Part shown: one piece after another, positions 1 through 53,213 of the stretch
Layout of the letters: every line of letters starts with the position of its first letter
Numbering within the stretch: the first letter of the stretch is position 1
Virus record (IMG/VR): IMGVR_UViG_3300021406_000015
Location: 1-53,213 of that record
Strand: one strand, 5' to 3'
DNA: 53,213 nucleotides
From: a virus
Lineage: Duplodnaviria > Caudoviricetes
Notes under the pieces: model-generated
Told to the model about the DNA's origin: nothing
Database searches by the model: none
What the model saw: the letters and a program-made list of their open reading frames with translations, nothing else
Translations under genes and position numbers: made by a program

Positions 1-49
1 TCCATTACCTCAGACATATTGCTCTCCTTTTGTCCTCTCCCGGAAGACG

Positions 50-313
50 CTACTGCGTAAGCCTGTATTCATACGCTGTCGATTCTTGGCGACGGCGTTT
101 CTCGACGATATGGCCACCATATTTCGCCTTACGAAGATCTCTCAGACGAGCACTCGATGATGAATCACTAATGAGCACCCCTGTTCGCCTTTTGACTTCA
201 GCGCAAAGCTCCCATGGCATGTACCAATTTCCATCTGACATAATCGTAAGCACCAATGCATTGAGAGTTCCAATAGTTGGTGTTTTTTCAAATTCCAATG
301 TTGGTTGTTCCAT
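50..313 (-). CDS. small winged-helix-like phage protein
   Basis: 87 aa ORF with GGAGG RBS; SARLRDLRK...GGH.VEKRR motif recalled from small phage HTH proteins. Confidence 0.6.
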   Translation of the reverse strand: MEQPTLEFEKTPTIGTLNALVLTIMSDGNWYMPWELCAEVKRRTGVLISDSSSSARLRDLRKAKYGGHIVEKRRRQESTAYEYRLTQ

Positions 314-324
314 GGTTCCCCTCC

Positions 325-2028
325 CTAATCCTCGTCATACAATGGCCGTTGCTCATCCCGTTTGCGTGTCCGTTTAGCTGTCGTTACAGTTGTTGTTGGT
401 CGATCATTTGAATATGAAGGCACAATCGAAATCGATTCGCCCTCAGATATAAACTCAATCGTCAACGCCGCATGCGCTGCTACAGCTTTTGATCCAAAAT
501 AAACTTGCTTTACCTTCTCATCGTCCTGTTTTGGCGAAATACTGACTTTCCACTCCCACCACGAATCAATCGCAGATGCGCCACGTGGCTTCTTACTTCC
601 TTCAGTAGAATCTTTCTTGTCGTGATGAACGATTGCGAGATCCACACCTGTCGCATCTTTAATAGAATCGAACCGTTTCATCACTTGAGTCATTGCCGTG
701 TTGCTGTTCTCGTCCGAGCCGTGTAAAACGTTTAACACGTCGAAGATACAAAGTTCAATCTCTTCCTGCTTGATCCACTTAATCACTTCTTCGAGATCGG
801 AATCGCTCTGGATCGAAAAAGAATTTTTTTGCTCATACGTGTTAAACCGTATCCACTTATCAAGCAAATCCCATGTCAAACCTCTGGCGGTTACAAATTG
901 ACCAACGCGGCGCTTGGTCATAGCAGGACCATCTTCTCTACTCACGACTGCGGTACGAACCTGTCGAGATAATATTGGCTGTCCCAACCATGACTGTTGC
1001 GACGCCAGTGCGACAGCAAGGTCCACCGCAAGAAGACTTTTACCCGCCTTTGGCGCTGCAACAATCAAACCCTTACCGCCCTTATGGATAATTCCCGGCA
1101 CCAACCACTCCACGTCTGGCTGACCACGCATAATTTCCGATGGGGGGACAAAGAATGGTCTAATTTCTTTAACAACCTGTACCTCTGGCGTCCAGTGTGA
1201 TGTAGATTTAATGATTGTCATTAAGTCAGAGACAGAATGGTCAGCAATATAGTCTGAAACGTCACCATGCTCTTCCAGTCCCGGCAATTCAACAACTTTC
1301 ACGCTGTGAGCATATCGAGCAACCGACTTCGCTACTTCTTTCGCGTGGATACGTCCCGGCTCATCGTTATCTGGGAAAATAACAGTAATTCTCCCGGCAA
1401 AATATGGCGCATATTCGTCCTTCCATTTTCCTGGACCCGCTCCATCAAAATTGCAGGTTGCCGACACCACTGGCATCGGCTTTCCGTTTGCCAATGATGC
1501 CCACGGCAGTGCTTTTAGCGCGTCTGCATCTTTCTCTCCCTCGGCTACCATCGCCACTTGGCATGTAATTAGCTCTGGAAGATGGTAAAGCGGCTTCGTG
1601 ATGCCTGTCAGACGATAATCCCATCCACCCTTCGCATTTGGTTTTCTTTGTAGGAAGTTCTTTGGTTCATAGCGCAGCTTTTGAAATACAAGTTTTCCGG
1701 TTGCATCTTGGTAATCGTAGGTTGCCACCAGCGTTCCAAGATTACGCTCACCACGCTTGTTTGGCTCCAGCCCACAAATCTTGGTAATCGTTGCCCACCA
1801 TGAATCAAGATCCCCTCCCGGAAACATCATGCGTTCAAAATCTAGAATCCCCCCAGATCCACATCCTGCATGACACATCCATACAGCTTCTGAAAGTTTA
1901 ATGGCCATGCTGGCAGTACGGTCTGCGTGAAATGGACAGCGCACACTGATGGAATCACGAGCCGGTATCTTCTCATCAGGCAACCGATATTCGAAATACT
2001 TGCGGGCTTGCTCAAATGTGAAGATCAC
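325..2028 (-). CDS. DNA primase-helicase (CHC2 Zn finger + TOPRIM + RepA/AAA_25-type helicase)
   Basis: CPFH..CHAGC zinc finger; EGEKDAD and PDNDEPG TOPRIM motifs; Walker A APKAGKS; IVHH and RGASA helicase motifs. Confidence 0.9.
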   Translation of the reverse strand: MIFTFEQARKYFEYRLPDEKIPARDSISVRCPFHADRTASMAIKLSEAVWMCHAGCGSGGILDFERMMFPGGDLDSWWATITKICGLEPNKRGERNLGTLVATYDYQDATGKLVFQKLRYEPKNFLQRKPNAKGGWDYRLTGITKPLYHLPELITCQVAMVAEGEKDADALKALPWASLANGKPMPVVSATCNFDGAGPGKWKDEYAPYFAGRITVIFPDNDEPGRIHAKEVAKSVARYAHSVKVVELPGLEEHGDVSDYIADHSVSDLMTIIKSTSHWTPEVQVVKEIRPFFVPPSEIMRGQPDVEWLVPGIIHKGGKGLIVAAPKAGKSLLAVDLAVALASQQSWLGQPILSRQVRTAVVSREDGPAMTKRRVGQFVTARGLTWDLLDKWIRFNTYEQKNSFSIQSDSDLEEVIKWIKQEEIELCIFDVLNVLHGSDENSNTAMTQVMKRFDSIKDATGVDLAIVHHDKKDSTEGSKKPRGASAIDSWWEWKVSISPKQDDEKVKQVYFGSKAVAAHAALTIEFISEGESISIVPSYSNDRPTTTVTTAKRTRKRDEQRPLYDED

Positions 2029-2768
2029 AGATCATCCTCCACCACTTGTGCGGCAAGCCAATCAGCCGGGTTGCGTGGATCGCCAGCCCGGTACTTACGG
2101 ACCTTTGGTCTTATCGGTTGACCATCGTCACCTTTTGGAAGATAAAGCCCTTGCCAATTTCCAAACGTCGCGGCGTCCAGAATCTGGACGAGGTCGTATC
2201 CCTCTTCATACCACTTTTCCAGTTTGTTTAACGCAATCATTCTTGATCTCCCTATGACTGGAGATTTTTTCTTCTTGCGATTAGCTAGCCATCCATTCCA
2301 AGCCTCTAGAGGAACCCATTCAGGAACTTCGTCTATTTCTTCCTTTTTAAAATCATTCTTGTTATTGTCGCTATTGGCGACAAGGGGTAGTGGCTGTGAG
2401 CGACAACCCTTGTCGCTGTCCGCGACAACCGTAACGCTGTCAGCGGTACCCTTGTCGCTATTAGCGACAGGTATAGGCAAGAGATTATATACACTGGATT
2501 GGTTGTTCCCTTCATCAATTCTGCGGTCAACCCGAACTAAACCAGCAGCCTCTAAATCCTTTATTCCTCGAATGATAGTGTCTTTCGACGTTCCAACCTG
2601 TTCTGATAGTTTCTTCAGGCTTGGAAAACATGAATGGGTTTCGTTGTTCAAAAAGAAGACGATCCCCATATAGGCAAGGTTGGCCTTCCATCCAAGATTC
2701 ATTCTCAGAACGGCTTTTCCAAACCAAGCCCAGTCCCCACCGCGAAGATCACGAACCGAATCGCTCAT
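2025..2768 (-). CDS. replication initiator, N-terminal winged HTH
   Basis: CFPSLKKLSEQVGTSKDTIIRGIKDLEAAGLV HTH; internal VA(N/D)SD repeats; C-terminal WQGLY motif typical of phage O-like proteins. Confidence 0.75.
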   Translation of the reverse strand: MSDSVRDLRGGDWAWFGKAVLRMNLGWKANLAYMGIVFFLNNETHSCFPSLKKLSEQVGTSKDTIIRGIKDLEAAGLVRVDRRIDEGNNQSSVYNLLPIPVANSDKGTADSVTVVADSDKGCRSQPLPLVANSDNNKNDFKKEEIDEVPEWVPLEAWNGWLANRKKKKSPVIGRSRMIALNKLEKWYEEGYDLVQILDAATFGNWQGLYLPKGDDGQPIRPKVRKYRAGDPRNPADWLAAQVVEDDL

Positions 2769-3067
2769 GCATCCTCCAGTTCGGGATCATCACTCTCATC
2801 CTCTTCTGGGATAAATGTACCGGTGAAAAATTGAGCAACTGTGTCAATTTGGCTCCGTGTCATACCCTCTGCCTTCCGATGACATTTCCGACACATCAGA
2901 AGGACGTTCTCTTCTATATACTCGCCGCCATTTTTGCCAGATACTAGACGATGCATATCAAAGTGCTTGCCGTACTCGTACTCAGGAAGCTCGCAAATAT
3001 AACAACACGCCTTCTGTCTCTTTTTCAGCTTCCAGTACAAATCGGTCTTTGGATTTCCATGTCTCAC
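2765..3067 (-). CDS. HNH endonuclease
   Basis: CYIC ... HRL ... GG ... N ... CRKCH. Confidence 0.75.
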   Translation of the reverse strand: MRHGNPKTDLYWKLKKRQKACCYICELPEYEYGKHFDMHRLVSGKNGGEYIEENVLLMCRKCHRKAEGMTRSQIDTVAQFFTGTFIPEEDESDDPELEDA

Positions 3068-3480
3068 TTTCCCCTCCCTTTCTGGCTAATCCATTCATGG
3101 CATTCACGACACAACACAGTAAGGTCGTCAAGATGACGCCATTCATCCCCTCGGTGTTTATATGTACGGTGATGAACCTCTAGTGGTCCGGCAAAAGGTT
3201 CACAACATAAAGCACACCATGGGCGTCTTGTTTTAACATGATCAGAAACCGCTATCCAGTACGGTGTTTGAAGAAATTCCGAGTACGGCATCGAGCTAAG
3301 TTGATCGGCGTCGAGTATACCCAACCAAAAGAGCATTGGAAGTGCGTCCCACGCATCCTGTAGAGTCACTTTTGGATATTTCGTGATGGTATTACGCAGA
3401 CGATTTAACGCCGCTTCGTCGTCCTCAAATGATTTTCCAACCGCACGCATTGCCTCATCGATACGTTCCTGAGTAGTCAT
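3064..3480 (-). CDS. HNH-like nuclease
   Basis: CALC ... LEVHHRTY ... DLTVLCRECH. Confidence 0.75.
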   Translation of the reverse strand: MTTQERIDEAMRAVGKSFEDDEAALNRLRNTITKYPKVTLQDAWDALPMLFWLGILDADQLSSMPYSEFLQTPYWIAVSDHVKTRRPWCALCCEPFAGPLEVHHRTYKHRGDEWRHLDDLTVLCRECHEWISQKGRGK

Positions 3481-3653
3481 TCAAACCCCGCATCGAATAC
3501 AAAGGCACAATTCTCCCGTCGTCACGGACCCATAAAATTACGTGGAGAAAGTTGCCAGCGAATCACCAGCCGCCTTAAAGTTTCGCGGGGCCGTTTGAGA
3601 ACGACCCCGGAACTTTACGCTGGCGGTGGCAGGGTGATCAAGCCCTGCAAAGA

Positions 3654-3681
3654 ATCATAATGATTATTTCGATGCTGTCAA
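3654..3681 (-). promoter_or_regulatory. sigma70-type promoter for the replication genes
   Basis: TTGACA-16 nt-TATGAT on minus strand. Confidence 0.55.
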
Positions 3682-3843
3682 GATGTTTATACTCTGCGCT
3701 TTATGACTTCACAGCGGGTCGGTAACCGGAATGAAACCGACCCGCCGAGATTCTGGCCCGCTTCTCAACCTTGGAGGGGAAAGGGAGCGGGCCACGCGCA
3801 GCAGGGGCGCTAGCCTTGATTAGACTTCAGATCTAAGCCAGCG

Positions 3844-4572
3844 TCAAGACTTCCTTTTTCTGCTGGCTCCCTTTGCTGGCGGCGACATTGGCGGCAGTTC
3901 TGTGGCCGCTACAGCGCTCTGTGCTGACAGCATGGCCTCATACTCTTCCTGAGAGCCTTGCCAGTCTACAGGGGGCTCTGGGTGCTCTACGTGAGCCGTT
4001 GCTGCTAGGATCTCCTTCTCCTCAGCATCAGCGTCAAGGTCCGCTTCTGTCGGCTCGCCGGGCGGAACAACCACAACCTTCTCTTCGACCGGCTGAGCTT
4101 TGTCCGCAGTGTCAAAAAATTCACTGATGGCTGCTGCGGACTTCTCCACAGACTTTTCCACCTGTTGTGGAAATTCCAGCAGTTGAGGACCGCCATTGCC
4201 TTCGAGGGGTAAATCTAATTGCCTCTCCGCGACCGTCTGAGCGCGTACCTTAACCAACTCGCCAGTGTCTTTGCGAAAATACGAAATTTCTCCGACTGAC
4301 GGCTGATCCCATCCCAAGGAACACTCGATTTGGCGAATCTCGAAACCAGTGTTAAGGGTTCTCGAAAGAGAACCAATTTTGAGTTCCAACGCTGACTTGC
4401 GCTCTTTGATTTGCGCCTTCATCGCGGACTCTTCTTCGTCAAGAGACTGCTTCTCTTGGTAGATGCCGCCGATTTGTTTACCCATATCGGCCAGTTCTCT
4501 ATCAGAAAATTCGTACCTCAACGCAACCGTTTCCATCATGATTCTTGCTGGCATCTTCTCTCTCCCGGACAA
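3844..4572 (-). CDS. hypothetical phage protein (coiled coil, acidic tail)
   Basis: 242 aa ORF in operon orientation. Confidence 0.7.
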   Translation of the reverse strand: MSGREKMPARIMMETVALRYEFSDRELADMGKQIGGIYQEKQSLDEEESAMKAQIKERKSALELKIGSLSRTLNTGFEIRQIECSLGWDQPSVGEISYFRKDTGELVKVRAQTVAERQLDLPLEGNGGPQLLEFPQQVEKSVEKSAAAISEFFDTADKAQPVEEKVVVVPPGEPTEADLDADAEEKEILAATAHVEHPEPPVDWQGSQEEYEAMLSAQSAVAATELPPMSPPAKGASRKRKS

Positions 4573-4610
4573 CTAAATTAGAGAGGGACGATTAAAGCGT
4601 CCCTCTCCCC

Positions 4611-4665
4611 ACGCCAAACCTCGCCTAGCCCGACCGCGCCGAACCACGCCATACCTCACCGTGCC
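4611..4665. repeat. 11 tandem degenerate pentamers (GGYNN on minus strand)
   Basis: acgcc aaacc tcgcc tagcc cgacc gcgcc gaacc acgcc atacc tcacc gtgcc. Confidence 0.85.
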
Positions 4666-4698
4666 ATACAACACTTGCGTCCAGATTCTGGATTGTTT

Positions 4699-4731
4699 AA
4701 AAAAGGGGAGCATGTTTTCACGCTCCCCTTT
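4699..4731 (-). terminator. intrinsic terminator
   Basis: AAAGGGGAGC/GCTCCCCTTT stem plus T-tract just after the SSB-like gene. Confidence 0.75.
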
Positions 4732-4736
4732 GTACC

Positions 4737-5318
4737 TCAGAAGGGAATGTCGTCGTCGCTAATACCGGGATCAGATGAATCCTCTTCCGGAGGTCCTTCT
4801 TGATTTACATTCTCTTCCTTGACGGGCGCTGATCGCTGTTTGGTTGAGACATTGCTTTGAGGTTTGTTCTTGAGGGCCTTCCCAAACAACGTATCGAGTT
4901 GCCGAATCTCTTTCGTAGTCAGAGCTTCCGTCTGCACGCCTTTTAGGCCGGTGGAAATATCCCACTTTTCTCTTAACTGGCCGTCTTGGCCGGTTTCATG
5001 CTTACACCATAGATCAACTTGCTGACCAACCAAATTGACAGACTGTGCATGTGCTGGGTCGATTTGTCCAAAACTGGACCCCGTAAAGCCGATGGCTTCC
5101 AGTTTCGGTATGACAAAATCAATCGTCTTGTCTGTGATCGTAAGGTAGATAGTTCTCGCGTTTTGAAACTTATGCGGATCATAGCTACCATCCTCGTTTG
5201 GAATACCGAGAATCTTGACTCCCAACACAACTTGGTAGTTGCCGGTCTTCGCTTTGGAGAGTGCCTGATTCTTGATCTCTCCGATATGCACGCCTTCTTG
5301 GTACTGAGGTCCACTCAT
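4737..5318 (-). CDS. single-stranded DNA-binding protein (DUF669-like)
   Basis: acidic C-terminus DDDIPF; directly follows Sak4-like gene. Confidence 0.7.
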   Translation of the reverse strand: MSGPQYQEGVHIGEIKNQALSKAKTGNYQVVLGVKILGIPNEDGSYDPHKFQNARTIYLTITDKTIDFVIPKLEAIGFTGSSFGQIDPAHAQSVNLVGQQVDLWCKHETGQDGQLREKWDISTGLKGVQTEALTTKEIRQLDTLFGKALKNKPQSNVSTKQRSAPVKEENVNQEGPPEEDSSDPGISDDDIPF

Positions 5319-6208
5319 TGCTGCACAGCCTTTCTGCTCTCTTTGAGGGCGGTTGCAAAGCTATTCCATCCATCCTTGGCTGTTTCACCCAACTCGATCT
5401 CTTCCGGCAACCCAAGTCTGTTCTTGGCGTCGTAGGTTGGATTATCTGAGTTGGTGTACAGAATGCGCGGAGCTACATCGGCAACCTTCCCCTTCTTCAT
5501 CGGATCAACCGCCTTTCCTCCACCGCGAACTGTAACCTCAAAGTTGCCAAAGAGAATGCAGTCAAGCCACCCTTTCGTAAGGCTCCATGTCTTCTCGTGA
5601 AGTTCGGGAGCGTAACGGTCGAAATCTGGACCGGCTGGGTTCTTGAAAGTCTTCACGCGAGAATGGAACAAAAACACAATCGTCATCCCGCGTTCTCTCT
5701 GTAATTCATCAAGAGAGTTAAGGAACATACGCCAGTCCGCAAGAGAGACCTCGTAGCCGCGCATGTAACCCATAAACCCACGGTCGGTCCAGTCGCCTGA
5801 AAAGTCGCGCTCACACACAAACTCATGCATAAGACGCTCGGCACCGTTGGCTGTATCGAGCACCATTGTTTTGAATGAGTGCTCTTCTTTGCGAAGGAAG
5901 GTTACGGCAGCAAGCACGTCAGCCCAAGTAAGTAATTCTGGAAGGTGGGGTATTTCTGGAAGTTGACCTGTTTCAATCAACTTTTGGAGCCCGGTTTCGC
6001 CGCGTGTTGTCAAAAATATCGGCGATGGCGAATAGGCGAAGAGTGAAGTTTTTCCAAAACCGATAGGGGCATAGCACCCATAACGATTCGGTGTGTTCAC
6101 TTTACTCGTCACATCCGTAAGCGAAAATACTCTTGCGGCAATTGATTGTGTGTTTGCGACTGTTCCCAACTGCGGTAGCCGGGGAGCACGCGGTTCTGCA
6201 ATAGCCAT
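5315..6208 (-). CDS. Sak4-like AAA_24 ATPase / single-strand annealing protein
   Basis: Walker A GFGKTS, VLDT Walker B, C-terminal AKNRLGLP. Confidence 0.85.
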   Translation of the reverse strand: MAIAEPRAPRLPQLGTVANTQSIAARVFSLTDVTSKVNTPNRYGCYAPIGFGKTSLFAYSPSPIFLTTRGETGLQKLIETGQLPEIPHLPELLTWADVLAAVTFLRKEEHSFKTMVLDTANGAERLMHEFVCERDFSGDWTDRGFMGYMRGYEVSLADWRMFLNSLDELQRERGMTIVFLFHSRVKTFKNPAGPDFDRYAPELHEKTWSLTKGWLDCILFGNFEVTVRGGGKAVDPMKKGKVADVAPRILYTNSDNPTYDAKNRLGLPEEIELGETAKDGWNSFATALKESRKAVQQ

Positions 6209-6220
6209 ACTTCTCCTTTG

Positions 6221-7282
6221 TTATGTTGCTTTCTCCTGTTGACGCTTCATTTCCAAGAAAAACTGCTCAGTGGATGAGTGCCAAAGAGATCCAAACCAAA
6301 GAGCCTCCCGCTCCTCTTCATCCATCTTTTCAACCCCGAGTTCATATTTCAATTGAAACTTGCGACGACACGTTTGGAAGCATCTGATTCGACTGTTCGT
6401 CAAAATCTCCGTACCACGCCCGTCATTCAATACCGGCAGTTCAGGATGAACCCACTCTTTCGTAGTCCATTTCCCACTCTCAAGATCATCGTGTCCGCTG
6501 CACAACCCAAGGTAAGTGCATGGCGAATTATAGAGAAAACATGCCCCAGAATTACGTGGCCACCGACCACTGTTTCTCGCCGCAAGAATGTCTAGGGAGT
6601 GCCCCCACAATTCAATACCGTACTCTCTGATTTCAGCATCAAGACGTGGAATACGTCTACGCTGAAAATACCACTCAGGACGCTCCTTAGAGCAATCATA
6701 AGCGAGACGCGCCGAGTACATCATGTCGGTTTCTCTGCCGTCCTTGCCTAGAGAATCAAGGTCTGAGTCGCCGAGTGCGTATTCGCAATACACTTTGCTT
6801 TCAAGAACCGCTTTTGCATCAGCTTTCGACAGTGCTTTCGGGCTGATACCGGGCTTCCGACATACATCCCATAAAGCATAGTCAACTTTCTCGCCGTTGA
6901 GCCACGACAGAAGCATATAGTGTGTCGCTTGTCCCTCAACAACGAGTTGTCGCCAATAAGGGCCATTCGGATCGGTGATATCTTGCGAGGCAGTCTTGTG
7001 GTCTGGAATGACCTTTTCGCCAGTCTTGATGTCCGTCATGCGAACATCAAGTTTGCCTGCAAGCGTAAACGAACGACTCCTCCGCTGGGTTTCTGGATTA
7101 TAGAGATCACTCGTAATAACTGTTTCTACAGAATCGATTTTGTATGGAGCTTCGCGCCATCTCGCATCATATCCAATAAGCAAACCAAGACATTTTGCAG
7201 CGATCAGACGTTTGCTTGGATCGGCATCTTCAAGGACAGGCGACAGGACTTCACGGCCTGCATTTAATGGAAAATCGTTCAC
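6221..7282 (-). CDS. PD-(D/E)XK RecB/Cas4-like exonuclease, apparently circularly permuted
   Basis: GKLD, DHKT, Q..HY and C..PC.Y..LC motifs; the normally N-terminal SRIRCFQTCRRKF...FGSLWH segment is at the C-terminus. Confidence 0.85.
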   Translation of the reverse strand: MNDFPLNAGREVLSPVLEDADPSKRLIAAKCLGLLIGYDARWREAPYKIDSVETVITSDLYNPETQRRSRSFTLAGKLDVRMTDIKTGEKVIPDHKTASQDITDPNGPYWRQLVVEGQATHYMLLSWLNGEKVDYALWDVCRKPGISPKALSKADAKAVLESKVYCEYALGDSDLDSLGKDGRETDMMYSARLAYDCSKERPEWYFQRRRIPRLDAEIREYGIELWGHSLDILAARNSGRWPRNSGACFLYNSPCTYLGLCSGHDDLESGKWTTKEWVHPELPVLNDGRGTEILTNSRIRCFQTCRRKFQLKYELGVEKMDEEEREALWFGSLWHSSTEQFFLEMKRQQEKAT

Positions 7283-7314
7283 GTTCCCCTCCGGTTGATG
7301 ATAATATTACGCGC

Positions 7315-7503
7315 ATGGGCTCGAAAAAGAAATCCGAAAAACTATCTAAATCAGATCCTGCGTTTTATGCAACGATTGCGCGGATTGCAGGAGAAAAACT
7401 ACTTAAAGAACGTGGGACCTCATATTTTAGTAAACTTGCGGCCAAGAGCCACCCGAGATCGGAATATAGAGGCGGCAGACCTAAGAAGACCCCTGACGCT
7501 TAG
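7315..7503 (+). CDS. small basic protein (KGG/stress-protein-like repeat)
   Basis: DPAFYATIARIAG / GTSYFSKLAAK repeat; divergent from nuclease gene. Confidence 0.5.
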   Translation: MGSKKKSEKLSKSDPAFYATIARIAGEKLLKERGTSYFSKLAAKSHPRSEYRGGRPKKTPDA

Positions 7504-7723
7504 CTTTGTACACCTTCGTTTCCCTGTCCAGAAACTGGACGATATCCATAAGGCACTTTGACTCGAAAATCTTCCCTCCAGTGACGAAGAACGAATACTT
7601 TCGCCACGGACCATACCAGCCGATTACTCCCAACTCCGCACCATCTTGAACAGAGACAACTTTCCAGACATCCGTCTTACGACCGGGCAGCTTTTTGCCA
7701 AGGATGAAGTCGATGTAGCTCAT
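7481..7723 (-). CDS. hypothetical phage protein
   Basis: ORF coupled to upstream ORF by ATGA overlap; LGVIGWYGPWRKY motif. Confidence 0.55.
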   Translation of the reverse strand: MSYIDFILGKKLPGRKTDVWKVVSVQDGAELGVIGWYGPWRKYSFFVTGGKIFESKCLMDIVQFLDRETKVYKAKRQGSS

Positions 7724-7886
7724 TCCACTTTTTTCCCGCACTGCTCTTTCGCATTCGGGCAGATCCACAATCCTTCTCGCGCCTGCCGTAACATCTCATC
7801 CTCAACTCTGAACTTCTTGGCGTGCTCCAAGCACTCTTTACAGAAGCGCAGTTTCGGAATCTTGGCTGCGATATTACGACACCGCT

Positions 7887-8168
7887 TCACCATTTCTCGT
7901 ACCTCTTTGATGCAGGCTTTCGCCTTGGCTTGTATCGTTGAAATGTGAATACTCTCTGCCCTCCGTTCCGTTCTGCACTTCTGGCAAGGTTCACCCGCAT
8001 CTCGACTTCGAGTTCCCACCATCTTCCCATTAATACCTTATAGCGTCCTTCGCGGATCTTGTGAGAGTTAATTACAAGCCATGTTCGCTCCCGTTTATCC
8101 CCTACATTGGTCTGGACGAGATCCCCACGCTTGGGGCCGGGACCGTCCAGTACGTCCATGGTGATCAT
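7887..8168 (-). CDS. hypothetical protein
   Basis: 93 aa ORF with start/stop overlap to upstream ORF. Confidence 0.55.
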   Translation of the reverse strand: MITMDVLDGPGPKRGDLVQTNVGDKRERTWLVINSHKIREGRYKVLMGRWWELEVEMRVNLARSAERNGGQRVFTFQRYKPRRKPASKRYEKW

Positions 8169-8314
8169 CCCTTACGTTCTCTGAATGCCTTCTCCATAGA
8201 TCCGCGAATCCAACTTGCCGGAAGAAATAGTACAGCCAGCGCTAGTACAATTCGGACACGCCATAGGGCAATGGCCGCGCCAATCAATACCCATATCCAC
8301 CAGTGATAAATCAT
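8165..8314 (-). CDS. small membrane protein
   Basis: 49 aa hydrophobic ORF MIYHWWIWVLIGAAIALW..., below ORF-track cutoff; fills the gap between neighbours. Confidence 0.5.
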   Translation of the reverse strand: MIYHWWIWVLIGAAIALWRVRIVLALAVLFLPASWIRGSMEKAFRERKG

Positions 8315-8316
8315 CG

Positions 8317-8778
8317 TCATCCTTTACGCTTCAGCCGGTCGATCTCGGCGGCACATAATGCGGCTCCACGTTTGAGGTTCTTGATTGGATCAGGGGACGG
8401 CTTCCACCACTCAGCCGACCACGGCCACTGTAGGGGAGTCCCTCCACCGGGATTCGCTCCTGCAAGCTGATCGGTCGCAAACGCTACGTAGCACTCTGCT
8501 GCTGCGGCAAGTTCACCTTTGATGTGCTCGTCATCGTGTTCTGGTGAGAAGCCTTCCTCGCGAATCTGCCGGTTACGCTCAAGCGCGATTATGTCAGCCC
8601 CACTTGTCGGGTCCTTAATGGGCTGAGTCAACGTGTGTTCCGAAGGTCCTTCTTGCTTCCGCCACACACCCTCACTGAAAACAAGAAAGTATATCTCACC
8701 ATAAGAACTGAGAGCCCAAATGGCTGCACGAAGATTCTTGGTTTCGTTTTGAACTGCGATTTGCGTAAATCTCATCAC
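8317..8778 (-). CDS. conserved phage protein
   Basis: ERNRQI.EEG..PEHDD...GELA.AA..Y...WPW..EWWKP...GAAL.AAEIDR motif common in phages. Confidence 0.75.
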   Translation of the reverse strand: MMRFTQIAVQNETKNLRAAIWALSSYGEIYFLVFSEGVWRKQEGPSEHTLTQPIKDPTSGADIIALERNRQIREEGFSPEHDDEHIKGELAAAAECYVAFATDQLAGANPGGGTPLQWPWSAEWWKPSPDPIKNLKRGAALCAAEIDRLKRKG

Positions 8779-8999
8779 CCCTCCGATATTGGTCTATATC
8801 CCATCTTCCGATACGTTGACCGCCATCCCTTGAACCGTTCTACGGCCCGGTCGGCAGATTCTTCTTTCTTGTAGACGTGGTACGGCTGATAAATTGCCCA
8901 AGTCTTACCACCATCACGAGACTCTTCGATGATCCAGATCGGTCGCTGGCCAGTGACGAACTTGGGCACTTCCCCTCCATGCTCGCAATTATCCGTCAA
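8775..8999 (-). CDS. hypothetical protein
   Basis: 74 aa ORF overlapping next start. Confidence 0.45.
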   Translation of the reverse strand: MTDNCEHGGEVPKFVTGQRPIWIIEESRDGGKTWAIYQPYHVYKKEESADRAVERFKGWRSTYRKMGYRPISEG

Positions 9000-9189
9000 G
9001 CGCAGAGTATGCGCAAGTTCTATTTTATCCAGATTCTGGACAGGCCGGGATTTCCACCCGGTTTTGCCAGCTAGGAGTGAGGATGGTTTGGTTTAAACGG
9101 GGATTTACTTCAAGGTGGGAACAGAAACTACGTAGAAGATTCGAAGGGACTGGCGATTGAGGTAATGATGCGCTCAAAAGCGCAGAATG

Positions 9190-9456
9190 TCAAGATTCTT
9201 CTTTTCCTAAAATTTCATCCATCATGGCGTCCATATCGCGACGCCACTCCATTAGTGCTTTGCTATCTGGAGAGGCATCATATTCTGCACGGCTGGCGTT
9301 ATAGATAGCGCGAAACTTCTTTACGGTTTCAGCAATTCTTTGCTCACGCTGTTCTGGTGTCTCTTTCCGATGTGTCCATCGAAACCATAAAGTACGAGGG
9401 AATCGACATATATCAAACCACAACCACCAAAGACGAGATGGATAATTTATGGCCAT
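9190..9456 (-). CDS. hypothetical protein
   Basis: 88 aa ORF; TG-G-TAGATT 6 nt upstream of ATG (leaderless-type). Confidence 0.55.
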   Translation of the reverse strand: MAINYPSRLWWLWFDICRFPRTLWFRWTHRKETPEQREQRIAETVKKFRAIYNASRAEYDASPDSKALMEWRRDMDAMMDEILGKEES

Positions 9457-9476
9457 GGAAGTAATCTACCAGAAGG

Positions 9477-9560
9477 TGGAGCGGGGGACGGGACTTGAAC
9501 CCGCTTGTCTCACGACGGCAGCTTGGAAGGCTGCTGATCTACCAGTTGATCATCCCCCGC
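9477..9560 (-). tRNA. tRNA-Gly(TCC) with long variable arm
   Basis: GCGGGGG/CCCCCGC-T-CCA; GCAGC-CTTCCAA-GCTGC; V-arm GTC-GTGA-GAC. Confidence 0.85.
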
Positions 9561-9565
9561 AACTT

Positions 9566-9639
9566 TGGTGCTCCTCGCAGAAGTCGAATCCGCATCAACC
9601 GCTAATCGGGCGGTGGTCTTGCCATTAGACGAGAGGAGC
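9566..9639 (-). tRNA. tRNA with GAT anticodon (Ile?), atypical loop
   Basis: full cloverleaf with CCA; loop CC-GAT-TA (C33, U37). Confidence 0.7.
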
Positions 9640-9640
9640 A

Positions 9641-9715
9641 TGGTTCCCCGACGCGGGCTCGAACCGCGATAGACGGCTTACCATGCCGTTCCTCTGCCAA
9701 TTGAGGTATCAGGGC
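9641..9715 (-). tRNA. tRNA-Thr(GGT)
   Basis: ACGGC-AT-GGT-AA-GCCGT; CCA; G1.A72 mismatch. Confidence 0.8.
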
Positions 9716-9726
9716 ACTACTAACCT

Positions 9727-9800
9727 TGGTGCCGGGTGCAGGAGTCGAACCCGCGTGAGATGCTTGTAAGACATCCGATCTACCGTTGATGTAACCCGGC
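9727..9800 (-). tRNA. tRNA-Val(TAC)
   Basis: GATGT-CT-TAC-AA-GCATC; A73-CCA. Confidence 0.85.
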
Positions 9801-9807
9801 GATACTA

Positions 9808-9883
9808 TGGAGCAAGCGAACGGACTCGAACCGCTAATTAAGCCTTCGGAGAGCTTTGTGATCTCCAATTTCACCACGCCTGC
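9808..9883 (-). tRNA. tRNA-Arg(CCG)
   Basis: AAGCT-CT-CCG-AA-GGCTT; A20 present; CCA. Confidence 0.85.
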
Positions 9884-9889
9884 AAAACT

Positions 9890-9965
9890 TGGTCAACCCG
9901 CCCGGATACGATCCGGGAACTATGCTTTAGGAGAGCATTGTGATCTCCAGTTTCACCACGGGTTG
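9890..9965 (-). tRNA. tRNA-Arg(CCT)
   Basis: ATGCT-CT-CCT-AA-AGCAT; T-loop ATCGTAT; CCA. Confidence 0.85.
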
Positions 9966-9966
9966 A

Positions 9967-10042
9967 TGGGGCAGCCGGGGTGAGTCGAACACCCTTTGAA
10001 CGCTTTAGAGGAGCGCCACATAATCCGTTCTGTCACGGCTGC
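9967..10042 (-). tRNA. tRNA-Arg(TCT)
   Basis: GCGCT-CC-TCT-AA-AGCGT (C33); A20; CCA. Confidence 0.8.
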
Positions 10043-10836
10043 AAACTGGTGCAAGCGGAGGCGCTCGAAGCCCCATCCTGAGATTTAAAAGATCTCTGCT
10101 CGTCCTCTTGAGCTACGCTTGCGAAACGCTTCTTTTTGGTACCACAATGCCAATCATCTAGCATTCCCAACTTCTGTGCTTTTCTCAACCCAGGAACCAA
10201 TAACATCCACGCCTCATAAGGCATGTCGCGACGGAAATAATTACACCTGTAACAAGCTGGAACCACATTCATTTTAATGTGACCCCTCTTGTTATCGATT
10301 CTATCGAGGGTCATCATCAATTGGGTTTCGGCACAGTAAGAGCATGGGCGCACGATCAATGCTTCAATGAATTCTCTGTCAAGGTCGTTATCTAGCCCAC
10401 GTTTCTTATCGCTGCGCTGCGAATCTCGCATGATGTACGTAGCCCTATTATTCCTGTCGGCTCTTCGAAGCGCTGCTCGAACAGCACGATCACTACTTAC
10501 TTCAGGGCTCCTTTTTCCGCGTGGAAATCGTTTTTTGTATTCAACCTCGCAATCCCTGCACAAGAAGCGCCGATAATAGCGGTTGCCTTGCTTCTTAATC
10601 GCAAATTCAACTTCAGGTTCACCTTTACCGCATACTTTACATTTGTGAATTTTGCGAGGTGTCTTATCGTGTTCCCGAACATATTCACAATGCTTTTCCC
10701 GATTTGCCTCATACCAACGATGACTATACTCAGTAGTGCATTCTCTACACCAAGGCTGTTTACCGTCTTTTTGGCGACTGTTCGCGTTAAAGTTCTCGTC
10801 TTCACGATACTTCTTGCAGCGATTACAGTATCTCAT
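10033..10836 (-). CDS. HNH homing endonuclease inside tRNA block
   Basis: CxxC repeats; CSYC ... LDRIDNKRGH..NVVPACYRCN; 3' end reads through tRNA-Lys(TTT). Confidence 0.8.
   Translation of the reverse strand: MRYCNRCKKYREDENFNANSRQKDGKQPWCRECTTEYSHRWYEANREKHCEYVREHDKTPRKIHKCKVCGKGEPEVEFAIKKQGNRYYRRFLCRDCEVEYKKRFPRGKRSPEVSSDRAVRAALRRADRNNRATYIMRDSQRSDKKRGLDNDLDREFIEALIVRPCSYCAETQLMMTLDRIDNKRGHIKMNVVPACYRCNYFRRDMPYEAWMLLVPGLRKAQKLGMLDDWHCGTKKKRFASVAQEDEQRSFKSQDGASSASACTSLQP
10047..10122 (-). tRNA. tRNA-Lys(TTT)
   Basis: GAGAT-CT-TTT-AA-ATCTC; CCA. Confidence 0.85.
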
Positions 10837-10866
10837 TTACTTTTAAGAATATCACACACACCAATA

Positions 10867-10941
10867 TGGTGGGTCGCCGGGAAGTCGAATCCCGTCAGGA
10901 TGGGTAAGAGCCATCTATGCTACCGTCAACATCTGCGACCC
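10867..10941 (-). tRNA. tRNA-Lys(CTT)
   Basis: GATGG-CT-CTT-AC-CCATC; CCA. Confidence 0.85.
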
Positions 10942-10942
10942 A

Positions 10943-11036
10943 TGGTAGGGGATGTAGGTGCCGAGCCTACCCGTCGCTCTAGTCCAGAACTTTCAGTGGG
11001 TTATAAATCCACTCCGCACAGCCGGTGCTATCCCCC
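10943..11036 (-). tRNA. tRNA-Ile(TAT) with long variable arm
   Basis: GGGGGAT/ATCCCCT-A-CCA; loop TT-TAT-AA; V-arm GTTCT-GGACT-AGAGC. Confidence 0.75.
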
Positions 11037-11046
11037 ATAAATTCGT

Positions 11047-11098
11047 TTCACGGCGGGATGGCGTTGCACCACCGTCTCTAGGCTAACGCCGCCGTGAA
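11047..11098 (-). ncRNA. small tRNA-like RNA (10-bp stem plus T-like arm, no anticodon arm, no CCA)
   Basis: TTCACGGCGG/CCGCCGTGAA; GGTGG-TGCAACG-CCATC. Confidence 0.55.
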
Positions 11099-11100
11099 CT

Positions 11101-11169
11101 TGGTAGCACGTCTGGACTCGAACCAGTTTACGGCATTATGAGAGCCGCTTCCCGCCTTGGGTACGTGCC
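11101..11169 (-). tRNA. compact 69-nt tRNA with CAT anticodon (Met or Ile2)
   Basis: GGCACGT/ACGTGCT-A-CCA; CT-CAT-AA loop; short D arm, 3-nt variable loop, 4-bp T stem. Confidence 0.7.
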
Positions 11170-11174
11170 TTGAA

Positions 11175-11251
11175 TGGCGAGGGTGGCACGATTCGAACGC
11201 GCAAGTTCGGAGTTGGAAACCGACAGTTTGGCCAGTTAAGCTTACACCCTC
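11175..11251 (-). tRNA. tRNA-Trp(CCA)
   Basis: TCGGT-TT-CCA-AC-TCCGA; G73-CCA. Confidence 0.85.
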
Positions 11252-11270
11252 AAAATTTCAAAGATCCAAT

Positions 11271-11296
11271 AAAAAACTCCCGCCTAAGCGAGAGTC
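11271..11296 (-). terminator. attenuator terminator upstream of tRNA block C
   Basis: ACTCTCGC-TTAG-GCGGGAGT-TTTTT between leader ORF and first tRNA. Confidence 0.8.
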
Positions 11297-11322
11297 ATTG
11301 TGCCGCGTATGCACTCAGACCC

Positions 11323-11394
11323 TCATGACACAACTCCCCAGACCCGCTTGGTCCCGGTCATCGATTTGGAAGTTCTTATCTGCACGAAAACCAC
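11323..11394 (-). CDS. leader peptide C (MVFVQIRTSKSMTGTKRVWGVVS)
   Basis: AGAGGAG RBS, GTG start, 23 codons; codons match the downstream Trp/CAT/Ile/Lys/Arg/Val/Thr/Gly tRNAs. Confidence 0.8.
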   Translation of the reverse strand: MVFVQIRTSKSMTGTKRVWGVVS

Positions 11395-11649
11395 TTTACT
11401 CCTCTTCTATTTTTGACGCAAGCACAATCTTGCAATCTCTTAATTCTTTACATGGTGTACAGATTCCAAGACACCGTGGTCCTGCTGTTTTTCCATCAGC
11501 CCGACATAGATGACCCAATGAAAAGCAGACCGCACACCACACCTGATTGGGTGCCTTCTGCACGTTCTTTTTGTGCATGATCAAAGATACCGCAGAACAA
11601 AAAGAAAGGGTGCCCGAAAGCACCCTTGTTGTATCCAGATTCTGGACGG

Positions 11650-12318
11650 TTATGCGCCAACTGTCTCGCCAAGTGCGGCAAACTCCTTAAAGCATCTTGC
11701 GTCATCCCATCCATCCCGTTTTCTTCTCAAGAGAAGTTCATACTTAATTTTTGTGCGCCTCGACCATTCGGCGGCGCATAATGTTTCACCACGAAAAGTA
11801 AGGAGGACACTATTCCGCTTATTTTGTGCCTGAACTTCAACCGTTGCCCATACGCAATTATCTGGCGCGTAATTTCCGTTTACATCACATCTTTCTATAC
11901 TGTGAGATACACTTGGTTTTCTTCCCATATCAGCTAAGAAATTTTCAAAAGACTGCCAGCGCTCACAAACAATAATGCCACGTCCTCCGTAATGTTTGTA
12001 GTATCTAGATGATGGCTTAGTGCAACGGCTCCTCATCGCAACCCACGCCCTCCACTCTGGAGACGATGGCATACCTATACGCTTGCTTTCGCCATGCCGA
12101 ACTAATGTTTCTATGGTGCGTTCTGTACGGTAGCAGCCACATGACTGCGTATGTCCGTTGAGTAGATTTGCTTGGCGAACGCAAACACTGATACCGCATT
12201 TACAGAGACATTGCCAATACGGTTGCCGACCCCATTTGTTGTTGCGATATAGGGGACCACTAACGGTGGTCAGATATCCAAACGTTTGTTCTGGAGTTAC
12301 TAGTTCTAGCGAATGCAT
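11650..12318 (-). CDS. HNH homing endonuclease (CxCxCG / YGGRGI family)
   Basis: CLCKCG, SCGC, YGGRGIIVCERW, SIER.DVNGNY.PDNC.WAT. Confidence 0.85.
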   Translation of the reverse strand: MHSLELVTPEQTFGYLTTVSGPLYRNNKWGRQPYWQCLCKCGISVCVRQANLLNGHTQSCGCYRTERTIETLVRHGESKRIGMPSSPEWRAWVAMRSRCTKPSSRYYKHYGGRGIIVCERWQSFENFLADMGRKPSVSHSIERCDVNGNYAPDNCVWATVEVQAQNKRNSVLLTFRGETLCAAEWSRRTKIKYELLLRRKRDGWDDARCFKEFAALGETVGA

Positions 12319-12341
12319 AGTATCAATTATAAGAGGAAAGT

Positions 12342-12369
12342 AAAAGGCGCACCACAAATCAGTGCGCCT
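12342..12369 (-). terminator. intrinsic terminator ending the Ro60-like operon
   Basis: AGGCGCAC/GTGCGCCT-TTT. Confidence 0.6.
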
Positions 12370-12385
12370 CTTGTGTTGAATTTAG

Positions 12386-12673
12386 TTATGCCTGTAACTC
12401 GGCAAGTTCCTTCTCTAGAGACTCTCTCTTCTCCTCGCGGGACTTGAGACCTTCCAGCGTACTCTTGATCTCGCGCTTACGTGCCTCGCGACGATCTGCC
12501 ATCCGAGCATCGATTTCACGGGAAATGGAATTCAAGTTATCCGAAACGTACTCCGGCACCTGAACCTTCTGAGCCTCGAACTCGCCACGAAGCATCTTCC
12601 CGAAGGCTGACAGCGCAACTAGCTCTTCGATTTCGGATGCCTCAACATTGAAGTTTTTAAACTCCTGAAGCAT
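12386..12673 (-). CDS. coiled-coil hypothetical protein (possible partner of the Ro60-like protein)
   Basis: strong AAGGAGG RBS before MLQEFK; helical heptads. Confidence 0.7.
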   Translation of the reverse strand: MLQEFKNFNVEASEIEELVALSAFGKMLRGEFEAQKVQVPEYVSDNLNSISREIDARMADRREARKREIKSTLEGLKSREEKRESLEKELAELQA

Positions 12674-12771
12674 GGTTTTCCTCCTTTCCGCCGATCTCTT
12701 GCGAGGATCGACAAAGATGTTCGGGCTTCTCTTGCGCCCCTTCGGACTGAAATTCTTCATGTGGCCTGCCA

Positions 12772-13563
12772 TCATGCACCAACCAATTCTTCGCTCTTAC
12801 TTTTGCGATAGTCTCTCATCGCCTTAGCCCTTGCGTCTTTGCAAACATCGCATCGACAACCGTGATACGAATATGCAGACGATGTTCCGTGTGTGACCAT
12901 TCCGCGCGGTAATAAGTTCGGCGTGGTCAAGGTGTCTTCCAATGTCCATCCATTCTGTATTCGCACAAGAATAGTAGACTTATGAAGCCCTAGTTTTCTT
13001 GCCCATTCGACAACCGGGAGAGTTACATCACCAAACGTCAAATTGATCGTAGAAGACCTATTCTGCGCCTGTTCTCGTTTCGTAGACCACTTACAATTCT
13101 CAGGAGAATACCCTTTTGAGCCATCAACACGATCAATCGTGTGTTGAGGAGTAGGCTTCCGCCCCATGTCACTCAGAAACGTTTCATAGGAATGGAGCCA
13201 TTTATCGCAGACTGTTATACCAACCGCTCCATATCGCAAGTAGCTGGCACTTTGCGGTTTGAGGCATCTTTCTTTCATTGAAATCCAACTCCTATATTCC
13301 GAGGTTGGATGTTTGGACTCTCCGTGAACCAACGGAAAACATTCACTATTGCCCGGTTGTTCGCGCCTCAAACAACCACACGATTTGGAATGGCCTCTTC
13401 GCAGCATCTTAGGTGTTTCAAATTTCCGATTGCCGCAATCACAAAGACATTCAACCACTCCCTGATTGCGTCCTCCGAGCTTCATCATCTGAAGCTCGGA
13501 GATAACAGTCCATTTTCCGAATCGCTCACCCAGCGACACTGTATGCAGTCTTAGTGGATGCAT
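12772..13563 (-). CDS. HNH homing endonuclease with C-terminal HG..S.Y...CRC..C zinc motif
   Basis: CLCDCG, SCGC, YGAVGITVC, TIDRVD..KGY.PENCKW; paralogue of 11650..12318. Confidence 0.85.
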   Translation of the reverse strand: MHPLRLHTVSLGERFGKWTVISELQMMKLGGRNQGVVECLCDCGNRKFETPKMLRRGHSKSCGCLRREQPGNSECFPLVHGESKHPTSEYRSWISMKERCLKPQSASYLRYGAVGITVCDKWLHSYETFLSDMGRKPTPQHTIDRVDGSKGYSPENCKWSTKREQAQNRSSTINLTFGDVTLPVVEWARKLGLHKSTILVRIQNGWTLEDTLTTPNLLPRGMVTHGTSSAYSYHGCRCDVCKDARAKAMRDYRKSKSEELVGA

Positions 13564-15043
13564 TGGTCCCCTTTATGGACGTGAGTACATCGCTCAAGCT
13601 AAGAAGCGGTGTGCTCAATATTTCGTCACATAAAGAATACTGATTAGATCGCAATGTGGCAACTGTATTCGGCAGAGAATAGTAGTCCACCGCACCACGA
13701 CGCAGATCGAACGTGGTCATCTCGATTCCAGCCTGCTGCATCCGTGCCGACAGGTAGTCCGGGTCTCCCGCCAACTGGTAGAAGTACACCGGGACGTCCT
13801 TGTCGATCATCTTCGCGTACTTCTTATATACGTCTGCAAAGTACGGTGCGTGGCCCTCGCCGCCGTCCGAGATGATGGCGATGCCATCGACCTCAGTCTT
13901 CTCGACAAGGAGCCGGTTCAAACCGCAGCCAATGGACGTTCCACCACCAGCGCTGATGTGCTGCGTCGCCTTCTTGATCTGATCGAGCGACGAGCCGGTC
14001 ACTTCCACCGACATCGGAGCCGTATCGAAGAACACCAGCCAGACCTTACCCTTCACGTACTGGGCAAGAGTTGCGGAGACGTGCCGCGAGATCTCGATAG
14101 CGTCACGCATGCTACCGCTCTTGTCGGCCAAGACCAGCCAGTTGCCGTCCGGTCCGCCTGCCGCCGCGATCTGCTTCGCCTGTACTGCGCGGAGCTTGTC
14201 CTTCAAGCCTTCGTCATCGACAGCATCGATAGCCGCAGTCGTCTTCAGCGTGGTCTGCTTGGACGTGGCCACCTTCTTCAGTCCTTCCTCGAAGGCCGCG
14301 CGCAGCGCCGGGTTGGTCTTCATACCCAGCTTCTCTAACATCTTCACGTTGGTCTGCAACTCGGTCGCCGACATGCGCGCCATCAGTGCCAGCACGAGAT
14401 CGGTGTCCTTTGCCTTGGCACCCAGAGCGCCCATGGCGATCAGAAACGGGATCTTGTATTTCGAGATCGCGCCCGCCGCCTCAACCGGTGCCATGTCCTT
14501 CAGGTGAGCAACCACCTCAAAGACACTGCCCTTCGGCAACGGAGCCTTGGTCTTGTCGAAATTGCGACCGTACAGCACGACGTTGGTACGCTCCTTCTCC
14601 GGCTTCGCGTGCGCAAGGGCATAAAGCTCTTTCAGTGTGCTACGGTGCTGTACTGCGAGATGGTCCCAGCCGCGATCCTGCTCCTTCTGGTGAAGATATC
14701 CCTCCACCAACCGGCGAAGCTGCCGCATCTTACCCGGCAACCGCAGTTCCAGAGCAAACCTGTAGGCACGCGCCAACTCGCGCGGTCCCAAGAGAGCAAT
14801 ATGCGCCAGCGAGTTGTCCGCCAGTTCGGCGTCCTTCTCGTAGGCAAGGCCGATGACCGGCAGCGCTACCTTGCTGTCGCGAACCTGGCCATGAGTGCGA
14901 TCCCACGCAATCAGGTGCTGGAAGAACTCGCCTTCCTGTAGGACGGCCTTGAGGCCGATGTCGAGGTACTCCTTGAGAGCACCGTGAGATGACTTGGAAA
15001 GTTCAGCGACGATACGCTGACGTGTTACGCCCTGCTCTGCCAT
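13526..15043 (-). CDS. Ro60/TROVE-like RNA-binding protein with C-terminal vWA domain
   Basis: helical N-terminal region; DKSGSM MIDAS, GGGTSIG, IISDG; about 500 aa; downstream of six Y-like RNAs. Ro60 assignment is inferred from architecture and context; alternative start 15052. Confidence 0.7.
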   Translation of the reverse strand: MAEQGVTRQRIVAELSKSSHGALKEYLDIGLKAVLQEGEFFQHLIAWDRTHGQVRDSKVALPVIGLAYEKDAELADNSLAHIALLGPRELARAYRFALELRLPGKMRQLRRLVEGYLHQKEQDRGWDHLAVQHRSTLKELYALAHAKPEKERTNVVLYGRNFDKTKAPLPKGSVFEVVAHLKDMAPVEAAGAISKYKIPFLIAMGALGAKAKDTDLVLALMARMSATELQTNVKMLEKLGMKTNPALRAAFEEGLKKVATSKQTTLKTTAAIDAVDDEGLKDKLRAVQAKQIAAAGGPDGNWLVLADKSGSMRDAIEISRHVSATLAQYVKGKVWLVFFDTAPMSVEVTGSSLDQIKKATQHISAGGGTSIGCGLNRLLVEKTEVDGIAIISDGGEGHAPYFADVYKKYAKMIDKDVPVYFYQLAGDPDYLSARMQQAGIEMTTFDLRRGAVDYYSLPNTVATLRSNQYSLCDEILSTPLLSLSDVLTSIKGTNASTKTAYSVAG

Positions 15044-15069
15044 GGTGTTCATCCTCCCGTGATGAAAAG

Positions 15070-15510
15070 TTAGGCCGCTTTACTTTTATGCCGTCTTAGG
15101 TACTCAATGGCGCACAACAAATTTTCTTCATCGTCCATAAATAACCCTAGAGCGCAATTACAACGCTGGCATAGAAAACCTCTAAATTTTCCGGTTTCGT
15201 GATCGTGGTCCCACTGAAATCCTTTTGAAGTTGGACCACATCCACAAATCTCGCATACCTGAACCGACTTCTTTGCCTCGCGCCTTTTCTTAGATTCAGA
15301 CGTGGCCCAATATGGCGACTCACCATCCTTGGATTTACGAATTCGACTACCGGTACGCTTCTGCCCCTTAAACCTATTTTCGGCAAGAGAACAAGCAAAG
15401 CGCATCCCTCGGTTTTTCTTCTTGACGCGCACTAGACCACAATGGGCACATTCACCCATCATTGCGTTTTCGTCCACGTTGATTATTTTGTGAATTCGTT
15501 GACCACGCAA
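15070..15510 (-). CDS. endonuclease VII-like HNH nuclease
   Basis: CEIC ... DHDHETGKFRGFLCQRCNCALG. Confidence 0.85.
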   Translation of the reverse strand: MRGQRIHKIINVDENAMMGECAHCGLVRVKKKNRGMRFACSLAENRFKGQKRTGSRIRKSKDGESPYWATSESKKRREAKKSVQVCEICGCGPTSKGFQWDHDHETGKFRGFLCQRCNCALGLFMDDEENLLCAIEYLRRHKSKAA

Positions 15511-15528
15511 GGCGTCTTCCTTTTGTTG

Positions 15529-15640
15529 ACGGGGAACCCCGGTTTTGAGCCGAGATTACCGAGCCGAAGCCCGATTAAGCATGTATCCAACGACAGTGAG
15601 CATTTCTGCTAAGTCGTTTGGAACCTCTTAGGTTCCCCGT
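15529..15640 (-). ncRNA. Y-RNA-like RNA 6
   Basis: ACGGGGAAC/GTTCCCCGT outer stem; internal helix followed by TACATG; UUCG hairpin; T-like arm. Confidence 0.65.
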
Positions 15641-15647
15641 AACTTTA

Positions 15648-15772
15648 TGGCGTTAAGGCTTGCTGGATGTTTACGCGTGCTGCCGCTGCACCACGAGAAG
15701 CTAGGCTTCTCGGCGGGATTCGAACCCGCGTCTCGGTCGCCAAAGGACATGTACCCAACAAAATAAACGCCA
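15648..15772 (-). ncRNA. Y-RNA-like RNA 5 (YrlA topology)
   Basis: outer helix, TACATG, T arm GCGGG-TTCGAAT-CCCGC, closed acceptor-like hairpin, D arm GTGC/GCAC. Confidence 0.8.
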
Positions 15773-15778
15773 ATCTAG

Positions 15779-15899
15779 TGGAGCCGGGTGCTGGAGTTGA
15801 ACCAGCGTGTTCAGGACTATGCGACCTGTGCATGTATCCACTTGGGTTATACGGTTGCCCGTAAAGGTGCTAGTGGCGTTACCGTTTTGCTAACCCGGC
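15779..15899 (-). ncRNA. Y-RNA-like RNA 4 (CCA-ended tRNA with inserted helix)
   Basis: GCCGGGT/ACCCGGC-T-CCA; helix plus TACATG inserted between D and anticodon-like arms. Confidence 0.7.
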
Positions 15900-15907
15900 T
15901 CATCTTA

Positions 15908-16028
15908 TGGTGGAGGGCCTGCGATTCGAACGCAGTAGAGTTACAACCAAATGTTACTCTTTGCCATGTAGCCAAGAAAAGTGTCCGTCGAAACGGAAAG
16001 TCGATCTCGGTTTGTTTTTTAGCCCCCC
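15908..16028 (-). ncRNA. Y-RNA-like RNA 3 (Ala-identity acceptor stem, CCA)
   Basis: GGGGGGC/GCCCTCC-A-CCA with G3.U70; T arm; internal helix plus TACATG. Confidence 0.7.
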
Positions 16029-16037
16029 ACAACTTAA

Positions 16038-16175
16038 TGGGTTGAAGTCTCTCAGGTAGCATCCCTTTCGGGAATGCCTGATTTGAAGTCAGGTGCCTAA
16101 CCATTCGGCTAATTCACCTCACGGTGAATCTTGGATTCGAACCAAGATAACATGTAACCTGAAACGTACAACCCA
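16038..16175 (-). ncRNA. Y-RNA-like RNA 2 (permuted tRNA domain with TCA anticodon arm)
   Basis: outer helix, TACATG, T arm, GTGA-capped acceptor hairpin, D arm, CCTGA-CTTCAAA-TCAGG, GAAA hairpin. Confidence 0.75.
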
Positions 16176-16181
16176 AACTTA

Positions 16182-16305
16182 TTGCGTCAAGACGTTGAGC
16201 GATTCCCTTTCGGGAACGGAATCGGAATTGAACCGACTACCCTCAGATTACAAGTCTGATGCTCTACCAAATGAGCTATCCATGTACGCTCAACAATAGA
16301 CGCAA
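16182..16305 (-). ncRNA. Y-RNA-like RNA 1 (embedded D, anticodon TGT and T arms)
   Basis: TTGCGTC..GTTGAGCG/CGCTCAAC..GACGCAA outer helix; TACATG; tRNA core with only a 3-bp acceptor. Confidence 0.75.
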
Positions 16306-16353
16306 ACTCAAAAACTCTCAAAGAACTTTCTTGGGCCTGAGCCCAACTTCACA

Positions 16354-16382
16354 ACTCTACATCAGTTTCGCGATGCGCGCAA
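16354..16382 (-). promoter_or_regulatory. promoter for the Y-like RNA / Ro60-like operon
   Basis: TTGCGC-17 nt-TAGAGT. Confidence 0.5.
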
Positions 16383-16402
16383 TTAAAATCTGCGCTTTTT
16401 TA

Positions 16403-16481
16403 TGGAAGGGCTGACAGGACTTGAACCTGCTACCTCCGAGTTCGTAGCTCGGCGCTCTCTATCCAGATGAGCTACAGCCCC
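16403..16481 (-). tRNA. tRNA-Arg(ACG)
   Basis: CCGAG-CT-ACG-AA-CTCGG; CCA. Confidence 0.9.
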
Positions 16482-16490
16482 TAAAAGGGA

Positions 16491-16564
16491 TGGTCGGGGT
16501 ATGAGGATTTAAACCTCAGATGCCGCGTCCCAGGCGCGGAGTGTTTTCGCTACACTATACCCCG
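16491..16564 (-). tRNA. tRNA-Pro(TGG)
   Basis: C1-G72, A73; CCGCG-CC-TGG-GA-CGCGG (C33). Confidence 0.8.
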
Positions 16565-16674
16565 ATATTTAATTCCAATTTGCTACTACGGCCACAATGC
16601 ACAAAATCCCAACCAATGCGAGGTAGACGCAGATACTAAATTTTCCAAATGCTTCCAGCGTTTCAATTCTCGAA

Positions 16675-16878
16675 TCACGCATCGCAACCTCGTTTCTCTT
16701 CCTTCACAACATAATGCCGCTCAGGACCATTTTCCGCCGCCGAGTTGAGTACGTCCACAAGTTGACCCGGCTCGATAAATGCAACATCCGGACCCATCGG
16801 ACAAAACGGAAACAGTGCAGCCTTTCGCTTTTCAGACTTGTGATAGCACTCTTCGGTCTGTACGTAAACCTGTGACAT
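16675..16878 (-). CDS. hypothetical protein
   Basis: AGGAGG RBS, 67 aa. Confidence 0.55.
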   Translation of the reverse strand: MSQVYVQTEECYHKSEKRKAALFPFCPMGPDVAFIEPGQLVDVLNSAAENGPERHYVVKEEKRGCDA

Positions 16879-16891
16879 GTCGCCTCCTATA

Positions 16892-23641: not shown

Positions 23642-23669
23642 CTTTAGCATTGTCCAGATTCTGGAGCAA
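23642..23669 (-). promoter_or_regulatory. promoter of the Met/Asp/Glu tRNA block overlapped by the 13-bp palindrome
   Basis: TTGCTC ... TG-C-TAAAGT with TCCAGAATCTGGA (23653..23665) overlapping the -35 and spacer. Confidence 0.55.
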
Positions 23670-23670
23670 G

Positions 23671-24333
23671 CTAATTTGCGCTCATCGTATACCCGATACT
23701 CCCGAATTTCACTGAATATGCGCCTCCACCCGGAGTCCCGTTGATTACCTGCTGAAGCTGGGTCACGATCTGCGATGGTGCCCATCCTTGTTTCTTGGCC
23801 GGAATCTTCTGAAGAGAGGGACTGACCAGTGTCTTGGTACCGTTTACCGTGACCGCCAAGACAGAGCTTGTTAACCCAACGAAGTCCAACGCATAATCGA
23901 TCTGCACCGGTACCCACATGTTCGGAGTTGGGATGGTTCCGATCTTGATGCCGGTATCGGTCCAAGATCCGGCTGCATTGTCGATCTGAAACATCCAGCC
24001 CTCGTTAAGATTCCACTGTGCTGAGAGGTCGTAGGTGTTTCCAGCAGCGTCTGTGATCTTCGAGTCTGTCTCGATTACCTGTCCACATTGCAAGGTCGCA
24101 TCATCAATCTGAAAGCTGTAGAGGAAGGATATTGCCGGGAACGGATACAGGAGAGAACTAACGTTTTTAGCTAACCATCCTGAATACGCTGGACCGCAAC
24201 AGTAGAGCCTGATGCCGTCCGGAATCTGGACAAAGTCATAGCCGCTGGGAGAGATCGGGTTGATGGTGGGTCCGACGTTCTTTGTCCAGCCAGTGGAGGA
24301 TTCAAGATTGGTAATGGTACATGCAAGGCTCAT
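23671..24333 (-). CDS. beta-rich hypothetical protein (possible lectin/glucanase-like fold)
   Basis: 220 aa, Trp/Thr/Gly-rich; TATAAT 7 nt before ATG; fold is a guess. Confidence 0.65.
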   Translation of the reverse strand: MSLACTITNLESSTGWTKNVGPTINPISPSGYDFVQIPDGIRLYCCGPAYSGWLAKNVSSLLYPFPAISFLYSFQIDDATLQCGQVIETDSKITDAAGNTYDLSAQWNLNEGWMFQIDNAAGSWTDTGIKIGTIPTPNMWVPVQIDYALDFVGLTSSVLAVTVNGTKTLVSPSLQKIPAKKQGWAPSQIVTQLQQVINGTPGGGAYSVKFGSIGYTMSAN

Positions 24334-24351
24334 GCGCGGAATTATAACTTA

Positions 24352-24435
24352 TGGTGCACTGGGAGAGAATCGAACTCTCGATAGCCTTATGGCCAACTGT
24401 TTTACAGACAGTGTCCGCTCCACGCGGTCCAGTGC
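24352..24435 (-). tRNA. tRNA-Tyr(GTA)
   Basis: ACTGT-CT-GTA-AA-ACAGT; long V arm; CCA. Confidence 0.85.
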
Positions 24436-24441
24436 ACAACA

Positions 24442-24529
24442 TGGTGGCGAGCCAGAGTGTCGATCTCTCATCCCTCTCAGGAGCCAACGGTTTTCAAGGC
24501 CGTTCGCAGAGCCGTCTGCGGGACTCGCC
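24442..24529 (-). tRNA. tRNA-Ser(TGA)
   Basis: loop CT-TGA-AA; long V arm; CCA. Confidence 0.8.
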
Positions 24530-24534
24530 AAACT

Positions 24535-24623
24535 TGGCGGTAGGCTGAGCATCGAAGCCCCGTGCCATCGCTGACACGTCACCGGTTTTCGAGGCCGGGT
24601 GGAGAACTTCTCCGAAACCTACC
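24535..24623 (-). tRNA. tRNA-Ser(CGA)
   Basis: loop CT-CGA-AA; long V arm; G73-CCA. Confidence 0.8.
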
Positions 24624-24624
24624 A

Positions 24625-24709
24625 TGGCGGAAAGAGCAGCATCGAAGCTGATACCTTTCGGTACGCACCGATTTCCAGTCGGGCCTCGCACCTCGCGAGT
24701 TCACTTTCC
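24625..24709 (-). tRNA. tRNA-Ser(GGA)
   Basis: loop CT-GGA-AA; long V arm; G73-CCA. Confidence 0.85.
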
Positions 24710-24714
24710 AAAAA

Positions 24715-24801
24715 TGGCGGAGAGCCGAGCGCACGATGCCCACACCCGAAGGTGCCATTCGTTTAGCAAACGACGCCGTCAGCCCCAACGGTTGACTCTC
24801 C
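24715..24801 (-). tRNA. tRNA-Ser(GCT)
   Basis: loop TT-GCT-AA; long V arm; G73-CCA. Confidence 0.85.
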
Positions 24802-24816
24802 GTGAAACTTCTCTGA

Positions 24817-24916
24817 TATTCACCGTGACGGGACTTGAACCCGCAAGGTCGGTGTTACTCCGTGAAACACGTTTGCCATTGTTCTGACTCTCGTCGCTTT
24901 CGCCACACAATGAATA
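24817..24916 (-). ncRNA. tRNA-like RNA with 11-bp terminal stem and canonical T arm
   Basis: TATTCATTGTG/CACGGTGAATA; GCGGG-TTCAAGT-CCCGT; internal GNRA hairpins; no CCA. Confidence 0.6.
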
Positions 24917-24924
24917 CCAGAACT

Positions 24925-25009
24925 TGGTGCCGGTCGCGGATAACGAGTCCGCACGCCATTTACGGCACTGGCTTTTGAGGCCAGCATGTCTGCATTCCAT
25001 CAGACCGGC
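24925..25009 (-). tRNA. tRNA-Leu(CAA)
   Basis: CTGGC-CT-CAA-AA-GCCAG; V arm; A73-CCA. Confidence 0.85.
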
Positions 25010-25016
25010 AAAAACT

Positions 25017-25102
25017 TGGTGCAGGTAGAGGGACTTGAACCCCCACGCCACTAGGGCAATGGTTTCTAAAACCATCTCGGCTTCCAATTACGACATACCT
25101 GC
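25017..25102 (-). tRNA. tRNA-Leu(TAG)
   Basis: ATGGT-TT-TAG-AA-ACCAT; V arm; CCA. Confidence 0.9.
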
Positions 25103-25109
25103 ACATCTT

Positions 25110-25197
25110 TGGTGCTCCAGAACGGACTTGAACCGTCAAATCTCATCAGAGAAACAAGACCCTCAGTCTTGCGCGTTTTCCTTTTCGCCACTGGAGC
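25110..25197 (-). tRNA. tRNA-Leu(GAG)
   Basis: CAAGA-CT-GAG-GG-TCTTG; V arm; CCA. Confidence 0.9.
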
Positions 25198-25209
25198 AAA
25201 ACTAAACTT

Positions 25210-25287
25210 TGGACGACCGGGCCGGATTTTAACCGACGAAACTAGATGGGTTGCGGCCATCCGCGTTAAACACTTCGCCACCGGTCG
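25210..25287 (-). tRNA. tRNA-Cys(GCA)
   Basis: GATGG-CC-GCA-AC-CCATC (C33); U73-CCA. Confidence 0.8.
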
Positions 25288-25288
25288 A

Positions 25289-25376
25289 TGGTGCGGGAAG
25301 CGGGACTCTAACCCGCACGAGAGTTAAATCTCAAGAGGGTTTAAGCCTCTCATGTCTGACATTCCATCATTCCCGC
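25289..25376 (-). tRNA. tRNA-Leu(TAA)
   Basis: AGAGG-CT-TAA-AC-CCTCT; V arm; CCA. Confidence 0.9.
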
Positions 25377-25383
25377 ATAAACT

Positions 25384-25413
25384 AAAACAGCCCCCGATTT
25401 TGGTCGGAGGCTG
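25384..25413 (-). terminator. attenuator terminator upstream of tRNA block A
   Basis: CAGCCTCCGA-CCAAAA-TCGGGGGCTG-TTTT. Confidence 0.85.
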
Positions 25414-25438
25414 CTGTAACCCAGAAAATCGATCCGGC

Positions 25439-25510
25439 TTACATACGCGCCTCCATGCCGCTCAGTGAGCAGCTATACAAGGACGACGAGAGTAAGCTTA
25501 GGAGTTTCAT
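25439..25510 (-). CDS. leader peptide A (MKLLSLLSSSLYSCSLSGMEARM)
   Basis: 23 codons; codons 3-17 are all Leu/Ser/Tyr/Cys, matching the 10 downstream tRNAs. Confidence 0.85.
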   Translation of the reverse strand: MKLLSLLSSSLYSCSLSGMEARM

Positions 25511-25520
25511 ACGCAGGAAC

Positions 25521-25549
25521 ATGATTCCACGGATTTATTTTGGTGTCAA
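25521..25549 (-). promoter_or_regulatory. promoter of tRNA block A
   Basis: TTGACA-17 nt-AATCAT with TG extension, 10 nt before leader ATG. Confidence 0.6.
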
Positions 25550-25552
25550 GAT

Positions 25553-26017
25553 TTAATTAACAAAGTGCTGTATCGGATCGCCAACAACAGTCCATCCTGT
25601 CGTCGGTGTCGTCGTATATGCCGGGGTTACCCAACTACACGAAGTTGACTTCGGCGGTGTGTATGGTGCGGGCACGATGAACTTGTAATCTTCACTGTAC
25701 TGAATCCCGCCTTCCCAACCCTCACTCGGTTTCCAGTCGTGTGCGGCAGCTTCCTGTTCGGGTGTTGGCTTTGGTGGAGTGCAAGTGCCATGAAGGTCTA
25801 GCGTAATACATGCCGTTGACGGATAGACGATCTCTTCCATCGCGTACTTCCGCCGAATCTTTAAATCAAATTCCGCTTGTTGCTTTGCAAGGTCGGCGCG
25901 GGCGTCTGCCAGATGTTTGGCTTCCACCGCTTCTGTAGGGCTGAGTGCAATAACCTTGGCATTTTGTGCGTAACAACAAGACACCGACAGTGCTAATACG
26001 ACAAGGGATAGCTTCAT
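25553..26017 (-). CDS. exported hypothetical protein
   Basis: signal peptide MKLSLVVLALSVSCCYA; AAGGAG RBS. Confidence 0.7.
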   Translation of the reverse strand: MKLSLVVLALSVSCCYAQNAKVIALSPTEAVEAKHLADARADLAKQQAEFDLKIRRKYAMEEIVYPSTACITLDLHGTCTPPKPTPEQEAAAHDWKPSEGWEGGIQYSEDYKFIVPAPYTPPKSTSCSWVTPAYTTTPTTGWTVVGDPIQHFVN

Positions 26018-26089
26018 TTAACTCTCCTTTGAGCAATTTAGTACAGCTCGATATTCGTTTTGGGCATCTGATTGCAAGTGAGGTGAACT

Positions 26090-26272
26090 ATGATTTCGCT
26101 CGTCATCACAGTAATTGTGTTCATGTTGCTGGTCTGGTTGCTCTACTATGTTGCCAAACAGTTGGGTGCGCCAGATAAGTTTCTCAATATTGCCGTGGCG
26201 GTCGTGTGCGTCCTATTCTTGATCTGGTTCCTGACCCAAGCGGCTCCAATGATCGGACATTTTGGAAGATAA
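26090..26272 (+). CDS. small two-TM membrane protein
   Basis: two hydrophobic helices; GAGGTG RBS. Confidence 0.7.
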   Translation: MISLVITVIVFMLLVWLLYYVAKQLGAPDKFLNIAVAVVCVLFLIWFLTQAAPMIGHFGR

Positions 26273-26515
26273 TCACGCGGCTGTCTGCTTCTTTCTCCGT
26301 GCCACTGCGTGGGCATGCGTACACGGTTTACATCGACAGCCAGCACTATACGAGGAGTAAATCCCGTGTGTGAGGATCTTGTCTGCAATATTGCGTGCGC
26401 GATATGCACGCGTTCGCAAGGCCCACGCCTCTTTACATTTTTTGCAACGACAACTGTGATTTGTATAGCAACTGATCGTTCCGTGAGTCCAGTCTTTTTT
26501 CGCCAGTTTTTCCAT
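26273..26515 (-). CDS. small Zn-binding protein with two HG..S.Y...CRC..C repeats
   Basis: THGTISCYTNHSCRCKKC / THGIYSSYSAGCRCKPC; same motif ends the HNH at 12772. Confidence 0.6.
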   Translation of the reverse strand: MEKLAKKDWTHGTISCYTNHSCRCKKCKEAWALRTRAYRARNIADKILTHGIYSSYSAGCRCKPCTHAHAVARRKKQTAA

Positions 26516-26646
26516 GGAAATAAATATACTGCATAATTACGAAACATGGTATTGTGTTTCTGCGGGAAGCCGGAGTGCTGAACATTCTGCTACGCGTTTC
26601 AGGACTGGGGAACCGGCTCTCCCGCGTAGTCCAGAATCTGGAGTGT

Positions 26647-27066
26647 ATGCCTAAATTATCGTTCGTGGTTCTTGGGAAGCCAGCGCCTCAAGGTAGTATG
26701 CGAGCAATCGTTGTCAAGGGTAAGGCTCGACTCATTTCCCAACTCAAGACCACGATGCCATTTCGCCAACAAGCTGGTTGGTCGTCTCTCACCGCACGCG
26801 CTGAAGCTGGCTATCACGAAGTTATGTTCGGCGCACACGTTCCGATCTTCGTTACCTGCGCCTTCTACTTCGCACCACCTAAAAAGATGCCAAAAGGCCG
26901 CAAGTATCCAGCCGTTCCTCCGGATTGCGATAAATTATGCAGGCTTATTTTAGACTCTATGAAGCACGTGATATACACCGACGACGGGCAAGTAGTAAAT
27001 CTGATGGCAAAGAAACGCTATGGACTCCCAGAACGCGCGGAAGTGACTGTGGAATCCGTCGAATAA
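26647..27066 (+). CDS. rusA: RusA-family Holliday junction resolvase
   Basis: GKPAPQGS, PPDCDKL.R.ILDS, DDGQVV, KRY. Confidence 0.88.
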   Translation: MPKLSFVVLGKPAPQGSMRAIVVKGKARLISQLKTTMPFRQQAGWSSLTARAEAGYHEVMFGAHVPIFVTCAFYFAPPKKMPKGRKYPAVPPDCDKLCRLILDSMKHVIYTDDGQVVNLMAKKRYGLPERAEVTVESVE

Positions 27067-27108
27067 TAAAATCTCACACTCTGCGCTTTTTGTGCTATGG
27101 TTCTGAGC

Positions 27109-28350
27109 ATGGCCGCAAATTCTCCGATACCCCTCCTGCTCATCTCCGATAGTCCGTCCGGTCCAACTGGGCTTGGAAGAATATGCAGGGATCTTGCGAC
27201 ACGGATTCATGAGAACTTGAGCGATATATACAGGCTCGCTACCGCAGGAACAGGATCACCGGGGTCTATCAAGTTTCCGTGGATGCAATATAATTTCGAG
27301 GCCACTCCGGAATGGGTTATGCCGTCACTCCCGGATATTGTCGAAGACTTTGCAGGCAAAGAACGTTGCCGTGTGATGTTCATCGGTGATCTTCATCGCG
27401 TAAGCTGGTTTTCTCAACCAGAACGCTTGGGAAATGAATCTCTCGCCAAGTTCCCTGTTTTGAAGTCGTGGCTACTTAAGGCCAACATCGACCGTTGGTG
27501 TTACGTTCCCATAGACTCAAGTGGGCCTCAAGACAAGTTTTCTTTCCCAATCGCATTGACGGCGATGGGATTTGACCGGCTGCTTGCTTATGGCAAGTTC
27601 GGTGAAGGTGTGCTACGAAGAACCATGGGGGACGCGGAAGCGGATAAACGACATTTGACATGGCTTCCACACGGCATCAATGGGGATGCATTCTTTTCTC
27701 GTGATTACACGGCCAGCAGAGATGGTTTTCTCGATTACACCGGAGCGCAGTCCATGCTCCACCTGCTGGGAGTTCACACGAAGACATCCCCTATCGCTGC
27801 CGATGAAGTTTTGGTAGGCGTAGTGTGTTCAAATCAGGGGCGCAAGGATCTTCCACTTACCTGCGAGACAATCGCTCTTCTTTCGCAGCAGAGGAAGACA
27901 AGATTTTGGCTGCACACTGACCAGTTAGAGCGGGCATGGTCGATCCCGTCGCTTCTCGTTGATTACGGAATCCTTGAAAACACAATCATCTCGTTAGATG
28001 TGGTTTCAGACGAGAAACTAGCAAGTGCATATTCTGCATGTGACGTCACCTTGGGGCCGGGAAGCGAAGGTTTCGGTTTCCCGCTGATGGAATCGCAGTT
28101 CTGTGGTTGTCCGGTGGTCACAGGTGCCTATGCGGGTGGAGCCGATATCGTACCAGAATACTGGCAAGTTGAGCCCGTAGCTTATCGGTATGAAGGATCG
28201 TATGCGAGCAAGAGGCCAGTCTACAACGCAGAGGATTGGGTCAAGAAAGTCAATTATCTTGTAGGGAGAAGATGTAATCGCCCCGGCGAATATGACTGGA
28301 AAAGACTATGGCCTGAACGATGGGAGCATTGGTTCAGGAGGGGAGTGTAA
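27109..28350 (+). CDS. GT-B (GT4-like) glycosyltransferase
   Basis: SDSP..PTGLGR, PHGIN, NQGRK, EGFGFPLMESQFCGCPVV. Confidence 0.88.
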   Translation: MAANSPIPLLLISDSPSGPTGLGRICRDLATRIHENLSDIYRLATAGTGSPGSIKFPWMQYNFEATPEWVMPSLPDIVEDFAGKERCRVMFIGDLHRVSWFSQPERLGNESLAKFPVLKSWLLKANIDRWCYVPIDSSGPQDKFSFPIALTAMGFDRLLAYGKFGEGVLRRTMGDAEADKRHLTWLPHGINGDAFFSRDYTASRDGFLDYTGAQSMLHLLGVHTKTSPIAADEVLVGVVCSNQGRKDLPLTCETIALLSQQRKTRFWLHTDQLERAWSIPSLLVDYGILENTIISLDVVSDEKLASAYSACDVTLGPGSEGFGFPLMESQFCGCPVVTGAYAGGADIVPEYWQVEPVAYRYEGSYASKRPVYNAEDWVKKVNYLVGRRCNRPGEYDWKRLWPERWEHWFRRGV

Positions 28351-28658
28351 TGGCTATCACGAAACGCCGTCGCGAAGTTCTCGACTTTATTGAGAACTTC
28401 ATCAAGGAGCACCGCTACTCTCCAAGTTTCGAAGAGATCATGAAAGCAATGAATTTGAAGTCTCTCGCCACGGTTCATAAGCATGTCACAAATTTAGAAA
28501 AAAGCGGTTTTCTCAAAAGGTCACATAATTCCTCAAGATCTATCGAGATCACAGATCCTCCATTTGCGACACCACGATTTGTGTTTGAGGGTCTTCATCA
28601 TCTTTGGGATAGAGTTGAAAGTTGCTACTGGGTCAGAGAAAGCGATTGTAAGAAATAG
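28350..28658 (+). CDS. LexA-type winged-HTH DNA-binding protein (no peptidase domain)
   Basis: RRREVLDFI..FIKE..YSPSFEEI...NLKSLATVHKHV..LEK.GFLKR....RSIEI. Confidence 0.85.
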   Translation: MAITKRRREVLDFIENFIKEHRYSPSFEEIMKAMNLKSLATVHKHVTNLEKSGFLKRSHNSSRSIEITDPPFATPRFVFEGLHHLWDRVESCYWVRESDCKK

Positions 28659-28678
28659 TCCAGATTCTGGAGGGGAAC

Positions 28679-29026
28679 ATGGCAGAAGAAGCAAAATGCG
28701 CTCATCCACAAGTCGTTCGTCGCGTTTGGGAAGTTGCCGGAAAAGTCATTGGTGAGAAATGGCTGTGTGATGGTTGCGATATGGAATTCTATGCGTTACC
28801 TAATTTCTTCGGCAATGGACGTATCGAAGTCATGGAACCGCAGGCGACACTCCGTGATCAGTTCGCAATGGCAGCGATGCAATCCGATGCACTGCAAAGT
28901 GCGCTCATTGCGGCAGCATATATTGCTCATGGTAAGAGCTTCGATGGCGACGTTCCTAACTTGACAACGGCAGTGAAGGAGCACTACGAAACAGCGGACG
29001 CTATGATGGAGGCTAGAAATAAATGA
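28679..29026 (+). CDS. conserved phage protein
   Basis: TLRDQFAMAAMQ ... ADAMMEAR motif. Confidence 0.7.
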   Translation: MAEEAKCAHPQVVRRVWEVAGKVIGEKWLCDGCDMEFYALPNFFGNGRIEVMEPQATLRDQFAMAAMQSDALQSALIAAAYIAHGKSFDGDVPNLTTAVKEHYETADAMMEARNK

Positions 29027-29229
29027 CATATCACTCGCTCAGCGAATGCACCCTTACAGCCGACGAACGCCGCGCCGAGATGTCCAGAATCTGTACGATA
29101 CTGGAAGATTCTGTTGACCAAATGCAGGACAATGAACGGCGATTCATCACGCAAATGAGCGACGGTTATGCGCCAGTTTCCGTGAAGCAGCTTTTCTGGG
29201 GTCGTGATCTAAAGGATAAGTATCTGTAG
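29023..29229 (+). CDS. hypothetical protein
   Basis: 68 aa, coupled ATGA overlap. Confidence 0.55.
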   Translation: MTYHSLSECTLTADERRAEMSRICTILEDSVDQMQDNERRFITQMSDGYAPVSVKQLFWGRDLKDKYL

Positions 29230-29240
29230 TGGAGGGGGAG

Positions 29241-29657
29241 ATGGGTGAAACAACTAACATAGCATGGACTGAAGCTCAGAAAGAAGCGGCTCGACAATTT
29301 GTAAATATAGAGGTCAACCTTGGTTTGCGTCCAGATCCTAACGATTTGCCGTGTGCAGACTGCGGGCATATTTGGATGGAAGGTGAAAGGCGGCACGATT
29401 ACCATCACTTCTGTGGGTACTCTAGGGAGCACGCATTTTCCGTTATTCCTCTTTGCACACGTTGCCACTATGCAAGACATCATCCAGTTGTCACTCATTG
29501 CAAGCATGGGCACGAGTATACGGACGAGAATACGCACTTTCGAAAGAATGGGACGCGTGAATGCAGGTCTTGCCGTAGGAATCAAAAGAAAAGAAAACGC
29601 AATGCGTTATGGTGGAGAGAAAGACGAATTCGGCTGAAAGGAAATGCTCATGGGTAA
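29241..29657 (+). CDS. HNH-like nuclease carrying a copy of the DUF5131 N-terminus
   Basis: MGETTNIAWTE; CADCG..HH..GY..LCTRCH; THCKHGHEY..EN..RECRSC. Confidence 0.75.
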   Translation: MGETTNIAWTEAQKEAARQFVNIEVNLGLRPDPNDLPCADCGHIWMEGERRHDYHHFCGYSREHAFSVIPLCTRCHYARHHPVVTHCKHGHEYTDENTHFRKNGTRECRSCRRNQKKRKRNALWWRERRIRLKGNAHG

Positions 29658-30423
29658 AGATACAGGAATCGGCTGGACCGAACACACTTTCAATCCATGG
29701 CATGGATGTACCGAAGTGACACCCGGCTGTGACAACTGCTACGCCCGTGTTCTCGATGCACGTTGGGGTGGGGATCACTGGGGAAAAGGCAAACCGCGCA
29801 GAATGTTCGGCGACAAGCACTGGAAGGAACCCCTCCTATGGAATGCTACCGCCAAAAAAGAAGGCAAGAATGCTCTCGTCTTCTGCGCATCCATGGCCGA
29901 CGTTATGGACGATGAAGCTCCAAAAGGTCAGCGTGAACGTCTGTGGGAACTCATAGATGAGACTCCGTACTTGACGTGGCAGCTACTTACCAAACGACCC
30001 ACTCGGTATGGAAGCTACCTTCCAGAACGGTTCGCGCATAATAATGTTTGGCTCGGGACGAGCGCTGAAAATCAGCACTTTTACAATATTCGTTGGTCTG
30101 TACTTCGCGTAATCGCAGCAGACTATAATCTGATCTCGTTTATAAGCTATGAGCCCGCACTCGGACCACTTTCTATGATGGCCTACTTGGATTCATTACC
30201 AATAAAGCCGGATCGGTTCGATGATTTTCCCGATTGGATAATATGTGGTGCTGAAAGTGGTAATAACCGCCGACCGATGGAAGAGGATTGGGCAGAGAAC
30301 CTTCAATCTGAGTGTGAGATTACTGGAGTAAAGTTCTTTATGAAGCAGTTAGGCGCTCGTACACCAGAAGAAGGCGCAAAGCTTATTCCACCACATTTAC
30401 TGATCCGGGAGTTTCCGGAATGA
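29650..30423 (+). CDS. phage Gp37/Gp68 (DUF5131) protein
   Basis: TFNPWHGC..V.PGCDNCYA, VFCASMAD, QLLTKRP, SYEPALG, WII.GAESG, FFMKQ. Confidence 0.9.
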   Translation: MGKDTGIGWTEHTFNPWHGCTEVTPGCDNCYARVLDARWGGDHWGKGKPRRMFGDKHWKEPLLWNATAKKEGKNALVFCASMADVMDDEAPKGQRERLWELIDETPYLTWQLLTKRPTRYGSYLPERFAHNNVWLGTSAENQHFYNIRWSVLRVIAADYNLISFISYEPALGPLSMMAYLDSLPIKPDRFDDFPDWIICGAESGNNRRPMEEDWAENLQSECEITGVKFFMKQLGARTPEEGAKLIPPHLLIREFPE

Positions 30424-30698
30424 TGAAGATACGCTGTAAATACTGCCGAAAGTTGATCGCTCCGTGTGGTATGGCGGCGCACATGCACTTCCGACACCTC
30501 AAGATGATCCTTGCTGAGTTCCGGCACAACCCGATCATCTCGTACATGAGGCTCTTGTGGAAGTTTGAAGGCTACCGTGACACTGACGAACCTTTGGCAC
30601 TGCCCGCTCCTAATCCGCTCACGGTGTACTCACGACGCCCGCTTGGACGAATGGCTAAACCTTTTCCATGGATGAAAAGACCGAAGGGATACGAATGA
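30420..30698 (+). CDS. hypothetical protein with C2H2-like motif
   Basis: CKYC...HMHFRH; coupled overlap. Confidence 0.5.
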   Translation: MMKIRCKYCRKLIAPCGMAAHMHFRHLKMILAEFRHNPIISYMRLLWKFEGYRDTDEPLALPAPNPLTVYSRRPLGRMAKPFPWMKRPKGYE

Positions 30699-30988
30699 AA
30701 AAGACTCTCCAACAACGTATCCTTGAGGCACTTGACGAGGCTGGCGGACAGATCAGCTACTTTGCCTTGAAGTATAAGATTTGGCCACGTGATCAATTCC
30801 CAAAGGCTCATCGACACAGTTCTAATGGCGGTCCACCCGGAATTGCCATGGTTCTCGGACGAGCACTCAGAGAAATGCACGACGCTGGTTTGATTTATCG
30901 CAGCCCGATGTACGACAGAAATGGACGCTATTCTGGTCAACCAGATATTCACTCGACCAGCTTTGCGCGTAAAGGTGTATCCAAATGA
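30695..30988 (+). CDS. hypothetical protein
   Basis: coupled overlaps on both sides. Confidence 0.55.
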   Translation: MKKTLQQRILEALDEAGGQISYFALKYKIWPRDQFPKAHRHSSNGGPPGIAMVLGRALREMHDAGLIYRSPMYDRNGRYSGQPDIHSTSFARKGVSK

Positions 30989-31710
30989 AAGAACGACCGA
31001 TCCTTTTTACGCCCGATAACGCTCTTAAAACGCACACACAACTAAAGTCTCAAACGCGCCGTGTTGCTGGATTTCCTTCATGGGTAACGGAAATAGAACA
31101 CGTTGGCCAGTGGTGGCACGGCAAAGGCAACCACCCATCACATGACTGCGAAGAGCCGAAATGTGGACATTCTTACGGTGCTTCGATGTTTACCATTCAG
31201 TGTCCATTCGGAGTCGTCGGCGACCGACTCTGGGTCCGCGAGGCATGGCGTACTTGGGAAGAGCCAAAGCACTGCGTTGATGGAATTCTCTACAAGGGCG
31301 ACGGTTCCTTTCGACCTATCGAACCGACACGCGAAGCGGCAGATAAATGGATCGTAGCGCATGATAATGGACGCTACGGTGACAAGTGGCGGCATGCGCG
31401 CTTCATGTTCCGCTGGTGCTCACGTACACTGCTGGACATCACCGATATCCGCGTCGAGCGGTTGCAGGACATTAGTGAAGAAGATGCCGTGGCAGAGGGT
31501 GTGACAGCAACGCCGTACTCCGCGCAGGATATTGCTGATATCCAGATTTCGGACTGTGCACCGGAAATCAAACAACTCGCCGCTATACTTGGTCCGGGAC
31601 AGTTCACCGCAAAAGCTAACTATATGATGCTCTGGGACTCCATCAACGCTAAGACACATCCTTGGTCAAGCAACCCTTGGGTGTTCGCGATCACGTTCCG
31701 GAGGATCTAA
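30985..31710 (+). CDS. ASCH-like conserved phage protein
   Basis: MKERPILF, QTRR, CPFG..GDRLWVRE, RVERLQDISEEDA.AEG, NPWV. Confidence 0.85.
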   Translation: MKERPILFTPDNALKTHTQLKSQTRRVAGFPSWVTEIEHVGQWWHGKGNHPSHDCEEPKCGHSYGASMFTIQCPFGVVGDRLWVREAWRTWEEPKHCVDGILYKGDGSFRPIEPTREAADKWIVAHDNGRYGDKWRHARFMFRWCSRTLLDITDIRVERLQDISEEDAVAEGVTATPYSAQDIADIQISDCAPEIKQLAAILGPGQFTAKANYMMLWDSINAKTHPWSSNPWVFAITFRRI

Positions 31711-32049
31711 ATGCCGAAGGTCGTAAATGAAGTAACAGCGGAAGGATTTGAACTGGGGTACCATCTCGCGCGCTTTGTGGATGCGGAAGAGAAGAAAGAG
31801 CCGCTTCCCCATGGCCGCGAGCGGTGTCACAATTGCGCCTTCCGTCAAGGAACCTACCCTAACGGCTCACCAACGACCACCATGGACGCACTCAAATGCG
31901 CAATGGAGGGAACGACTTTTCTGTGTCACGAGGATTTACAACCATGTGCTGGTTGGGCTCTATTGAGACGTGCAGATCCCCAAAAGAAGTATAAGATTGA
32001 TTGGCCGTTTAGTGATGAAATTAGTCCAGAATCTGGAGGAAGTAAATGA
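31711..32049 (+). CDS. Cys-containing hypothetical protein
   Basis: CHNCAFR, FLCH, CAGW. Confidence 0.65.
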   Translation: MPKVVNEVTAEGFELGYHLARFVDAEEKKEPLPHGRERCHNCAFRQGTYPNGSPTTTMDALKCAMEGTTFLCHEDLQPCAGWALLRRADPQKKYKIDWPFSDEISPESGGSK

Positions 32050-32390
32050 GGAGATTGAATCACTGTCAGCCGAACCGCCGTATTATTCGCAAACCACACG
32101 AAGTTCTCCAACGAGCGATGTTACGCAAGATGCTGATGTGTCCTCCGCACTGGAGTGACATGTACTGTGAAGACTGTGTCAAGGAATTTTGCGAGAAGGC
32201 AGAACGCGACCGTCCCGGCCACGTATGGACGGTTGATGAAGGAAAAATAATCTATCTCGAAGACAAAGTAGTAGAGATGGGCCTCGGTCGCCCGTTGGCT
32301 CCAAATGAGAGTGTGATCCACAGAGACGATAATCCGCTCAATAACCGCCGAGAGAATCTAGAACTCATCGTCATCGAATCACTGGAGTAA
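32046..32390 (+). CDS. degenerate HNH_3-like protein
   Basis: LGRPL..NESVIHRDDNPLNNRRENL. Confidence 0.6.
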   Translation: MRRLNHCQPNRRIIRKPHEVLQRAMLRKMLMCPPHWSDMYCEDCVKEFCEKAERDRPGHVWTVDEGKIIYLEDKVVEMGLGRPLAPNESVIHRDDNPLNNRRENLELIVIESLE

Positions 32391-32397
32391 GAATCCC

Positions 32398-32955
32398 ATG
32401 ATGCACCACATCCGCCCTTACCAAATATTCGAGCGACTCATAGATACACAGATCACGGTCATGATCCCCACAGAATCCAGCGCTAAATCAAGATCCGTAA
32501 TGATGCTGGAAACTGCTCTACTGATCGCCGTAGCCAGACAGACCAACGTGTCATCGATCCTTGAAATAGGCACCGCATACGGTTATACAGCATTACATTT
32601 AGCTCGGAATACCGACGCTAATGTTACCACCGTAGACATCGACTCGCCTGTAGTTCGCATGTACAAGGGTGAGCCGGAAGAAGAGAGGATCAATGAAGTC
32701 TGCGCAGATTCAAAAACTCTTCCTACACGCAGTTATCAGATGATCTTCATTGACGGCGACCATTCGGCAAGTGGCATCATGGCTGACACGAAATACGCGT
32801 TCCAGTGCTCTCCATCAGTTGTCGCTTGGCACGACTACGGGAATGCAGACTATCCAGATGTAAAACCTTACCTCGACAAGGTAAGCGATGCGTATGAATT
32901 ATTTCACGTCAATGATTCATGGCTAGTGTTCTGGTTCCGGGAAGGTTTGGGATGA
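32398..32955 (+). CDS. class I SAM-dependent methyltransferase (Methyltransf_24-like)
   Basis: LEIGTAYG, IFIDGDHS, WHDY. Confidence 0.88.
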   Translation: MMHHIRPYQIFERLIDTQITVMIPTESSAKSRSVMMLETALLIAVARQTNVSSILEIGTAYGYTALHLARNTDANVTTVDIDSPVVRMYKGEPEEERINEVCADSKTLPTRSYQMIFIDGDHSASGIMADTKYAFQCSPSVVAWHDYGNADYPDVKPYLDKVSDAYELFHVNDSWLVFWFREGLG

Positions 32956-33620
32956 AAGACCTTCTTGTTATTATGTGCAACTCCACAGGCGAACTTCGGG
33001 GAACAATGCCGCTCTACTTGACACAACTTGAAGAGGCAGGTATCCACTACCACGTCGAGTCAATACCGCCGCCAGATTCAACGATTGCCTTCAAACTACG
33101 CGTGATCCGCAAGGTCATTCCTGAACACGCAGATTACGAATTTCACATCTTCACAGACGCCTTTGATGTGCAATTTCTAGGACAAAAGGAGCACATCCTC
33201 AAACAAATTCCACGCGATGGAATTCTTCTCGCCGCAGAGAAGAACTGTCATCCTCCAGAATGCAAGGCATTGAAGATTCCCGATGTAGGCCCATGGATGT
33301 ATGCCAATGGTGGCCTGTGGGCAGGAACACCTGAAAGCATCTTGAACTGGTGTGATGAGATCGAAGCACATCCGCTCTATCGTCCAGACAAAATCGATCA
33401 GTTACTCTATAACGAACTACTGGCCGAGGGATCTGAACTCGCACGCATTGACTTCAAGACAACACTATTCTTCTGCCTGTACAGTGGGTACCCTGAACTT
33501 GACTTTGCTTCCGGAATGCCCATCAACACACGCTACTGCACGTTCCCGTCATTTATCCATGCGAACGGCTGCTGGTCCTCAAAAGAAATGGTGGAAAAAT
33601 ATGAAAGGAGCCTTCTATGA
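32952..33620 (+). CDS. PLOD-like GT-A glycosyltransferase
   Basis: FTDAFDV, AAEKNCHP, YANGGLWAG, DQ..Y, IHANG. Confidence 0.8.
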   Translation: MKDLLVIMCNSTGELRGTMPLYLTQLEEAGIHYHVESIPPPDSTIAFKLRVIRKVIPEHADYEFHIFTDAFDVQFLGQKEHILKQIPRDGILLAAEKNCHPPECKALKIPDVGPWMYANGGLWAGTPESILNWCDEIEAHPLYRPDKIDQLLYNELLAEGSELARIDFKTTLFFCLYSGYPELDFASGMPINTRYCTFPSFIHANGCWSSKEMVEKYERSLL

Positions 33621-34279
33621 TTCCTCTGTTTATCCCGGTAGTTAACAGGATGGACCTTCTCGACAAGGCCATTCGCAGTACATGGAAGAGCGGCGTCGAA
33701 ACCATTGTCATCAACAATTCCAACGAATGGAGTATCCCCTGCGCCACTGCGACGACTGTTTATGAGCCGCCAGTACCCTTGACTTTCGCGCAGTCTCAGA
33801 ATTTTATGTTGCGCCAAGCTCTAGGCTACGACTACATCCACGGTCGCTCCGAATCAGTCAAACATCCGTTTTACTTATTTATGCATAATGACTCAGAGGC
33901 AGGAGAAGGCACCGTTCAAAAGCTTGTTGCGATGGCAAATGCCTACACTATACAAAAACGCAATTGGGGTGTAATTTTCACGGCTTATGATGCTCTCGCA
34001 GCCTTCAACACGAAGGCTTTCCAACAAATAGGCGGGTGGGATCAGAACCTTGAGTGGTATCACGGGGACACCGATATTTACAGGCGTTTACGCCTTGCGG
34101 GTTACGAGATGTTGGAATCAAATCTTCCGGTCAAACACGAGCCCTCACAGACACTCAATTCAGATCCTATGATCAGCATGAAGGTTAATCTTATGTTTCC
34201 GTGTAGAGTTAATTACTATCGCGCTAAATGGGGAGGCGATGCCGGAAACGAAACGTTCATCACTCCTTTCAACAGATAG
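33617..34279 (+). CDS. GT2-like glycosyltransferase
   Basis: IPVVNR, FMHND, IGGWD...Y..DTD..RRLRLAG, KWGG. Confidence 0.82.
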   Translation: MIPLFIPVVNRMDLLDKAIRSTWKSGVETIVINNSNEWSIPCATATTVYEPPVPLTFAQSQNFMLRQALGYDYIHGRSESVKHPFYLFMHNDSEAGEGTVQKLVAMANAYTIQKRNWGVIFTAYDALAAFNTKAFQQIGGWDQNLEWYHGDTDIYRRLRLAGYEMLESNLPVKHEPSQTLNSDPMISMKVNLMFPCRVNYYRAKWGGDAGNETFITPFNR

Positions 34280-34335
34280 CGCTACAATAAGGCATCCGAA
34301 AACCCGGCGGTCCGGGAGCCGCAAGCGAGGACCGT

Positions 34336-34536
34336 ATGCCTGTTATGTTGTCTCCTGAAGAGTTGGCGAAGTGGGCTGAAGAGAGAGCGCTCCAACAGGG
34401 GAATTTCAAGTTGCCGGAAGAGAAGCTGATGCTGATGTTTGACTTTCTGAAGAAGATTCACTACCACATCCTTTCTATTGAAATTCAGGATGCGTGCAAA
34501 AAGCGAGCGGGATTTCCGGGGATCGAACGGAACTAA
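34336..34536 (+). CDS. hypothetical protein
   Basis: GAGG RBS, 66 aa. Confidence 0.5.
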   Translation: MPVMLSPEELAKWAEERALQQGNFKLPEEKLMLMFDFLKKIHYHILSIEIQDACKKRAGFPGIERN

Positions 34537-34556
34537 GCAACAATGGGAGAGAAGAA

Positions 34557-34889
34557 ATGAACAAGTTGACGCCCGAGCAGTACATCGCAGCACGGCAGAT
34601 GATTGATGTGGAAATTATCGGAGCGTTAGACCAACATAAAGGGAAAATCCTCGATAGTTGGTATGACAAACTGGCTTCTATCCTGCAATTTCACGATCCA
34701 GACGCACCGACGTCAACGGGACGTGCGCTAATCGGAGAGTCGATGACCGTCGCAGAGTTGATTGGGCATCTGAAAACGCTGCCGCAGCACTACATCGTGA
34801 AGTCTGGGACCGTCAATGGTCTCGCCGACGAAGATGTGAAGCCGGACTTCGTAACGGCCAACCATGAGCGAAAAGTTGTAGTAATATGA
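34557..34889 (+). CDS. hypothetical protein
   Basis: MTVAELI..LKTLP motif. Confidence 0.55.
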   Translation: MNKLTPEQYIAARQMIDVEIIGALDQHKGKILDSWYDKLASILQFHDPDAPTSTGRALIGESMTVAELIGHLKTLPQHYIVKSGTVNGLADEDVKPDFVTANHERKVVVI

Positions 34890-34992
34890 ATCCGCCAAGA
34901 ACGTATGAAGTCCAGATTCTGGACGAAAGGATAAGGGAATAAGCAACGATTTCGAAGACGGCCTTTTCTCTGGATGCGCTTCAACCAGCGCT

Positions 34993-35322
34993 ATGCCAAC
35001 AAACTCTGAACCGATCACGTTAGAGTACCTTCTGAAAATGAAGGCAGAATTTGACGCCAAGTTTCCTGAACCACTCAAGTTCAAGAACGGCGCAGACATG
35101 AGTCCTGAAACCTTTGCGGCTCTTGGAATTCCTATGGTGACTAAGGATGATGCAAAACCGTGGCTAGACCCTTATCTCCATCACCGTATTACCGGCATTG
35201 ACATTCACATCGTTCCCGGCTTGGAGTTTGGAGATGTGCAAGAGTGCCGATGCCAAGAACGCGCAGACTACATTAAATCTCTCAAAGAGACTCCACCCGA
35301 ACAAACCCATACCGACCGCTAG
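34993..35322 (+). CDS. hypothetical protein
   Basis: 109 aa ORF. Confidence 0.55.
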   Translation: MPTNSEPITLEYLLKMKAEFDAKFPEPLKFKNGADMSPETFAALGIPMVTKDDAKPWLDPYLHHRITGIDIHIVPGLEFGDVQECRCQERADYIKSLKETPPEQTHTDR

Positions 35323-36205
35323 GCTCTGCACCACCATGGCAATTTGAGCGAAAAATGCAAGGCCGAGGAAAATCACAGGTCGAAAGATTTTGAATTGGCA
35401 GCACTTTAGTTTCTGCCATTTTGTCCAGTTTCTGGACGGCTAGATCAATAACATGATCTCGGGCCGACTTCTCGGGAACTGGTAAATCAACCAAAAGCAA
35501 GGAATCCTGCAAAACGCCATCATCCAGCATCGATTGCAGCCATGCTTGGCTGGAGATTTGATCATGATCTTCTCGCCAGCATTGAATCCAAGTATCTTTA
35601 AATCTACTGCTTATGTCGTTGCGTTTTCGGAATCTAATCGTCTTGTTGGCTGGATGCATAACAGCCTTACTCCAATATCCGTAATACTTTCCACTTCGAT
35701 GGGCACCAAGAATCACGACGGCGATTTGAAGTGGCAAACCATGGATACAGACATTTGCAAGGCTGGCCCAGCTTCGAAGGACACTGTAATGGCGGTTTTC
35801 ATCCCATGCACTGACGAAAATAACCCGCCGTAGATGTGTCCCGGAGGTGTCTAGGTACACGTCCGAGGTCCATGTATGACCCTTTCCTATCTCTACCGGC
35901 TCTGACGGCCTCCATGGGCCTCCCTTACGTAGAGCGGTGGTCACAACGTCGGCTATGCAGGCAAGGTGAACAACCTCTGAATGCACGTCCATCTGGGTGC
36001 TTATCAACTGGTGGTCGGCTCCTAAGCCGTATACTTCTTCCCCAGCGACTTCACCTATATCTTTTCGGATTGCCTCGGTAACGCCAGCCCGGACGCCGAT
36101 CTGAAGCATTTGAGTTGTCGAGAGCTTATTTGATTCCCACGCCCGCATCCAAAATGCCTTTCTCGGGCATTCTTCGTAGGCTGTCAAAATCTCATCAGTT
36201 GTCAT
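35282..36205 (-). CDS. divergent Cas4/PD-(D/E)XK-like protein
   Basis: N-terminal YEECPRKAFW and C-terminal CDFPRPCIFRSNC (1+3 Cys pattern); catalytic motif not recognisable. Confidence 0.6.
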   Translation of the reverse strand: MTTDEILTAYEECPRKAFWMRAWESNKLSTTQMLQIGVRAGVTEAIRKDIGEVAGEEVYGLGADHQLISTQMDVHSEVVHLACIADVVTTALRKGGPWRPSEPVEIGKGHTWTSDVYLDTSGTHLRRVIFVSAWDENRHYSVLRSWASLANVCIHGLPLQIAVVILGAHRSGKYYGYWSKAVMHPANKTIRFRKRNDISSRFKDTWIQCWREDHDQISSQAWLQSMLDDGVLQDSLLLVDLPVPEKSARDHVIDLAVQKLDKMAETKVLPIQNLSTCDFPRPCIFRSNCHGGAEPSGRYGFVRVESL

Positions 36206-36268
36206 TGAGAGGGATTACGTGGGGCGGTCGGCATAGGCACCAAATATCCGCTTCGTATACAATAACCT

Positions 36269-36829
36269 ATGCTTACTAAACTTGCCAAGGTTGATGGCAA
36301 GACGGTGCTCCTCGGATCAAACGATGGTTGCGTCGTTTCGCCTAAGCGTCAATTCCTTCTAAACAATCTCTCCGATCATCGCAAGCGTATTCCAACGCCA
36401 GCCGAAAAGAAGATGCTTTGGCACCTTAATGTGTTCTGTCGAATGCTCAATAAGAACCTTAGATACCGTCGCGAAATGCCAATCCATTTCTCTTCTACTA
36501 TCGGGCGTGTGGTTGACTTGGCTATTCCTAGCCACAAGATTTTGATTGAAATCGATGGACCTATACATACCTCAATTATCACGAAAGCTACAGATGAATG
36601 GAAGGATTCTATGGCTTTCGATTGTGGATGGAAAACACTTCGATTCACAAATAAACAGGTGTTTGAAGAAATTGGTACAGTGATGTCTATTCTCGCGACA
36701 TCTTTGTTGGCATGTAAACGCCGATTATCCTTTGAAAACCAAGCCAAGTTGAGAGCCATCCAGGCCGAACTATCAACTGGTTCCGAGTGGGAGAAAATGG
36801 TCGGAGACTTTATAAAGACAAACAAGTAG
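36269..36829 (+). CDS. DUF559/Vsr-like endonuclease
   Basis: TPAEK..W, VDL, LIEIDG.IH, GWKTLRFTN..V. Confidence 0.85.
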   Translation: MLTKLAKVDGKTVLLGSNDGCVVSPKRQFLLNNLSDHRKRIPTPAEKKMLWHLNVFCRMLNKNLRYRREMPIHFSSTIGRVVDLAIPSHKILIEIDGPIHTSIITKATDEWKDSMAFDCGWKTLRFTNKQVFEEIGTVMSILATSLLACKRRLSFENQAKLRAIQAELSTGSEWEKMVGDFIKTNK

Positions 36830-36889
36830 CAACCGAGGGAAGGGGTCTGTCCAGAATCTAGATAAAAGCGCATACGTTCCCCGTGGAAA

Positions 36890-37090
36890 CTATTCATCCT
36901 CGTCGTCGGACTCAGATTCAGCGCGAGCGTCGATAATTGCTTGAACAACCTCGGACGCCTCGTATGGCAGAACGTGCCCATCCATCGCACCCTCGCCGGT
37001 AACGTATAGAAGGCACCTTTTCTCATCAATTGCCTTCACAATTTTGACTTCGAACGGATCTACCCAAAAGCCTTCTACCAGTTCAATCAT
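36890..37090 (-). CDS. hypothetical protein
   Basis: 66 aa, coupled overlap. Confidence 0.55.
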   Translation of the reverse strand: MIELVEGFWVDPFEVKIVKAIDEKRCLLYVTGEGAMDGHVLPYEASEVVQAIIDARAESESDDEDE

Positions 37091-37956
37091 GGAATCACCG
37101 TATTCACTTTCTTGGTGGGATTGAGACGCTTTGCCTGTTCGAGGAGCGCACGCGCTGAAGTCGGTTGTGTTTTTCCTCCAATCAACGGATCGGCAGGAAG
37201 CATTCCTAAACCGGGAGTATCGTAGCGCGGCAGTCCGGGTGCTTCGGGACTTGTTTCTATACTGACTGGTTTCTGTAATCCGACAAATTCCAGCAACGAA
37301 TTACGATTCAGATCTTCACTCATTCCCGGCATGTCCGCTAGCTGTTTGATGAATGGATGATACGCCTGTTGAAGCATATACATCCGCTTTTCGTCGGCCT
37401 GCGTAATCTTTCCGGTCGCGGCCTTTTTGAGATATTGATCGTGATACGCCTTGTAGTCCTTAACAATTTCAGCTTGCTGTTCAGCATTAAAATCAGAAAC
37501 TGTCTTTCCTTGGCTTCTCGCTTTGACCAATCCTGCGATGCCGCCATATTCATAGGGAGAGCGGCCCTCCCCAACAATCGGGACGGAGATCGGCGATAAT
37601 TCTTTGTTACGAGTATCCTGAAATGTATGAGTTAATTCGTGATTAAGAATCGGCGGTCCATAGAGGTCAGGAGCCAATACCGAGATCCTGTACGGATCTT
37701 CCGAATTAACCTTGGCAGTCGAGCGCCTGTCTTCGTAGGTTTCCGGAGCGGTGACAACCTGTCTCACCTTGCTCATATCTAACTTTTGTTTAAGGAATGT
37801 GGGGACAGCGTCGTATCCCGGCATCTCATCGTCTTCGGTTTCTTTATGACCACGTATGGCCGCAATGATTTGGTCGTCTCGGAAACCGCCCGGAAACGAG
37901 ATGATGCCTAACCCATCCACATGCACTAATTTCGCTTTGTCTTGAGGGTCGGGCAC
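37087..37956 (-). CDS. HExxH metallopeptidase-like protein
   Basis: LNHELTHTFQ ... FNAEQQAEIV. Confidence 0.65.
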   Translation of the reverse strand: MPDPQDKAKLVHVDGLGIISFPGGFRDDQIIAAIRGHKETEDDEMPGYDAVPTFLKQKLDMSKVRQVVTAPETYEDRRSTAKVNSEDPYRISVLAPDLYGPPILNHELTHTFQDTRNKELSPISVPIVGEGRSPYEYGGIAGLVKARSQGKTVSDFNAEQQAEIVKDYKAYHDQYLKKAATGKITQADEKRMYMLQQAYHPFIKQLADMPGMSEDLNRNSLLEFVGLQKPVSIETSPEAPGLPRYDTPGLGMLPADPLIGGKTQPTSARALLEQAKRLNPTKKVNTVIP

Positions 37957-37993
37957 ACGGAAAGTATATCCCTAAACCTAAGAAGTTGTTGGA

Positions 37994-38260
37994 TTAGCTA
38001 ATCCAACACTTTATCCATCGGTCTGATAATTGAACGTTCAACTTCTCTAAGTCGAGTCCACGATCCTCTGCACTCTGCAACGCAGACCTCAGCGTCTTAA
38101 CAAGACGTGGGCTTAACTGAACTTTACTACCTGAAATAACGACGAGATCCGCCTGCCTATCGCTTTGGCTGGTTTCTCCTGAATTTTGCGCTTTAGTCGT
38201 AACGGCTACTGCCGCAATTCCTGCCGCCATCACACTCTTTGAAAAAGTACGTCTATCCAT
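37994..38260 (-). CDS. small protein with twin-arginine-like signal
   Basis: MDRRTFSKSVMAAGIAAVAVTTKA; AAGGAGG RBS. Confidence 0.6.
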   Translation of the reverse strand: MDRRTFSKSVMAAGIAAVAVTTKAQNSGETSQSDRQADLVVISGSKVQLSPRLVKTLRSALQSAEDRGLDLEKLNVQLSDRWIKCWIS

Positions 38261-38401
38261 TACACCCCTCCTTATCTGTGAAAGGCGCGGGGGGCAACCC
38301 GCGCCTTTGGCCTTGCTTATGTCAAGCGTTCCTGCGTCTATACCCTTTAACGTCCTCTTGAACGCAAGTTTAGCATAAAATTATAAAAACACACCATTAT
38401 G

Positions 38402-40795
38402 TTACTGCACTGGCACTATGGTTCCACTCGATTCATCGTAGTAGTGGGTTGCACTGGGATGAACGCCAGCGGGGACAGCTTGCGAGGATGGCGGTGCCAT
38501 CCCTGCCTTACTGAAACTCTTTTGAAGCTCCTCAGCTTGTTTTAGAAGCTCGGTTGGGCCTTCCTTTATCTGATTCACAAGTTCAGATACGCTATCCGAC
38601 TTCTCATTATTCTGGGAAACTATTCCGCCTTTTAAAAATGCAGACACCGCAGGAGAAACCGCGATTGGCCTCTTTTGAGCTGCCGCTTGTCTCAAAACCT
38701 CACTCAGTCCATTGACAATATGGATACGATCTGCAAAAGGAACTTTCTGTAATGTTTCCAATTCTCCTTTGGGTGGTTTCGTAAACCACGCCCTTACTTT
38801 CGGATCATCGAGCATGTGCTGAATCATAAATGGAGTCATTTCAGCAACAGCATAGGCAGCTCCAATGTCACCGACTAAAGGGTGGTTTGTAGTTAATCCA
38901 ATAATGACTCCAATTGGCCCAGTCAACAATCTAGCAATTTGCCAGCGGCTTACATCTGTCCAACTCGCCAGCTTCTTATCAATGAAATCATCACGCATTT
39001 TCTGTGTATCAACTTCGGGGATTTCAACTGGCTCTTGTTTCAACTTTTCAACCGTTTGTATCCCCGGCGCAATTGGTGGCTCTTTGATCATCCCACGAGC
39101 AGTAGTGTCACTTGGAAGCGCATCCAATACTTCTTTCGACCTGTCAATCGCCTCTCCAAGCCTTCCAATTTCTGGATCATAAGATGCCAACATTGCACGA
39201 CGATCATCCTCGCCAGAGTCACGCATAAAATCAGAGGAGGTAGTTGTCTGTGATTTTCTCGCCACTGTATTTGTTTCTCTTATTGGATCATGAAACGTCT
39301 CCATGTAGTGACGATAAAATGCGCGGTCGGATTTTACCTGATCTCCAACACCAAAATTATCAGCAATCTTTTGCAGACCGTCATCCACAACTTCCAATGC
39401 AGCTTTATATCCCTGATATTCGTCGCCGGGGAGATGACCTCCTGACAATTGCTTTCCTATTTCTGAACGATATCCTTGTAAATCTCGCCATGTCATCGGA
39501 TCGCTTGAGTTCATACGATCCTGAATACTCTTGATGATTTTAGGAAGTGCCCCTTCTGTGCCAGTAATACGGCTTTCATAGGCACTAACAATACGATCTG
39601 AAACATTCAGATCATTCAGGGCACCGGGAGTAATATCGGGAGGAATTGTTTCATCATTCAACAACTGACGCTGGTCGTCATATCGCTTATCGGCTTCTGC
39701 TTTAGCCTTCTTCTGCGCATCGATAATACGACGATTACGTTCCTTGGATTGCAATTCTATGTGATCCTCAAGACCTTTACGCGCATCAGGTATGGCTTTA
39801 GCTGCTTCGTTTTGTCTATCTGAATCTGTGCTTTCTTTACGAAATTTAGCAGTGTTTTCACGGTTGGCTTCGCGTGCCACTTTACCTGCATCCCGATGTT
39901 TTCCTTGAGCTTCAATGTTTTCCTTTTCAACTTTCTCAGCTTCCTTGTTTGCGTCCTCAGCAGCCTTTATCACTCCCCTCTTTACAACTCTTCCCCCTGC
40001 TCCCAACATTGTTTGAGCAACATTATGTACAGCGGGAATTTTTGCCATAACTTTTGCGACGTCTTTTGGTAGATGAGGTGCTTCATATATAGATAAAGCG
40101 CCTAAGCCTACTCCGAGTAGTCCCCACCAATCACGTGCAGCTATTTTCTCCGCAGATTGCTCGCGTACTTGCTCTGCCCACGGCCCAACTCCCGGTATGA
40201 TCGCTGCACCACCATGCATGGCTGCTTCGTATGGTTGTCCGCTCTTTACTGCTTTAAGAGATTTCTCACCCTCTTCTACTTGTGGCTCGATTAGACGTGT
40301 GACAGGTCCGCCAGCCGCCGCAATTGGTGTATTAAATGCCGAATGAGACTTTTCATATTCATTTGTTCTCGGATCAAAAACTGCTGCTGCACCTTTTAGT
40401 GCAGATAGGAGATCGGAACTATAAGTCTTCCACAAACCTTGTTTATCATCCTCTGGAGCCACCATAGGCTGACCGGCAGTATTTCTGCCGACAACCTTGA
40501 CCCCGCTAGAAACTGCAATGTCCTTGAGAGCGGGATCGGCGGCAGCGTCACGCATGTACGTCTTCGCGTGTTCGGGAGTCAGCCTGTAACCGACTTTGAA
40601 CGCAGGACCGACGTTGATGTACGGAATCTTCTGTATTTTGCCGCTCTTATCGGTCATGTCATACAGACCATAGCCTTTGCCTGTGTTTGGGTCTATTTTA
40701 TTGACCGTAAAATCAGGCGGACGAACCTCATACTCGTCAGACTTGGACGATGGCGGACGGATCTCGTAATCGTTGTCTACTGCGGAGGCGACCAT
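38402..40795 (-). CDS. probable internal virion (ejection) protein
   Basis: 797 aa, helical and Ala-rich with hydrophobic segments; position after tail genes as in podoviruses (inference). Confidence 0.6.
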   Translation of the reverse strand: MVASAVDNDYEIRPPSSKSDEYEVRPPDFTVNKIDPNTGKGYGLYDMTDKSGKIQKIPYINVGPAFKVGYRLTPEHAKTYMRDAAADPALKDIAVSSGVKVVGRNTAGQPMVAPEDDKQGLWKTYSSDLLSALKGAAAVFDPRTNEYEKSHSAFNTPIAAAGGPVTRLIEPQVEEGEKSLKAVKSGQPYEAAMHGGAAIIPGVGPWAEQVREQSAEKIAARDWWGLLGVGLGALSIYEAPHLPKDVAKVMAKIPAVHNVAQTMLGAGGRVVKRGVIKAAEDANKEAEKVEKENIEAQGKHRDAGKVAREANRENTAKFRKESTDSDRQNEAAKAIPDARKGLEDHIELQSKERNRRIIDAQKKAKAEADKRYDDQRQLLNDETIPPDITPGALNDLNVSDRIVSAYESRITGTEGALPKIIKSIQDRMNSSDPMTWRDLQGYRSEIGKQLSGGHLPGDEYQGYKAALEVVDDGLQKIADNFGVGDQVKSDRAFYRHYMETFHDPIRETNTVARKSQTTTSSDFMRDSGEDDRRAMLASYDPEIGRLGEAIDRSKEVLDALPSDTTARGMIKEPPIAPGIQTVEKLKQEPVEIPEVDTQKMRDDFIDKKLASWTDVSRWQIARLLTGPIGVIIGLTTNHPLVGDIGAAYAVAEMTPFMIQHMLDDPKVRAWFTKPPKGELETLQKVPFADRIHIVNGLSEVLRQAAAQKRPIAVSPAVSAFLKGGIVSQNNEKSDSVSELVNQIKEGPTELLKQAEELQKSFSKAGMAPPSSQAVPAGVHPSATHYYDESSGTIVPVQ

Positions 40796-42714
40796 TGCCC
40801 ATCCTTAATTACAGCCTCAACTTGCTGAGTACGCTTATTGTAAAGTTCATGCCCTTCTGGCTGACCTTCTGGACTTGGCCAGTTAGGATTTAGTTTCCAT
40901 TGTCCAGAATCTGGACTACCGCCACTACCCTGAAGTGCGGTTTGTAATTCTACTTTCTTCCCTTCAAGATTTGAGTGCGCAATAGCGACAAGCTGTTTAA
41001 ATATTGCATCAGGTAAAGCGCCTGTCTCCTGACGATCTAGCCATGCTTGAAAACTATTTGCAATACCGTAGTGCTGGACAAGATTATCGTAAGCGGCCTG
41101 ATTAAATCTTTTCTCAAGAGTGTTCTGAATAGTCGCAGCTACCTGTCTCTGTAATCCTGCCTTCACATCTGGGGGTGCTTTCATTGCCCGATCTGCAACA
41201 TCTACCAAAGCTTTCGCAGTGTCGTAATCATTACGCGCTGTCGTTACTTCCCGAGACAGTTTTGTGAACCCCGGTATTGCCGGTCCAATAGGCGATCTTG
41301 GCGTAGAGGCTGTTCCAGATGGCCTATGTTTTTCAGCCTCTTTCTTGAGTGTTGACGGAGAAGCTTGAGATCCAGAACTCGGTTTCGCAGCCGGTGTTCC
41401 TGTTTCTGCTGAAGGTCTTGCACCCGGAAACGTCTTAGTGCTTGTCCCTGTATGTGTAAACACATGAGGCTGATTGTTTTGATCGTAAACAAGGGTCTGC
41501 CCTGTAGTTGTGCTACTGGGAGTGTTCAACTGTTTATAGCGCGAGATTGCTTCAGAAGCTTGTTCTGGAGATAGTTGCTCTAAATCCTTACCGTAGGTAG
41601 CACGAATCCATTGTGCTTCTGCGGCAGTACTAGGATGTGCTGTCGATTTCGGCACCATCGTTTGGCCATTGAAATCGACTTCTTCAGGATCTTGGTCTGC
41701 GGCCATCGGAATACGCCAGTAATGTTCCTTACCATCAGCATCTTTTGTGGTTGCCAACTGAGAAAAATACTTTTCCTGACCAGCTTTTATTCCAGTAATG
41801 CTTTGCGCGAGTTCTTCAAACCATTTTCTTTGTTGCTCTGGTGGTGCATTAGGAAAGAGAGTCTTCAAATTCTTCATCTTTCCTTGGATAATAGCGAGAT
41901 CTCCAACGTTCTTTGCACCAGCCGCTGTTGTTGCAGCCTGAGCAGGAGATGGCGGGGCGGCTGCGGCAATTCCTTGTGCGGTGTGCTGATCCGCTGCGGT
42001 ATTTGCGGCTTGTTGTGTTTCCTGTTTTGCAATATTCTTTGGAATCTTTCCACGATTATGAAGACGGGTGGCATAAGCATCTGCTTCTTCGGCGGATGCA
42101 AACTTTCCTAGATTTTCCCCGGTCTTGAGATAGTGATCCCAAGCAGCTTTGAACATGGCTTTTTCAGCATCACTTCCCTCTGGCGGTTTTTTACCATCAG
42201 GAGTCAGAAACTTACCATTAACCACAGTCGGTACGAGAACTTCGTGTCCTTTGTCGTCCTGAAATGAAGTTGAATATTCGGAACTGTACGTGCCGTCCGG
42301 ATTCTGGACAGATGGCCGATCCCAAATTTGGATGTTTCCAGCCTCCACTAACCCCTTGGGGTTGGGGATGACCATCGTTGCTGTTGGGGTTGGCTTTGTG
42401 ATGTGCAAAGCGTCGGTTAGGATGTGGCCAAACTTCTGAATTGCGCCCGGACTCTTCTGTGGGTGATACAACTCCCTCATATCTTCCACGTTCTGCTGAA
42501 GCGCCTTCATTGCCTCTTGATATTGCGGAGTCGGCTGACCTTTTTCGTCAAGAAGCGTTGGGAGTTTGGATTGTAGATCGAGACGATTCTGAGCTAGCTC
42601 ATGAGCCTTGCTGACAAATTCCTCGTCAGACAGAGCTTGCTTGCGAGCACGGGCCTCACCACCACGCTGAAGACCTTGCTGGTATCCGGTATTAAAAACT
42701 TCAGCATTGGCCAT
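40777..42714 (-). CDS. probable internal virion (ejection) protein
   Basis: 645 aa, Ala/Gln-rich with an inserted globular segment; synteny. Confidence 0.6.
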   Translation of the reverse strand: MANAEVFNTGYQQGLQRGGEARARKQALSDEEFVSKAHELAQNRLDLQSKLPTLLDEKGQPTPQYQEAMKALQQNVEDMRELYHPQKSPGAIQKFGHILTDALHITKPTPTATMVIPNPKGLVEAGNIQIWDRPSVQNPDGTYSSEYSTSFQDDKGHEVLVPTVVNGKFLTPDGKKPPEGSDAEKAMFKAAWDHYLKTGENLGKFASAEEADAYATRLHNRGKIPKNIAKQETQQAANTAADQHTAQGIAAAAPPSPAQAATTAAGAKNVGDLAIIQGKMKNLKTLFPNAPPEQQRKWFEELAQSITGIKAGQEKYFSQLATTKDADGKEHYWRIPMAADQDPEEVDFNGQTMVPKSTAHPSTAAEAQWIRATYGKDLEQLSPEQASEAISRYKQLNTPSSTTTGQTLVYDQNNQPHVFTHTGTSTKTFPGARPSAETGTPAAKPSSGSQASPSTLKKEAEKHRPSGTASTPRSPIGPAIPGFTKLSREVTTARNDYDTAKALVDVADRAMKAPPDVKAGLQRQVAATIQNTLEKRFNQAAYDNLVQHYGIANSFQAWLDRQETGALPDAIFKQLVAIAHSNLEGKKVELQTALQGSGGSPDSGQWKLNPNWPSPEGQPEGHELYNKRTQQVEAVIKDGQWSPPQ

Positions 42715-42718
42715 TACC

Positions 42719-42976
42719 CTACCTCTTGCCCGTAACCTTCTTGTGATGCGCTTTTCTGTACTTTTTCGCCGTCTTCACTGGAAGAACTTCTTCGTTCTTG
42801 TGAACTCGGGCAATGCCGGTCTTCTTCACCCTGCCGCCTTTTTTGTAGGAAGGAATATCTTTGCCAATGTCTTTGCCAAATCCACCGGTAGTGTCTTTTG
42901 TGTTGTTGCCCTTCCCGCCTTTACCTTTTCCCATCCCCTGTTTGAAATCGGCTTCGAAAGCATCCTGATTAGCCAT
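42719..42976 (-). CDS. small basic protein
   Basis: AAGGAAGGGG RBS; YKKGGRVKKTG...HKNEEVLP. Confidence 0.6.
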   Translation of the reverse strand: MANQDAFEADFKQGMGKGKGGKGNNTKDTTGGFGKDIGKDIPSYKKGGRVKKTGIARVHKNEEVLPVKTAKKYRKAHHKKVTGKR

Positions 42977-42995
42977 TGATCCCCTTCCTTTGCAA

Positions 42996-43508
42996 CTAGA
43001 TCTTACCGAGTCCAAATCCCTCTGCGAAGCCTGCGCCTTGGGTGAGACCCATTCCGAGGATGGAGTTTGACCAGTTTTGCATTCTCTGAGCATCTGCTTG
43101 ATCTTGTGCTTGGTAAGCTCCGATACCTGTATTCAGGAGACTACTTCCCAAACTGCTGGCATTACCCAGTGCCCCGCTCGTCAACGATGAAACTAGATCA
43201 TTGATGCTGCTACGCGCCTTATCGCCTGCTGTCTGATTCGCAGAATTTGTGCCACCGCTTCTATTGTGGAATTGCGCCGTACTATTAAGTTGTTGCTGTT
43301 TTGCGCCCTGAATAGCGCTCGTTTGAGGCGCTAAGAGCTTCCCTATTTTCGCGCTGTCCCCTGAAAGAAGGGCAGAATTGAATGCGGAAGCTTGGGAAAG
43401 GTTCTGCTCCCCGAGCGAAGTCGCGAAGCCACCAATACTCCCAAACTTATTGATGTTTGAGTTCAGCACGGGCGAACTTCCACCAAATAGGCTACTGAAG
43501 AACCCCAT
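42996..43508 (-). CDS. probable DNA-transfer/pilot protein (P22 gp7-like position)
   Basis: MGFFSSLFGG start; Gly/Ser/Ala/Gln-rich. Confidence 0.6.
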   Translation of the reverse strand: MGFFSSLFGGSSPVLNSNINKFGSIGGFATSLGEQNLSQASAFNSALLSGDSAKIGKLLAPQTSAIQGAKQQQLNSTAQFHNRSGGTNSANQTAGDKARSSINDLVSSLTSGALGNASSLGSSLLNTGIGAYQAQDQADAQRMQNWSNSILGMGLTQGAGFAEGFGLGKI

Positions 43509-43622
43509 AGGAGCGTCTCCTGCGCCGCGCTCCCGGACGGGCATTCTCGTAAATCGATGATATAATTGAGGGTGTCGAGCGGTTGGACGCTCGAATTTCA
43601 CCTCATCGCTGAAAGGAGCGAC

Positions 43623-44360
43623 ATGGCACCCTCGCCTGCAACATTATATCCCCAAACCATTGAGACACAAGCAGAATCCACGCTAAAGACTTGCCGGATA
43701 TGCAGAATTCCTCTTCCTTACTCATGCTTCACCAGAAATGTCAGAGAGCGGGACGGATTTGAATCTCGCTGCAAATCCTGCACAGATGCCTACTATGACC
43801 AGTTGCGGGTCAAACACGCACTCGCCAGCAATCTACCTCTCGTGAAAATTTGCGCGAGATGCGGCATCGAGAAATCAGTGCTTGATTTTTACAAAACTAA
43901 ATTCTCGTCTGATGGAAGAAGATGTGAATGCAAATTATGCATAGGGCTCGCCTCCGCAGAAAGGTGGAAGGTAAACCCGCGTCCTCCGGAACTAAATAGA
44001 AAGAAAAACCTTGATTGGCGTACAGCCAATAAAACATACGTCAAGAAAAGGTCGCAAGAGTTACATTTTGATCGCTATAGTGCCAGCCGTGAATGGTATG
44101 AAATACAACTTGCCGACCAAGGCGGCGGGTGTGCTATTTGCGGTACAACAGTTCCAAAAGGAGCAGGGAATAGATTCCATATTGACCATGATCATAAATG
44201 CTGTCCACAAGCTGGTCGCGCCTGCGACAAATGTCGTCGTGGATTGCTTTGTAGTACATGCAATCTTGCTTTAGAGCGTATAGAGTCTATTCCCGGATGG
44301 GGCGAAAAAGCCACCGCCTACCTCGACAAGTACCGCCTTCATGTACAAGCTGCGGATTAA
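43623..44360 (+). CDS. endonuclease VII-like HNH homing nuclease, inverted within the structural operon
   Basis: CxxC repeats; QGGGCAICG, IDHDH.CC, RGLLCSTCN. Confidence 0.85.
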   Translation: MAPSPATLYPQTIETQAESTLKTCRICRIPLPYSCFTRNVRERDGFESRCKSCTDAYYDQLRVKHALASNLPLVKICARCGIEKSVLDFYKTKFSSDGRRCECKLCIGLASAERWKVNPRPPELNRKKNLDWRTANKTYVKKRSQELHFDRYSASREWYEIQLADQGGGCAICGTTVPKGAGNRFHIDHDHKCCPQAGRACDKCRRGLLCSTCNLALERIESIPGWGEKATAYLDKYRLHVQAAD

Positions 44361-45118
44361 GTGGCCTGTACCTGAGCAGTGAGTATGCCGTTCGTAAAAA
44401 TCATTGAACCTTGCGTCCCTCCACCCGTCAGAGCCGCAGTCGTGATCGTTACACTCAATCCAGCGGTAGGAAGCTGGCTCGTTGCTAAATTGCCGCTTAA
44501 GTCTGTAAAGGCTGGTTGCGTCTGGCTGAATGTCCCCGAATTTGCGTTATATGCATTGATCCACTCATGTGCAACCGCAGGCGTGTTTTGAGGCACAACG
44601 GGCAACGCAGTAGCCCACCATAAGCTTGCTGAGTAAACGACTATAGCGGTGTAGTTCTGTGGTAGTGGGAACGAGGCCGAACCATTGACTGTCCCTGTTG
44701 TCGGGGTGAGGGTACAGAGCCCAGCACCGAGGTTCGTAATAAAGCATAAAAACGGTGAGGTGATGACACTGTTCAGCGAGATCGCCACGGGCGAAGCATC
44801 GTTTACTACAATCAATGCGCCGGAGTCAGTTTGTTGAAGGGTATAGCTCGTGGCAGCTTCTTGGTTATTCGTTGTCCCTAACCCTGTAAAGTTGTTCGTG
44901 CTTCCGCCACTGCTCGATGATGAACTGGATGTCGTAGATGTGGTCGTCGTTGTGGCCGCAGCCGCAGTCTTCTGAAGCGCTGCCACCTTTGAGTTGAGAA
45001 GGACAATAGCCCTATCATTGTTGTTCAACCATGGGTAGATCCGTTGGATGTGAACGGTCACCTTCGGGTCCACACTCTTGTCTACTTGCGGATAATACGG
45101 CTGCGCTGGAGTTGACAT
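44357..45118 (-). CDS. probable tail-associated structural protein
   Basis: short coiled coil, Thr/Ser linker, beta-rich C-terminus. Confidence 0.6.
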   Translation of the reverse strand: MSTPAQPYYPQVDKSVDPKVTVHIQRIYPWLNNNDRAIVLLNSKVAALQKTAAAATTTTTSTTSSSSSSSGGSTNNFTGLGTTNNQEAATSYTLQQTDSGALIVVNDASPVAISLNSVITSPFLCFITNLGAGLCTLTPTTGTVNGSASFPLPQNYTAIVVYSASLWWATALPVVPQNTPAVAHEWINAYNANSGTFSQTQPAFTDLSGNLATSQLPTAGLSVTITTAALTGGGTQGSMIFTNGILTAQVQAT

Positions 45119-45255
45119 TTATTTTGCCCTCCGCTGTGCTCGTGCAGCGCATGTAGCGCAGAGACCGTTGTCTGGCGGCTTGATCTGCACCGCTCCACAG
45201 CGCGTGCAGCGGCGCTTTTGAATTGTAATGTGCTTTGCCATTCTACGACCTCAAA

Positions 45256-48200
45256 TTATATAGCGGCATCTGGTGATCCTTCCGGCCCTCCAAAAGGAGT
45301 GATAATTTGGTAGTTTGCACTACTGCCCCACCACTTGACTTTTGCTTCACACCTACTCTTGAACAGAAAGAATGGCGATGCAGAACTCAAACGGTAAGCA
45401 ATCAGTTTGAACTTGTTTGCTGGAATCGGCGTCTTATACTTCGTCTGCAATCCTCCAGATGCCGGAATGGTCAATGTAATGGTCGGGAGTCCATCTGTCG
45501 GTCCACCACGAAAATCGAGTTCAAGAGTGAGATCAGTCGTGGACGCGTATGCGATATTCATTTCACGAATATGTTGCCATCCCATTAAACCATGTGATGT
45601 GTATTCACTCTGCCATTCGACCACGGATTCAGGATACGGCTCCATAACCCACTGACACTGCCATCCGAGATCGGGACCATGACGCCAGAGGACTCCATCT
45701 GTCGAGATGATTCTAACCTGATGGGCAAGGAACGGGGGTGTGAATGTAAGAGGGATAATCACCTGATGGGCAGCGGTTATCGGTGATTCATTCGGTGTGA
45801 AAATCGCGAAATCGTCTGATCTCTGAATTGCAATAGCTTTAGCATTGCTAAAGGTATTGGCCTCCAGAAGAAGGCCTTGAATAAACTTGTTCCCCGGCGT
45901 TCCGCAGTCCTCCCATACAGTTGGACGATCCTGCGTAGCCTCTGGGAACACTGAAAATGACGGTTGCCAGAGGTCCAAGACGTTCCCGGCTGCTGTAGGC
46001 CAATTGAGCACCATGCCTACGTCGATCAACTCATCACCATAGCCATCGATGAAGTCGATGATGTACGGAAGCAACCCTCCTGTGGTTCCTGCTAGTGCTG
46101 CTGGGGAAAAACCAGTAATCGTCGTACCATACCGGTTGGCGTACAAAGCAACATTGATCACGCTTGTCGGCTGTACGATAGCCTTGATGAAGATATCGCC
46201 AAGACGCTTGAATGCGCGTGCATCACCAGCATTCTGTGACCCTGTGGCAACTACGGAAACCGCAACCTCCGGGTTGCCAGATCCAAACAGCCGTACACTT
46301 CCATCTGTGCAGCCAACCATTACCGTATCTGTGTTTGGACCTTTCTCCCATGCGTGTGTTGTGACTGGGAACTGATAAACATCCGGCACCCATCCCTTAC
46401 CAATTAGGTCAAATACTAGCGTTCTTGGAGTTCCGGTCGCATCAGCGTAATCGTAATACAGAACCGTATCCGCGTAAGTTAGCTGCTGCGCCTCTGGAAT
46501 ATCGTCATTGGGAGGGTAGATCGTGTATGCACCAATTGTGATCGGTTGAGGGACAACGCCTTCGCGCGGAAACAGGTTGTAAATGTCGTTGGTGATGCAA
46601 ACATCCTGACCGCCGAATTCGCAGGCATAGATACCGTCTTTTGCGCGGAAAAAGGCTGTATCCCCACCGTCTGTGCAGACGCAGTTTGGAATATACAGGC
46701 CCTTAGATCCTGTCGCTTCAACAACGTTGAACGGTGTTCCTTCTACGCCCTCTACCGTAGCCAGTGCTTGATCGTATGTTGGATAGATCAGCCACCGTCT
46801 TTCTGCCGTCCATACCATCGACATTGCGGCAGTTTTTACGCCATTGATCAGAGCTTCATCCGGAGACGTAACGGGAATCTGATTCGTCTGTGGTGCAGAA
46901 TCTGGATTGTTTCCCTTGGTGAAATACAAGGTTCCGGGATTAAGTTCATCGCCCACCGCAAACATATACGCAACGTTGTCTGTCGGCCCCCATAGATACG
47001 GCAGGGGTTGAGCCGCAAGATCGGGTTCAGGAATCTCGTAGGCAAGATTTGTTCCGTCAGGGACTCCCGGAATAATCATCGTTGTAGTTGAAGTCGGTCT
47101 CGAATAGAGTGAATATGCCAGTGACGTCGGAGAACCAATCTGAATCAGTGTTCCCGGTAACCAACGAGTGTTGAATTGATCTCCGGAAACCCACGTAATC
47201 TGTCCACCGGTTACATTGATGATTCCTTTGTGTGGCAGATCGATTACGGGGAATGGTTCGTAGTTATCGAAGTCCAGAATCTGGTTTGCCGCGACTTCAA
47301 GGTCCGTCAATTCGTCGGTGATCGGTGTAGGCGGTTCTGTGTTAGGTCCTGTTGCAACATACGTGAAGTTGTCTAATCCTTCATCGATACGGTAATAATC
47401 AATCACGTCTACTTGCGGGTCTGGGGAATAGACAGGCGTTACTGTATTGGCAAGAACTGGCGTTGACTGACTTGGTGACTCCGGAGATGGGTTCGACACC
47501 GCACCGGTTGCAGTGCTCCGATAAACATAGCGATATGAAACCCCAGTCCTTACCCCAATCGGCAGTGGTGGAATTGTCGGAGAGTTCGGCGATGTCGATA
47601 CCGCCGTCATGATCAATGTAGCCTGATCTTTGTCCCAGTAGTCCCAATCGATTTCTACGTCATAAACGCCTGTAGCCGGGAATGTGATATTGAGGTTCGT
47701 GGTCAGCGCAGGACTGGTATCGCTGCCGCTTGTTCCACCTCCTACAAACAAAATCGGTAGAGAACTAAGGACAGTGATCGTCTGTCCGCGTGATGCTGGT
47801 ACTGCTGCTGCTCCACCAGTGACGGTCGCAGAAGCACCGCCACTGATGCCGAACATGATTTGATCTTTGTATTGCAATGAGAACTGATACGTTCCAGCGG
47901 TCGGAACAAATAAGCTTCCAGTCACGCATGCGTTGAAGTCTTGATACCCTTCTGTTTCCAAGGCGGGATTGAAAAGCTGGATCGTGCTTGCAACTGATCC
48001 ATCTGGATTCAGGACATTCCAGTTTACCGGCGTTGTGTTGTTCGTCGGCGATTGCATCGACCACGAGTTGTTGGTTGGTGACGTGTCCGGGACTGGATCT
48101 GTCAGTGATCTTGGCATGCCAGAACCGGTATCGTTCGGATTCTTCCAGATGTACTCGCCAACTGGACCGCTATGTGGAGATCCGCCGCCTGCGGGAGGAG

Positions 48201-49320
48201 GTGTTCCCCAAACATTTGCTGTCACGTTGCCAAGAGTAGAAATGACCGTCGCAATCGCTGCTACCGTCACCGACCAATTGACGGTAAAATTTCCGCTATT
48301 TGCGGAAAACGAGTTCGCCGATGAATCAATACCGATTTGAAGCTGAGAGGCTCCACTCGGCACCGTTACCGTTGTTCCGGCACCTATGAAGAATACGAGA
48401 GGCAGAGACCCGCCCGGAGCAACAACATTTCCTGCGGTGTCAGTGAAAGCTCCAACAATGATGGACGGAGTTCCGGATATGCCGCTGGTACCACCGGGAT
48501 ACGTTGGGCCAGTAGGACCAGCAGTTGCAGGCGTGGCCGCTGGATTACCGTTAACTGTTGCAGTCCCGGTGACTGTCAATGTAATCGTAGAACCCGCAAT
48601 CAACTCCGGCGCATCACCTGTGATGATGACTGGAGCCGTTCCATCGGATGCATTTGTCTGACCGTAGTTATACGGCGATGGGTTCGCACCGCCTACGTTC
48701 GTCCACGGGATGGTAGTGGCAGGAAGATCGTCAGTCCCGGTTGTCGTTGTGTCCTGCGTTGTTACTGTCGGGGCAATCTGGGGCTCTTCGATACCAGTCT
48801 TAAAAATTAAACCATCTGACCGCACCTTGGTTGCGCCAAAACAGTACGATGTTGGAGTAACCGCAAGAGGGTAAGTCGTCGGTCCGTTGTCGATCAGAAA
48901 CTTCGTTGTAATCGTTACATCTTCTGACGGATCTCCTGTGTATATCCACGGCTGTACGGAGGCATTTGGGCGGAATGGGCAAAAGGCAATCTCGTTTCCA
49001 CTATAGCCAGTGCCTATTCTGTTGCCAGCAACATACATCGCTCCTGCTGCACCGATGACCCGGATGAAGCCCCCCGCAGGTCCACCCGGTGTAGTGTCGT
49101 TCAGAATTGTGAGACTGTTGATCGGGGTAGGAAGCGCAGAGTAAATCGCTGCACCCTCTGTTGAACGCGAAACGATTTGACCTTGTTTAAGAGCCCGGAT
49201 GTTTTGCAAATAAGAATACTTATTCGGTTCAAGAGAATCGAGCGGGTGTACAGTGTCTATTCCACCCGGCTGAAATCTTTGTCCGTTTTTGTCGCGTTCG
49301 TATTGTTGTGGTTGAGCCAT
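45256..49320 (-). CDS. large tail protein (nozzle/stabilisation-like) with inserted beta-sandwich domains
   Basis: 1354 aa, beta-rich; follows adaptor-like gene; a PA14-like segment (GSLFVPTAGTYQF...GVYDVEIDW) is suspected. Confidence 0.65.
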   Translation of the reverse strand: MAQPQQYERDKNGQRFQPGGIDTVHPLDSLEPNKYSYLQNIRALKQGQIVSRSTEGAAIYSALPTPINSLTILNDTTPGGPAGGFIRVIGAAGAMYVAGNRIGTGYSGNEIAFCPFRPNASVQPWIYTGDPSEDVTITTKFLIDNGPTTYPLAVTPTSYCFGATKVRSDGLIFKTGIEEPQIAPTVTTQDTTTTGTDDLPATTIPWTNVGGANPSPYNYGQTNASDGTAPVIITGDAPELIAGSTITLTVTGTATVNGNPAATPATAGPTGPTYPGGTSGISGTPSIIVGAFTDTAGNVVAPGGSLPLVFFIGAGTTVTVPSGASQLQIGIDSSANSFSANSGNFTVNWSVTVAAIATVISTLGNVTANVWGTPPPAGGGSPHSGPVGEYIWKNPNDTGSGMPRSLTDPVPDTSPTNNSWSMQSPTNNTTPVNWNVLNPDGSVASTIQLFNPALETEGYQDFNACVTGSLFVPTAGTYQFSLQYKDQIMFGISGGASATVTGGAAAVPASRGQTITVLSSLPILFVGGGTSGSDTSPALTTNLNITFPATGVYDVEIDWDYWDKDQATLIMTAVSTSPNSPTIPPLPIGVRTGVSYRYVYRSTATGAVSNPSPESPSQSTPVLANTVTPVYSPDPQVDVIDYYRIDEGLDNFTYVATGPNTEPPTPITDELTDLEVAANQILDFDNYEPFPVIDLPHKGIINVTGGQITWVSGDQFNTRWLPGTLIQIGSPTSLAYSLYSRPTSTTTMIIPGVPDGTNLAYEIPEPDLAAQPLPYLWGPTDNVAYMFAVGDELNPGTLYFTKGNNPDSAPQTNQIPVTSPDEALINGVKTAAMSMVWTAERRWLIYPTYDQALATVEGVEGTPFNVVEATGSKGLYIPNCVCTDGGDTAFFRAKDGIYACEFGGQDVCITNDIYNLFPREGVVPQPITIGAYTIYPPNDDIPEAQQLTYADTVLYYDYADATGTPRTLVFDLIGKGWVPDVYQFPVTTHAWEKGPNTDTVMVGCTDGSVRLFGSGNPEVAVSVVATGSQNAGDARAFKRLGDIFIKAIVQPTSVINVALYANRYGTTITGFSPAALAGTTGGLLPYIIDFIDGYGDELIDVGMVLNWPTAAGNVLDLWQPSFSVFPEATQDRPTVWEDCGTPGNKFIQGLLLEANTFSNAKAIAIQRSDDFAIFTPNESPITAAHQVIIPLTFTPPFLAHQVRIISTDGVLWRHGPDLGWQCQWVMEPYPESVVEWQSEYTSHGLMGWQHIREMNIAYASTTDLTLELDFRGGPTDGLPTITLTIPASGGLQTKYKTPIPANKFKLIAYRLSSASPFFLFKSRCEAKVKWWGSSANYQIITPFGGPEGSPDAAI

Positions 49321-49374
49321 GGGAGCCGTTCTCCACCTTGTTCACTTTCACCCGGCTCCCGGACCGATGAAAGC

Positions 49375-50382
49375 TTATTTAGAAGTGCTGTACTCTTGTT
49401 CTCTGATGAATACACCACGTTGTTCTATAGTCGCACCATCTTTCATCTGATACGCAACAATTTCCGCGTCCTCCCTATCAAATATCGCTGCCCACATTCT
49501 ACTCTTGATCCACTTAAAATCACCATCGTTGCGCGTTCTCTTGCCTCTGACGTAACGTTTTAAGTCACCCTCTCCTTTTACGACCATAAACTGATCTGCT
49601 TCGCGTTCTCGCTTTTCTTTTAGTCTTCGCCTCTGACGCTGATCTGCCTGACATTTGTCTGTACAGAATTTTTGTGTTGGCTTAATGGTAAAGTATGTTT
49701 TGCCGCAAGAACACAGCTTCTCCTTCGGTTTTCGCTCTTCAATGATCTGCTCTATTGTTTTGCCTTGTTCAAGGTGATAATGCAACAACGATGGATCTAA
49801 ATCCAACTCTCTGGACCAATCAACGAATAGCTTTTCTTCACCAAGTGCCGCAATTCTTCGACTACTGCGTTTATTTCTAGCTTGATCGCCACGCGGAATC
49901 CATTTGCAGTTTCCCGGTTCATAATCGCCGTTTACATCTATTCTCTCGATGGTTAGTCCGCCAGATGGTCCCATATCATCATAGAAATTCTGAAAACTAT
50001 TTAACCATCGCCGACAGACGGTAATTCCTCTCCCACCGTAATCTTTATAGTGATGGAGATTTGGATTGAGACACCTTTCCTTCATAGCTATCCAACTATT
50101 CCACTCAGAAGTATGGCTCATGCCGTGGTCAACTTCTTTCACGACTTCTGCGTTATAGCAACCACAACTCTGACTGACACCATTCCGCAAATTACATCGG
50201 CTGATTTCTTTGATTGTTCCGCATTCACACTGGCATTTCCAATATATGTATCGCCCACGATTAGGCGCTCTTTTCAAAACAGTCCAACGGCCATAGTGTT
50301 CGCCAGTTAAATTTATAAATTTTCTACTCCAAGTATGCTGTTTGGTATTCTCAACCCAGTAAGGTTTGCCCCTTTCCCTCAT
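49375..50382 (-). CDS. HNH homing endonuclease (CxCxCG / YGGRGI family)
   Basis: CQCECG, SCGC, YGGRGITVC, TIERIDVNGDYEPGNCKW; start uncertain. Confidence 0.85.
   Translation of the reverse strand: MRERGKPYWVENTKQHTWSRKFINLTGEHYGRWTVLKRAPNRGRYIYWKCQCECGTIKEISRCNLRNGVSQSCGCYNAEVVKEVDHGMSHTSEWNSWIAMKERCLNPNLHHYKDYGGRGITVCRRWLNSFQNFYDDMGPSGGLTIERIDVNGDYEPGNCKWIPRGDQARNKRSSRRIAALGEEKLFVDWSRELDLDPSLLHYHLEQGKTIEQIIEERKPKEKLCSCGKTYFTIKPTQKFCTDKCQADQRQRRRLKEKREREADQFMVVKGEGDLKRYVRGKRTRNDGDFKWIKSRMWAAIFDREDAEIVAYQMKDGATIEQRGVFIREQEYSTSK

Positions 50383-53213: not shown

What the first reader, a model, noticed from the sequence alone, without database searches (positions are those of the whole stretch)
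9477..25549. Codon-matched leader-peptide attenuators controlling three phage tRNA operons
Seen: three tRNA blocks are each preceded by a 23-27 codon ORF and an intrinsic terminator, and the end of each ORF is complementary to the terminator's 5' side. Each leader is written in the codons read by its own block, even when an amino acid is split between blocks. Arg: AGA/CGG in leader C (TCT, CCG tRNAs) versus CGA/CGT in leader B (ACG tRNA). Gly: GGG/GGA in C (TCC) versus GGT/GGC in B (GCC). Thr: ACT/ACC in C (GGT) versus mostly ACA/ACG in B (TGT). In total 29 of the 32 tRNAs in these blocks have a cognate codon in their own leader. Established: trp/his/thr-type attenuation senses charged tRNA to control amino-acid biosynthesis genes. 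Inference: the same logic is wired here to tRNA genes as multi-input sensors. Loss of a listed tRNA (starvation, host anticodon nucleases or toxins) stalls the ribosome, frees the anti-terminator and supplies that tRNA set, with negative feedback. I know of no description of this arrangement but could not search the literature.
Basis: partly seen in the sequence, partly recalled or inferred. Interest (0 to 1): 0.96.

Follow-up and report, generated by a model that had tools for sequence, protein, structure and literature searches.

The report
Leader-peptide attenuators controlling phage tRNA genes
A soil phage places, in front of each group of its tRNA genes, a tiny coding sequence written in the codons that those same tRNAs read, followed by a transcription stop signal, which looks like a self-adjusting switch that makes more tRNA only when the ribosome runs short of it.

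Summary
The core observation holds, and comparison with related phages strengthens it. On the minus strand, three units (promoter-like site, 22-27 codon ORF, intrinsic terminator) sit 10-24 nt before tRNA genes.

**Codon match in the window**
- Own-block match is 20/26, 18/26 and 12/22 codons, against 2-8 for the other blocks.
- No shuffle of tRNAs among blocks reaches this (0 of 100,000).
- Five tRNAs that default ARAGORN missed (Leu-CAA and four Ser) are all represented in leader A.

**Related contigs**
- Fourteen related contigs from soil and peat carry homologous leaders. Residue order is scrambled, but composition, reading frame, promoter-to-ATG spacing and stop-to-terminator spacing are kept.
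- A 102-kb relative partitions its tRNAs differently, and its leaders follow that partition (0 of 20,000 shuffles).

- The Arg tRNA is CCT, not TCT.
- 25 of 32 tRNAs have a cognate codon under strict wobble, not 29.
- The blocks are interrupted by ORFs.

**Weak points**
- Anti-terminator pairing is weak for window leaders B and C.
- Translation and regulated read-through are inferred, not shown.

**Best reading (about 0.7):** ribosome-mediated attenuation that senses charged tRNA and feeds back on the tRNA genes. Seven full-text searches found no description of this arrangement.

The parts
25521..25549 (-). Promoter-like site of unit A (TTGACA, 17 nt, -10 hexamer with TG upstream)
   Evidence: 10 of 12 matches; sequence. 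The -10 overlaps the first ATG (25522). The second ATG (25510) lies 10 nt after it.
25439..25522 (-). Leader ORF A (27 codons from 25522, or 23 from 25510). It holds a run of 15 consecutive Leu/Ser/Tyr/Cys codons. Stop is TAA.
   Evidence: 20/26 (long form) or 18/22 (short form) codons are read by own-block tRNAs.
25446..25455 (-). Putative anti-terminator 5' strand of unit A (last codons of the leader)
   Evidence: Best duplex with the terminator 5' arm is -15.6 kcal/mol, z = -1.9 against 300 dinucleotide shuffles. The same pairing appears when the 3' arm is removed.
25386..25415 (-). Intrinsic terminator A (12-bp stem plus T-run), 23 nt after the stop and 10 nt before tRNA-Leu(TAA)
   Evidence: dG -20.0.
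24352..25376 (-). First tRNA cluster of block A: Leu(TAA), Cys, Leu(GAG), Leu(TAG), Leu(CAA), one odd tRNA-like stretch (24820-24912), Ser(GCT), Ser(GGA), Ser(CGA), Ser(TGA), Tyr
   Evidence: default ARAGORN; relaxed ARAGORN; Rfam: tRNA 38 bits at 24928-25009; tRNA-Sec model 43.8 bits at 24445-24530, anticodon loop reads UGA.
21147..23637 (-). Rest of block A, interrupted by ORFs: Met(CAT), Asp, Glu(CTC), Glu(TTC), Thr(AGT), suppressor(CTA)
   Evidence: Asp, Thr(AGT) and the suppressor have no codon in leader A. A promoter-like site lies directly before Asp.
19388..19415 (-). Promoter-like site of unit B (TTGACA, 16 nt, -10); ATG follows 12 nt later
   Evidence: Sequence; found by the rule-based scan.
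19292..19375 (-). Leader ORF B (27 codons, stop TAG). 21 of 26 residues belong to the set Asn, Gln, Gly, Thr, His, Ala, Phe, Pro, Arg.
   Evidence: 18/26 codons are read by own-block tRNAs.
19225..19262 (-). Intrinsic terminator B (GC-rich stem plus T-run), about 29-31 nt after the stop and about 20 nt before tRNA-Asn
   Evidence: dG -21.6 to -23.7.
16212..19205 (-). Block B tRNAs, interrupted by ORFs: Asn, Gln(CTG), Gln(TTG), Gly(GCC), Thr(TGT), His, Ala, Phe, Pro, Arg(ACG), Thr(TGT)
   Evidence: 10 of 11 have a cognate codon in leader B; His does not.
11323..11394 (-). Leader ORF C (23 codons, GTG start preceded by GAGGAG at 11404-11399, stop TGA). 17 of 22 residues belong to the set Trp, Met, Lys, Arg, Val, Thr, Ile, Gly.
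   Evidence: 12/22 codons under strict wobble.
11275..11296 (-). Intrinsic terminator C (9-bp stem plus T-run), 26 nt after the stop and 24 nt before tRNA-Trp
9477..11251 (-). Block C tRNAs: Trp, a CAT tRNA (11101-11169, relaxed call), Lys(CTT), then an HNH-like ORF, then Lys(TTT), suppressor(CTA), Arg(CCT), Arg(CCG), Val, Thr(GGT), Ile(GAT), Gly(TCC)
   Evidence: 7 of 10 default tRNAs have a cognate codon in leader C.

Best explanation
These are ribosome-mediated (leader-peptide) transcription attenuators placed in front of tRNA genes.

Proposed mechanism:
1. Each unit is transcribed from its own promoter, with the start codon at or within a few bases of the 5' end. It is probably leaderless; unit C has a Shine-Dalgarno sequence instead.
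2. A ribosome translates 22-27 codons chosen from those that the downstream tRNAs decode.
3. If all those aminoacyl-tRNAs are plentiful, the ribosome reaches the stop codon and covers the last codons. These are the only good partner for the terminator's 5' arm. The terminator then forms 23-31 nt further on and transcription ends before the tRNA genes.
4. If any one of the sensed tRNAs is scarce, the ribosome stalls early. The ORF end pairs with the terminator's 5' arm, and RNA polymerase reads into the tRNA block.
5. The new tRNAs relieve the stall, closing a negative feedback loop.

Shown here:
- the anatomy;
- the codon-to-tRNA correspondence;
- its conservation and covariation across relatives.

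Inferred:
- translation of the leaders;
- the sign of the switch;
- the physiological trigger.
For: **Codon match in the window**
- Own-block match is far above chance: 0 of 100,000 tRNA shuffles reach it, and each leader is at or next to the top of 513 small ORFs.
- The match holds at synonymous-codon level (Fisher p=0.0047).

**An unplanned prediction fulfilled**
- Leader A holds 7 Ser codons of four kinds (AGC, TCG, TCC, TCA), although default ARAGORN found no Ser tRNA.
- Four Ser tRNAs with exactly the matching anticodons, plus Leu(CAA), turned up in the cluster behind it.

**Independent replication in L003**
- Its tRNA partition differs, and its leaders match own blocks 13/21 and 17/27 against 1-5 (0 of 20,000 shuffles).

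**Blind scan**
- Among 330 ORF/array-entry pairs in 30 arrays, the window's leaders rank 1, 2 and 5, and L003's first leader ranks 4.

**Homologues**
- Found: 5 class A, 14 class B and 3 class C leaders. Nucleotide identity is about 51% in class B.
- Class-set residues in frame versus the +1 and +2 frames (21 of these 22; the class C leader of L158 was not scored): A 70/114 versus 24/105 and 21/107; B 315/374 versus 209/358 and 188/343; C 34/44 versus 12/38 and 13/41.

**Coverage of each block by its leader**
- tRNAs with a cognate codon in the leader: L040 13/13, L043 10/10, L003 block 2 14/15, L044 class A 10/11.

**Conserved geometry (rule-based scan)**
- The scan found 16 clade leaders. 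The ATG lies 4-12 nt after the -10.
- The stop-to-hairpin distance is 23-33 nt in 15 of the 16.

**Anti-terminator complementarity**
- Negative z in 13 of 14 leaders (mean -1.73); 7 of 14 are at or below the 5% tail of shuffles.
- The partner always lies between -36 and +16 of the stop codon.

**Specificity to tRNA arrays**
- 3.9 Mb of tRNA-poor loci gave 46 rule-based candidates.
- Only 4 had a class-like composition, and 2 of those are true leaders on truncated contigs.

**RNA libraries**
- Contigs from soil metatranscriptome runs of two studies match with 0 differences. They bridge leader C, its terminator and tRNA-Trp (11025-11370 and 11167-11349).
- One contig bridges leader B, its terminator and the start of tRNA-Asn (19186-19508).
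- This is weak evidence: contigs show neither ends nor strand, and DNA carry-over is not excluded.
Against: - Equilibrium folding favours the terminator in nearly all masking states.
- The anti-terminator is not distinguishable from shuffles for window leaders B and C (z = -0.5 and -0.9).
- 4 to 10 codons per window leader have no own-block tRNA.
- Some tRNAs go unsensed. Leader B has no His codon although tRNA-His is in its block. Leader A has no Asp or Thr codon.
- AGA and ATA in leader C lack strict cognates, unless the CAT tRNA at 11101 reads ATA.
- Blocks are 5-8 kb long with ORFs inside, and there is a promoter-like site before tRNA-Asp. Control may therefore reach only the proximal cluster.
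- L003's third candidate leader has no clear promoter or terminator. It matches block 1 almost as well as its own block (12/29 versus 13/29).
- Some hairpins lack a good T-run (L037, L038 class B, L003 leader 2).
- Nothing comparable was found in Streptomyces phage NootNoot, which shares the vWA / tRNA array / Ro layout.
- Nothing comparable was found in about 30 other viral tRNA arrays, apart from one candidate in L016/L033.
- There is no evidence of translation, and no RNA cover of leader A.
Confidence: 0.72

Rival explanations
1. Same parts, opposite sign. Efficient translation of the leader, possible only when the matching tRNAs are already plentiful, promotes read-through. It would do so by keeping the ribosome close behind RNA polymerase or by opening an upstream structure. 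This would be a feed-forward or licensing switch rather than a shortage sensor.
For: - All evidence that the ORFs are codon-matched and conserved fits this reading equally well.
- The anti-terminator is weak for window leaders B and C.
- In leader B, reading through the TAG stop would extend the frame by 9 codons to a TGA that ends next to the terminator stem (sequence). The phage also carries two CTA-anticodon tRNAs.
Against: - The stop codon lies 23-33 nt before the hairpin in 15 of 16 leaders. By general knowledge of ribosome footprints, that is too far for a terminating ribosome to cover the stem.
- The best partner of the terminator's 5' arm sits where a terminating ribosome would mask it. 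That is the layout of shortage-sensing attenuators.
- Positive feedback on tRNA supply has no obvious stable set point.
Confidence: 0.1
2. The hairpins are constitutive, leaky terminators (or RNA processing and stability elements) that merely set the level of tRNA transcription. The small ORFs would be translated for another reason, or not at all, and codon composition would play no part in termination.
For: - No direct evidence of regulation exists.
- Equilibrium folds favour the terminator.
- Some relatives have hairpins without good T-runs.
- RNA contigs bridge terminators B and C.
Against: It does not explain:
- why a frame-specific composition tracks the tRNA set of each block across 15 contigs and across a different partition;
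- why the ORF, its length and the stop-to-hairpin spacing are kept while the sequence drifts to about 51% identity.
Confidence: 0.08
3. The ORFs encode small functional peptides, for example membrane-active Leu/Ser-rich peptides, and the resemblance to the tRNA sets is a by-product.
For: - Leader A is hydrophobic and low in complexity.
- Class C leaders share a conserved C-terminal stretch.
Against: - Residue order is scrambled between homologues while composition is kept.
- Three unrelated compositions each match the adjacent tRNAs.
- L003's leaders follow its own partition.
- The conserved stretch of class C spans the stop codon and continues into untranslated sequence. This points to an RNA constraint rather than a peptide constraint.
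Confidence: 0.04
4. Chance, plus selection of favourable ORFs by the reader.
For: The region holds 339 ORFs of at least 20 codons, so some choice of ORF was possible.
Against: - Shuffles: 0 of 100,000 and 0 of 20,000 reach the observed match.
- Top ranks in a blind scan.
- Recovery by a rule that ignores codon content.
- Low background in 3.9 Mb of control DNA.
Confidence: 0.01

Closest known systems
Leader-peptide transcription attenuators of amino-acid biosynthesis operons in Enterobacteria (trp, his, leu, thr, pheA; the multivalent ilvGMEDA leader). Recalled from general knowledge; pheL as described in PMC3082878 (passages seen).
   Same: - A short ORF at the 5' end of the transcript, enriched in the codons that report on the product.
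- An intrinsic terminator between the leader and the regulated genes.
- The terminator's 5' arm can pair with the end of the leader.
- The stop codon is placed so that a terminating ribosome masks that partner.
- Like ilv, several amino acids are sensed by one leader.
   Different: - The regulated genes are tRNA genes, not enzymes. The sensed molecule is itself the product.
- 4 to 9 amino acids and up to about 14 tRNA species are sensed by one leader, instead of a run of one codon.
- Synonymous codons are chosen to fit particular isoacceptors.
- Most leaders seem to start at or near the 5' end without a Shine-Dalgarno sequence.
- The element is viral.
pheM-pheST attenuator (a leader peptide controlling phenylalanyl-tRNA synthetase; recalled)
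   Same: Attenuation applied to a gene of the translation apparatus, which restores the supply of charged tRNA.
   Different: It controls a synthetase for one amino acid, not the tRNA genes.
T-box riboswitches
   Same: They sense tRNA status and switch between a terminator and an anti-terminator in front of translation-related genes.
   Different: - T-boxes bind uncharged tRNA directly through a specifier codon and need no ribosome or ORF.
- No T-box or other leader family of Rfam matched 9000-26500 at E up to 1.
Phage tRNAs as counter-measures to tRNA-cleaving defences (PMC10264068, passages searched; PMC11555353 and PMC11464382, listing and abstract start only)
   Same: They give a reason why a phage would need to replace particular host tRNAs on demand.
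   Different: Those papers concern what phage tRNAs do. In PMC10264068 the words attenuat-, leader, terminator and promoter do not occur.

Membership tests
Ribosome-mediated (leader-peptide) transcription attenuator | A short ORF close to the transcript's 5' end, upstream of the regulated genes | tested here: met
   - ORFs of 22-27 codons lie behind promoter-like sites.
- The ATG lies 4-12 nt after the -10 in the 16 clade leaders found by rule.
- Transcription start sites themselves were not mapped.
Ribosome-mediated (leader-peptide) transcription attenuator | Leader enriched in codons that report on the regulated product | tested here: met
   (shuffle, frame and synonymous-codon tests).
Ribosome-mediated (leader-peptide) transcription attenuator | Intrinsic terminator between the leader and the regulated genes, with no promoter in between | tested here: met
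   - Hairpins of -13 to -24 kcal/mol with T-runs end 10-24 nt before the first tRNA.
- That gap is too short for a promoter.
Ribosome-mediated (leader-peptide) transcription attenuator | An alternative anti-terminator pairing that overlaps the terminator's 5' arm and is masked by a ribosome at the stop codon | tested here: inconclusive
   - The best partner always lies at -36 to +16 of the stop codon.
- z is negative in 13 of 14 leaders (mean -1.73), but only -1.9, -0.5 and -0.9 for window leaders A, B and C.
- In class C a conserved G-rich box at the stop faces three different C-rich terminator arms (read by eye).
Ribosome-mediated (leader-peptide) transcription attenuator | The leader is translated | not testable with these tools
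   Indirect only: open frame, length and frame-specific composition are kept across 15 contigs.
Ribosome-mediated (leader-peptide) transcription attenuator | Read-through rises when the cognate charged tRNA is scarce | not testable with these tools
   RNA contigs bridge terminators B and C but cannot show regulation.
T-box riboswitch | Stem I with a specifier loop and the conserved T-box sequence in the anti-terminator | tested here: not met
   No T-box family matched in the Rfam scan of 9000-26500 at E up to 1.

The most novel reading that the evidence does not exclude
A lineage of large soil phages, probably infecting Acidobacteriota, regulates its tRNA genes by closed-loop, multi-input attenuation. 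Each block of 8-16 tRNA genes is preceded by a mostly leaderless mini-ORF that lists the codons of that block, isoacceptor by isoacceptor. Depletion of any one species, whether by codon demand, host shut-off or a tRNA-cleaving defence, switches on the whole block, and replenishment switches it off. This would be the first case of tRNA genes controlled by a leader peptide. It would also be a natural example of a sensor whose input set evolves in step with the gene content behind it.
Probability: 0.6. Interest if true: 0.92.

Novelty: new variant of a known kind. Interest (0 to 1): 0.88.

Why it matters
**tRNA gene regulation.** In bacteria and phages, tRNA genes are generally thought to be controlled at the promoter (growth rate, stringent response) and by processing. 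A ribosome-based sensor that reads the supply of the very tRNAs it controls would be a new regulatory wiring.

**Phage biology.** It would show that phages meter their tRNA supply rather than simply adding to it. This bears on the open debate over whether phage tRNAs serve codon compensation or counter-defence.

**Evolution.** The leader is a written list of what the phage treats as one regulatory unit. Leaders and arrays together give a readable record of how tRNA arrays are rearranged.

**Engineering.** The design is compact, and its inputs are set by synonymous codon choice. It could serve as a portable sensor of individual tRNA isoacceptors.

**Annotation.** These 70-85 nt ORFs, and the four atypical Ser tRNAs, are missed by standard gene and tRNA calling.

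Tried and rejected
**Searches and checks that led nowhere**
- Megablast of 9400-25600 against GenBank phages: no match.
- The 154-aa protein upstream of leader A has no relative in viral contigs.
- I recalled that E. coli tRNA-Phe genes carry an attenuator-like leader. In K-12, pheV has a promoter directly before the tRNA and no leader ORF. PMC3082878 does not mention such a leader. I dropped the recollection.
- Streptomyces phage NootNoot has a vWA homologue, then a tRNA array, with a Ro protein inside the array. Its small CDSs before tRNAs show no enrichment for the next tRNAs.
- TAG recoding: reading TAG as Gln does not merge or lengthen the main ORFs, so the two CTA tRNAs are not explained by recoding in this window.
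- Nucleotide alignment of the class B leaders is too poor (51% identity) for covariation analysis, so I did not build a covariance model.
- The 508-aa ORF versus NootNoot Ro: only E=0.005, in the vWA part. It has no PDB relative by sequence. Pfam gives only a sub-threshold VWA_CoxE match.
- RNA runs give no cover of 24417-26100 (leader A) or 9000-10141. This proves nothing, because contigs are patchy.
- The joints in table 5c link tRNA genes through unrelated letters. I take them as other organisms' tRNAs.

**Literature**
- Seven full-text searches found no description of leader-peptide control of tRNA genes.
- An eighth search was for context only.
- Subscription journals and supplements were not searched.

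**Correction to my notebook**
- My note says 21 clade leaders among the 43 candidates. Recounting the printed rows gives 16.

Full report
**1. What is in the window**

The window is an IMG/VR virus record of 53 kb, estimated 63% complete. Default ARAGORN finds 32 tRNA genes, all on the minus strand between 9477 and 25376. They are not three compact blocks. They form about a dozen small clusters separated by ORFs of 54-508 codons, several with HNH-type Cys/His motifs.

Three places share the same layout on the minus strand:
- Unit A: a promoter-like site at 25549-25521, an ORF at 25522-25439 with a second in-frame ATG at 25510, and a hairpin plus T-run at 25415-25386. tRNA-Leu(TAA) follows 10 nt later.
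- Unit B: a TTGACA box at 19415-19410, an ORF at 19375-19292, and a hairpin at about 19260-19227. tRNA-Asn follows about 20 nt later.
- Unit C: a GAGGAG box, a GTG-initiated ORF at 11394-11323, and a hairpin at 11296-11275. tRNA-Trp follows 24 nt later.

Rfam finds no known leader, riboswitch or T-box at these places.

**2. Is the codon match real?**

I scored codons under strict wobble rules: G34 reads C/U, C34 reads G, U34 reads A/G, A34 reads U/C/A.

| Leader | Own block | Other blocks |
|---|---|---|
| A | 20/26 | 8/26, 4/26 |
| B | 18/26 | 6/26, 2/26 |
| C | 12/22 | 7/22, 3/22 |

- Among all 513 ORFs of 20-40 codons in the six frames of the window, those reaching each leader's own-block fraction number 1, 2 and 1, counting the leader itself.
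- When the tRNAs are dealt out at random among the three blocks, none of 100,000 deals reaches the observed total of 50/74. The mean is 28.3 and the maximum 48.
- The match extends to synonymous codons. For Thr, Arg and Gly, which have tRNAs in both blocks B and C, leader B uses 7 B-type codons and 1 C-type. Leader C uses 0 B-type, 6 C-type and 1 that neither block reads (Fisher p=0.0047).

**3.

Leader A contains seven Ser codons of four kinds, yet default ARAGORN listed no Ser tRNA.
- Rfam and relaxed ARAGORN find five more tRNA genes in the apparent gap 24436-25016. These are Leu(CAA), Ser(GCT), Ser(GGA), Ser(CGA) and Ser(TGA).
- All five have their cognate codon in leader A.
- From its second ATG, leader A has a run of 15 consecutive Leu/Ser/Tyr/Cys codons. 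The cluster directly behind it holds Leu, Cys, Ser and Tyr tRNAs, plus one odd tRNA-like stretch (24820-24912).

**4. Corrections to the finding**

- The Arg tRNA at 9890-9965 is CCT, not TCT.
- 25 of the 32 tRNAs have a cognate codon in their own leader under strict wobble, not 29.
- The tRNAs without one are Asp, Thr(AGT), both CTA suppressors, His, Arg(CCT) and Ile(GAT).
- A promoter-like site lies directly before tRNA-Asp. This may explain why Asp is absent from leader A.

**5. Relatives: conservation**

The 277-aa vWA-like protein just upstream of unit B served as a handle. I found leaders in 14 further contigs from soil, peat and groundwater data. Three of these contigs had been binned into Acidobacteriota MAGs, which is only a weak hint about the host.

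The leaders fall into the same three classes:
- 5 of class A (Leu/Ser/Tyr/Cys core);
- 14 of class B (Asn, Gln, Gly, Thr, His, Ala, Phe, Pro, Arg);
- 3 of class C (Trp, Met, Lys, Arg, Val, Thr, Ile, Gly).

Within a class the nucleotide sequences are only about half identical and residue order differs, but the composition is kept. The enrichment is specific to the reading frame (21 of the 22 leaders scored, the class C leader of L158 not included):

| Class | In frame | +1 frame | +2 frame |
|---|---|---|---|
| A | 70/114 | 24/105 | 21/107 |
| B | 315/374 | 209/358 | 188/343 |
| C | 34/44 | 12/38 | 13/41 |

Where a contig holds most of a block, nearly every tRNA is represented in the leader: 13/13, 10/10, 10/11 and 11/13.

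**6. Relatives: covariation**

L003 is a complete 102-kb genome with terminal repeats. It orders its 32 tRNAs differently.
- Behind the vWA gene come Asn, Met, Ile, Val, Ile, Lys, Lys and four Arg. The leader there is rich in exactly these residues (13/21 codons, against 5 and 1 for the other blocks).
- A second unit precedes Glu, Glu, Gln, Gln, Asp, Trp, Gly, Gly, Cys, Thr, Ala, Pro, Pro. Its leader matches 17/27, against 4 and 1.
- No shuffle of 20,000 reaches these totals.
- Both leaders fit their own blocks better than any block of the window.
- A third candidate, before the Leu/Ser/Tyr cluster, is doubtful. It has no clear promoter or terminator and matches 13/29 own against 12/29 for block 1.

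**7. Is the pattern found without looking at codons?**

- A blind scan scored every small ORF within 300 nt upstream of every array entry point in 30 arrays. It ranked the window's leaders 1, 2 and 5, and L003's first leader 4, out of 330.
- I then applied a rule that ignores codon content. It requires TTGACA with at most one mismatch, a 16-18 nt spacer and a -10 with at least 3/6 matches. It also requires an ATG 4-13 nt later, an ORF of 12-45 codons, and a hairpin of -10 kcal/mol or better with a T-run 8-45 nt after the stop.
- This rule gave 43 candidates in 52 tRNA-rich loci. Sixteen are leaders of this clade, all upstream of tRNAs on the same strand. The other 27 are scattered.
- In 3.9 Mb of tRNA-poor control loci the same rule gave 46 candidates. 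Only 4 had a class-like composition, and 2 of those are true leaders on contigs cut off just behind the first tRNA.

**8. Geometry and folding**

- In the 16 rule-found leaders the ATG lies 4-12 nt after the -10. The stop codon lies 23-33 nt before the hairpin in 15 of them.
- A start this close to the promoter suggests leaderless or nearly leaderless messages. This is an inference; no start site is mapped.
- Full-length folds contain the terminator in all three window units.
- With the 3' arm left out, the 5' arm pairs with the last codons of the ORF.
- Across 14 leaders with good terminators, the best upstream partner of the 5' arm always lies between -36 and +16 of the stop. It is stronger than dinucleotide shuffles in 13 of them (mean z -1.73; 7 at or below 5%).
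- For the window itself the values are modest: -1.9, -0.5 and -0.9.
- In class C a G-rich box spanning the stop codon is conserved. It faces three different C-rich terminator arms (read by eye).

A terminating ribosome would mask this partner but would not reach the hairpin. That is the layout of shortage-sensing attenuators.

**9. RNA data**

- Two soil metatranscriptome runs from two studies hold parts of the region as assembled contigs with no differences.
- Contigs bridge leader C, its terminator and tRNA-Trp (11025-11370 and 11167-11349).
- One contig bridges the vWA 3' end, leader B, its terminator and the start of tRNA-Asn (19186-19508).
- This is compatible with read-through transcripts. 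However, contigs show no ends, strand or level, and DNA carry-over cannot be excluded.

**10. Interpretation**

The most economical reading is classical ribosome-mediated attenuation wired to tRNA genes.
- Fast translation of a leader that samples the block's codons leads to termination.
- A stall at any sampled codon leads to read-through and synthesis of that tRNA set, which then removes the stall.

The rivals are listed with their odds: reverse sign, constitutive leaky terminators, functional peptides and chance. Only the first two are not excluded by the comparative data.

What triggers shortage in nature is open. Candidates are codon demand of the phage, host shut-off, tRNA-cleaving defences of the kind reviewed in PMC10264068, or amino-acid starvation.

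**11. Novelty**

Seven full-text searches of the held library found no paper describing a leader peptide or attenuator in front of tRNA genes, phage or cellular. Subscription journals are mostly absent from that library, and supplements were closed.

The mechanism belongs to a known kind. New features are the target class, the multi-isoacceptor input, the apparent leaderless start and the viral setting. The arrangement seems confined to this clade. One further candidate lies in an unrelated contig pair (L016/L033): a 15-codon ORF plus a strong terminator 8 nt before eight tRNAs, seven of which it samples.

Noticed in passing
window 9967-10042 and 21147-21220 (minus strand): There are two tRNAs with the amber-reading anticodon CTA. 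Reading TAG as sense does not lengthen the main ORFs, so there is no sign of recoding here. Leader B stops at TAG. Read-through would extend it by 9 codons to a TGA that abuts the terminator stem.
   Followed up: partly
window 15553-16323 (minus strand) and ORF 13526-15052: A YrlA (Y RNA-like) match of 32.9 bits, below the gathering score of 69, lies at 15644-15773. It sits beside tRNA-like pieces and a 508-aa ORF with a weak vWA match. The stretch 15553-16323 is the only one covered by long zero-difference RNA contigs in both metatranscriptome runs. Streptomyces phage NootNoot has an annotated Ro protein inside its tRNA array, but similarity to the 508-aa ORF is only E=0.005.
   Followed up: partly
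window 24820-24912 (minus strand): An odd tRNA-like stretch lies between Leu(CAA) and Ser(GCT). It scores 18.5 bits on the Rfam tRNA model, and relaxed ARAGORN gives it an 8-base anticodon loop. It may be a decayed or unusual tRNA, perhaps the Leu(CAG) that relatives such as L158 carry at this place.
   Followed up: no
window 10033-10836, 15070-15510, 17966-18517, 22954-23481 and others; L037, L043, L106, L159: HNH-type endonuclease-like ORFs are inserted between tRNA genes. In four relatives one sits exactly between the attenuator's terminator and the first tRNA (gaps of 509-721 nt). There it would come under the same control.
   Followed up: no
alignment A2 (class B leaders): A GGTAAT hexamer (Gly-Asn codons) is invariant in all 10 aligned class B leaders, although the rest is about 51% identical. 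Two more distant class B leaders (L107, L158) lack the Asn codon. The reason is unknown; it could be a pause site, part of a pairing, or a sensing hotspot.
   Followed up: no
L016 5666-5713 (minus strand) and the near-identical L033: In an unrelated viral contig, a 15-codon ORF starts 18 nt after a tRNA. It is followed by a strong terminator 8 nt before Cys, Met, Tyr, Lys, Phe, Ile, Glu and Arg tRNAs. Seven of the 8 are sampled by the ORF (9/14 codons). This may be an independent case, but chance is not excluded.
   Followed up: partly
window 19420-20253; L105 (NootNoot) 19980-20591: A vWA-like protein sits directly before a tRNA array, both in this clade and in Streptomyces BE-type phages, and its closest named-phage match (36% identity) is in Myxococcus phage Mx1, whose tRNA context was not examined. 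This suggests a conserved module of unknown role linked to tRNA arrays.
   Followed up: partly
window 22958-22986 and 20425-20453 (minus strand): TTGACA-type promoter-like sites lie directly before tRNA-Asp and 7 nt before the ATG of a 70-codon ORF (20417). The second fits leaderless expression of ordinary genes in this phage.
   Followed up: no
L158, L159, L160 (genome collection): The closest relatives in the genome collection lie on contigs binned into Acidobacteriota MAGs (Ca. Acidiferrales, Silvibacterium, Terracidiphilus). One is a 131-kb contig that looks like a whole phage genome. This is a hint about the host from binning only.
   Followed up: no

What the first reader, a model, noticed from the sequence alone, without database searches (positions are those of the whole stretch)
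11271..11408. Attenuator C: leader matches Trp/CAT/Ile/Lys/Arg/Val/Thr/Gly tRNAs
Seen: AGAGGAG RBS, then GTG GTT TTC GTG CAG ATA AGA ACT TCC AAA TCG ATG ACC GGG ACC AAG CGG GTC TGG GGA GTT GTG TCA TGA. 17 of 22 post-start codons encode amino acids of the downstream block. 10 of 12 tRNAs have a cognate codon; AGG and ATY are absent. Leader GGGAGTTGTGTC can pair with GGCACAA-TG-ACTCTC, which includes the terminator 5' arm. I did not identify a convincing promoter.
Basis: partly seen in the sequence, partly recalled or inferred. Interest (0 to 1): 0.85.

Follow-up and report, generated by a model that had tools for sequence, protein, structure and literature searches.

The report
Codon-matched leader attenuator before tRNA genes
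A tiny translated reading frame written mostly in the codons read by the tRNA genes behind it, joined to a switchable transcription stop, probably lets this soil phage make those tRNAs only when ribosomes decode these codons slowly.

Summary
On the minus strand a short ORF (stop 11325-11323) is followed by an intrinsic terminator (11296-11275) that ends 23 nt before tRNA-Trp.

The element is conserved. I found it in 11 viral versions and in 34 loci of Acidobacteriaceae genome bins. It keeps one reading frame, a covarying terminator and an antiterminator that a ribosome at the stop codon would block.

Leader codons match the tRNAs of their own block down to the isoacceptor. Across the viral family 180 of 259 leader C codons are readable by block C, against 33 by block A and 29 by block B. 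Two further leaders in the window (A at 25.5 kb, B at 19.4 kb) match their own blocks in the same way.

Soil metatranscriptome contigs run from the leader across the terminator into the tRNAs.

The 'AGAGGAG RBS' lies in the spacer of a homology-inferred promoter, and the homologous start is GTG 11385. The conserved antiterminator arm is GAGGGTC (11324-11318), not GGGAGTTGTGTC.

Best reading: a trp/ilv-type multivalent leader-peptide attenuator that feeds back on tRNA genes. Translation and stall-dependent read-through are inferred, not shown.

Ten literature searches found no description of this for tRNA genes. Earlier unchecked AI notes of this scan report the same design on other DNA.

The parts
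11393..11421 (-).
   Evidence: Aligns without gaps with TTGCAA-N17-TAGGCT (L006, L079), TTGCAT-N17-TACGCT (L035), TTGCAA-N17-TAACGT (L005) and TTGACA-N17-TACAGT (L009). The consensus scan did not flag it (8 of 12 matches). RNA contigs do not extend upstream of 11370. Inferred.
11323..11385 (-). Leader ORF C: GTG 11385-11383, 19 sense codons (QIRTSKSMTGTKRVWGVVS), TGA 11325-11323.
   Evidence: Frame 0 is the only frame open in all 42 distinct versions. Distances from the start to the AAG anchor are all multiples of 3.
11338..11355 (-). Hairpin inside the ORF, GGGACC-AAGCG-GGTCTG (AUGACC-AAGCG-GGUCAU followed by UUUGGGG in most relatives). Candidate RNA polymerase pause hairpin; its loop holds the AAG and CGG codons
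   Evidence: 94.6% of 56 cells are paired. Three pairs show changes on both sides, all from L004 (CCAUC-AAGCG-GAUGG). 0 of 500 shuffles reach the observed value. The pausing role is inferred.
11318..11324 (-). Antiterminator 5' arm GAGGGTC, which overlaps the stop codon
   Evidence: Pairs with 11296-11290 in nascent-RNA folds. The same arrangement appears in 10 of 10 viral versions and 39 of 39 further distinct versions.
11275..11296 (-). Intrinsic terminator GACTCTCGC-TTAG-GCGGGAGTT followed by a U-run to about 11268. Its 5' arm 11296-11290 doubles as the antiterminator 3' arm
   Evidence: Covariation in 10 versions: 96.7% of 90 cells paired, 5 of 9 pairs changed on both sides, 0 of 500 shuffles as high.
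11327..11338 (-).
   Evidence: Duplex energy is -16.1 kcal/mol in the window but -5.9 to -14.5 in 9 relatives. This pairing is specific to the window and is not the conserved switch.
11256..11263 (-). Conserved box CTTTGAAA between the terminator and tRNA-Trp; role unknown
   Evidence: Seen; not followed up (note).
9477..11251 (-). Regulated block C. In order: tRNA-Trp(cca); a CAT tRNA-like gene; a TAT tRNA-like gene; Lys(ctt); an inserted endonuclease ORF; Lys(ttt); Arg(tct)-like, called 'cta' by ARAGORN; Arg(cct); Arg(ccg); Val(tac); Thr(ggt); Ile(gat); Gly(tcc)
   Evidence: The same order is seen in viral and Acidobacteriaceae arrays.

Best explanation
This is a ribosome-mediated (leader-peptide) transcription attenuator of the trp/his/ilv kind that controls tRNA genes rather than amino-acid biosynthesis genes.

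Proposed sequence of events: transcription starts at a promoter just upstream, perhaps giving a leaderless or nearly leaderless mRNA. A roughly 20-codon frame is then translated. It is written mostly in the codons read by the 12 tRNAs of the block behind it.

If decoding is fast, the ribosome reaches the stop codon and covers GAGGGUC. The terminator then forms and transcription ends 23 nt before tRNA-Trp.

If the ribosome stalls at any of the first 16 or so codons because a cognate tRNA is scarce, GAGGGUC pairs with the terminator's 5' arm. RNA polymerase then reads on into the tRNA block.

The newly made tRNAs relieve the stall, so the circuit is a multi-input negative feedback that supplies tRNA on demand. 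The demand could arise, for example, when host tRNAs are cleaved or translation is impaired.

Shown here: the anatomy, its conservation, the covariation, the codon matching, and RNA that spans the terminator. Inferred: translation of the frame, the transcription start, pausing, the termination efficiency and the direction of the response.
For: (1) Conservation. The same ORF, antiterminator and terminator stand before tRNA-Trp in 11 viral versions. They also occur in 39 further distinct sequences, 34 of them from Acidobacteriaceae genome bins.

(2) Coding signature. Frame 0 is open in all 42 distinct versions. Frame +1 has stops in 42 of 42 and frame +2 in 20 of 42. All length differences are whole codons.

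(3) Codon match in leader C. 180 of 259 leader C codons are decodable by the 12 block C anticodons, against a background of 0.267.

(4) Family matrix. Leader A: 87/18/21 of 130 codons are decodable by blocks A/B/C. Leader B: 15/115/20 of 158. Leader C: 33/29/180 of 259. In the window alone the figures are 11/3/3 of 22, 4/18/2 of 26 and 4/1/12 of 19.

(5) Isoacceptor partition for amino acids shared by B and C.
- Thr: leader B has ACA 8, ACG 10, ACC 7; leader C has ACC 35, ACT 3, ACG 4, ACA 0.
- Arg: leader B has CGA 7, CGT 3, AGA 2; leader C has AGA 11, CGG 11, AGG 5, CGC 3, CGT 1.
- Gly: leader B has GGT 10, GGC 2, GGG 3, GGA 1; leader C has GGG 12, GGA 12, GGT 5.
- These follow the placement of Thr-tgt/cgt, Arg-acg and Gly-gcc in block B and Thr-ggt, Arg-tct/cct/ccg and Gly-tcc in block C.

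(6) Coverage. 10 to 12 of 12 anticodon classes are covered in the 11 viral versions and in 29 of 29 distinct bacterial versions.

(7) Structure. The terminator covaries. With a ribosome placed early, the terminator 5' arm is held by the arm next to the stop codon in 10 of 10 and 39 of 39 versions. With a ribosome at the stop this pairing is lost. In the window the predicted sensing zone is codons 2-17.

(8) No promoter-like site was found in the 23 nt between terminator and tRNA-Trp.

(9) Soil metatranscriptome contigs X4 (11025-11370) and X6 (11167-11349) bridge the terminator at 100% identity.
Against: There is no direct evidence of translation, of termination or of stall-dependent read-through.

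The promoter matches only 8 of 12 consensus positions, and the scan missed it. A leaderless GUG start is unusual.

The RNA evidence consists of assembled contigs. These cannot show ends, strand or level and may include DNA carry-over.

In the window alone, 14 of 376 small ORFs reach the same tRNA-class coverage.

The antiterminator's co-evolution with its own terminator arm is only modest. Own pairs average -14.5 kcal/mol against -12.8 for swapped pairs, and 206 of 20000 permutations do as well.

The 5' anti-antiterminator (1:2) pairing is clear in some relatives (L006, L079, L004) but weak in the window.

Bacterial versions carry Leu, Phe, His and Asp/Glu codons that block C does not read; 387 of 633 codons match.

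The pooled codon counts come from homologous sequences that are not independent.

The strong nucleotide conservation of AUGACCAAGCGGGUCAUUUGGGGA partly reflects an RNA hairpin rather than the peptide.
Confidence: 0.78

Rival explanations
1. It is a general sensor of translation stress, not of specific tRNAs. The leader works as an attenuator, but any slowing of ribosomes (antibiotics, ribosome damage, starvation) opens it. On this view the codon match has no regulatory meaning of its own.
For: The same RNA logic applies. A long tRNA array in Anabaena is induced more than 100-fold by ribosome-targeting antibiotics of any class (PMC8421152, abstract and section 27 read). Bacterial leader C versions carry several codons that are not read by the block.
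Against: The isoacceptor-level partition between leaders B and C and the diagonal family matrix are hard to explain without selection for the codons of each leader's own block. Position 2 is the most variable codon position, which fits exchange within the block's codon set.
Confidence: 0.1
2. It is an RNA-only regulatory or processing element. On this view the conserved hairpins bind a protein, a tRNA or an RNase, and the open frame is a by-product.
For: The core is conserved at the nucleotide level and forms a hairpin whose compensatory changes in L004 alter the peptide. Variability shows no third-position excess. Several versions have no evident Shine-Dalgarno sequence.
Against: Only one frame is open in all 42 versions, and all indels are whole codons. 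Start and stop codons are kept at homologous places, and the stop always abuts or lies inside the antiterminator arm. The codon and tRNA match also holds in two unrelated sister leaders. No Rfam family, T-box included, matches at E<=10.
Confidence: 0.07
3. It is a chance ORF next to an ordinary terminator or processing hairpin that closes the upstream unit. On this view the tRNAs are transcribed independently.
For: In the window alone, 14 of 376 small ORFs cover as many tRNA classes. The HNH endonuclease gene lies upstream.
Against: The upstream gene has its own terminator at 11627-11606. The element is conserved in 50 ORF versions, 42 of them distinct. The scan found no promoter-like site in the 23 nt between terminator and tRNA. 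RNA contigs bridge the terminator.
Confidence: 0.02

Closest known systems
Multivalent leader-peptide attenuators of enterobacterial amino-acid operons (ilvGMEDA leader with Ile/Leu/Val codons, thr leader with Thr/Ile codons; also trp, his, leu, pheA). Recalled from textbook knowledge; the Rfam leader families were searched
   Same: A short translated leader, a terminator and an overlapping antiterminator. A ribosome at the end of the leader blocks the antiterminator. Regulatory codons for more than one amino acid lie in the stall zone. There is a candidate pause hairpin and a 5' anti-antiterminator.
   Different: The regulated genes are tRNAs, not biosynthetic enzymes, so the product itself relieves the stall. 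The regulatory codons are not runs of one codon but roughly one or two codons for each of about 12 tRNA species, chosen at isoacceptor level. There is no sequence match to any Rfam leader family at E<=10.
[quoted passage not shown] PCC 7120 trn operon (Santamaria-Gomez et al. 2021, PMC8421152; TrcR repressor, PMC10272220)
   Same: Dozens of tRNA genes in a mobile array associated with homing endonucleases. The Anabaena array is silent normally and induced when translation is impaired. Related arrays occur in bacteria and phages.
   Different: In Anabaena control is assigned to a repressor that binds direct repeats at the promoter. Text searches found no occurrence of 'attenuat', 'leader peptide' or 'terminator' in either paper (supplements not seen). 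Here the array is cut into three units, each behind its own codon-matched leader and terminator.
T-box riboswitches
   Same: They sense the state of a specific tRNA and decide between a terminator and an antiterminator.
   Different: T-boxes bind uncharged tRNA directly, need no translation, and mostly regulate aminoacyl-tRNA synthetase and amino-acid genes. No T-box match was found at E<=10, and the element here is about 130 nt with an ORF.
Stall-sensing leader ORFs of antibiotic resistance genes and of toxin-driven stress responses. Examples: erm/cat leaders, the topAI uORF (PMC12121999, listing only), and Cys-codon small ORFs responding to VapC4 cleavage of tRNA-Cys (Barth et al. 2021, seen only as a reference)
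   Same: Ribosome stalling on a short ORF reports impaired decoding and switches on the downstream genes.
   Different: Those elements sense drugs or the loss of one tRNA and regulate protein genes. Here about 12 codon classes are sampled and the output is the matching tRNAs.

Membership tests
Ribosome-mediated (leader-peptide) transcription attenuator | Short ORF with start and stop in the 5' leader, kept as an open frame in relatives | tested here: met
   Frame 0 is open in all 42 distinct versions, and the other frames carry stops in 42 and 20 of 42. All indels are whole codons.
Ribosome-mediated (leader-peptide) transcription attenuator | Leader enriched in codons tied to the regulated product | tested here: met
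   180 of 259 codons against a background of 0.267; diagonal family matrix; isoacceptor partition.
Ribosome-mediated (leader-peptide) transcription attenuator | Intrinsic terminator between the leader and the regulated genes | tested here: met
   Covariation: 96.7% of cells paired, 5 of 9 pairs compensatory, 0 of 500 shuffles as high. Present in 10 of 10 and 39 of 39 versions.
Ribosome-mediated (leader-peptide) transcription attenuator | Antiterminator that excludes the terminator and is blocked by a ribosome at the end of the leader | tested here: met
   Constrained folds of nascent RNA (10 of 10 and 39 of 39 versions). This is in silico only, and the co-evolution swap test is modest (206 of 20000 permutations).
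Ribosome-mediated (leader-peptide) transcription attenuator | Pause hairpin or anti-antiterminator (1:2) that couples transcription to translation | tested here: inconclusive
   The hairpin inside the ORF is conserved, with compensatory changes in one lineage. Pairing of the 5' end with the antiterminator arm is predicted in L006, L079 and L004 but is weak in the window.
Ribosome-mediated (leader-peptide) transcription attenuator | Read-through rises when ribosomes stall on the regulatory codons | not testable with these tools
   This needs reporter assays, in vitro coupled assays or Term-seq. RNA contigs only show that read-through RNA exists.
T-box riboswitch | Specifier loop and T-box sequence detectable by the Rfam model | tested here: not met
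   No T-box hit at gathering score or at E<=10 in 11150-11650.
Rfam amino-acid operon leader families (Trp, His, Thr, Leu leaders) | Match to the family covariance model | tested here: not met
   only tRNA reaches threshold, and the other rows have E 0.55-6.8, far below gathering scores.
Long tRNA gene array (L-array / tRNA array unit) | 20 or more tRNA genes at about 2 per kb, mobile, with homing endonucleases | tested here: met
   ARAGORN tRNAs in 9477-25376, interspersed with HNH and endonuclease VII-like ORFs. The same gene order occurs in phage contigs and Acidobacteriaceae chromosomal contigs. The definition is taken from the abstracts of PMC4758250 (listing) and PMC8421152.

The most novel reading that the evidence does not exclude
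tRNA gene arrays of phages and of bacterial chromosomes are run by a regulatory principle that I could not find described. Each sub-array sits behind a 'codon sampler' leader peptide that measures how fast ribosomes decode exactly the codons its tRNAs read, and opens a terminator when any of them is slow. That would make these arrays self-regulating emergency tRNA supplies, for example a phage counter-measure to anticodon nucleases and tRNA depletion. It would also give a direct mechanism for the induction of such arrays by translational stress.
Probability: 0.65. Interest if true: 0.9.

Novelty: new variant of a known kind. Interest (0 to 1): 0.85.

Why it matters
How individual tRNA genes are regulated is largely unknown. 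The 2021 L-array paper says so itself (PMC8421152, section 27).

A leader-peptide attenuator that reads out the supply of the very tRNAs it controls would be a direct feedback loop on the decoding capacity of the cell. It would explain why spare tRNA arrays can be silent yet inducible.

It would also bear on the phage-host conflict over tRNAs, that is tRNA-cleaving defences against phage-encoded tRNAs. The phage would make replacement tRNAs only when they are needed.

The design is compact: about 150 nt with 12 inputs. It is testable with reporters and could serve as a natural sensor of codon-specific translation speed.

The same element occurs in phage contigs and in Acidobacteriaceae chromosomal arrays. 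This points to exchange of whole regulated tRNA modules between phage and host.

Tried and rejected
Searches for close relatives
- blastn of 10800-12400 against cultured and deposited phages gave one unrelated 153-nt hit.
- tblastn with the 508-aa neighbour gave one distant uncultured phage. No cultured relative or host came from that collection.
- The exact 26-nt terminator pattern had 0 matches in viral contigs.
- The first loose motif returned 118 stretches, nearly all chance. Only those that also carried ATGACC upstream were kept.

RNA families
- Rfam found nothing but tRNA.
- Rfam found no tRNA at E<=1 for the CAT and TAT genes.

Earlier notes on this DNA
- There are none.

Statistics that gave weak or negative results
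- The antiterminator swap test is only modest.
- The codon-position entropy test gave no third-position excess, so classic purifying selection on the peptide is rejected.
- The six-frame small-ORF control shows that the window alone is not decisive.

Technical failures
- My terminator finder failed on leader B and the script stopped there, so B's switch was not folded.
- timed out and was rerun.

RNA runs
- Stretches of the window without RNA contig cover (for example the HNH gene, 11440-12295) cannot be read as silence.
- The RNA contig ends at 11370 and 11349 are only a weak hint of a start near 11385.

Mechanisms considered and rejected
- A pyrBI-type mechanism, in which the ribosome itself melts the terminator: the stop codon lies 23-32 nt before the terminator arm.
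- A second promoter at the CTTTGAAA box: I saw no consistent -10 by eye.

Not used
- No structure or complex predictions were run. They do not bear on this element.

Full report
**1. What is there**

The window is a 53-kb contig and is the whole assembly held for this genome. ARAGORN tRNA genes, all on the minus strand, between 25376 and 9477. Rfam confirms 23 of them at gathering score. HNH and endonuclease VII-like homing endonuclease ORFs lie among them. Other ORFs hit phage protein families, including a primase/helicase. Relatives are IMG/VR contigs of about 134 kb. No cultured relative turned up.

The finding lies on the minus strand. In order it reads:
- an HNH gene with its own terminator (11627-11606);
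- about 200 nt of spacer;
- AGAGGAG (11405-11399) and GTG (11394);
- an open frame ending at TGA 11325-11323;
- a hairpin GACTCTCGC-TTAG-GCGGGAGTT (11296-11275) with a U-run;
- tRNA-Trp, 23 nt further on at 11251.

**2. Conservation**

Using the 508-aa neighbouring protein I fetched 9 related viral loci. Each locus that holds tRNA-Trp has the same unit in front of it. L004, where ARAGORN calls no Trp, has the unit before its first block tRNA. Two motif scans added more viral versions.

A scan of one genome per prokaryote species returned 95 stretches. Of these, 34 loci carry the extended motif. All are genome bins labelled Acidobacteriaceae, Terracidiphilus or close relatives, and several lie on contigs of 0.7-1.3 Mb. 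These bacterial loci hold compact arrays of about 30 tRNAs in the same gene order as the phage.

In all there are 50 ORF versions, 42 of them distinct.
- Frame 0 is open in all 42. Frame +1 has stops in 42 of 42 and frame +2 in 20 of 42.
- The distance from the conserved start (A/G)TG to the invariant AAG CGG is always a multiple of three.
- The stop codon either abuts the motif GGGTC or lies five codons further on, inside the same RNA arm.

**3. Start codon and promoter**

The window aligns without gaps to L006, L079 and L035 and reads TTGCGT-N17-TAAAGT-GGTTTTC-GTG CAG. The relatives have TTGCAA/TTGCAT-N17-TAGGCT/TACGCT-N7-GTG. L009 has TTGACA-N17-TACAGT-N6-ATG.

The homologous start is GTG 11385. 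In five versions the message would be leaderless or nearly so. Other versions (L001, L004, L088, L039) have a longer 5' UTR with a Shine-Dalgarno-like sequence.

The promoter is inferred. It matches 8 of 12 consensus positions and the scan did not list it. A universally conserved in-frame ATG (11361) is an alternative start. All three candidate starts share one frame, so the codon analysis does not depend on the choice.

**4. Codon matching**

Block C holds, in the family, Trp-cca, a CAT tRNA, Ile-tat, Lys-ctt, Lys-ttt, Arg-tct, Arg-cct, Arg-ccg, Val-tac, Thr-ggt, Ile-gat and Gly-tcc. With plain wobble rules these read 16 codons, which make up 0.267 of 11468 codons in 36 long ORFs of the window.

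Leader C uses them in 13 of 19 codons in the window (p 1.8e-4) and in 180 of 259 codons over the 11 viral versions. The 29 distinct bacterial versions use them in 387 of 633 codons. These are less pure, with Leu, Phe, His and Asp/Glu codons near the N-terminus.

Coverage is 11 or 12 in the ten viral relatives and 10 to 12 in the bacterial ones.

As a caution, 14 of 376 small ORFs in the six frames of the window also reach 10 classes. The window alone would not carry the claim.

**5. Sister leaders**

The window holds two more units of the same build.
- Leader A (ATG 25510, peptide MKLLSLLSSSLYSCSLSGMEARM, terminator 25415-25386) stands before the Leu/Cys/Leu/Leu...Tyr block. Relatives also have four Ser tRNAs there.
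- Leader B (ATG about 19375, peptide MKFNRANSTRTFTPAQPQGNTLSCGPA) stands before Asn/Gln/Gln/Gly/Thr/His/Ala/Phe/Pro/Arg-acg.

Over the family, the three non-overlapping codon sets give a diagonal matrix:

| Leader | Codons | Block A | Block B | Block C |
|---|---|---|---|---|
| A | 130 | 87 | 18 | 21 |
| B | 158 | 15 | 115 | 20 |
| C | 259 | 33 | 29 | 180 |

In the window alone the figures are 11/3/3 of 22, 4/18/2 of 26 and 4/1/12 of 19.

The strongest single result is the isoacceptor partition for amino acids present in both B and C:

| Amino acid | Leader B codons | Leader C codons |
|---|---|---|
| Thr | ACA 8, ACG 10, ACC 7 | ACC 35, ACT 3, ACG 4, ACA 0 |
| Arg | CGA 7, CGT 3, AGA 2 | AGA 11, CGG 11, AGG 5, CGC 3, CGT 1 |
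| Gly | GGT 10, GGC 2, GGG 3, GGA 1 | GGG 12, GGA 12, GGT 5 |

This follows where the tRNA isoacceptors sit. Fisher p values are 2e-7, 2.7e-5 and 2.6e-4. They are pooled over homologues and so are not independent.

Bacterial arrays also have leaders A and B with matching composition, including Asp and Glu codons before a block that ends with Asp and Glu tRNAs.

Variability by codon position is 8.97, 14.08 and 11.33 for positions 1, 2 and 3. The peptide itself is therefore not under ordinary purifying selection. Exchange among A-N-N codons of the block fits better.

**6. RNA switch**

The terminator is present in 10 of 10 viral versions and covaries. 96.7% of 90 cells are paired, 5 of 9 pairs have changes on both sides, 0 of 500 shuffles reach this, and slid controls give 33-62% paired.

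I folded the nascent RNA up to the terminator loop under three conditions.
- Nucleotides 0-30 masked (a ribosome stalled early): the terminator 5' arm pairs with the arm at or just after the stop codon in 10 of 10 versions.
- The stop region masked: that pairing is lost.
- No ribosome: in several relatives the 5' end (UGCAGAU or CAGACC) pairs with the antiterminator arm, and the terminator forms.

The same holds in 39 of 39 further distinct sequences.

Moving the ribosome codon by codon puts the window's sensing zone at codons 2-17. The last three sense codons and the stop block the antiterminator. Non-cognate residues cluster in that last stretch.

A hairpin inside the ORF, AUGACC-AAGCG-GGUCAU followed by UUUGGGG, is kept in all versions. 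L004 has three compensatory pairs. I read it as a candidate pause hairpin.

The antiterminator swap test is modest.

**7. Expression**

Three soil metatranscriptome runs hold parts of the region. Contig X4 covers 11025-11370 and contig X6 covers 11167-11349, both at 100% identity. Both bridge the terminator into tRNA-Trp. None reaches upstream of 11370, while a DNA contig runs on to 12167.

This shows that read-through RNA joining leader and tRNAs exists. It is a weak hint for a start near 11385. Contigs cannot give ends, strand or level.

**8. Comparison with what is known**

The architecture is that of the classical multivalent attenuators (ilv, thr; recalled). The element matches no Rfam leader or T-box model.

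The arrays themselves are L-arrays in the sense of Santamaria-Gomez et al. 2021. In the Anabaena array, control is by a repressor. Neither that paper nor the TrcR paper contains the words attenuat-, leader peptide or terminator.

Ten full-text searches found no paper describing a leader-peptide attenuator in front of tRNA genes. In the last listing the four tRNA-array papers shown have zero occurrences of leader peptide, attenuator or antiterminator. Only 25 of 344 hits were listed there. Subscription journals, old scans and supplements were not searchable.

Earlier AI notes of this scan report the same design before tRNA arrays in at least 50 other genomes. I found none on this DNA. Those notes agree with my reading, but I did not test them.

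**9. Verdict**

I give 0.78 to a stall-sensing, codon-matched leader-peptide attenuator that feeds back on tRNA genes. The remainder goes to a non-specific translation-stress sensor, an RNA-only element, and chance.

It is a new variant of a known kind and of high interest.

Noticed in passing
window 25386-25549 (minus strand): Leader A has the same build as the finding: promoter TTGACA-N17-AATCAT, ORF MKLLSLLSSSLYSCSLSGMEARM, and a terminator 10 nt before tRNA-Leu(taa). Its Leu, Ser, Tyr and Cys codons match the block's tRNAs, and the antiterminator arm GGAGGCGC lies in its last codons. The window's leader keeps 8 Ser codons although ARAGORN calls no Ser tRNA in this contig; relatives have 3-4 at that place.
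   Followed up: partly
window about 19225-19415 (minus strand): Leader B: promoter TTGACA-N17-TAACGT, ORF MKFNRANSTRTFTPAQPQGNTLSCGPA, a GC-rich hairpin with a U-run, then tRNA-Asn. Its codons match the Asn/Gln/Gly/Thr/His/Ala/Phe/Pro/Arg-acg block. Its RNA switch was not folded because my terminator finder failed on it.
   Followed up: partly
loci L137-L212 (genome contigs), e.g. L139, L164, L199: Acidobacteriaceae and Terracidiphilus genome bins carry chromosomal arrays of about 30 tRNAs. The gene order and the leaders A, B and C are the same as in the phage, and some lie on contigs of 0.7-1.3 Mb. This suggests that the phage's host is an acidobacterium and that whole regulated tRNA modules move between phage and host.
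   Followed up: partly
window 9967-10042 and 21147-21220 (minus strand): ARAGORN calls two 'Pyl(cta)' suppressor tRNAs. The first sits where relatives have Arg(tct). It fits a clean anticodon stem if read as Arg-UCU with C33 instead of U33. The second also has C33. These may be anticodon-loop variants rather than suppressors.
   Followed up: partly
window 10945-11172 (minus strand): Two tRNA-like genes (anticodons CAT and TAT) are called by neither ARAGORN nor Rfam here. The CAT gene is nearly identical to a 69-nt gene that ARAGORN calls Met(cat) in L039, with an unusual D region. The TAT gene has a long extra arm and an atypical T loop. A perfect hairpin (TTCACGGCGG...CCGCCGTGAA) lies between them.
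   Followed up: partly
window 11256-11263 (minus strand) and the same place in relatives: A conserved box CTTTGAMA lies between the terminator U-run and the 5' end of tRNA-Trp. It looks like a -35 hexamer but sits too close to the tRNA for an ordinary promoter.
   Followed up: no
window 10136-10836, 11650-12357, 12772-13563, 49375-50454 (minus strand): Several HNH and endonuclease VII-like homing endonuclease ORFs are inserted within and beside the tRNA blocks. Three of them share the same PHROG family. Their positions differ between relatives, so they are mobile insertions that split the arrays.
   Followed up: no

What the first reader, a model, noticed from the sequence alone, without database searches (positions are those of the whole stretch)
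25384..25549. Attenuator A: leader lists every Leu/Ser/Tyr/Cys tRNA downstream
Seen: ATG AAA CTC CTA AGC TTA CTC TCG TCG TCC TTG TAT AGC TGC TCA CTG AGC GGC ATG GAG GCG CGT ATG TAA. Fifteen consecutive codons are Leu/Ser/Tyr/Cys, and all ten downstream tRNAs (Leu TAA/GAG/TAG/CAA, Cys GCA, Ser GCT/GGA/CGA/TGA, Tyr GTA) have a cognate codon. GGAGGC near the ORF end is complementary to GCCTCC in the terminator 5' arm and would be covered by a ribosome at the stop. A GCTGCTC/GAGCGGC hairpin lies in the leader. This is the clearest of the three cases.
Basis: partly seen in the sequence, partly recalled or inferred. Interest (0 to 1): 0.9.

Follow-up and report, generated by a model that had tools for sequence, protein, structure and literature searches.

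The report
Leader-peptide attenuator before phage tRNA genes
A soil phage places a tiny gene, written almost wholly in the codons read by the transfer RNAs encoded just behind it, between a promoter and a stop signal for transcription, which looks like a switch that makes more phage transfer RNA when decoding of those codons runs slow.

Summary
On the minus strand lie a near-consensus promoter (25549-25521), a 23-codon ORF (25510-25439), a 12-bp terminator (25415-25386) and, 10 nt on, an array of ten Leu/Cys/Ser/Tyr tRNAs. Codons 3-17 are all cognate to that array. Of 50,548 stop-free 22-codon windows elsewhere in the contig, 0 reach its 18 codons cognate to the tRNAs up to the next leader.

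Five of the ten tRNAs are non-canonical. They rest on relaxed calls and on synteny.

The contig carries two more such modules, before the Asn..Arg and the Trp..Gly arrays. Relatives in viral and metagenome contigs gave 35 distinct leaders. All 35 match their own array best (64-74% of codons against 7-15%). Peptide order is scrambled (median identity about 0.4). Synonymous codon choice follows the anticodons downstream.

Best reading: a trp-type, ribosome-mediated attenuator on a near-leaderless ORF that senses decoding capacity and feeds back on phage tRNA synthesis. The selected codon match is shown. The RNA switch and the sign of control are inferred. No RNA data were available.

Five full-text searches found no such element in print. 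My scans of the T5 and Mx1 tRNA regions found none there. I rate it a new variant of a known kind.

The parts
25544..25549 (-). -35 box TTGACA of the leader promoter
   Evidence: 10 of 12 matches, TG before the -10. The same box plus a 17-nt spacer is found before all 7 A-type leaders.
25521..25529 (-). Extended -10 (TG, one base, AATCAT)
   Evidence: The start codon lies 10 nt after the hexamer, so the 5' UTR would be about 3-4 nt (inferred).
25439..25510 (-). Leader ORF A: 23 sense codons plus TAA (alternative in-frame ATG at 25522)
   Evidence: Orthologs: L003:864-947, L006:969-1040, L068:364-444, L069:366-434, L013:1618-1680, L019:505-579; L081:969-1046, L085:1038-1109, L088:93-161.
25460..25504 (-). 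Regulatory run: codons 3-17, all Leu/Ser/Tyr/Cys, covering all ten tRNAs of the array
   Evidence: 15 of 15 cognate; 13 Watson-Crick-cognate codons in the whole ORF, covering 9 of 10 tRNAs. In 10 A-type leaders the middle codons are cognate in 136 of 155 cases, codons 2-3 in 2 of 20, the last five in 6 of 50.
25446..25488 (-). Long imperfect in-ORF hairpin ('1:2'); core 25473-25467 / 25463-25457; its 3' strand holds GGAGGC
   Evidence: centroid structure; whole leader z = -3.77, 0 of 200 shuffles fold as well. RNAalifold keeps a hairpin ending in the invariant CTGAG in 7 A leaders.
25449..25454 (-). GGAGGC, candidate antiterminator strand; ends 8 nt before the stop codon
   Evidence: duplex with the terminator 5' arm -15.6 kcal/mol; shuffled tails -9.5, sd 2.5; best partner of the 5' arm lies -14..-1 from the stop.
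25386..25415 (-). Intrinsic terminator hairpin (GCCTCC at 25411-25406 in the 5' arm), followed by a T-run at 25377-25385
   Evidence: 12 pairs, 7 G-C; -19.3 kcal/mol, tail UUUAGUUU.
25017..25376 (-). tRNA-Leu(taa) 25289-25376, Cys(gca) 25210-25287, Leu(gag) 25110-25197, Leu(tag) 25017-25102
24925..25009 (-). tRNA-Leu(caa) with an unusual T loop
   Evidence: relaxed ARAGORN; alignment with Leu(caa) of relatives.
24442..24802 (-). Four non-canonical tRNA-Ser: gct about 24716-24802, gga 24626-24710, cga 24534-24622, tga 24442-24529
   Evidence: Ser-gga by relaxed ARAGORN with an 8-bp acceptor and 4-bp T stem. Ser-tga as a tRNA-Sec-like hit, 39.9 bits, below gathering. All four align on the anticodon loop with Ser tRNAs at the same array positions in relatives. 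Ser-gct and Ser-cga were not called by any program in the window.
24352..24435 (-). tRNA-Tyr(gta), last tRNA of the array
   Evidence: weak Sec-like hit.
19225..19415 (-). Second module (B): promoter, ORF 19375-19292, hairpin plus T-run 19262-19225; precedes Asn, Gln, Gln, Gly, Thr, His, Ala, Phe, Pro, Arg, Thr tRNAs
   Evidence: 18 of 26 codons cognate to its own set, 6 and 2 to the others.
11275..11394 (-). Third module (C): ORF 11385-11323 (or from the GTG at 11394), terminator 11296-11275; precedes Trp, Met, Ile, Lys, Lys, CTA, Arg, Arg, Val, Thr, Ile, Gly tRNAs
   Evidence: 12 of 19 codons cognate to its own set, 7 and 1 to the others.

Best explanation
Proposal: this is a ribosome-mediated (leader-peptide) transcription attenuator that controls a phage tRNA array.

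Proposed steps.
1. A host sigma-70-type promoter starts an RNA whose first codons are the leader ORF, with no Shine-Dalgarno box, so a ribosome loads at or near the 5' end and follows the polymerase.
2. Codons 3-17 spell out, one by one, the codons read by the ten Leu/Cys/Ser/Tyr tRNAs encoded downstream.
3. If charged tRNA for all of them is plentiful, the ribosome runs to the stop codon. It then covers the G-rich strand (GGAGGC) 8-13 nt upstream of the stop. The terminator hairpin forms and transcription ends before the tRNA genes.
4. If any listed codon is decoded slowly, the ribosome stalls on the 5' half of the long in-ORF hairpin. GGAGGC is freed and pairs with GCCTCC in the terminator's 5' arm. 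The polymerase reads through into the array.
5. With no ribosome at all, the in-ORF hairpin holds GGAGGC and the terminator forms.

Net effect: negative feedback. Phage tRNA is made when decoding capacity for exactly these codons is short, and synthesis is throttled once it is restored.

Shown: the parts, their order, the codon match and its conservation.
Inferred: translation of the ORF, the alternative pairing, and the sign of control.
For: 1. Anatomy in the window: promoter, ORF, terminator, then a tRNA 10 nt later.

2. Codon match in the window (standard wobble).
- 15 of 22 inner codons are cognate to the ten-tRNA array.
- 18 of 22 are cognate to all tRNAs up to the next leader.
- Only 3 and 1 are cognate to the arrays behind leaders B and C.
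- 0 of 50,548 null windows reach 18.

3. Internal replication. Leaders B and C match their own arrays (18 of 26; 12 of 19) and not the others. Their nulls are 22 of 44,894 and 50 of 55,439.

4. Conservation with scrambling.
- A protein inside the array region has about 1000 metagenomic homologs.
- 65 viral and 80 metagenome loci were fetched around it.
- Among them I found 35 distinct leaders (10 A, 9 B, 16 C).
- All 35 match their own canonical tRNA set best: A 144 of 225, B 152 of 206, C 251 of 375; off-diagonal 7-15%.
- Median pairwise peptide identity is only 0.39-0.43.

5. Synonymous-codon specificity between B and C leaders follows the anticodons downstream.
- Gly GGY against GGR: 15:5 versus 5:36 (p = 1.9e-6).
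- Thr ACR against ACY: 26:8 versus 11:55 (p = 7.4e-9).
- Arg CGH against AGR/CGG: 13:2 versus 9:40 (p = 2.8e-6).
- The sequences are related, so these p-values overstate independence.

6. Frame specificity. 64-74% cognate with 0 stops in frame; 20-47% with 2-30 stops in the shifted frames.

7. Core versus ends. Middle codons are 76-88% cognate; codons 2-3 and the last five are far lower.

8. Same promoter-to-start architecture. TTGACA, 17 nt, -10, then the start codon 6-10 nt later, in 7 of 7 A leaders.

9. Terminators. 18 of 21 leaders have a hairpin plus U-tract. The C-leader terminator shows compensatory changes in 5 of 6 pairs.

10. RNA folding. The window leader folds into the in-ORF hairpin plus terminator, z = -3.77. 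The ORF tail pairs with its own terminator 5' arm better than the shuffled mean in 7 of 7 A leaders. By my count from the rows, the best partner of the 5' arm overlaps -15..+15 of the stop codon in 26 of 35 leaders.

11. Negative control. Four other ORFs caught by the same promoter-plus-ORF rule are 0-21% cognate.
Against: - No expression data: no RNA run holds the stretch. Translation, termination and read-through are therefore unobserved.
- Masked folding did not give a clean on/off picture. In the window leader the 5' arm still finds an upstream partner when a ribosome is placed at the stop codon.
- Over all 21 leaders, own ORF-tail against terminator-arm pairing is not significantly better than permuted pairings (p about 0.10). 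For B and C leaders it is not better than shuffles.
- About half of the 14-nt windows would overlap the -15..+15 zone by chance, by my rough estimate from the transcript lengths. So 26 of 35 is only modest support.
- Three B leaders (L003, L004, L006) have strong hairpins but weak or displaced U-tracts.
- Six of the 35 leaders start with GTG. By recall, a 5'-terminal GTG is a poor leaderless start in E. coli; the host is unknown.
- Five of the ten tRNAs are non-canonical and could be inactive.
- The window's leader B has no His codon although tRNA-His lies downstream.
- The C leaders of L003 and G002 carry Asp/Glu codons in the tail while the Asp/Glu tRNAs lie elsewhere.
- The element was not seen in the T5 or Mx1 tRNA regions, so it may be confined to one clade.
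Confidence: 0.65

Rival explanations
1. Same parts, opposite sign. Efficient translation of the leader promotes read-through, for instance because the passing ribosome melts the in-ORF hairpin and frees the antiterminator strand. Stalling or no translation gives termination. The array would then be made only while decoding works, or once phage tRNAs already help (feed-forward or timer).
For: The naked RNA folds into hairpin plus terminator, so 'off' is the default. Masked folding shows the terminator 5' arm pairing upstream for many ribosome positions, including the stop codon. Nothing in the sequence fixes the sign.
Against: The candidate antiterminator strand lies inside the footprint of a terminating ribosome in most leaders (my count, 26 of 35). 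This is the geometry of the trp/his/leu attenuators (recalled textbook knowledge), where reaching the stop gives termination. Positive feedback on tRNA supply has no obvious use.
Confidence: 0.12
2. The short ORFs are expressed genes for small peptides with a role of their own. Leader A looks like a hydrophobic signal or lipoprotein-like peptide. Alternatively their translation serves as a readout or timer of phage tRNA supply without acting on the terminator. The hairpin plus T-run would simply end that small gene, and the tRNAs would be transcribed by leak-through or from elsewhere.
For: Leader A is Leu/Ser-rich with a Cys. C leaders share a conserved peptide stretch (alignment).
Against: - Peptide order is scrambled while codon content is kept.
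- B and C leaders are not hydrophobic.
- Synonymous codon choice tracks downstream anticodons. A peptide function does not predict that.
- The conserved C stretch is also a perfect RNA hairpin.
- The promoter scan lists no separate promoter between the terminator and the first tRNA for A.
Confidence: 0.08
3. A translation-independent RNA sensor: the codon-like triplets bind tRNA anticodons directly, in the manner of a T-box specifier, to set terminator against antiterminator.
For: The element pairs codon-like triplets with a terminator placed upstream of translation-related genes, as T-boxes do (recalled).
Against: - There is no T-box or other cis-regulatory Rfam hit in the window at gathering. 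Nor is there one at E up to 10 in 23400-25600, apart from noise hits far below their thresholds.
- The signal is frame-specific. The ORF is open in 35 of 35 leaders with varying length, while the shifted frames carry stops.
- A start codon sits at a fixed short distance from the -10 box.
Confidence: 0.04
4. Chance: an accidental ORF in a tRNA-flanking spacer.
For: Short ORFs are everywhere: 429 ORFs of at least 20 aa in 8000-30000.
Against: 0 of 50,548 null windows match. There are three modules in one contig, 35 of 35 orthologs match their own set, and the signal is frame-specific.
Confidence: 0.01

Closest known systems
Leader-peptide transcription attenuators of amino-acid operons (trpL, hisL, leuL, thrL, ilvL, pheL; Rfam Trp/His/Leu/Thr leaders). 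Named from recall.
   Same: A promoter-proximal short ORF with a run of regulatory codons. An in-ORF hairpin. A strand near the stop codon that can pair with the 5' arm of an intrinsic terminator. The terminator sits directly before the regulated genes. Multivalent leaders (thr, ilv) already list more than one amino acid.
   Different: - The regulated genes are tRNAs, not enzymes.
- The leader lists 10-12 different codons for 4-9 amino acids, matched at the synonymous-codon level to the anticodons downstream.
- There is no Shine-Dalgarno box; the ORF starts 6-10 nt after the -10 box.
- It is carried by a phage, three times per genome.
- No Rfam leader family matches.
pheM leader of the pheST operon (phenylalanyl-tRNA synthetase). 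Recalled.
   Same: A component of the translation apparatus is controlled by the speed at which a ribosome decodes its own cognate codons in a leader.
   Different: One amino acid and one enzyme, in a bacterial chromosome. Here the product is the tRNA itself, and many species are read out at once.
T-box riboswitches (recalled)
   Same: They monitor tRNA status through codon-anticodon recognition and choose between terminator and antiterminator.
   Different: A T-box binds tRNA directly, without translation, and has conserved Stem I and T-box motifs. Here the signal is an open, frame-specific ORF, and no T-box hit was found.
tRNA regions of T5-like and other tRNA-rich phages (T5, NC_005859; Myxococcus phage Mx1, OR576727)
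   Same: Long one-strand tRNA arrays interrupted by HNH endonuclease genes, small ORFs and promoters. tRNA-Leu of the window is 77-79% identical to tRNA-Leu of T5-like Vibrio phages.
   Different: In T5 and Mx1, no small ORF before a tRNA run is convincingly enriched in the cognate codons. The best binomial p is about 3e-3 before correction for the many ORFs tried.

Membership tests
Ribosome-mediated (leader-peptide) transcription attenuator | Short ORF at the 5' end of the transcript, directly downstream of a promoter | tested here: met
   promoter 25549-25521, ORF from 25510. The same layout holds in 7 of 7 A, 7 of 7 B and 3 of 7 C leaders by rule. The other C leaders have weaker -35 boxes.
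Ribosome-mediated (leader-peptide) transcription attenuator | ORF enriched in codons whose decoding reports on the regulated product | tested here: met
Ribosome-mediated (leader-peptide) transcription attenuator | Intrinsic terminator between the ORF and the regulated genes | tested here: met
   for the window. 18 of 21 leaders overall; three B leaders have weak U-tracts.
Ribosome-mediated (leader-peptide) transcription attenuator | Mutually exclusive antiterminator whose upstream strand is masked by a ribosome at the stop codon and sequestered by an in-ORF hairpin when untranslated | tested here: inconclusive
   For: hairpin holds GGAGGC; A leaders 7 of 7 above the shuffled mean; my count, 26 of 35 near the stop. 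Against: no clean switch; permutation p about 0.10; B and C not supported.
Ribosome-mediated (leader-peptide) transcription attenuator | Translation of the leader, and a change in read-through on limitation of the cognate charged tRNA | not testable with these tools
   No RNA run holds the stretch. Host unknown.
Rfam Trp/His/Leu/Thr leader families | Match to the family covariance model | tested here: not met
   The window at gathering gives only tRNA hits. 23400-25600 at E up to 10 gives no leader family.
T-box riboswitch | Match to the T-box model (Stem I, specifier loop, T-box motif), and action without translation | tested here: not met
   No hit. The open, frame-specific ORF argues for translation.

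The most novel reading that the evidence does not exclude
The leaders are multiplexed sentinels of the host tRNA pool. Each lists every codon served by the array behind it. Loss of any one host tRNA would stall the ribosome and switch on the matching block of replacement tRNAs. Such loss could come from anticodon-nuclease defences, from host shut-off, or from a mismatch in codon usage. Three independent blocks per genome would then make an inducible counter-defence and supply homeostat for tRNA, working through leaderless translation.
Probability: 0.35. Interest if true: 0.95.

Novelty: new variant of a known kind. Interest (0 to 1): 0.88.

Why it matters
By my recall, phage tRNA genes are usually treated as constitutive add-ons that fit codon usage or replace tRNAs destroyed by host defences.

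A leader-peptide attenuator in front of tRNA genes would be, as far as my five literature searches reach, the first case in which tRNA synthesis is gated by a direct readout of how well the very codons those tRNAs serve are being decoded.

- It extends a textbook mechanism to a new class of regulated product.
- It shows that a leader can encode a checklist of a dozen codon species with synonymous-codon precision.
- It offers a natural, compact sensor of decoding capacity that could be tested in reporters at once.
- The family is widespread in soil and peat metagenomes: about 1000 homologs of the marker protein, and leaders in both viral and metagenome contigs.

Tried and rejected
- Close cultured relatives: none. 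blastn of 24300-27100 against phages hit only tRNA-Leu. tblastn of the 797-aa ORF gave nothing.
- Single-protein locus searches with the two ORFs flanking array A found no relatives.
- T5: its tRNA region was read, and no cognate-codon leader was seen. Mx1 likewise.
- Pfam gave little for the large ORFs.
- Masked-ribosome folding of truncated leaders was not decisive.
- The first terminator finder failed on some leaders.
- ORF-tail against terminator-arm pairing is not significant over all classes.
- RNAalifold on C leaders recovered only the terminator.
- TAG recoding was considered because of two tRNA(CTA) genes. The window shows no sign of it: TAG ends 25 of 97 ORFs, and treating TAG as sense gains no more coverage than treating TGA or TAA as sense.
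- Sequencing runs: no RNA holder listed. Read laying was not used, because contigs of DNA runs cannot show RNA ends.
- One paper search was rejected for a term that was too short.
- Literature: five searches, listings and abstract starts only, plus passages of PMC4810235. None shows a paper on leader-peptide control of tRNA genes. Subscription papers of the 1980s on the T5 tRNA region are not in the library and were not seen. Supplementary files were not consulted.
- Recalled, not read: trp/his/leu/thr/ilv/pheST attenuation, T-box, allo-tRNA (8/4) structures, leaderless initiation rules, anticodon-nuclease defences.
Full report
WHAT IS THERE.

The window is a whole viral contig of 53,213 bases, estimated 63% complete. 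Runs that hold it are labelled soil metagenomes. About 40 tRNA genes lie on the minus strand between 9,477 and 25,376, interspersed with HNH endonuclease genes.

The finding sits at the upstream end of this region. Read on the minus strand it contains, in order:
- a -35 box TTGACA (25549-25544), a 17-nt spacer with TG, and a -10 box AATCAT (25526-25521). This is 10 of 12 matches, the joint-best promoter-like site of the region;
- a hairpin of 12 pairs followed by a T-run (25415-25386; -19.3 kcal/mol);
- tRNA-Leu(taa), starting 10 nt later.

THE TEN tRNAs.

ARAGORN at default calls Leu-taa, Cys-gca, Leu-gag, Leu-tag and Tyr-gta, and nothing in 24436-25016. Rfam at gathering calls only the first four.
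- Relaxed ARAGORN adds Leu-caa and Ser-gga. The latter is drawn with an 8-bp acceptor stem and a 4-bp T stem.
- Rfam at a permissive threshold sees Ser-tga and Tyr only as sub-threshold tRNA-Sec-like matches.
- Ser-gct and Ser-cga were not called by any program in the window. I read them from the sequence: 8-bp acceptor, encoded CCA, anticodon loop.
- All of these align on the anticodon loop with tRNAs that default or relaxed ARAGORN calls at the same array positions in related phages.

IS THE MATCH MORE THAN CHANCE?

With standard wobble rules, 15 of the 22 inner codons, all consecutive, are cognate to the ten tRNAs. Thirteen match by Watson-Crick, and every one of the ten tRNAs is covered. 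Counting all tRNAs up to the next leader, 18 of 22 are cognate. Of 50,548 stop-free 22-codon windows in six frames that do not overlap the leader, 0 reach 18.

TWO MORE MODULES IN THE SAME CONTIG.

- ORF 19375-19292, with a promoter and a hairpin plus T-run, lies before Asn, Gln, Gln, Gly, Thr, His, Ala, Phe, Pro, Arg and Thr tRNAs.
- ORF 11385-11323, with terminator 11296-11275, lies before Trp, Met, Ile, Lys, Lys, CTA, Arg, Arg, Val, Thr, Ile and Gly tRNAs.

The three leaders against the three tRNA sets give a clean diagonal:

| Leader | own set | other sets |
|---|---|---|
| A | 18 of 22 | 3 and 3 |
| B | 18 of 26 | 6 and 2 |
| C | 12 of 19 | 7 and 1 |

. The nulls for B and C are 22 of 44,894 and 50 of 55,439.

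RELATIVES.

No cultured phage is close. A VWA/CoxE-like protein encoded inside the tRNA region (13526-15052) has about 1000 metagenomic homologs at E of 0.001 or better. The 119 listed besides the window's own are 64-79% identical. An alignment of 28 of them retrieved 65 viral loci and 80 metagenome loci.

Loci with at least about 59% identity in that protein carry syntenic arrays.

Every one matches its own canonical tRNA set best (35 of 35). The sets were defined from tRNA gene content only.

| Leader class | own set | other sets |
|---|---|---|
| A | 144 of 225 | 33 and 32 |
| B | 152 of 206 | 15 and 23 |
| C | 251 of 375 | 27 and 51 |

. With each genome's own tRNA sets, 21 of 21 leaders give the same result.

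Further properties of the 35 leaders:
- The peptides are poorly conserved (median pairwise identity 0.39-0.43), and the order of residues is scrambled. What is kept is the codon content.
- The signal is frame-specific: 64-74% cognate and 0 stops in frame, against 20-47% and 2-30 stops in the shifted frames.
- It is concentrated in the middle of the ORF. For A leaders: middle 136 of 155, codons 2-3 2 of 20, last five 6 of 50.
- Four other ORFs caught by the same rule in the 66 sequences (the window and 65 viral loci) are only 0-21% cognate. Further rule hits in the metagenome loci show no set preference.

SYNONYMOUS-CODON SPECIFICITY.

B and C arrays both hold Gly, Thr and Arg tRNAs, but with different anticodons. 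The leaders follow them (the smaller set is):

| Amino acid | codon groups | B leaders | C leaders | Fisher p |
|---|---|---|---|---|
| Gly | GGT/GGC : GGA/GGG | 15:5 | 5:36 | 1.9e-6 |
| Thr | ACA/ACG : ACC/ACT | 26:8 | 11:55 | 7.4e-9 |
| Arg | CGT/CGC/CGA : AGA/AGG/CGG | 13:2 | 9:40 | 2.8e-6 |

ATA, TGG, an internal ATG, AAG, CGG, AGA, ACC, GGA and GGG occur in 16 of 16 C leaders. ATA, TGG and CGG occur in 0 of 9 B leaders. The sequences are related, so these p-values overstate independence. A peptide function, however, would not predict this pattern.

ARCHITECTURE AND LIKELY MECHANISM.

In all 7 A leaders found in viral contigs, the promoter is TTGACA, 17 nt with TG, a -10 box, and then the start codon after only 6-10 nt. 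There is no room for a Shine-Dalgarno box. The ORF would therefore be translated as a leaderless or near-leaderless mRNA. This is an inference. Six of the 35 leaders start with GTG.

The naked window leader folds (z = -3.77; 0 of 200 shuffles fold as well) into a long imperfect hairpin inside the ORF plus the terminator. In that hairpin, GGAGGC pairs with codons 9-11. The hairpin's 5' strand is made of the regulatory codons.

The layout is that of the trp-type four-segment attenuator (recalled):
- segment 1 is the regulatory codons;
- segment 2 holds GGAGGC, 8-13 nt before the stop;
- segment 3 is the terminator's 5' arm, with GCCTCC;
- segment 4 is the 3' arm.

A ribosome stalled on segment 1 would free segment 2 to pair with segment 3. 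A ribosome at the stop would cover segment 2. No ribosome would leave 1:2 and 3:4 in place.

Support for the 2:3 pairing is moderate.
- In the six other A leaders from viral contigs I could read a G-rich stretch near the ORF end, with different letters, complementary to that leader's own terminator arm.
- Duplex energies beat the shuffled mean in 7 of 7 A leaders, with the fraction of shuffles at least as good between 0 and 0.15.
- By my count from the rows, the best 14-nt partner of the terminator arm overlaps -15..+15 of the stop in 26 of 35 leaders. By my rough estimate, about half would do so by chance.
- Against it: permuting leader-terminator pairings gives p about 0.10; B and C ORF tails are no better than shuffles; and masked folding gave no clean switch.
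- In B and C leaders, the candidate segment 2 seems to lie at or just after the stop codon. It often pairs with the very 5' end of the ORF (mean z -1.97 for C, -0.96 for B, -1.05 for A; +0.4 for the window's leader A).
- RNAalifold keeps the in-ORF hairpin and the terminator in A leaders. In C leaders it keeps the terminator, with 5 of 6 covarying pairs.
- Terminators are canonical in 18 of 21 leaders. Three B leaders have weak U-tracts.

WHAT IS SHOWN AND WHAT IS INFERRED.

Shown: the parts and their order, a codon match far beyond chance, three modules per genome, and conservation of codon content (down to synonymous choice) with a scrambled peptide sequence.

Inferred: that the ORF is translated, that the terminator works, that the alternative pairing exists, and that stalling gives read-through rather than the reverse. 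No RNA data could be had.

COMPARISON WITH WHAT IS KNOWN.

It works like the leader-peptide attenuators of amino-acid operons and of pheST. It is not a member of any Rfam leader family or of the T-box family.

The regulated product (tRNAs), the checklist of 10-12 codon species, the leaderless layout and the phage setting are new as far as I could check. Five full-text searches (listings only) and passages of one review (PMC4810235) show nothing similar. Older subscription papers on T5 could not be searched. In the T5 and Mx1 tRNA regions themselves I found no convincing analogue.

VERDICT.

I rate it a new variant of a known kind, of high interest, and testable at once with reporters.

Noticed in passing
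window 19225-19415 (-) and 11275-11394 (-): Two further modules of promoter, short ORF and terminator (B and C), each enriched in codons of the tRNA array behind it. They were used here as internal replication.
   Followed up: yes
window 9967-10042 (-) and 21147-21220 (-); L003:8708, L006:8411, L006:13452: There are two tRNA genes with anticodon CTA (amber suppressors) in the window. Relatives carry TCA and, by one ARAGORN run, TTA anticodons instead. There is no sign of TAG recoding in the window. Six of 9 B leaders end in TAG. In the window, read-through would add 9 codons and end at a TGA shortly before the terminator hairpin. Whether suppressor supply feeds into the switch was not explored.
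   Followed up: partly
window 24442-24802 (-): Four tRNA-Ser candidates appear to have an 8-bp acceptor stem, a 4-bp T stem and a long D stem. This is Sec-like, or like the allo-tRNAs I recall from the literature. Default ARAGORN and Rfam at gathering miss them.
   Followed up: partly
window 24812-24913 (-): A tRNA-like element between Leu(caa) and Ser(gct), with a good T arm, an 8-nt anticodon loop and no encoded CCA. Relaxed ARAGORN calls it with anticodon 'gcaa'.
   Followed up: no
window 10942-11169 (-): Two non-canonical tRNAs lie between Trp and Lys(ctt). Met/Ile(cat) at 11101-11169 comes from relaxed ARAGORN. An Ile(tat) candidate with a long extra arm at about 10942-11036 is my own reading, backed by the alignment. 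ATA and an internal ATG occur in all 16 C leaders.
   Followed up: partly
alignment A3, columns about 170-180; window about 11262-11270 (-): A conserved TTTGA(C/A)A motif lies between the C-leader terminator and tRNA-Trp in most of the 16 sequences. Its role is unknown. It could be a -35-like box or a processing signal.
   Followed up: no
C leaders, e.g. L072:2809-2949, L084:4305-4460: The first 16 nt of the ORF, start codon included, pair with the 20 nt after the stop codon (mean z -1.97; 8 of 16 at p of 0.05 or below). Two sequence subtypes use different letters for the same helix. Such a helix would close the leaderless start after one round of loading.
   Followed up: partly
window 13526-15052 (-) and 19420-20253 (-): Two VWA-domain proteins sit inside the tRNA region. 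The first hits PHROG 'RNA-binding protein' and Pfam VWA_CoxE below the curated cut-off, and has about 1000 metagenomic homologs. The second is nearest to a VWA protein of Myxococcus phage Mx1. That Mx1 protein sits in a tRNA region that also holds a TROVE-domain protein.
   Followed up: partly
window 22958-22986 (-) and 23640-23672 (-): tRNA-Asp and tRNA-Met have promoter-like sites directly upstream with no leader ORF. The Asp site is in the scan. The Met site is my own reading. So not all tRNAs of the region would be under leader control.
   Followed up: no
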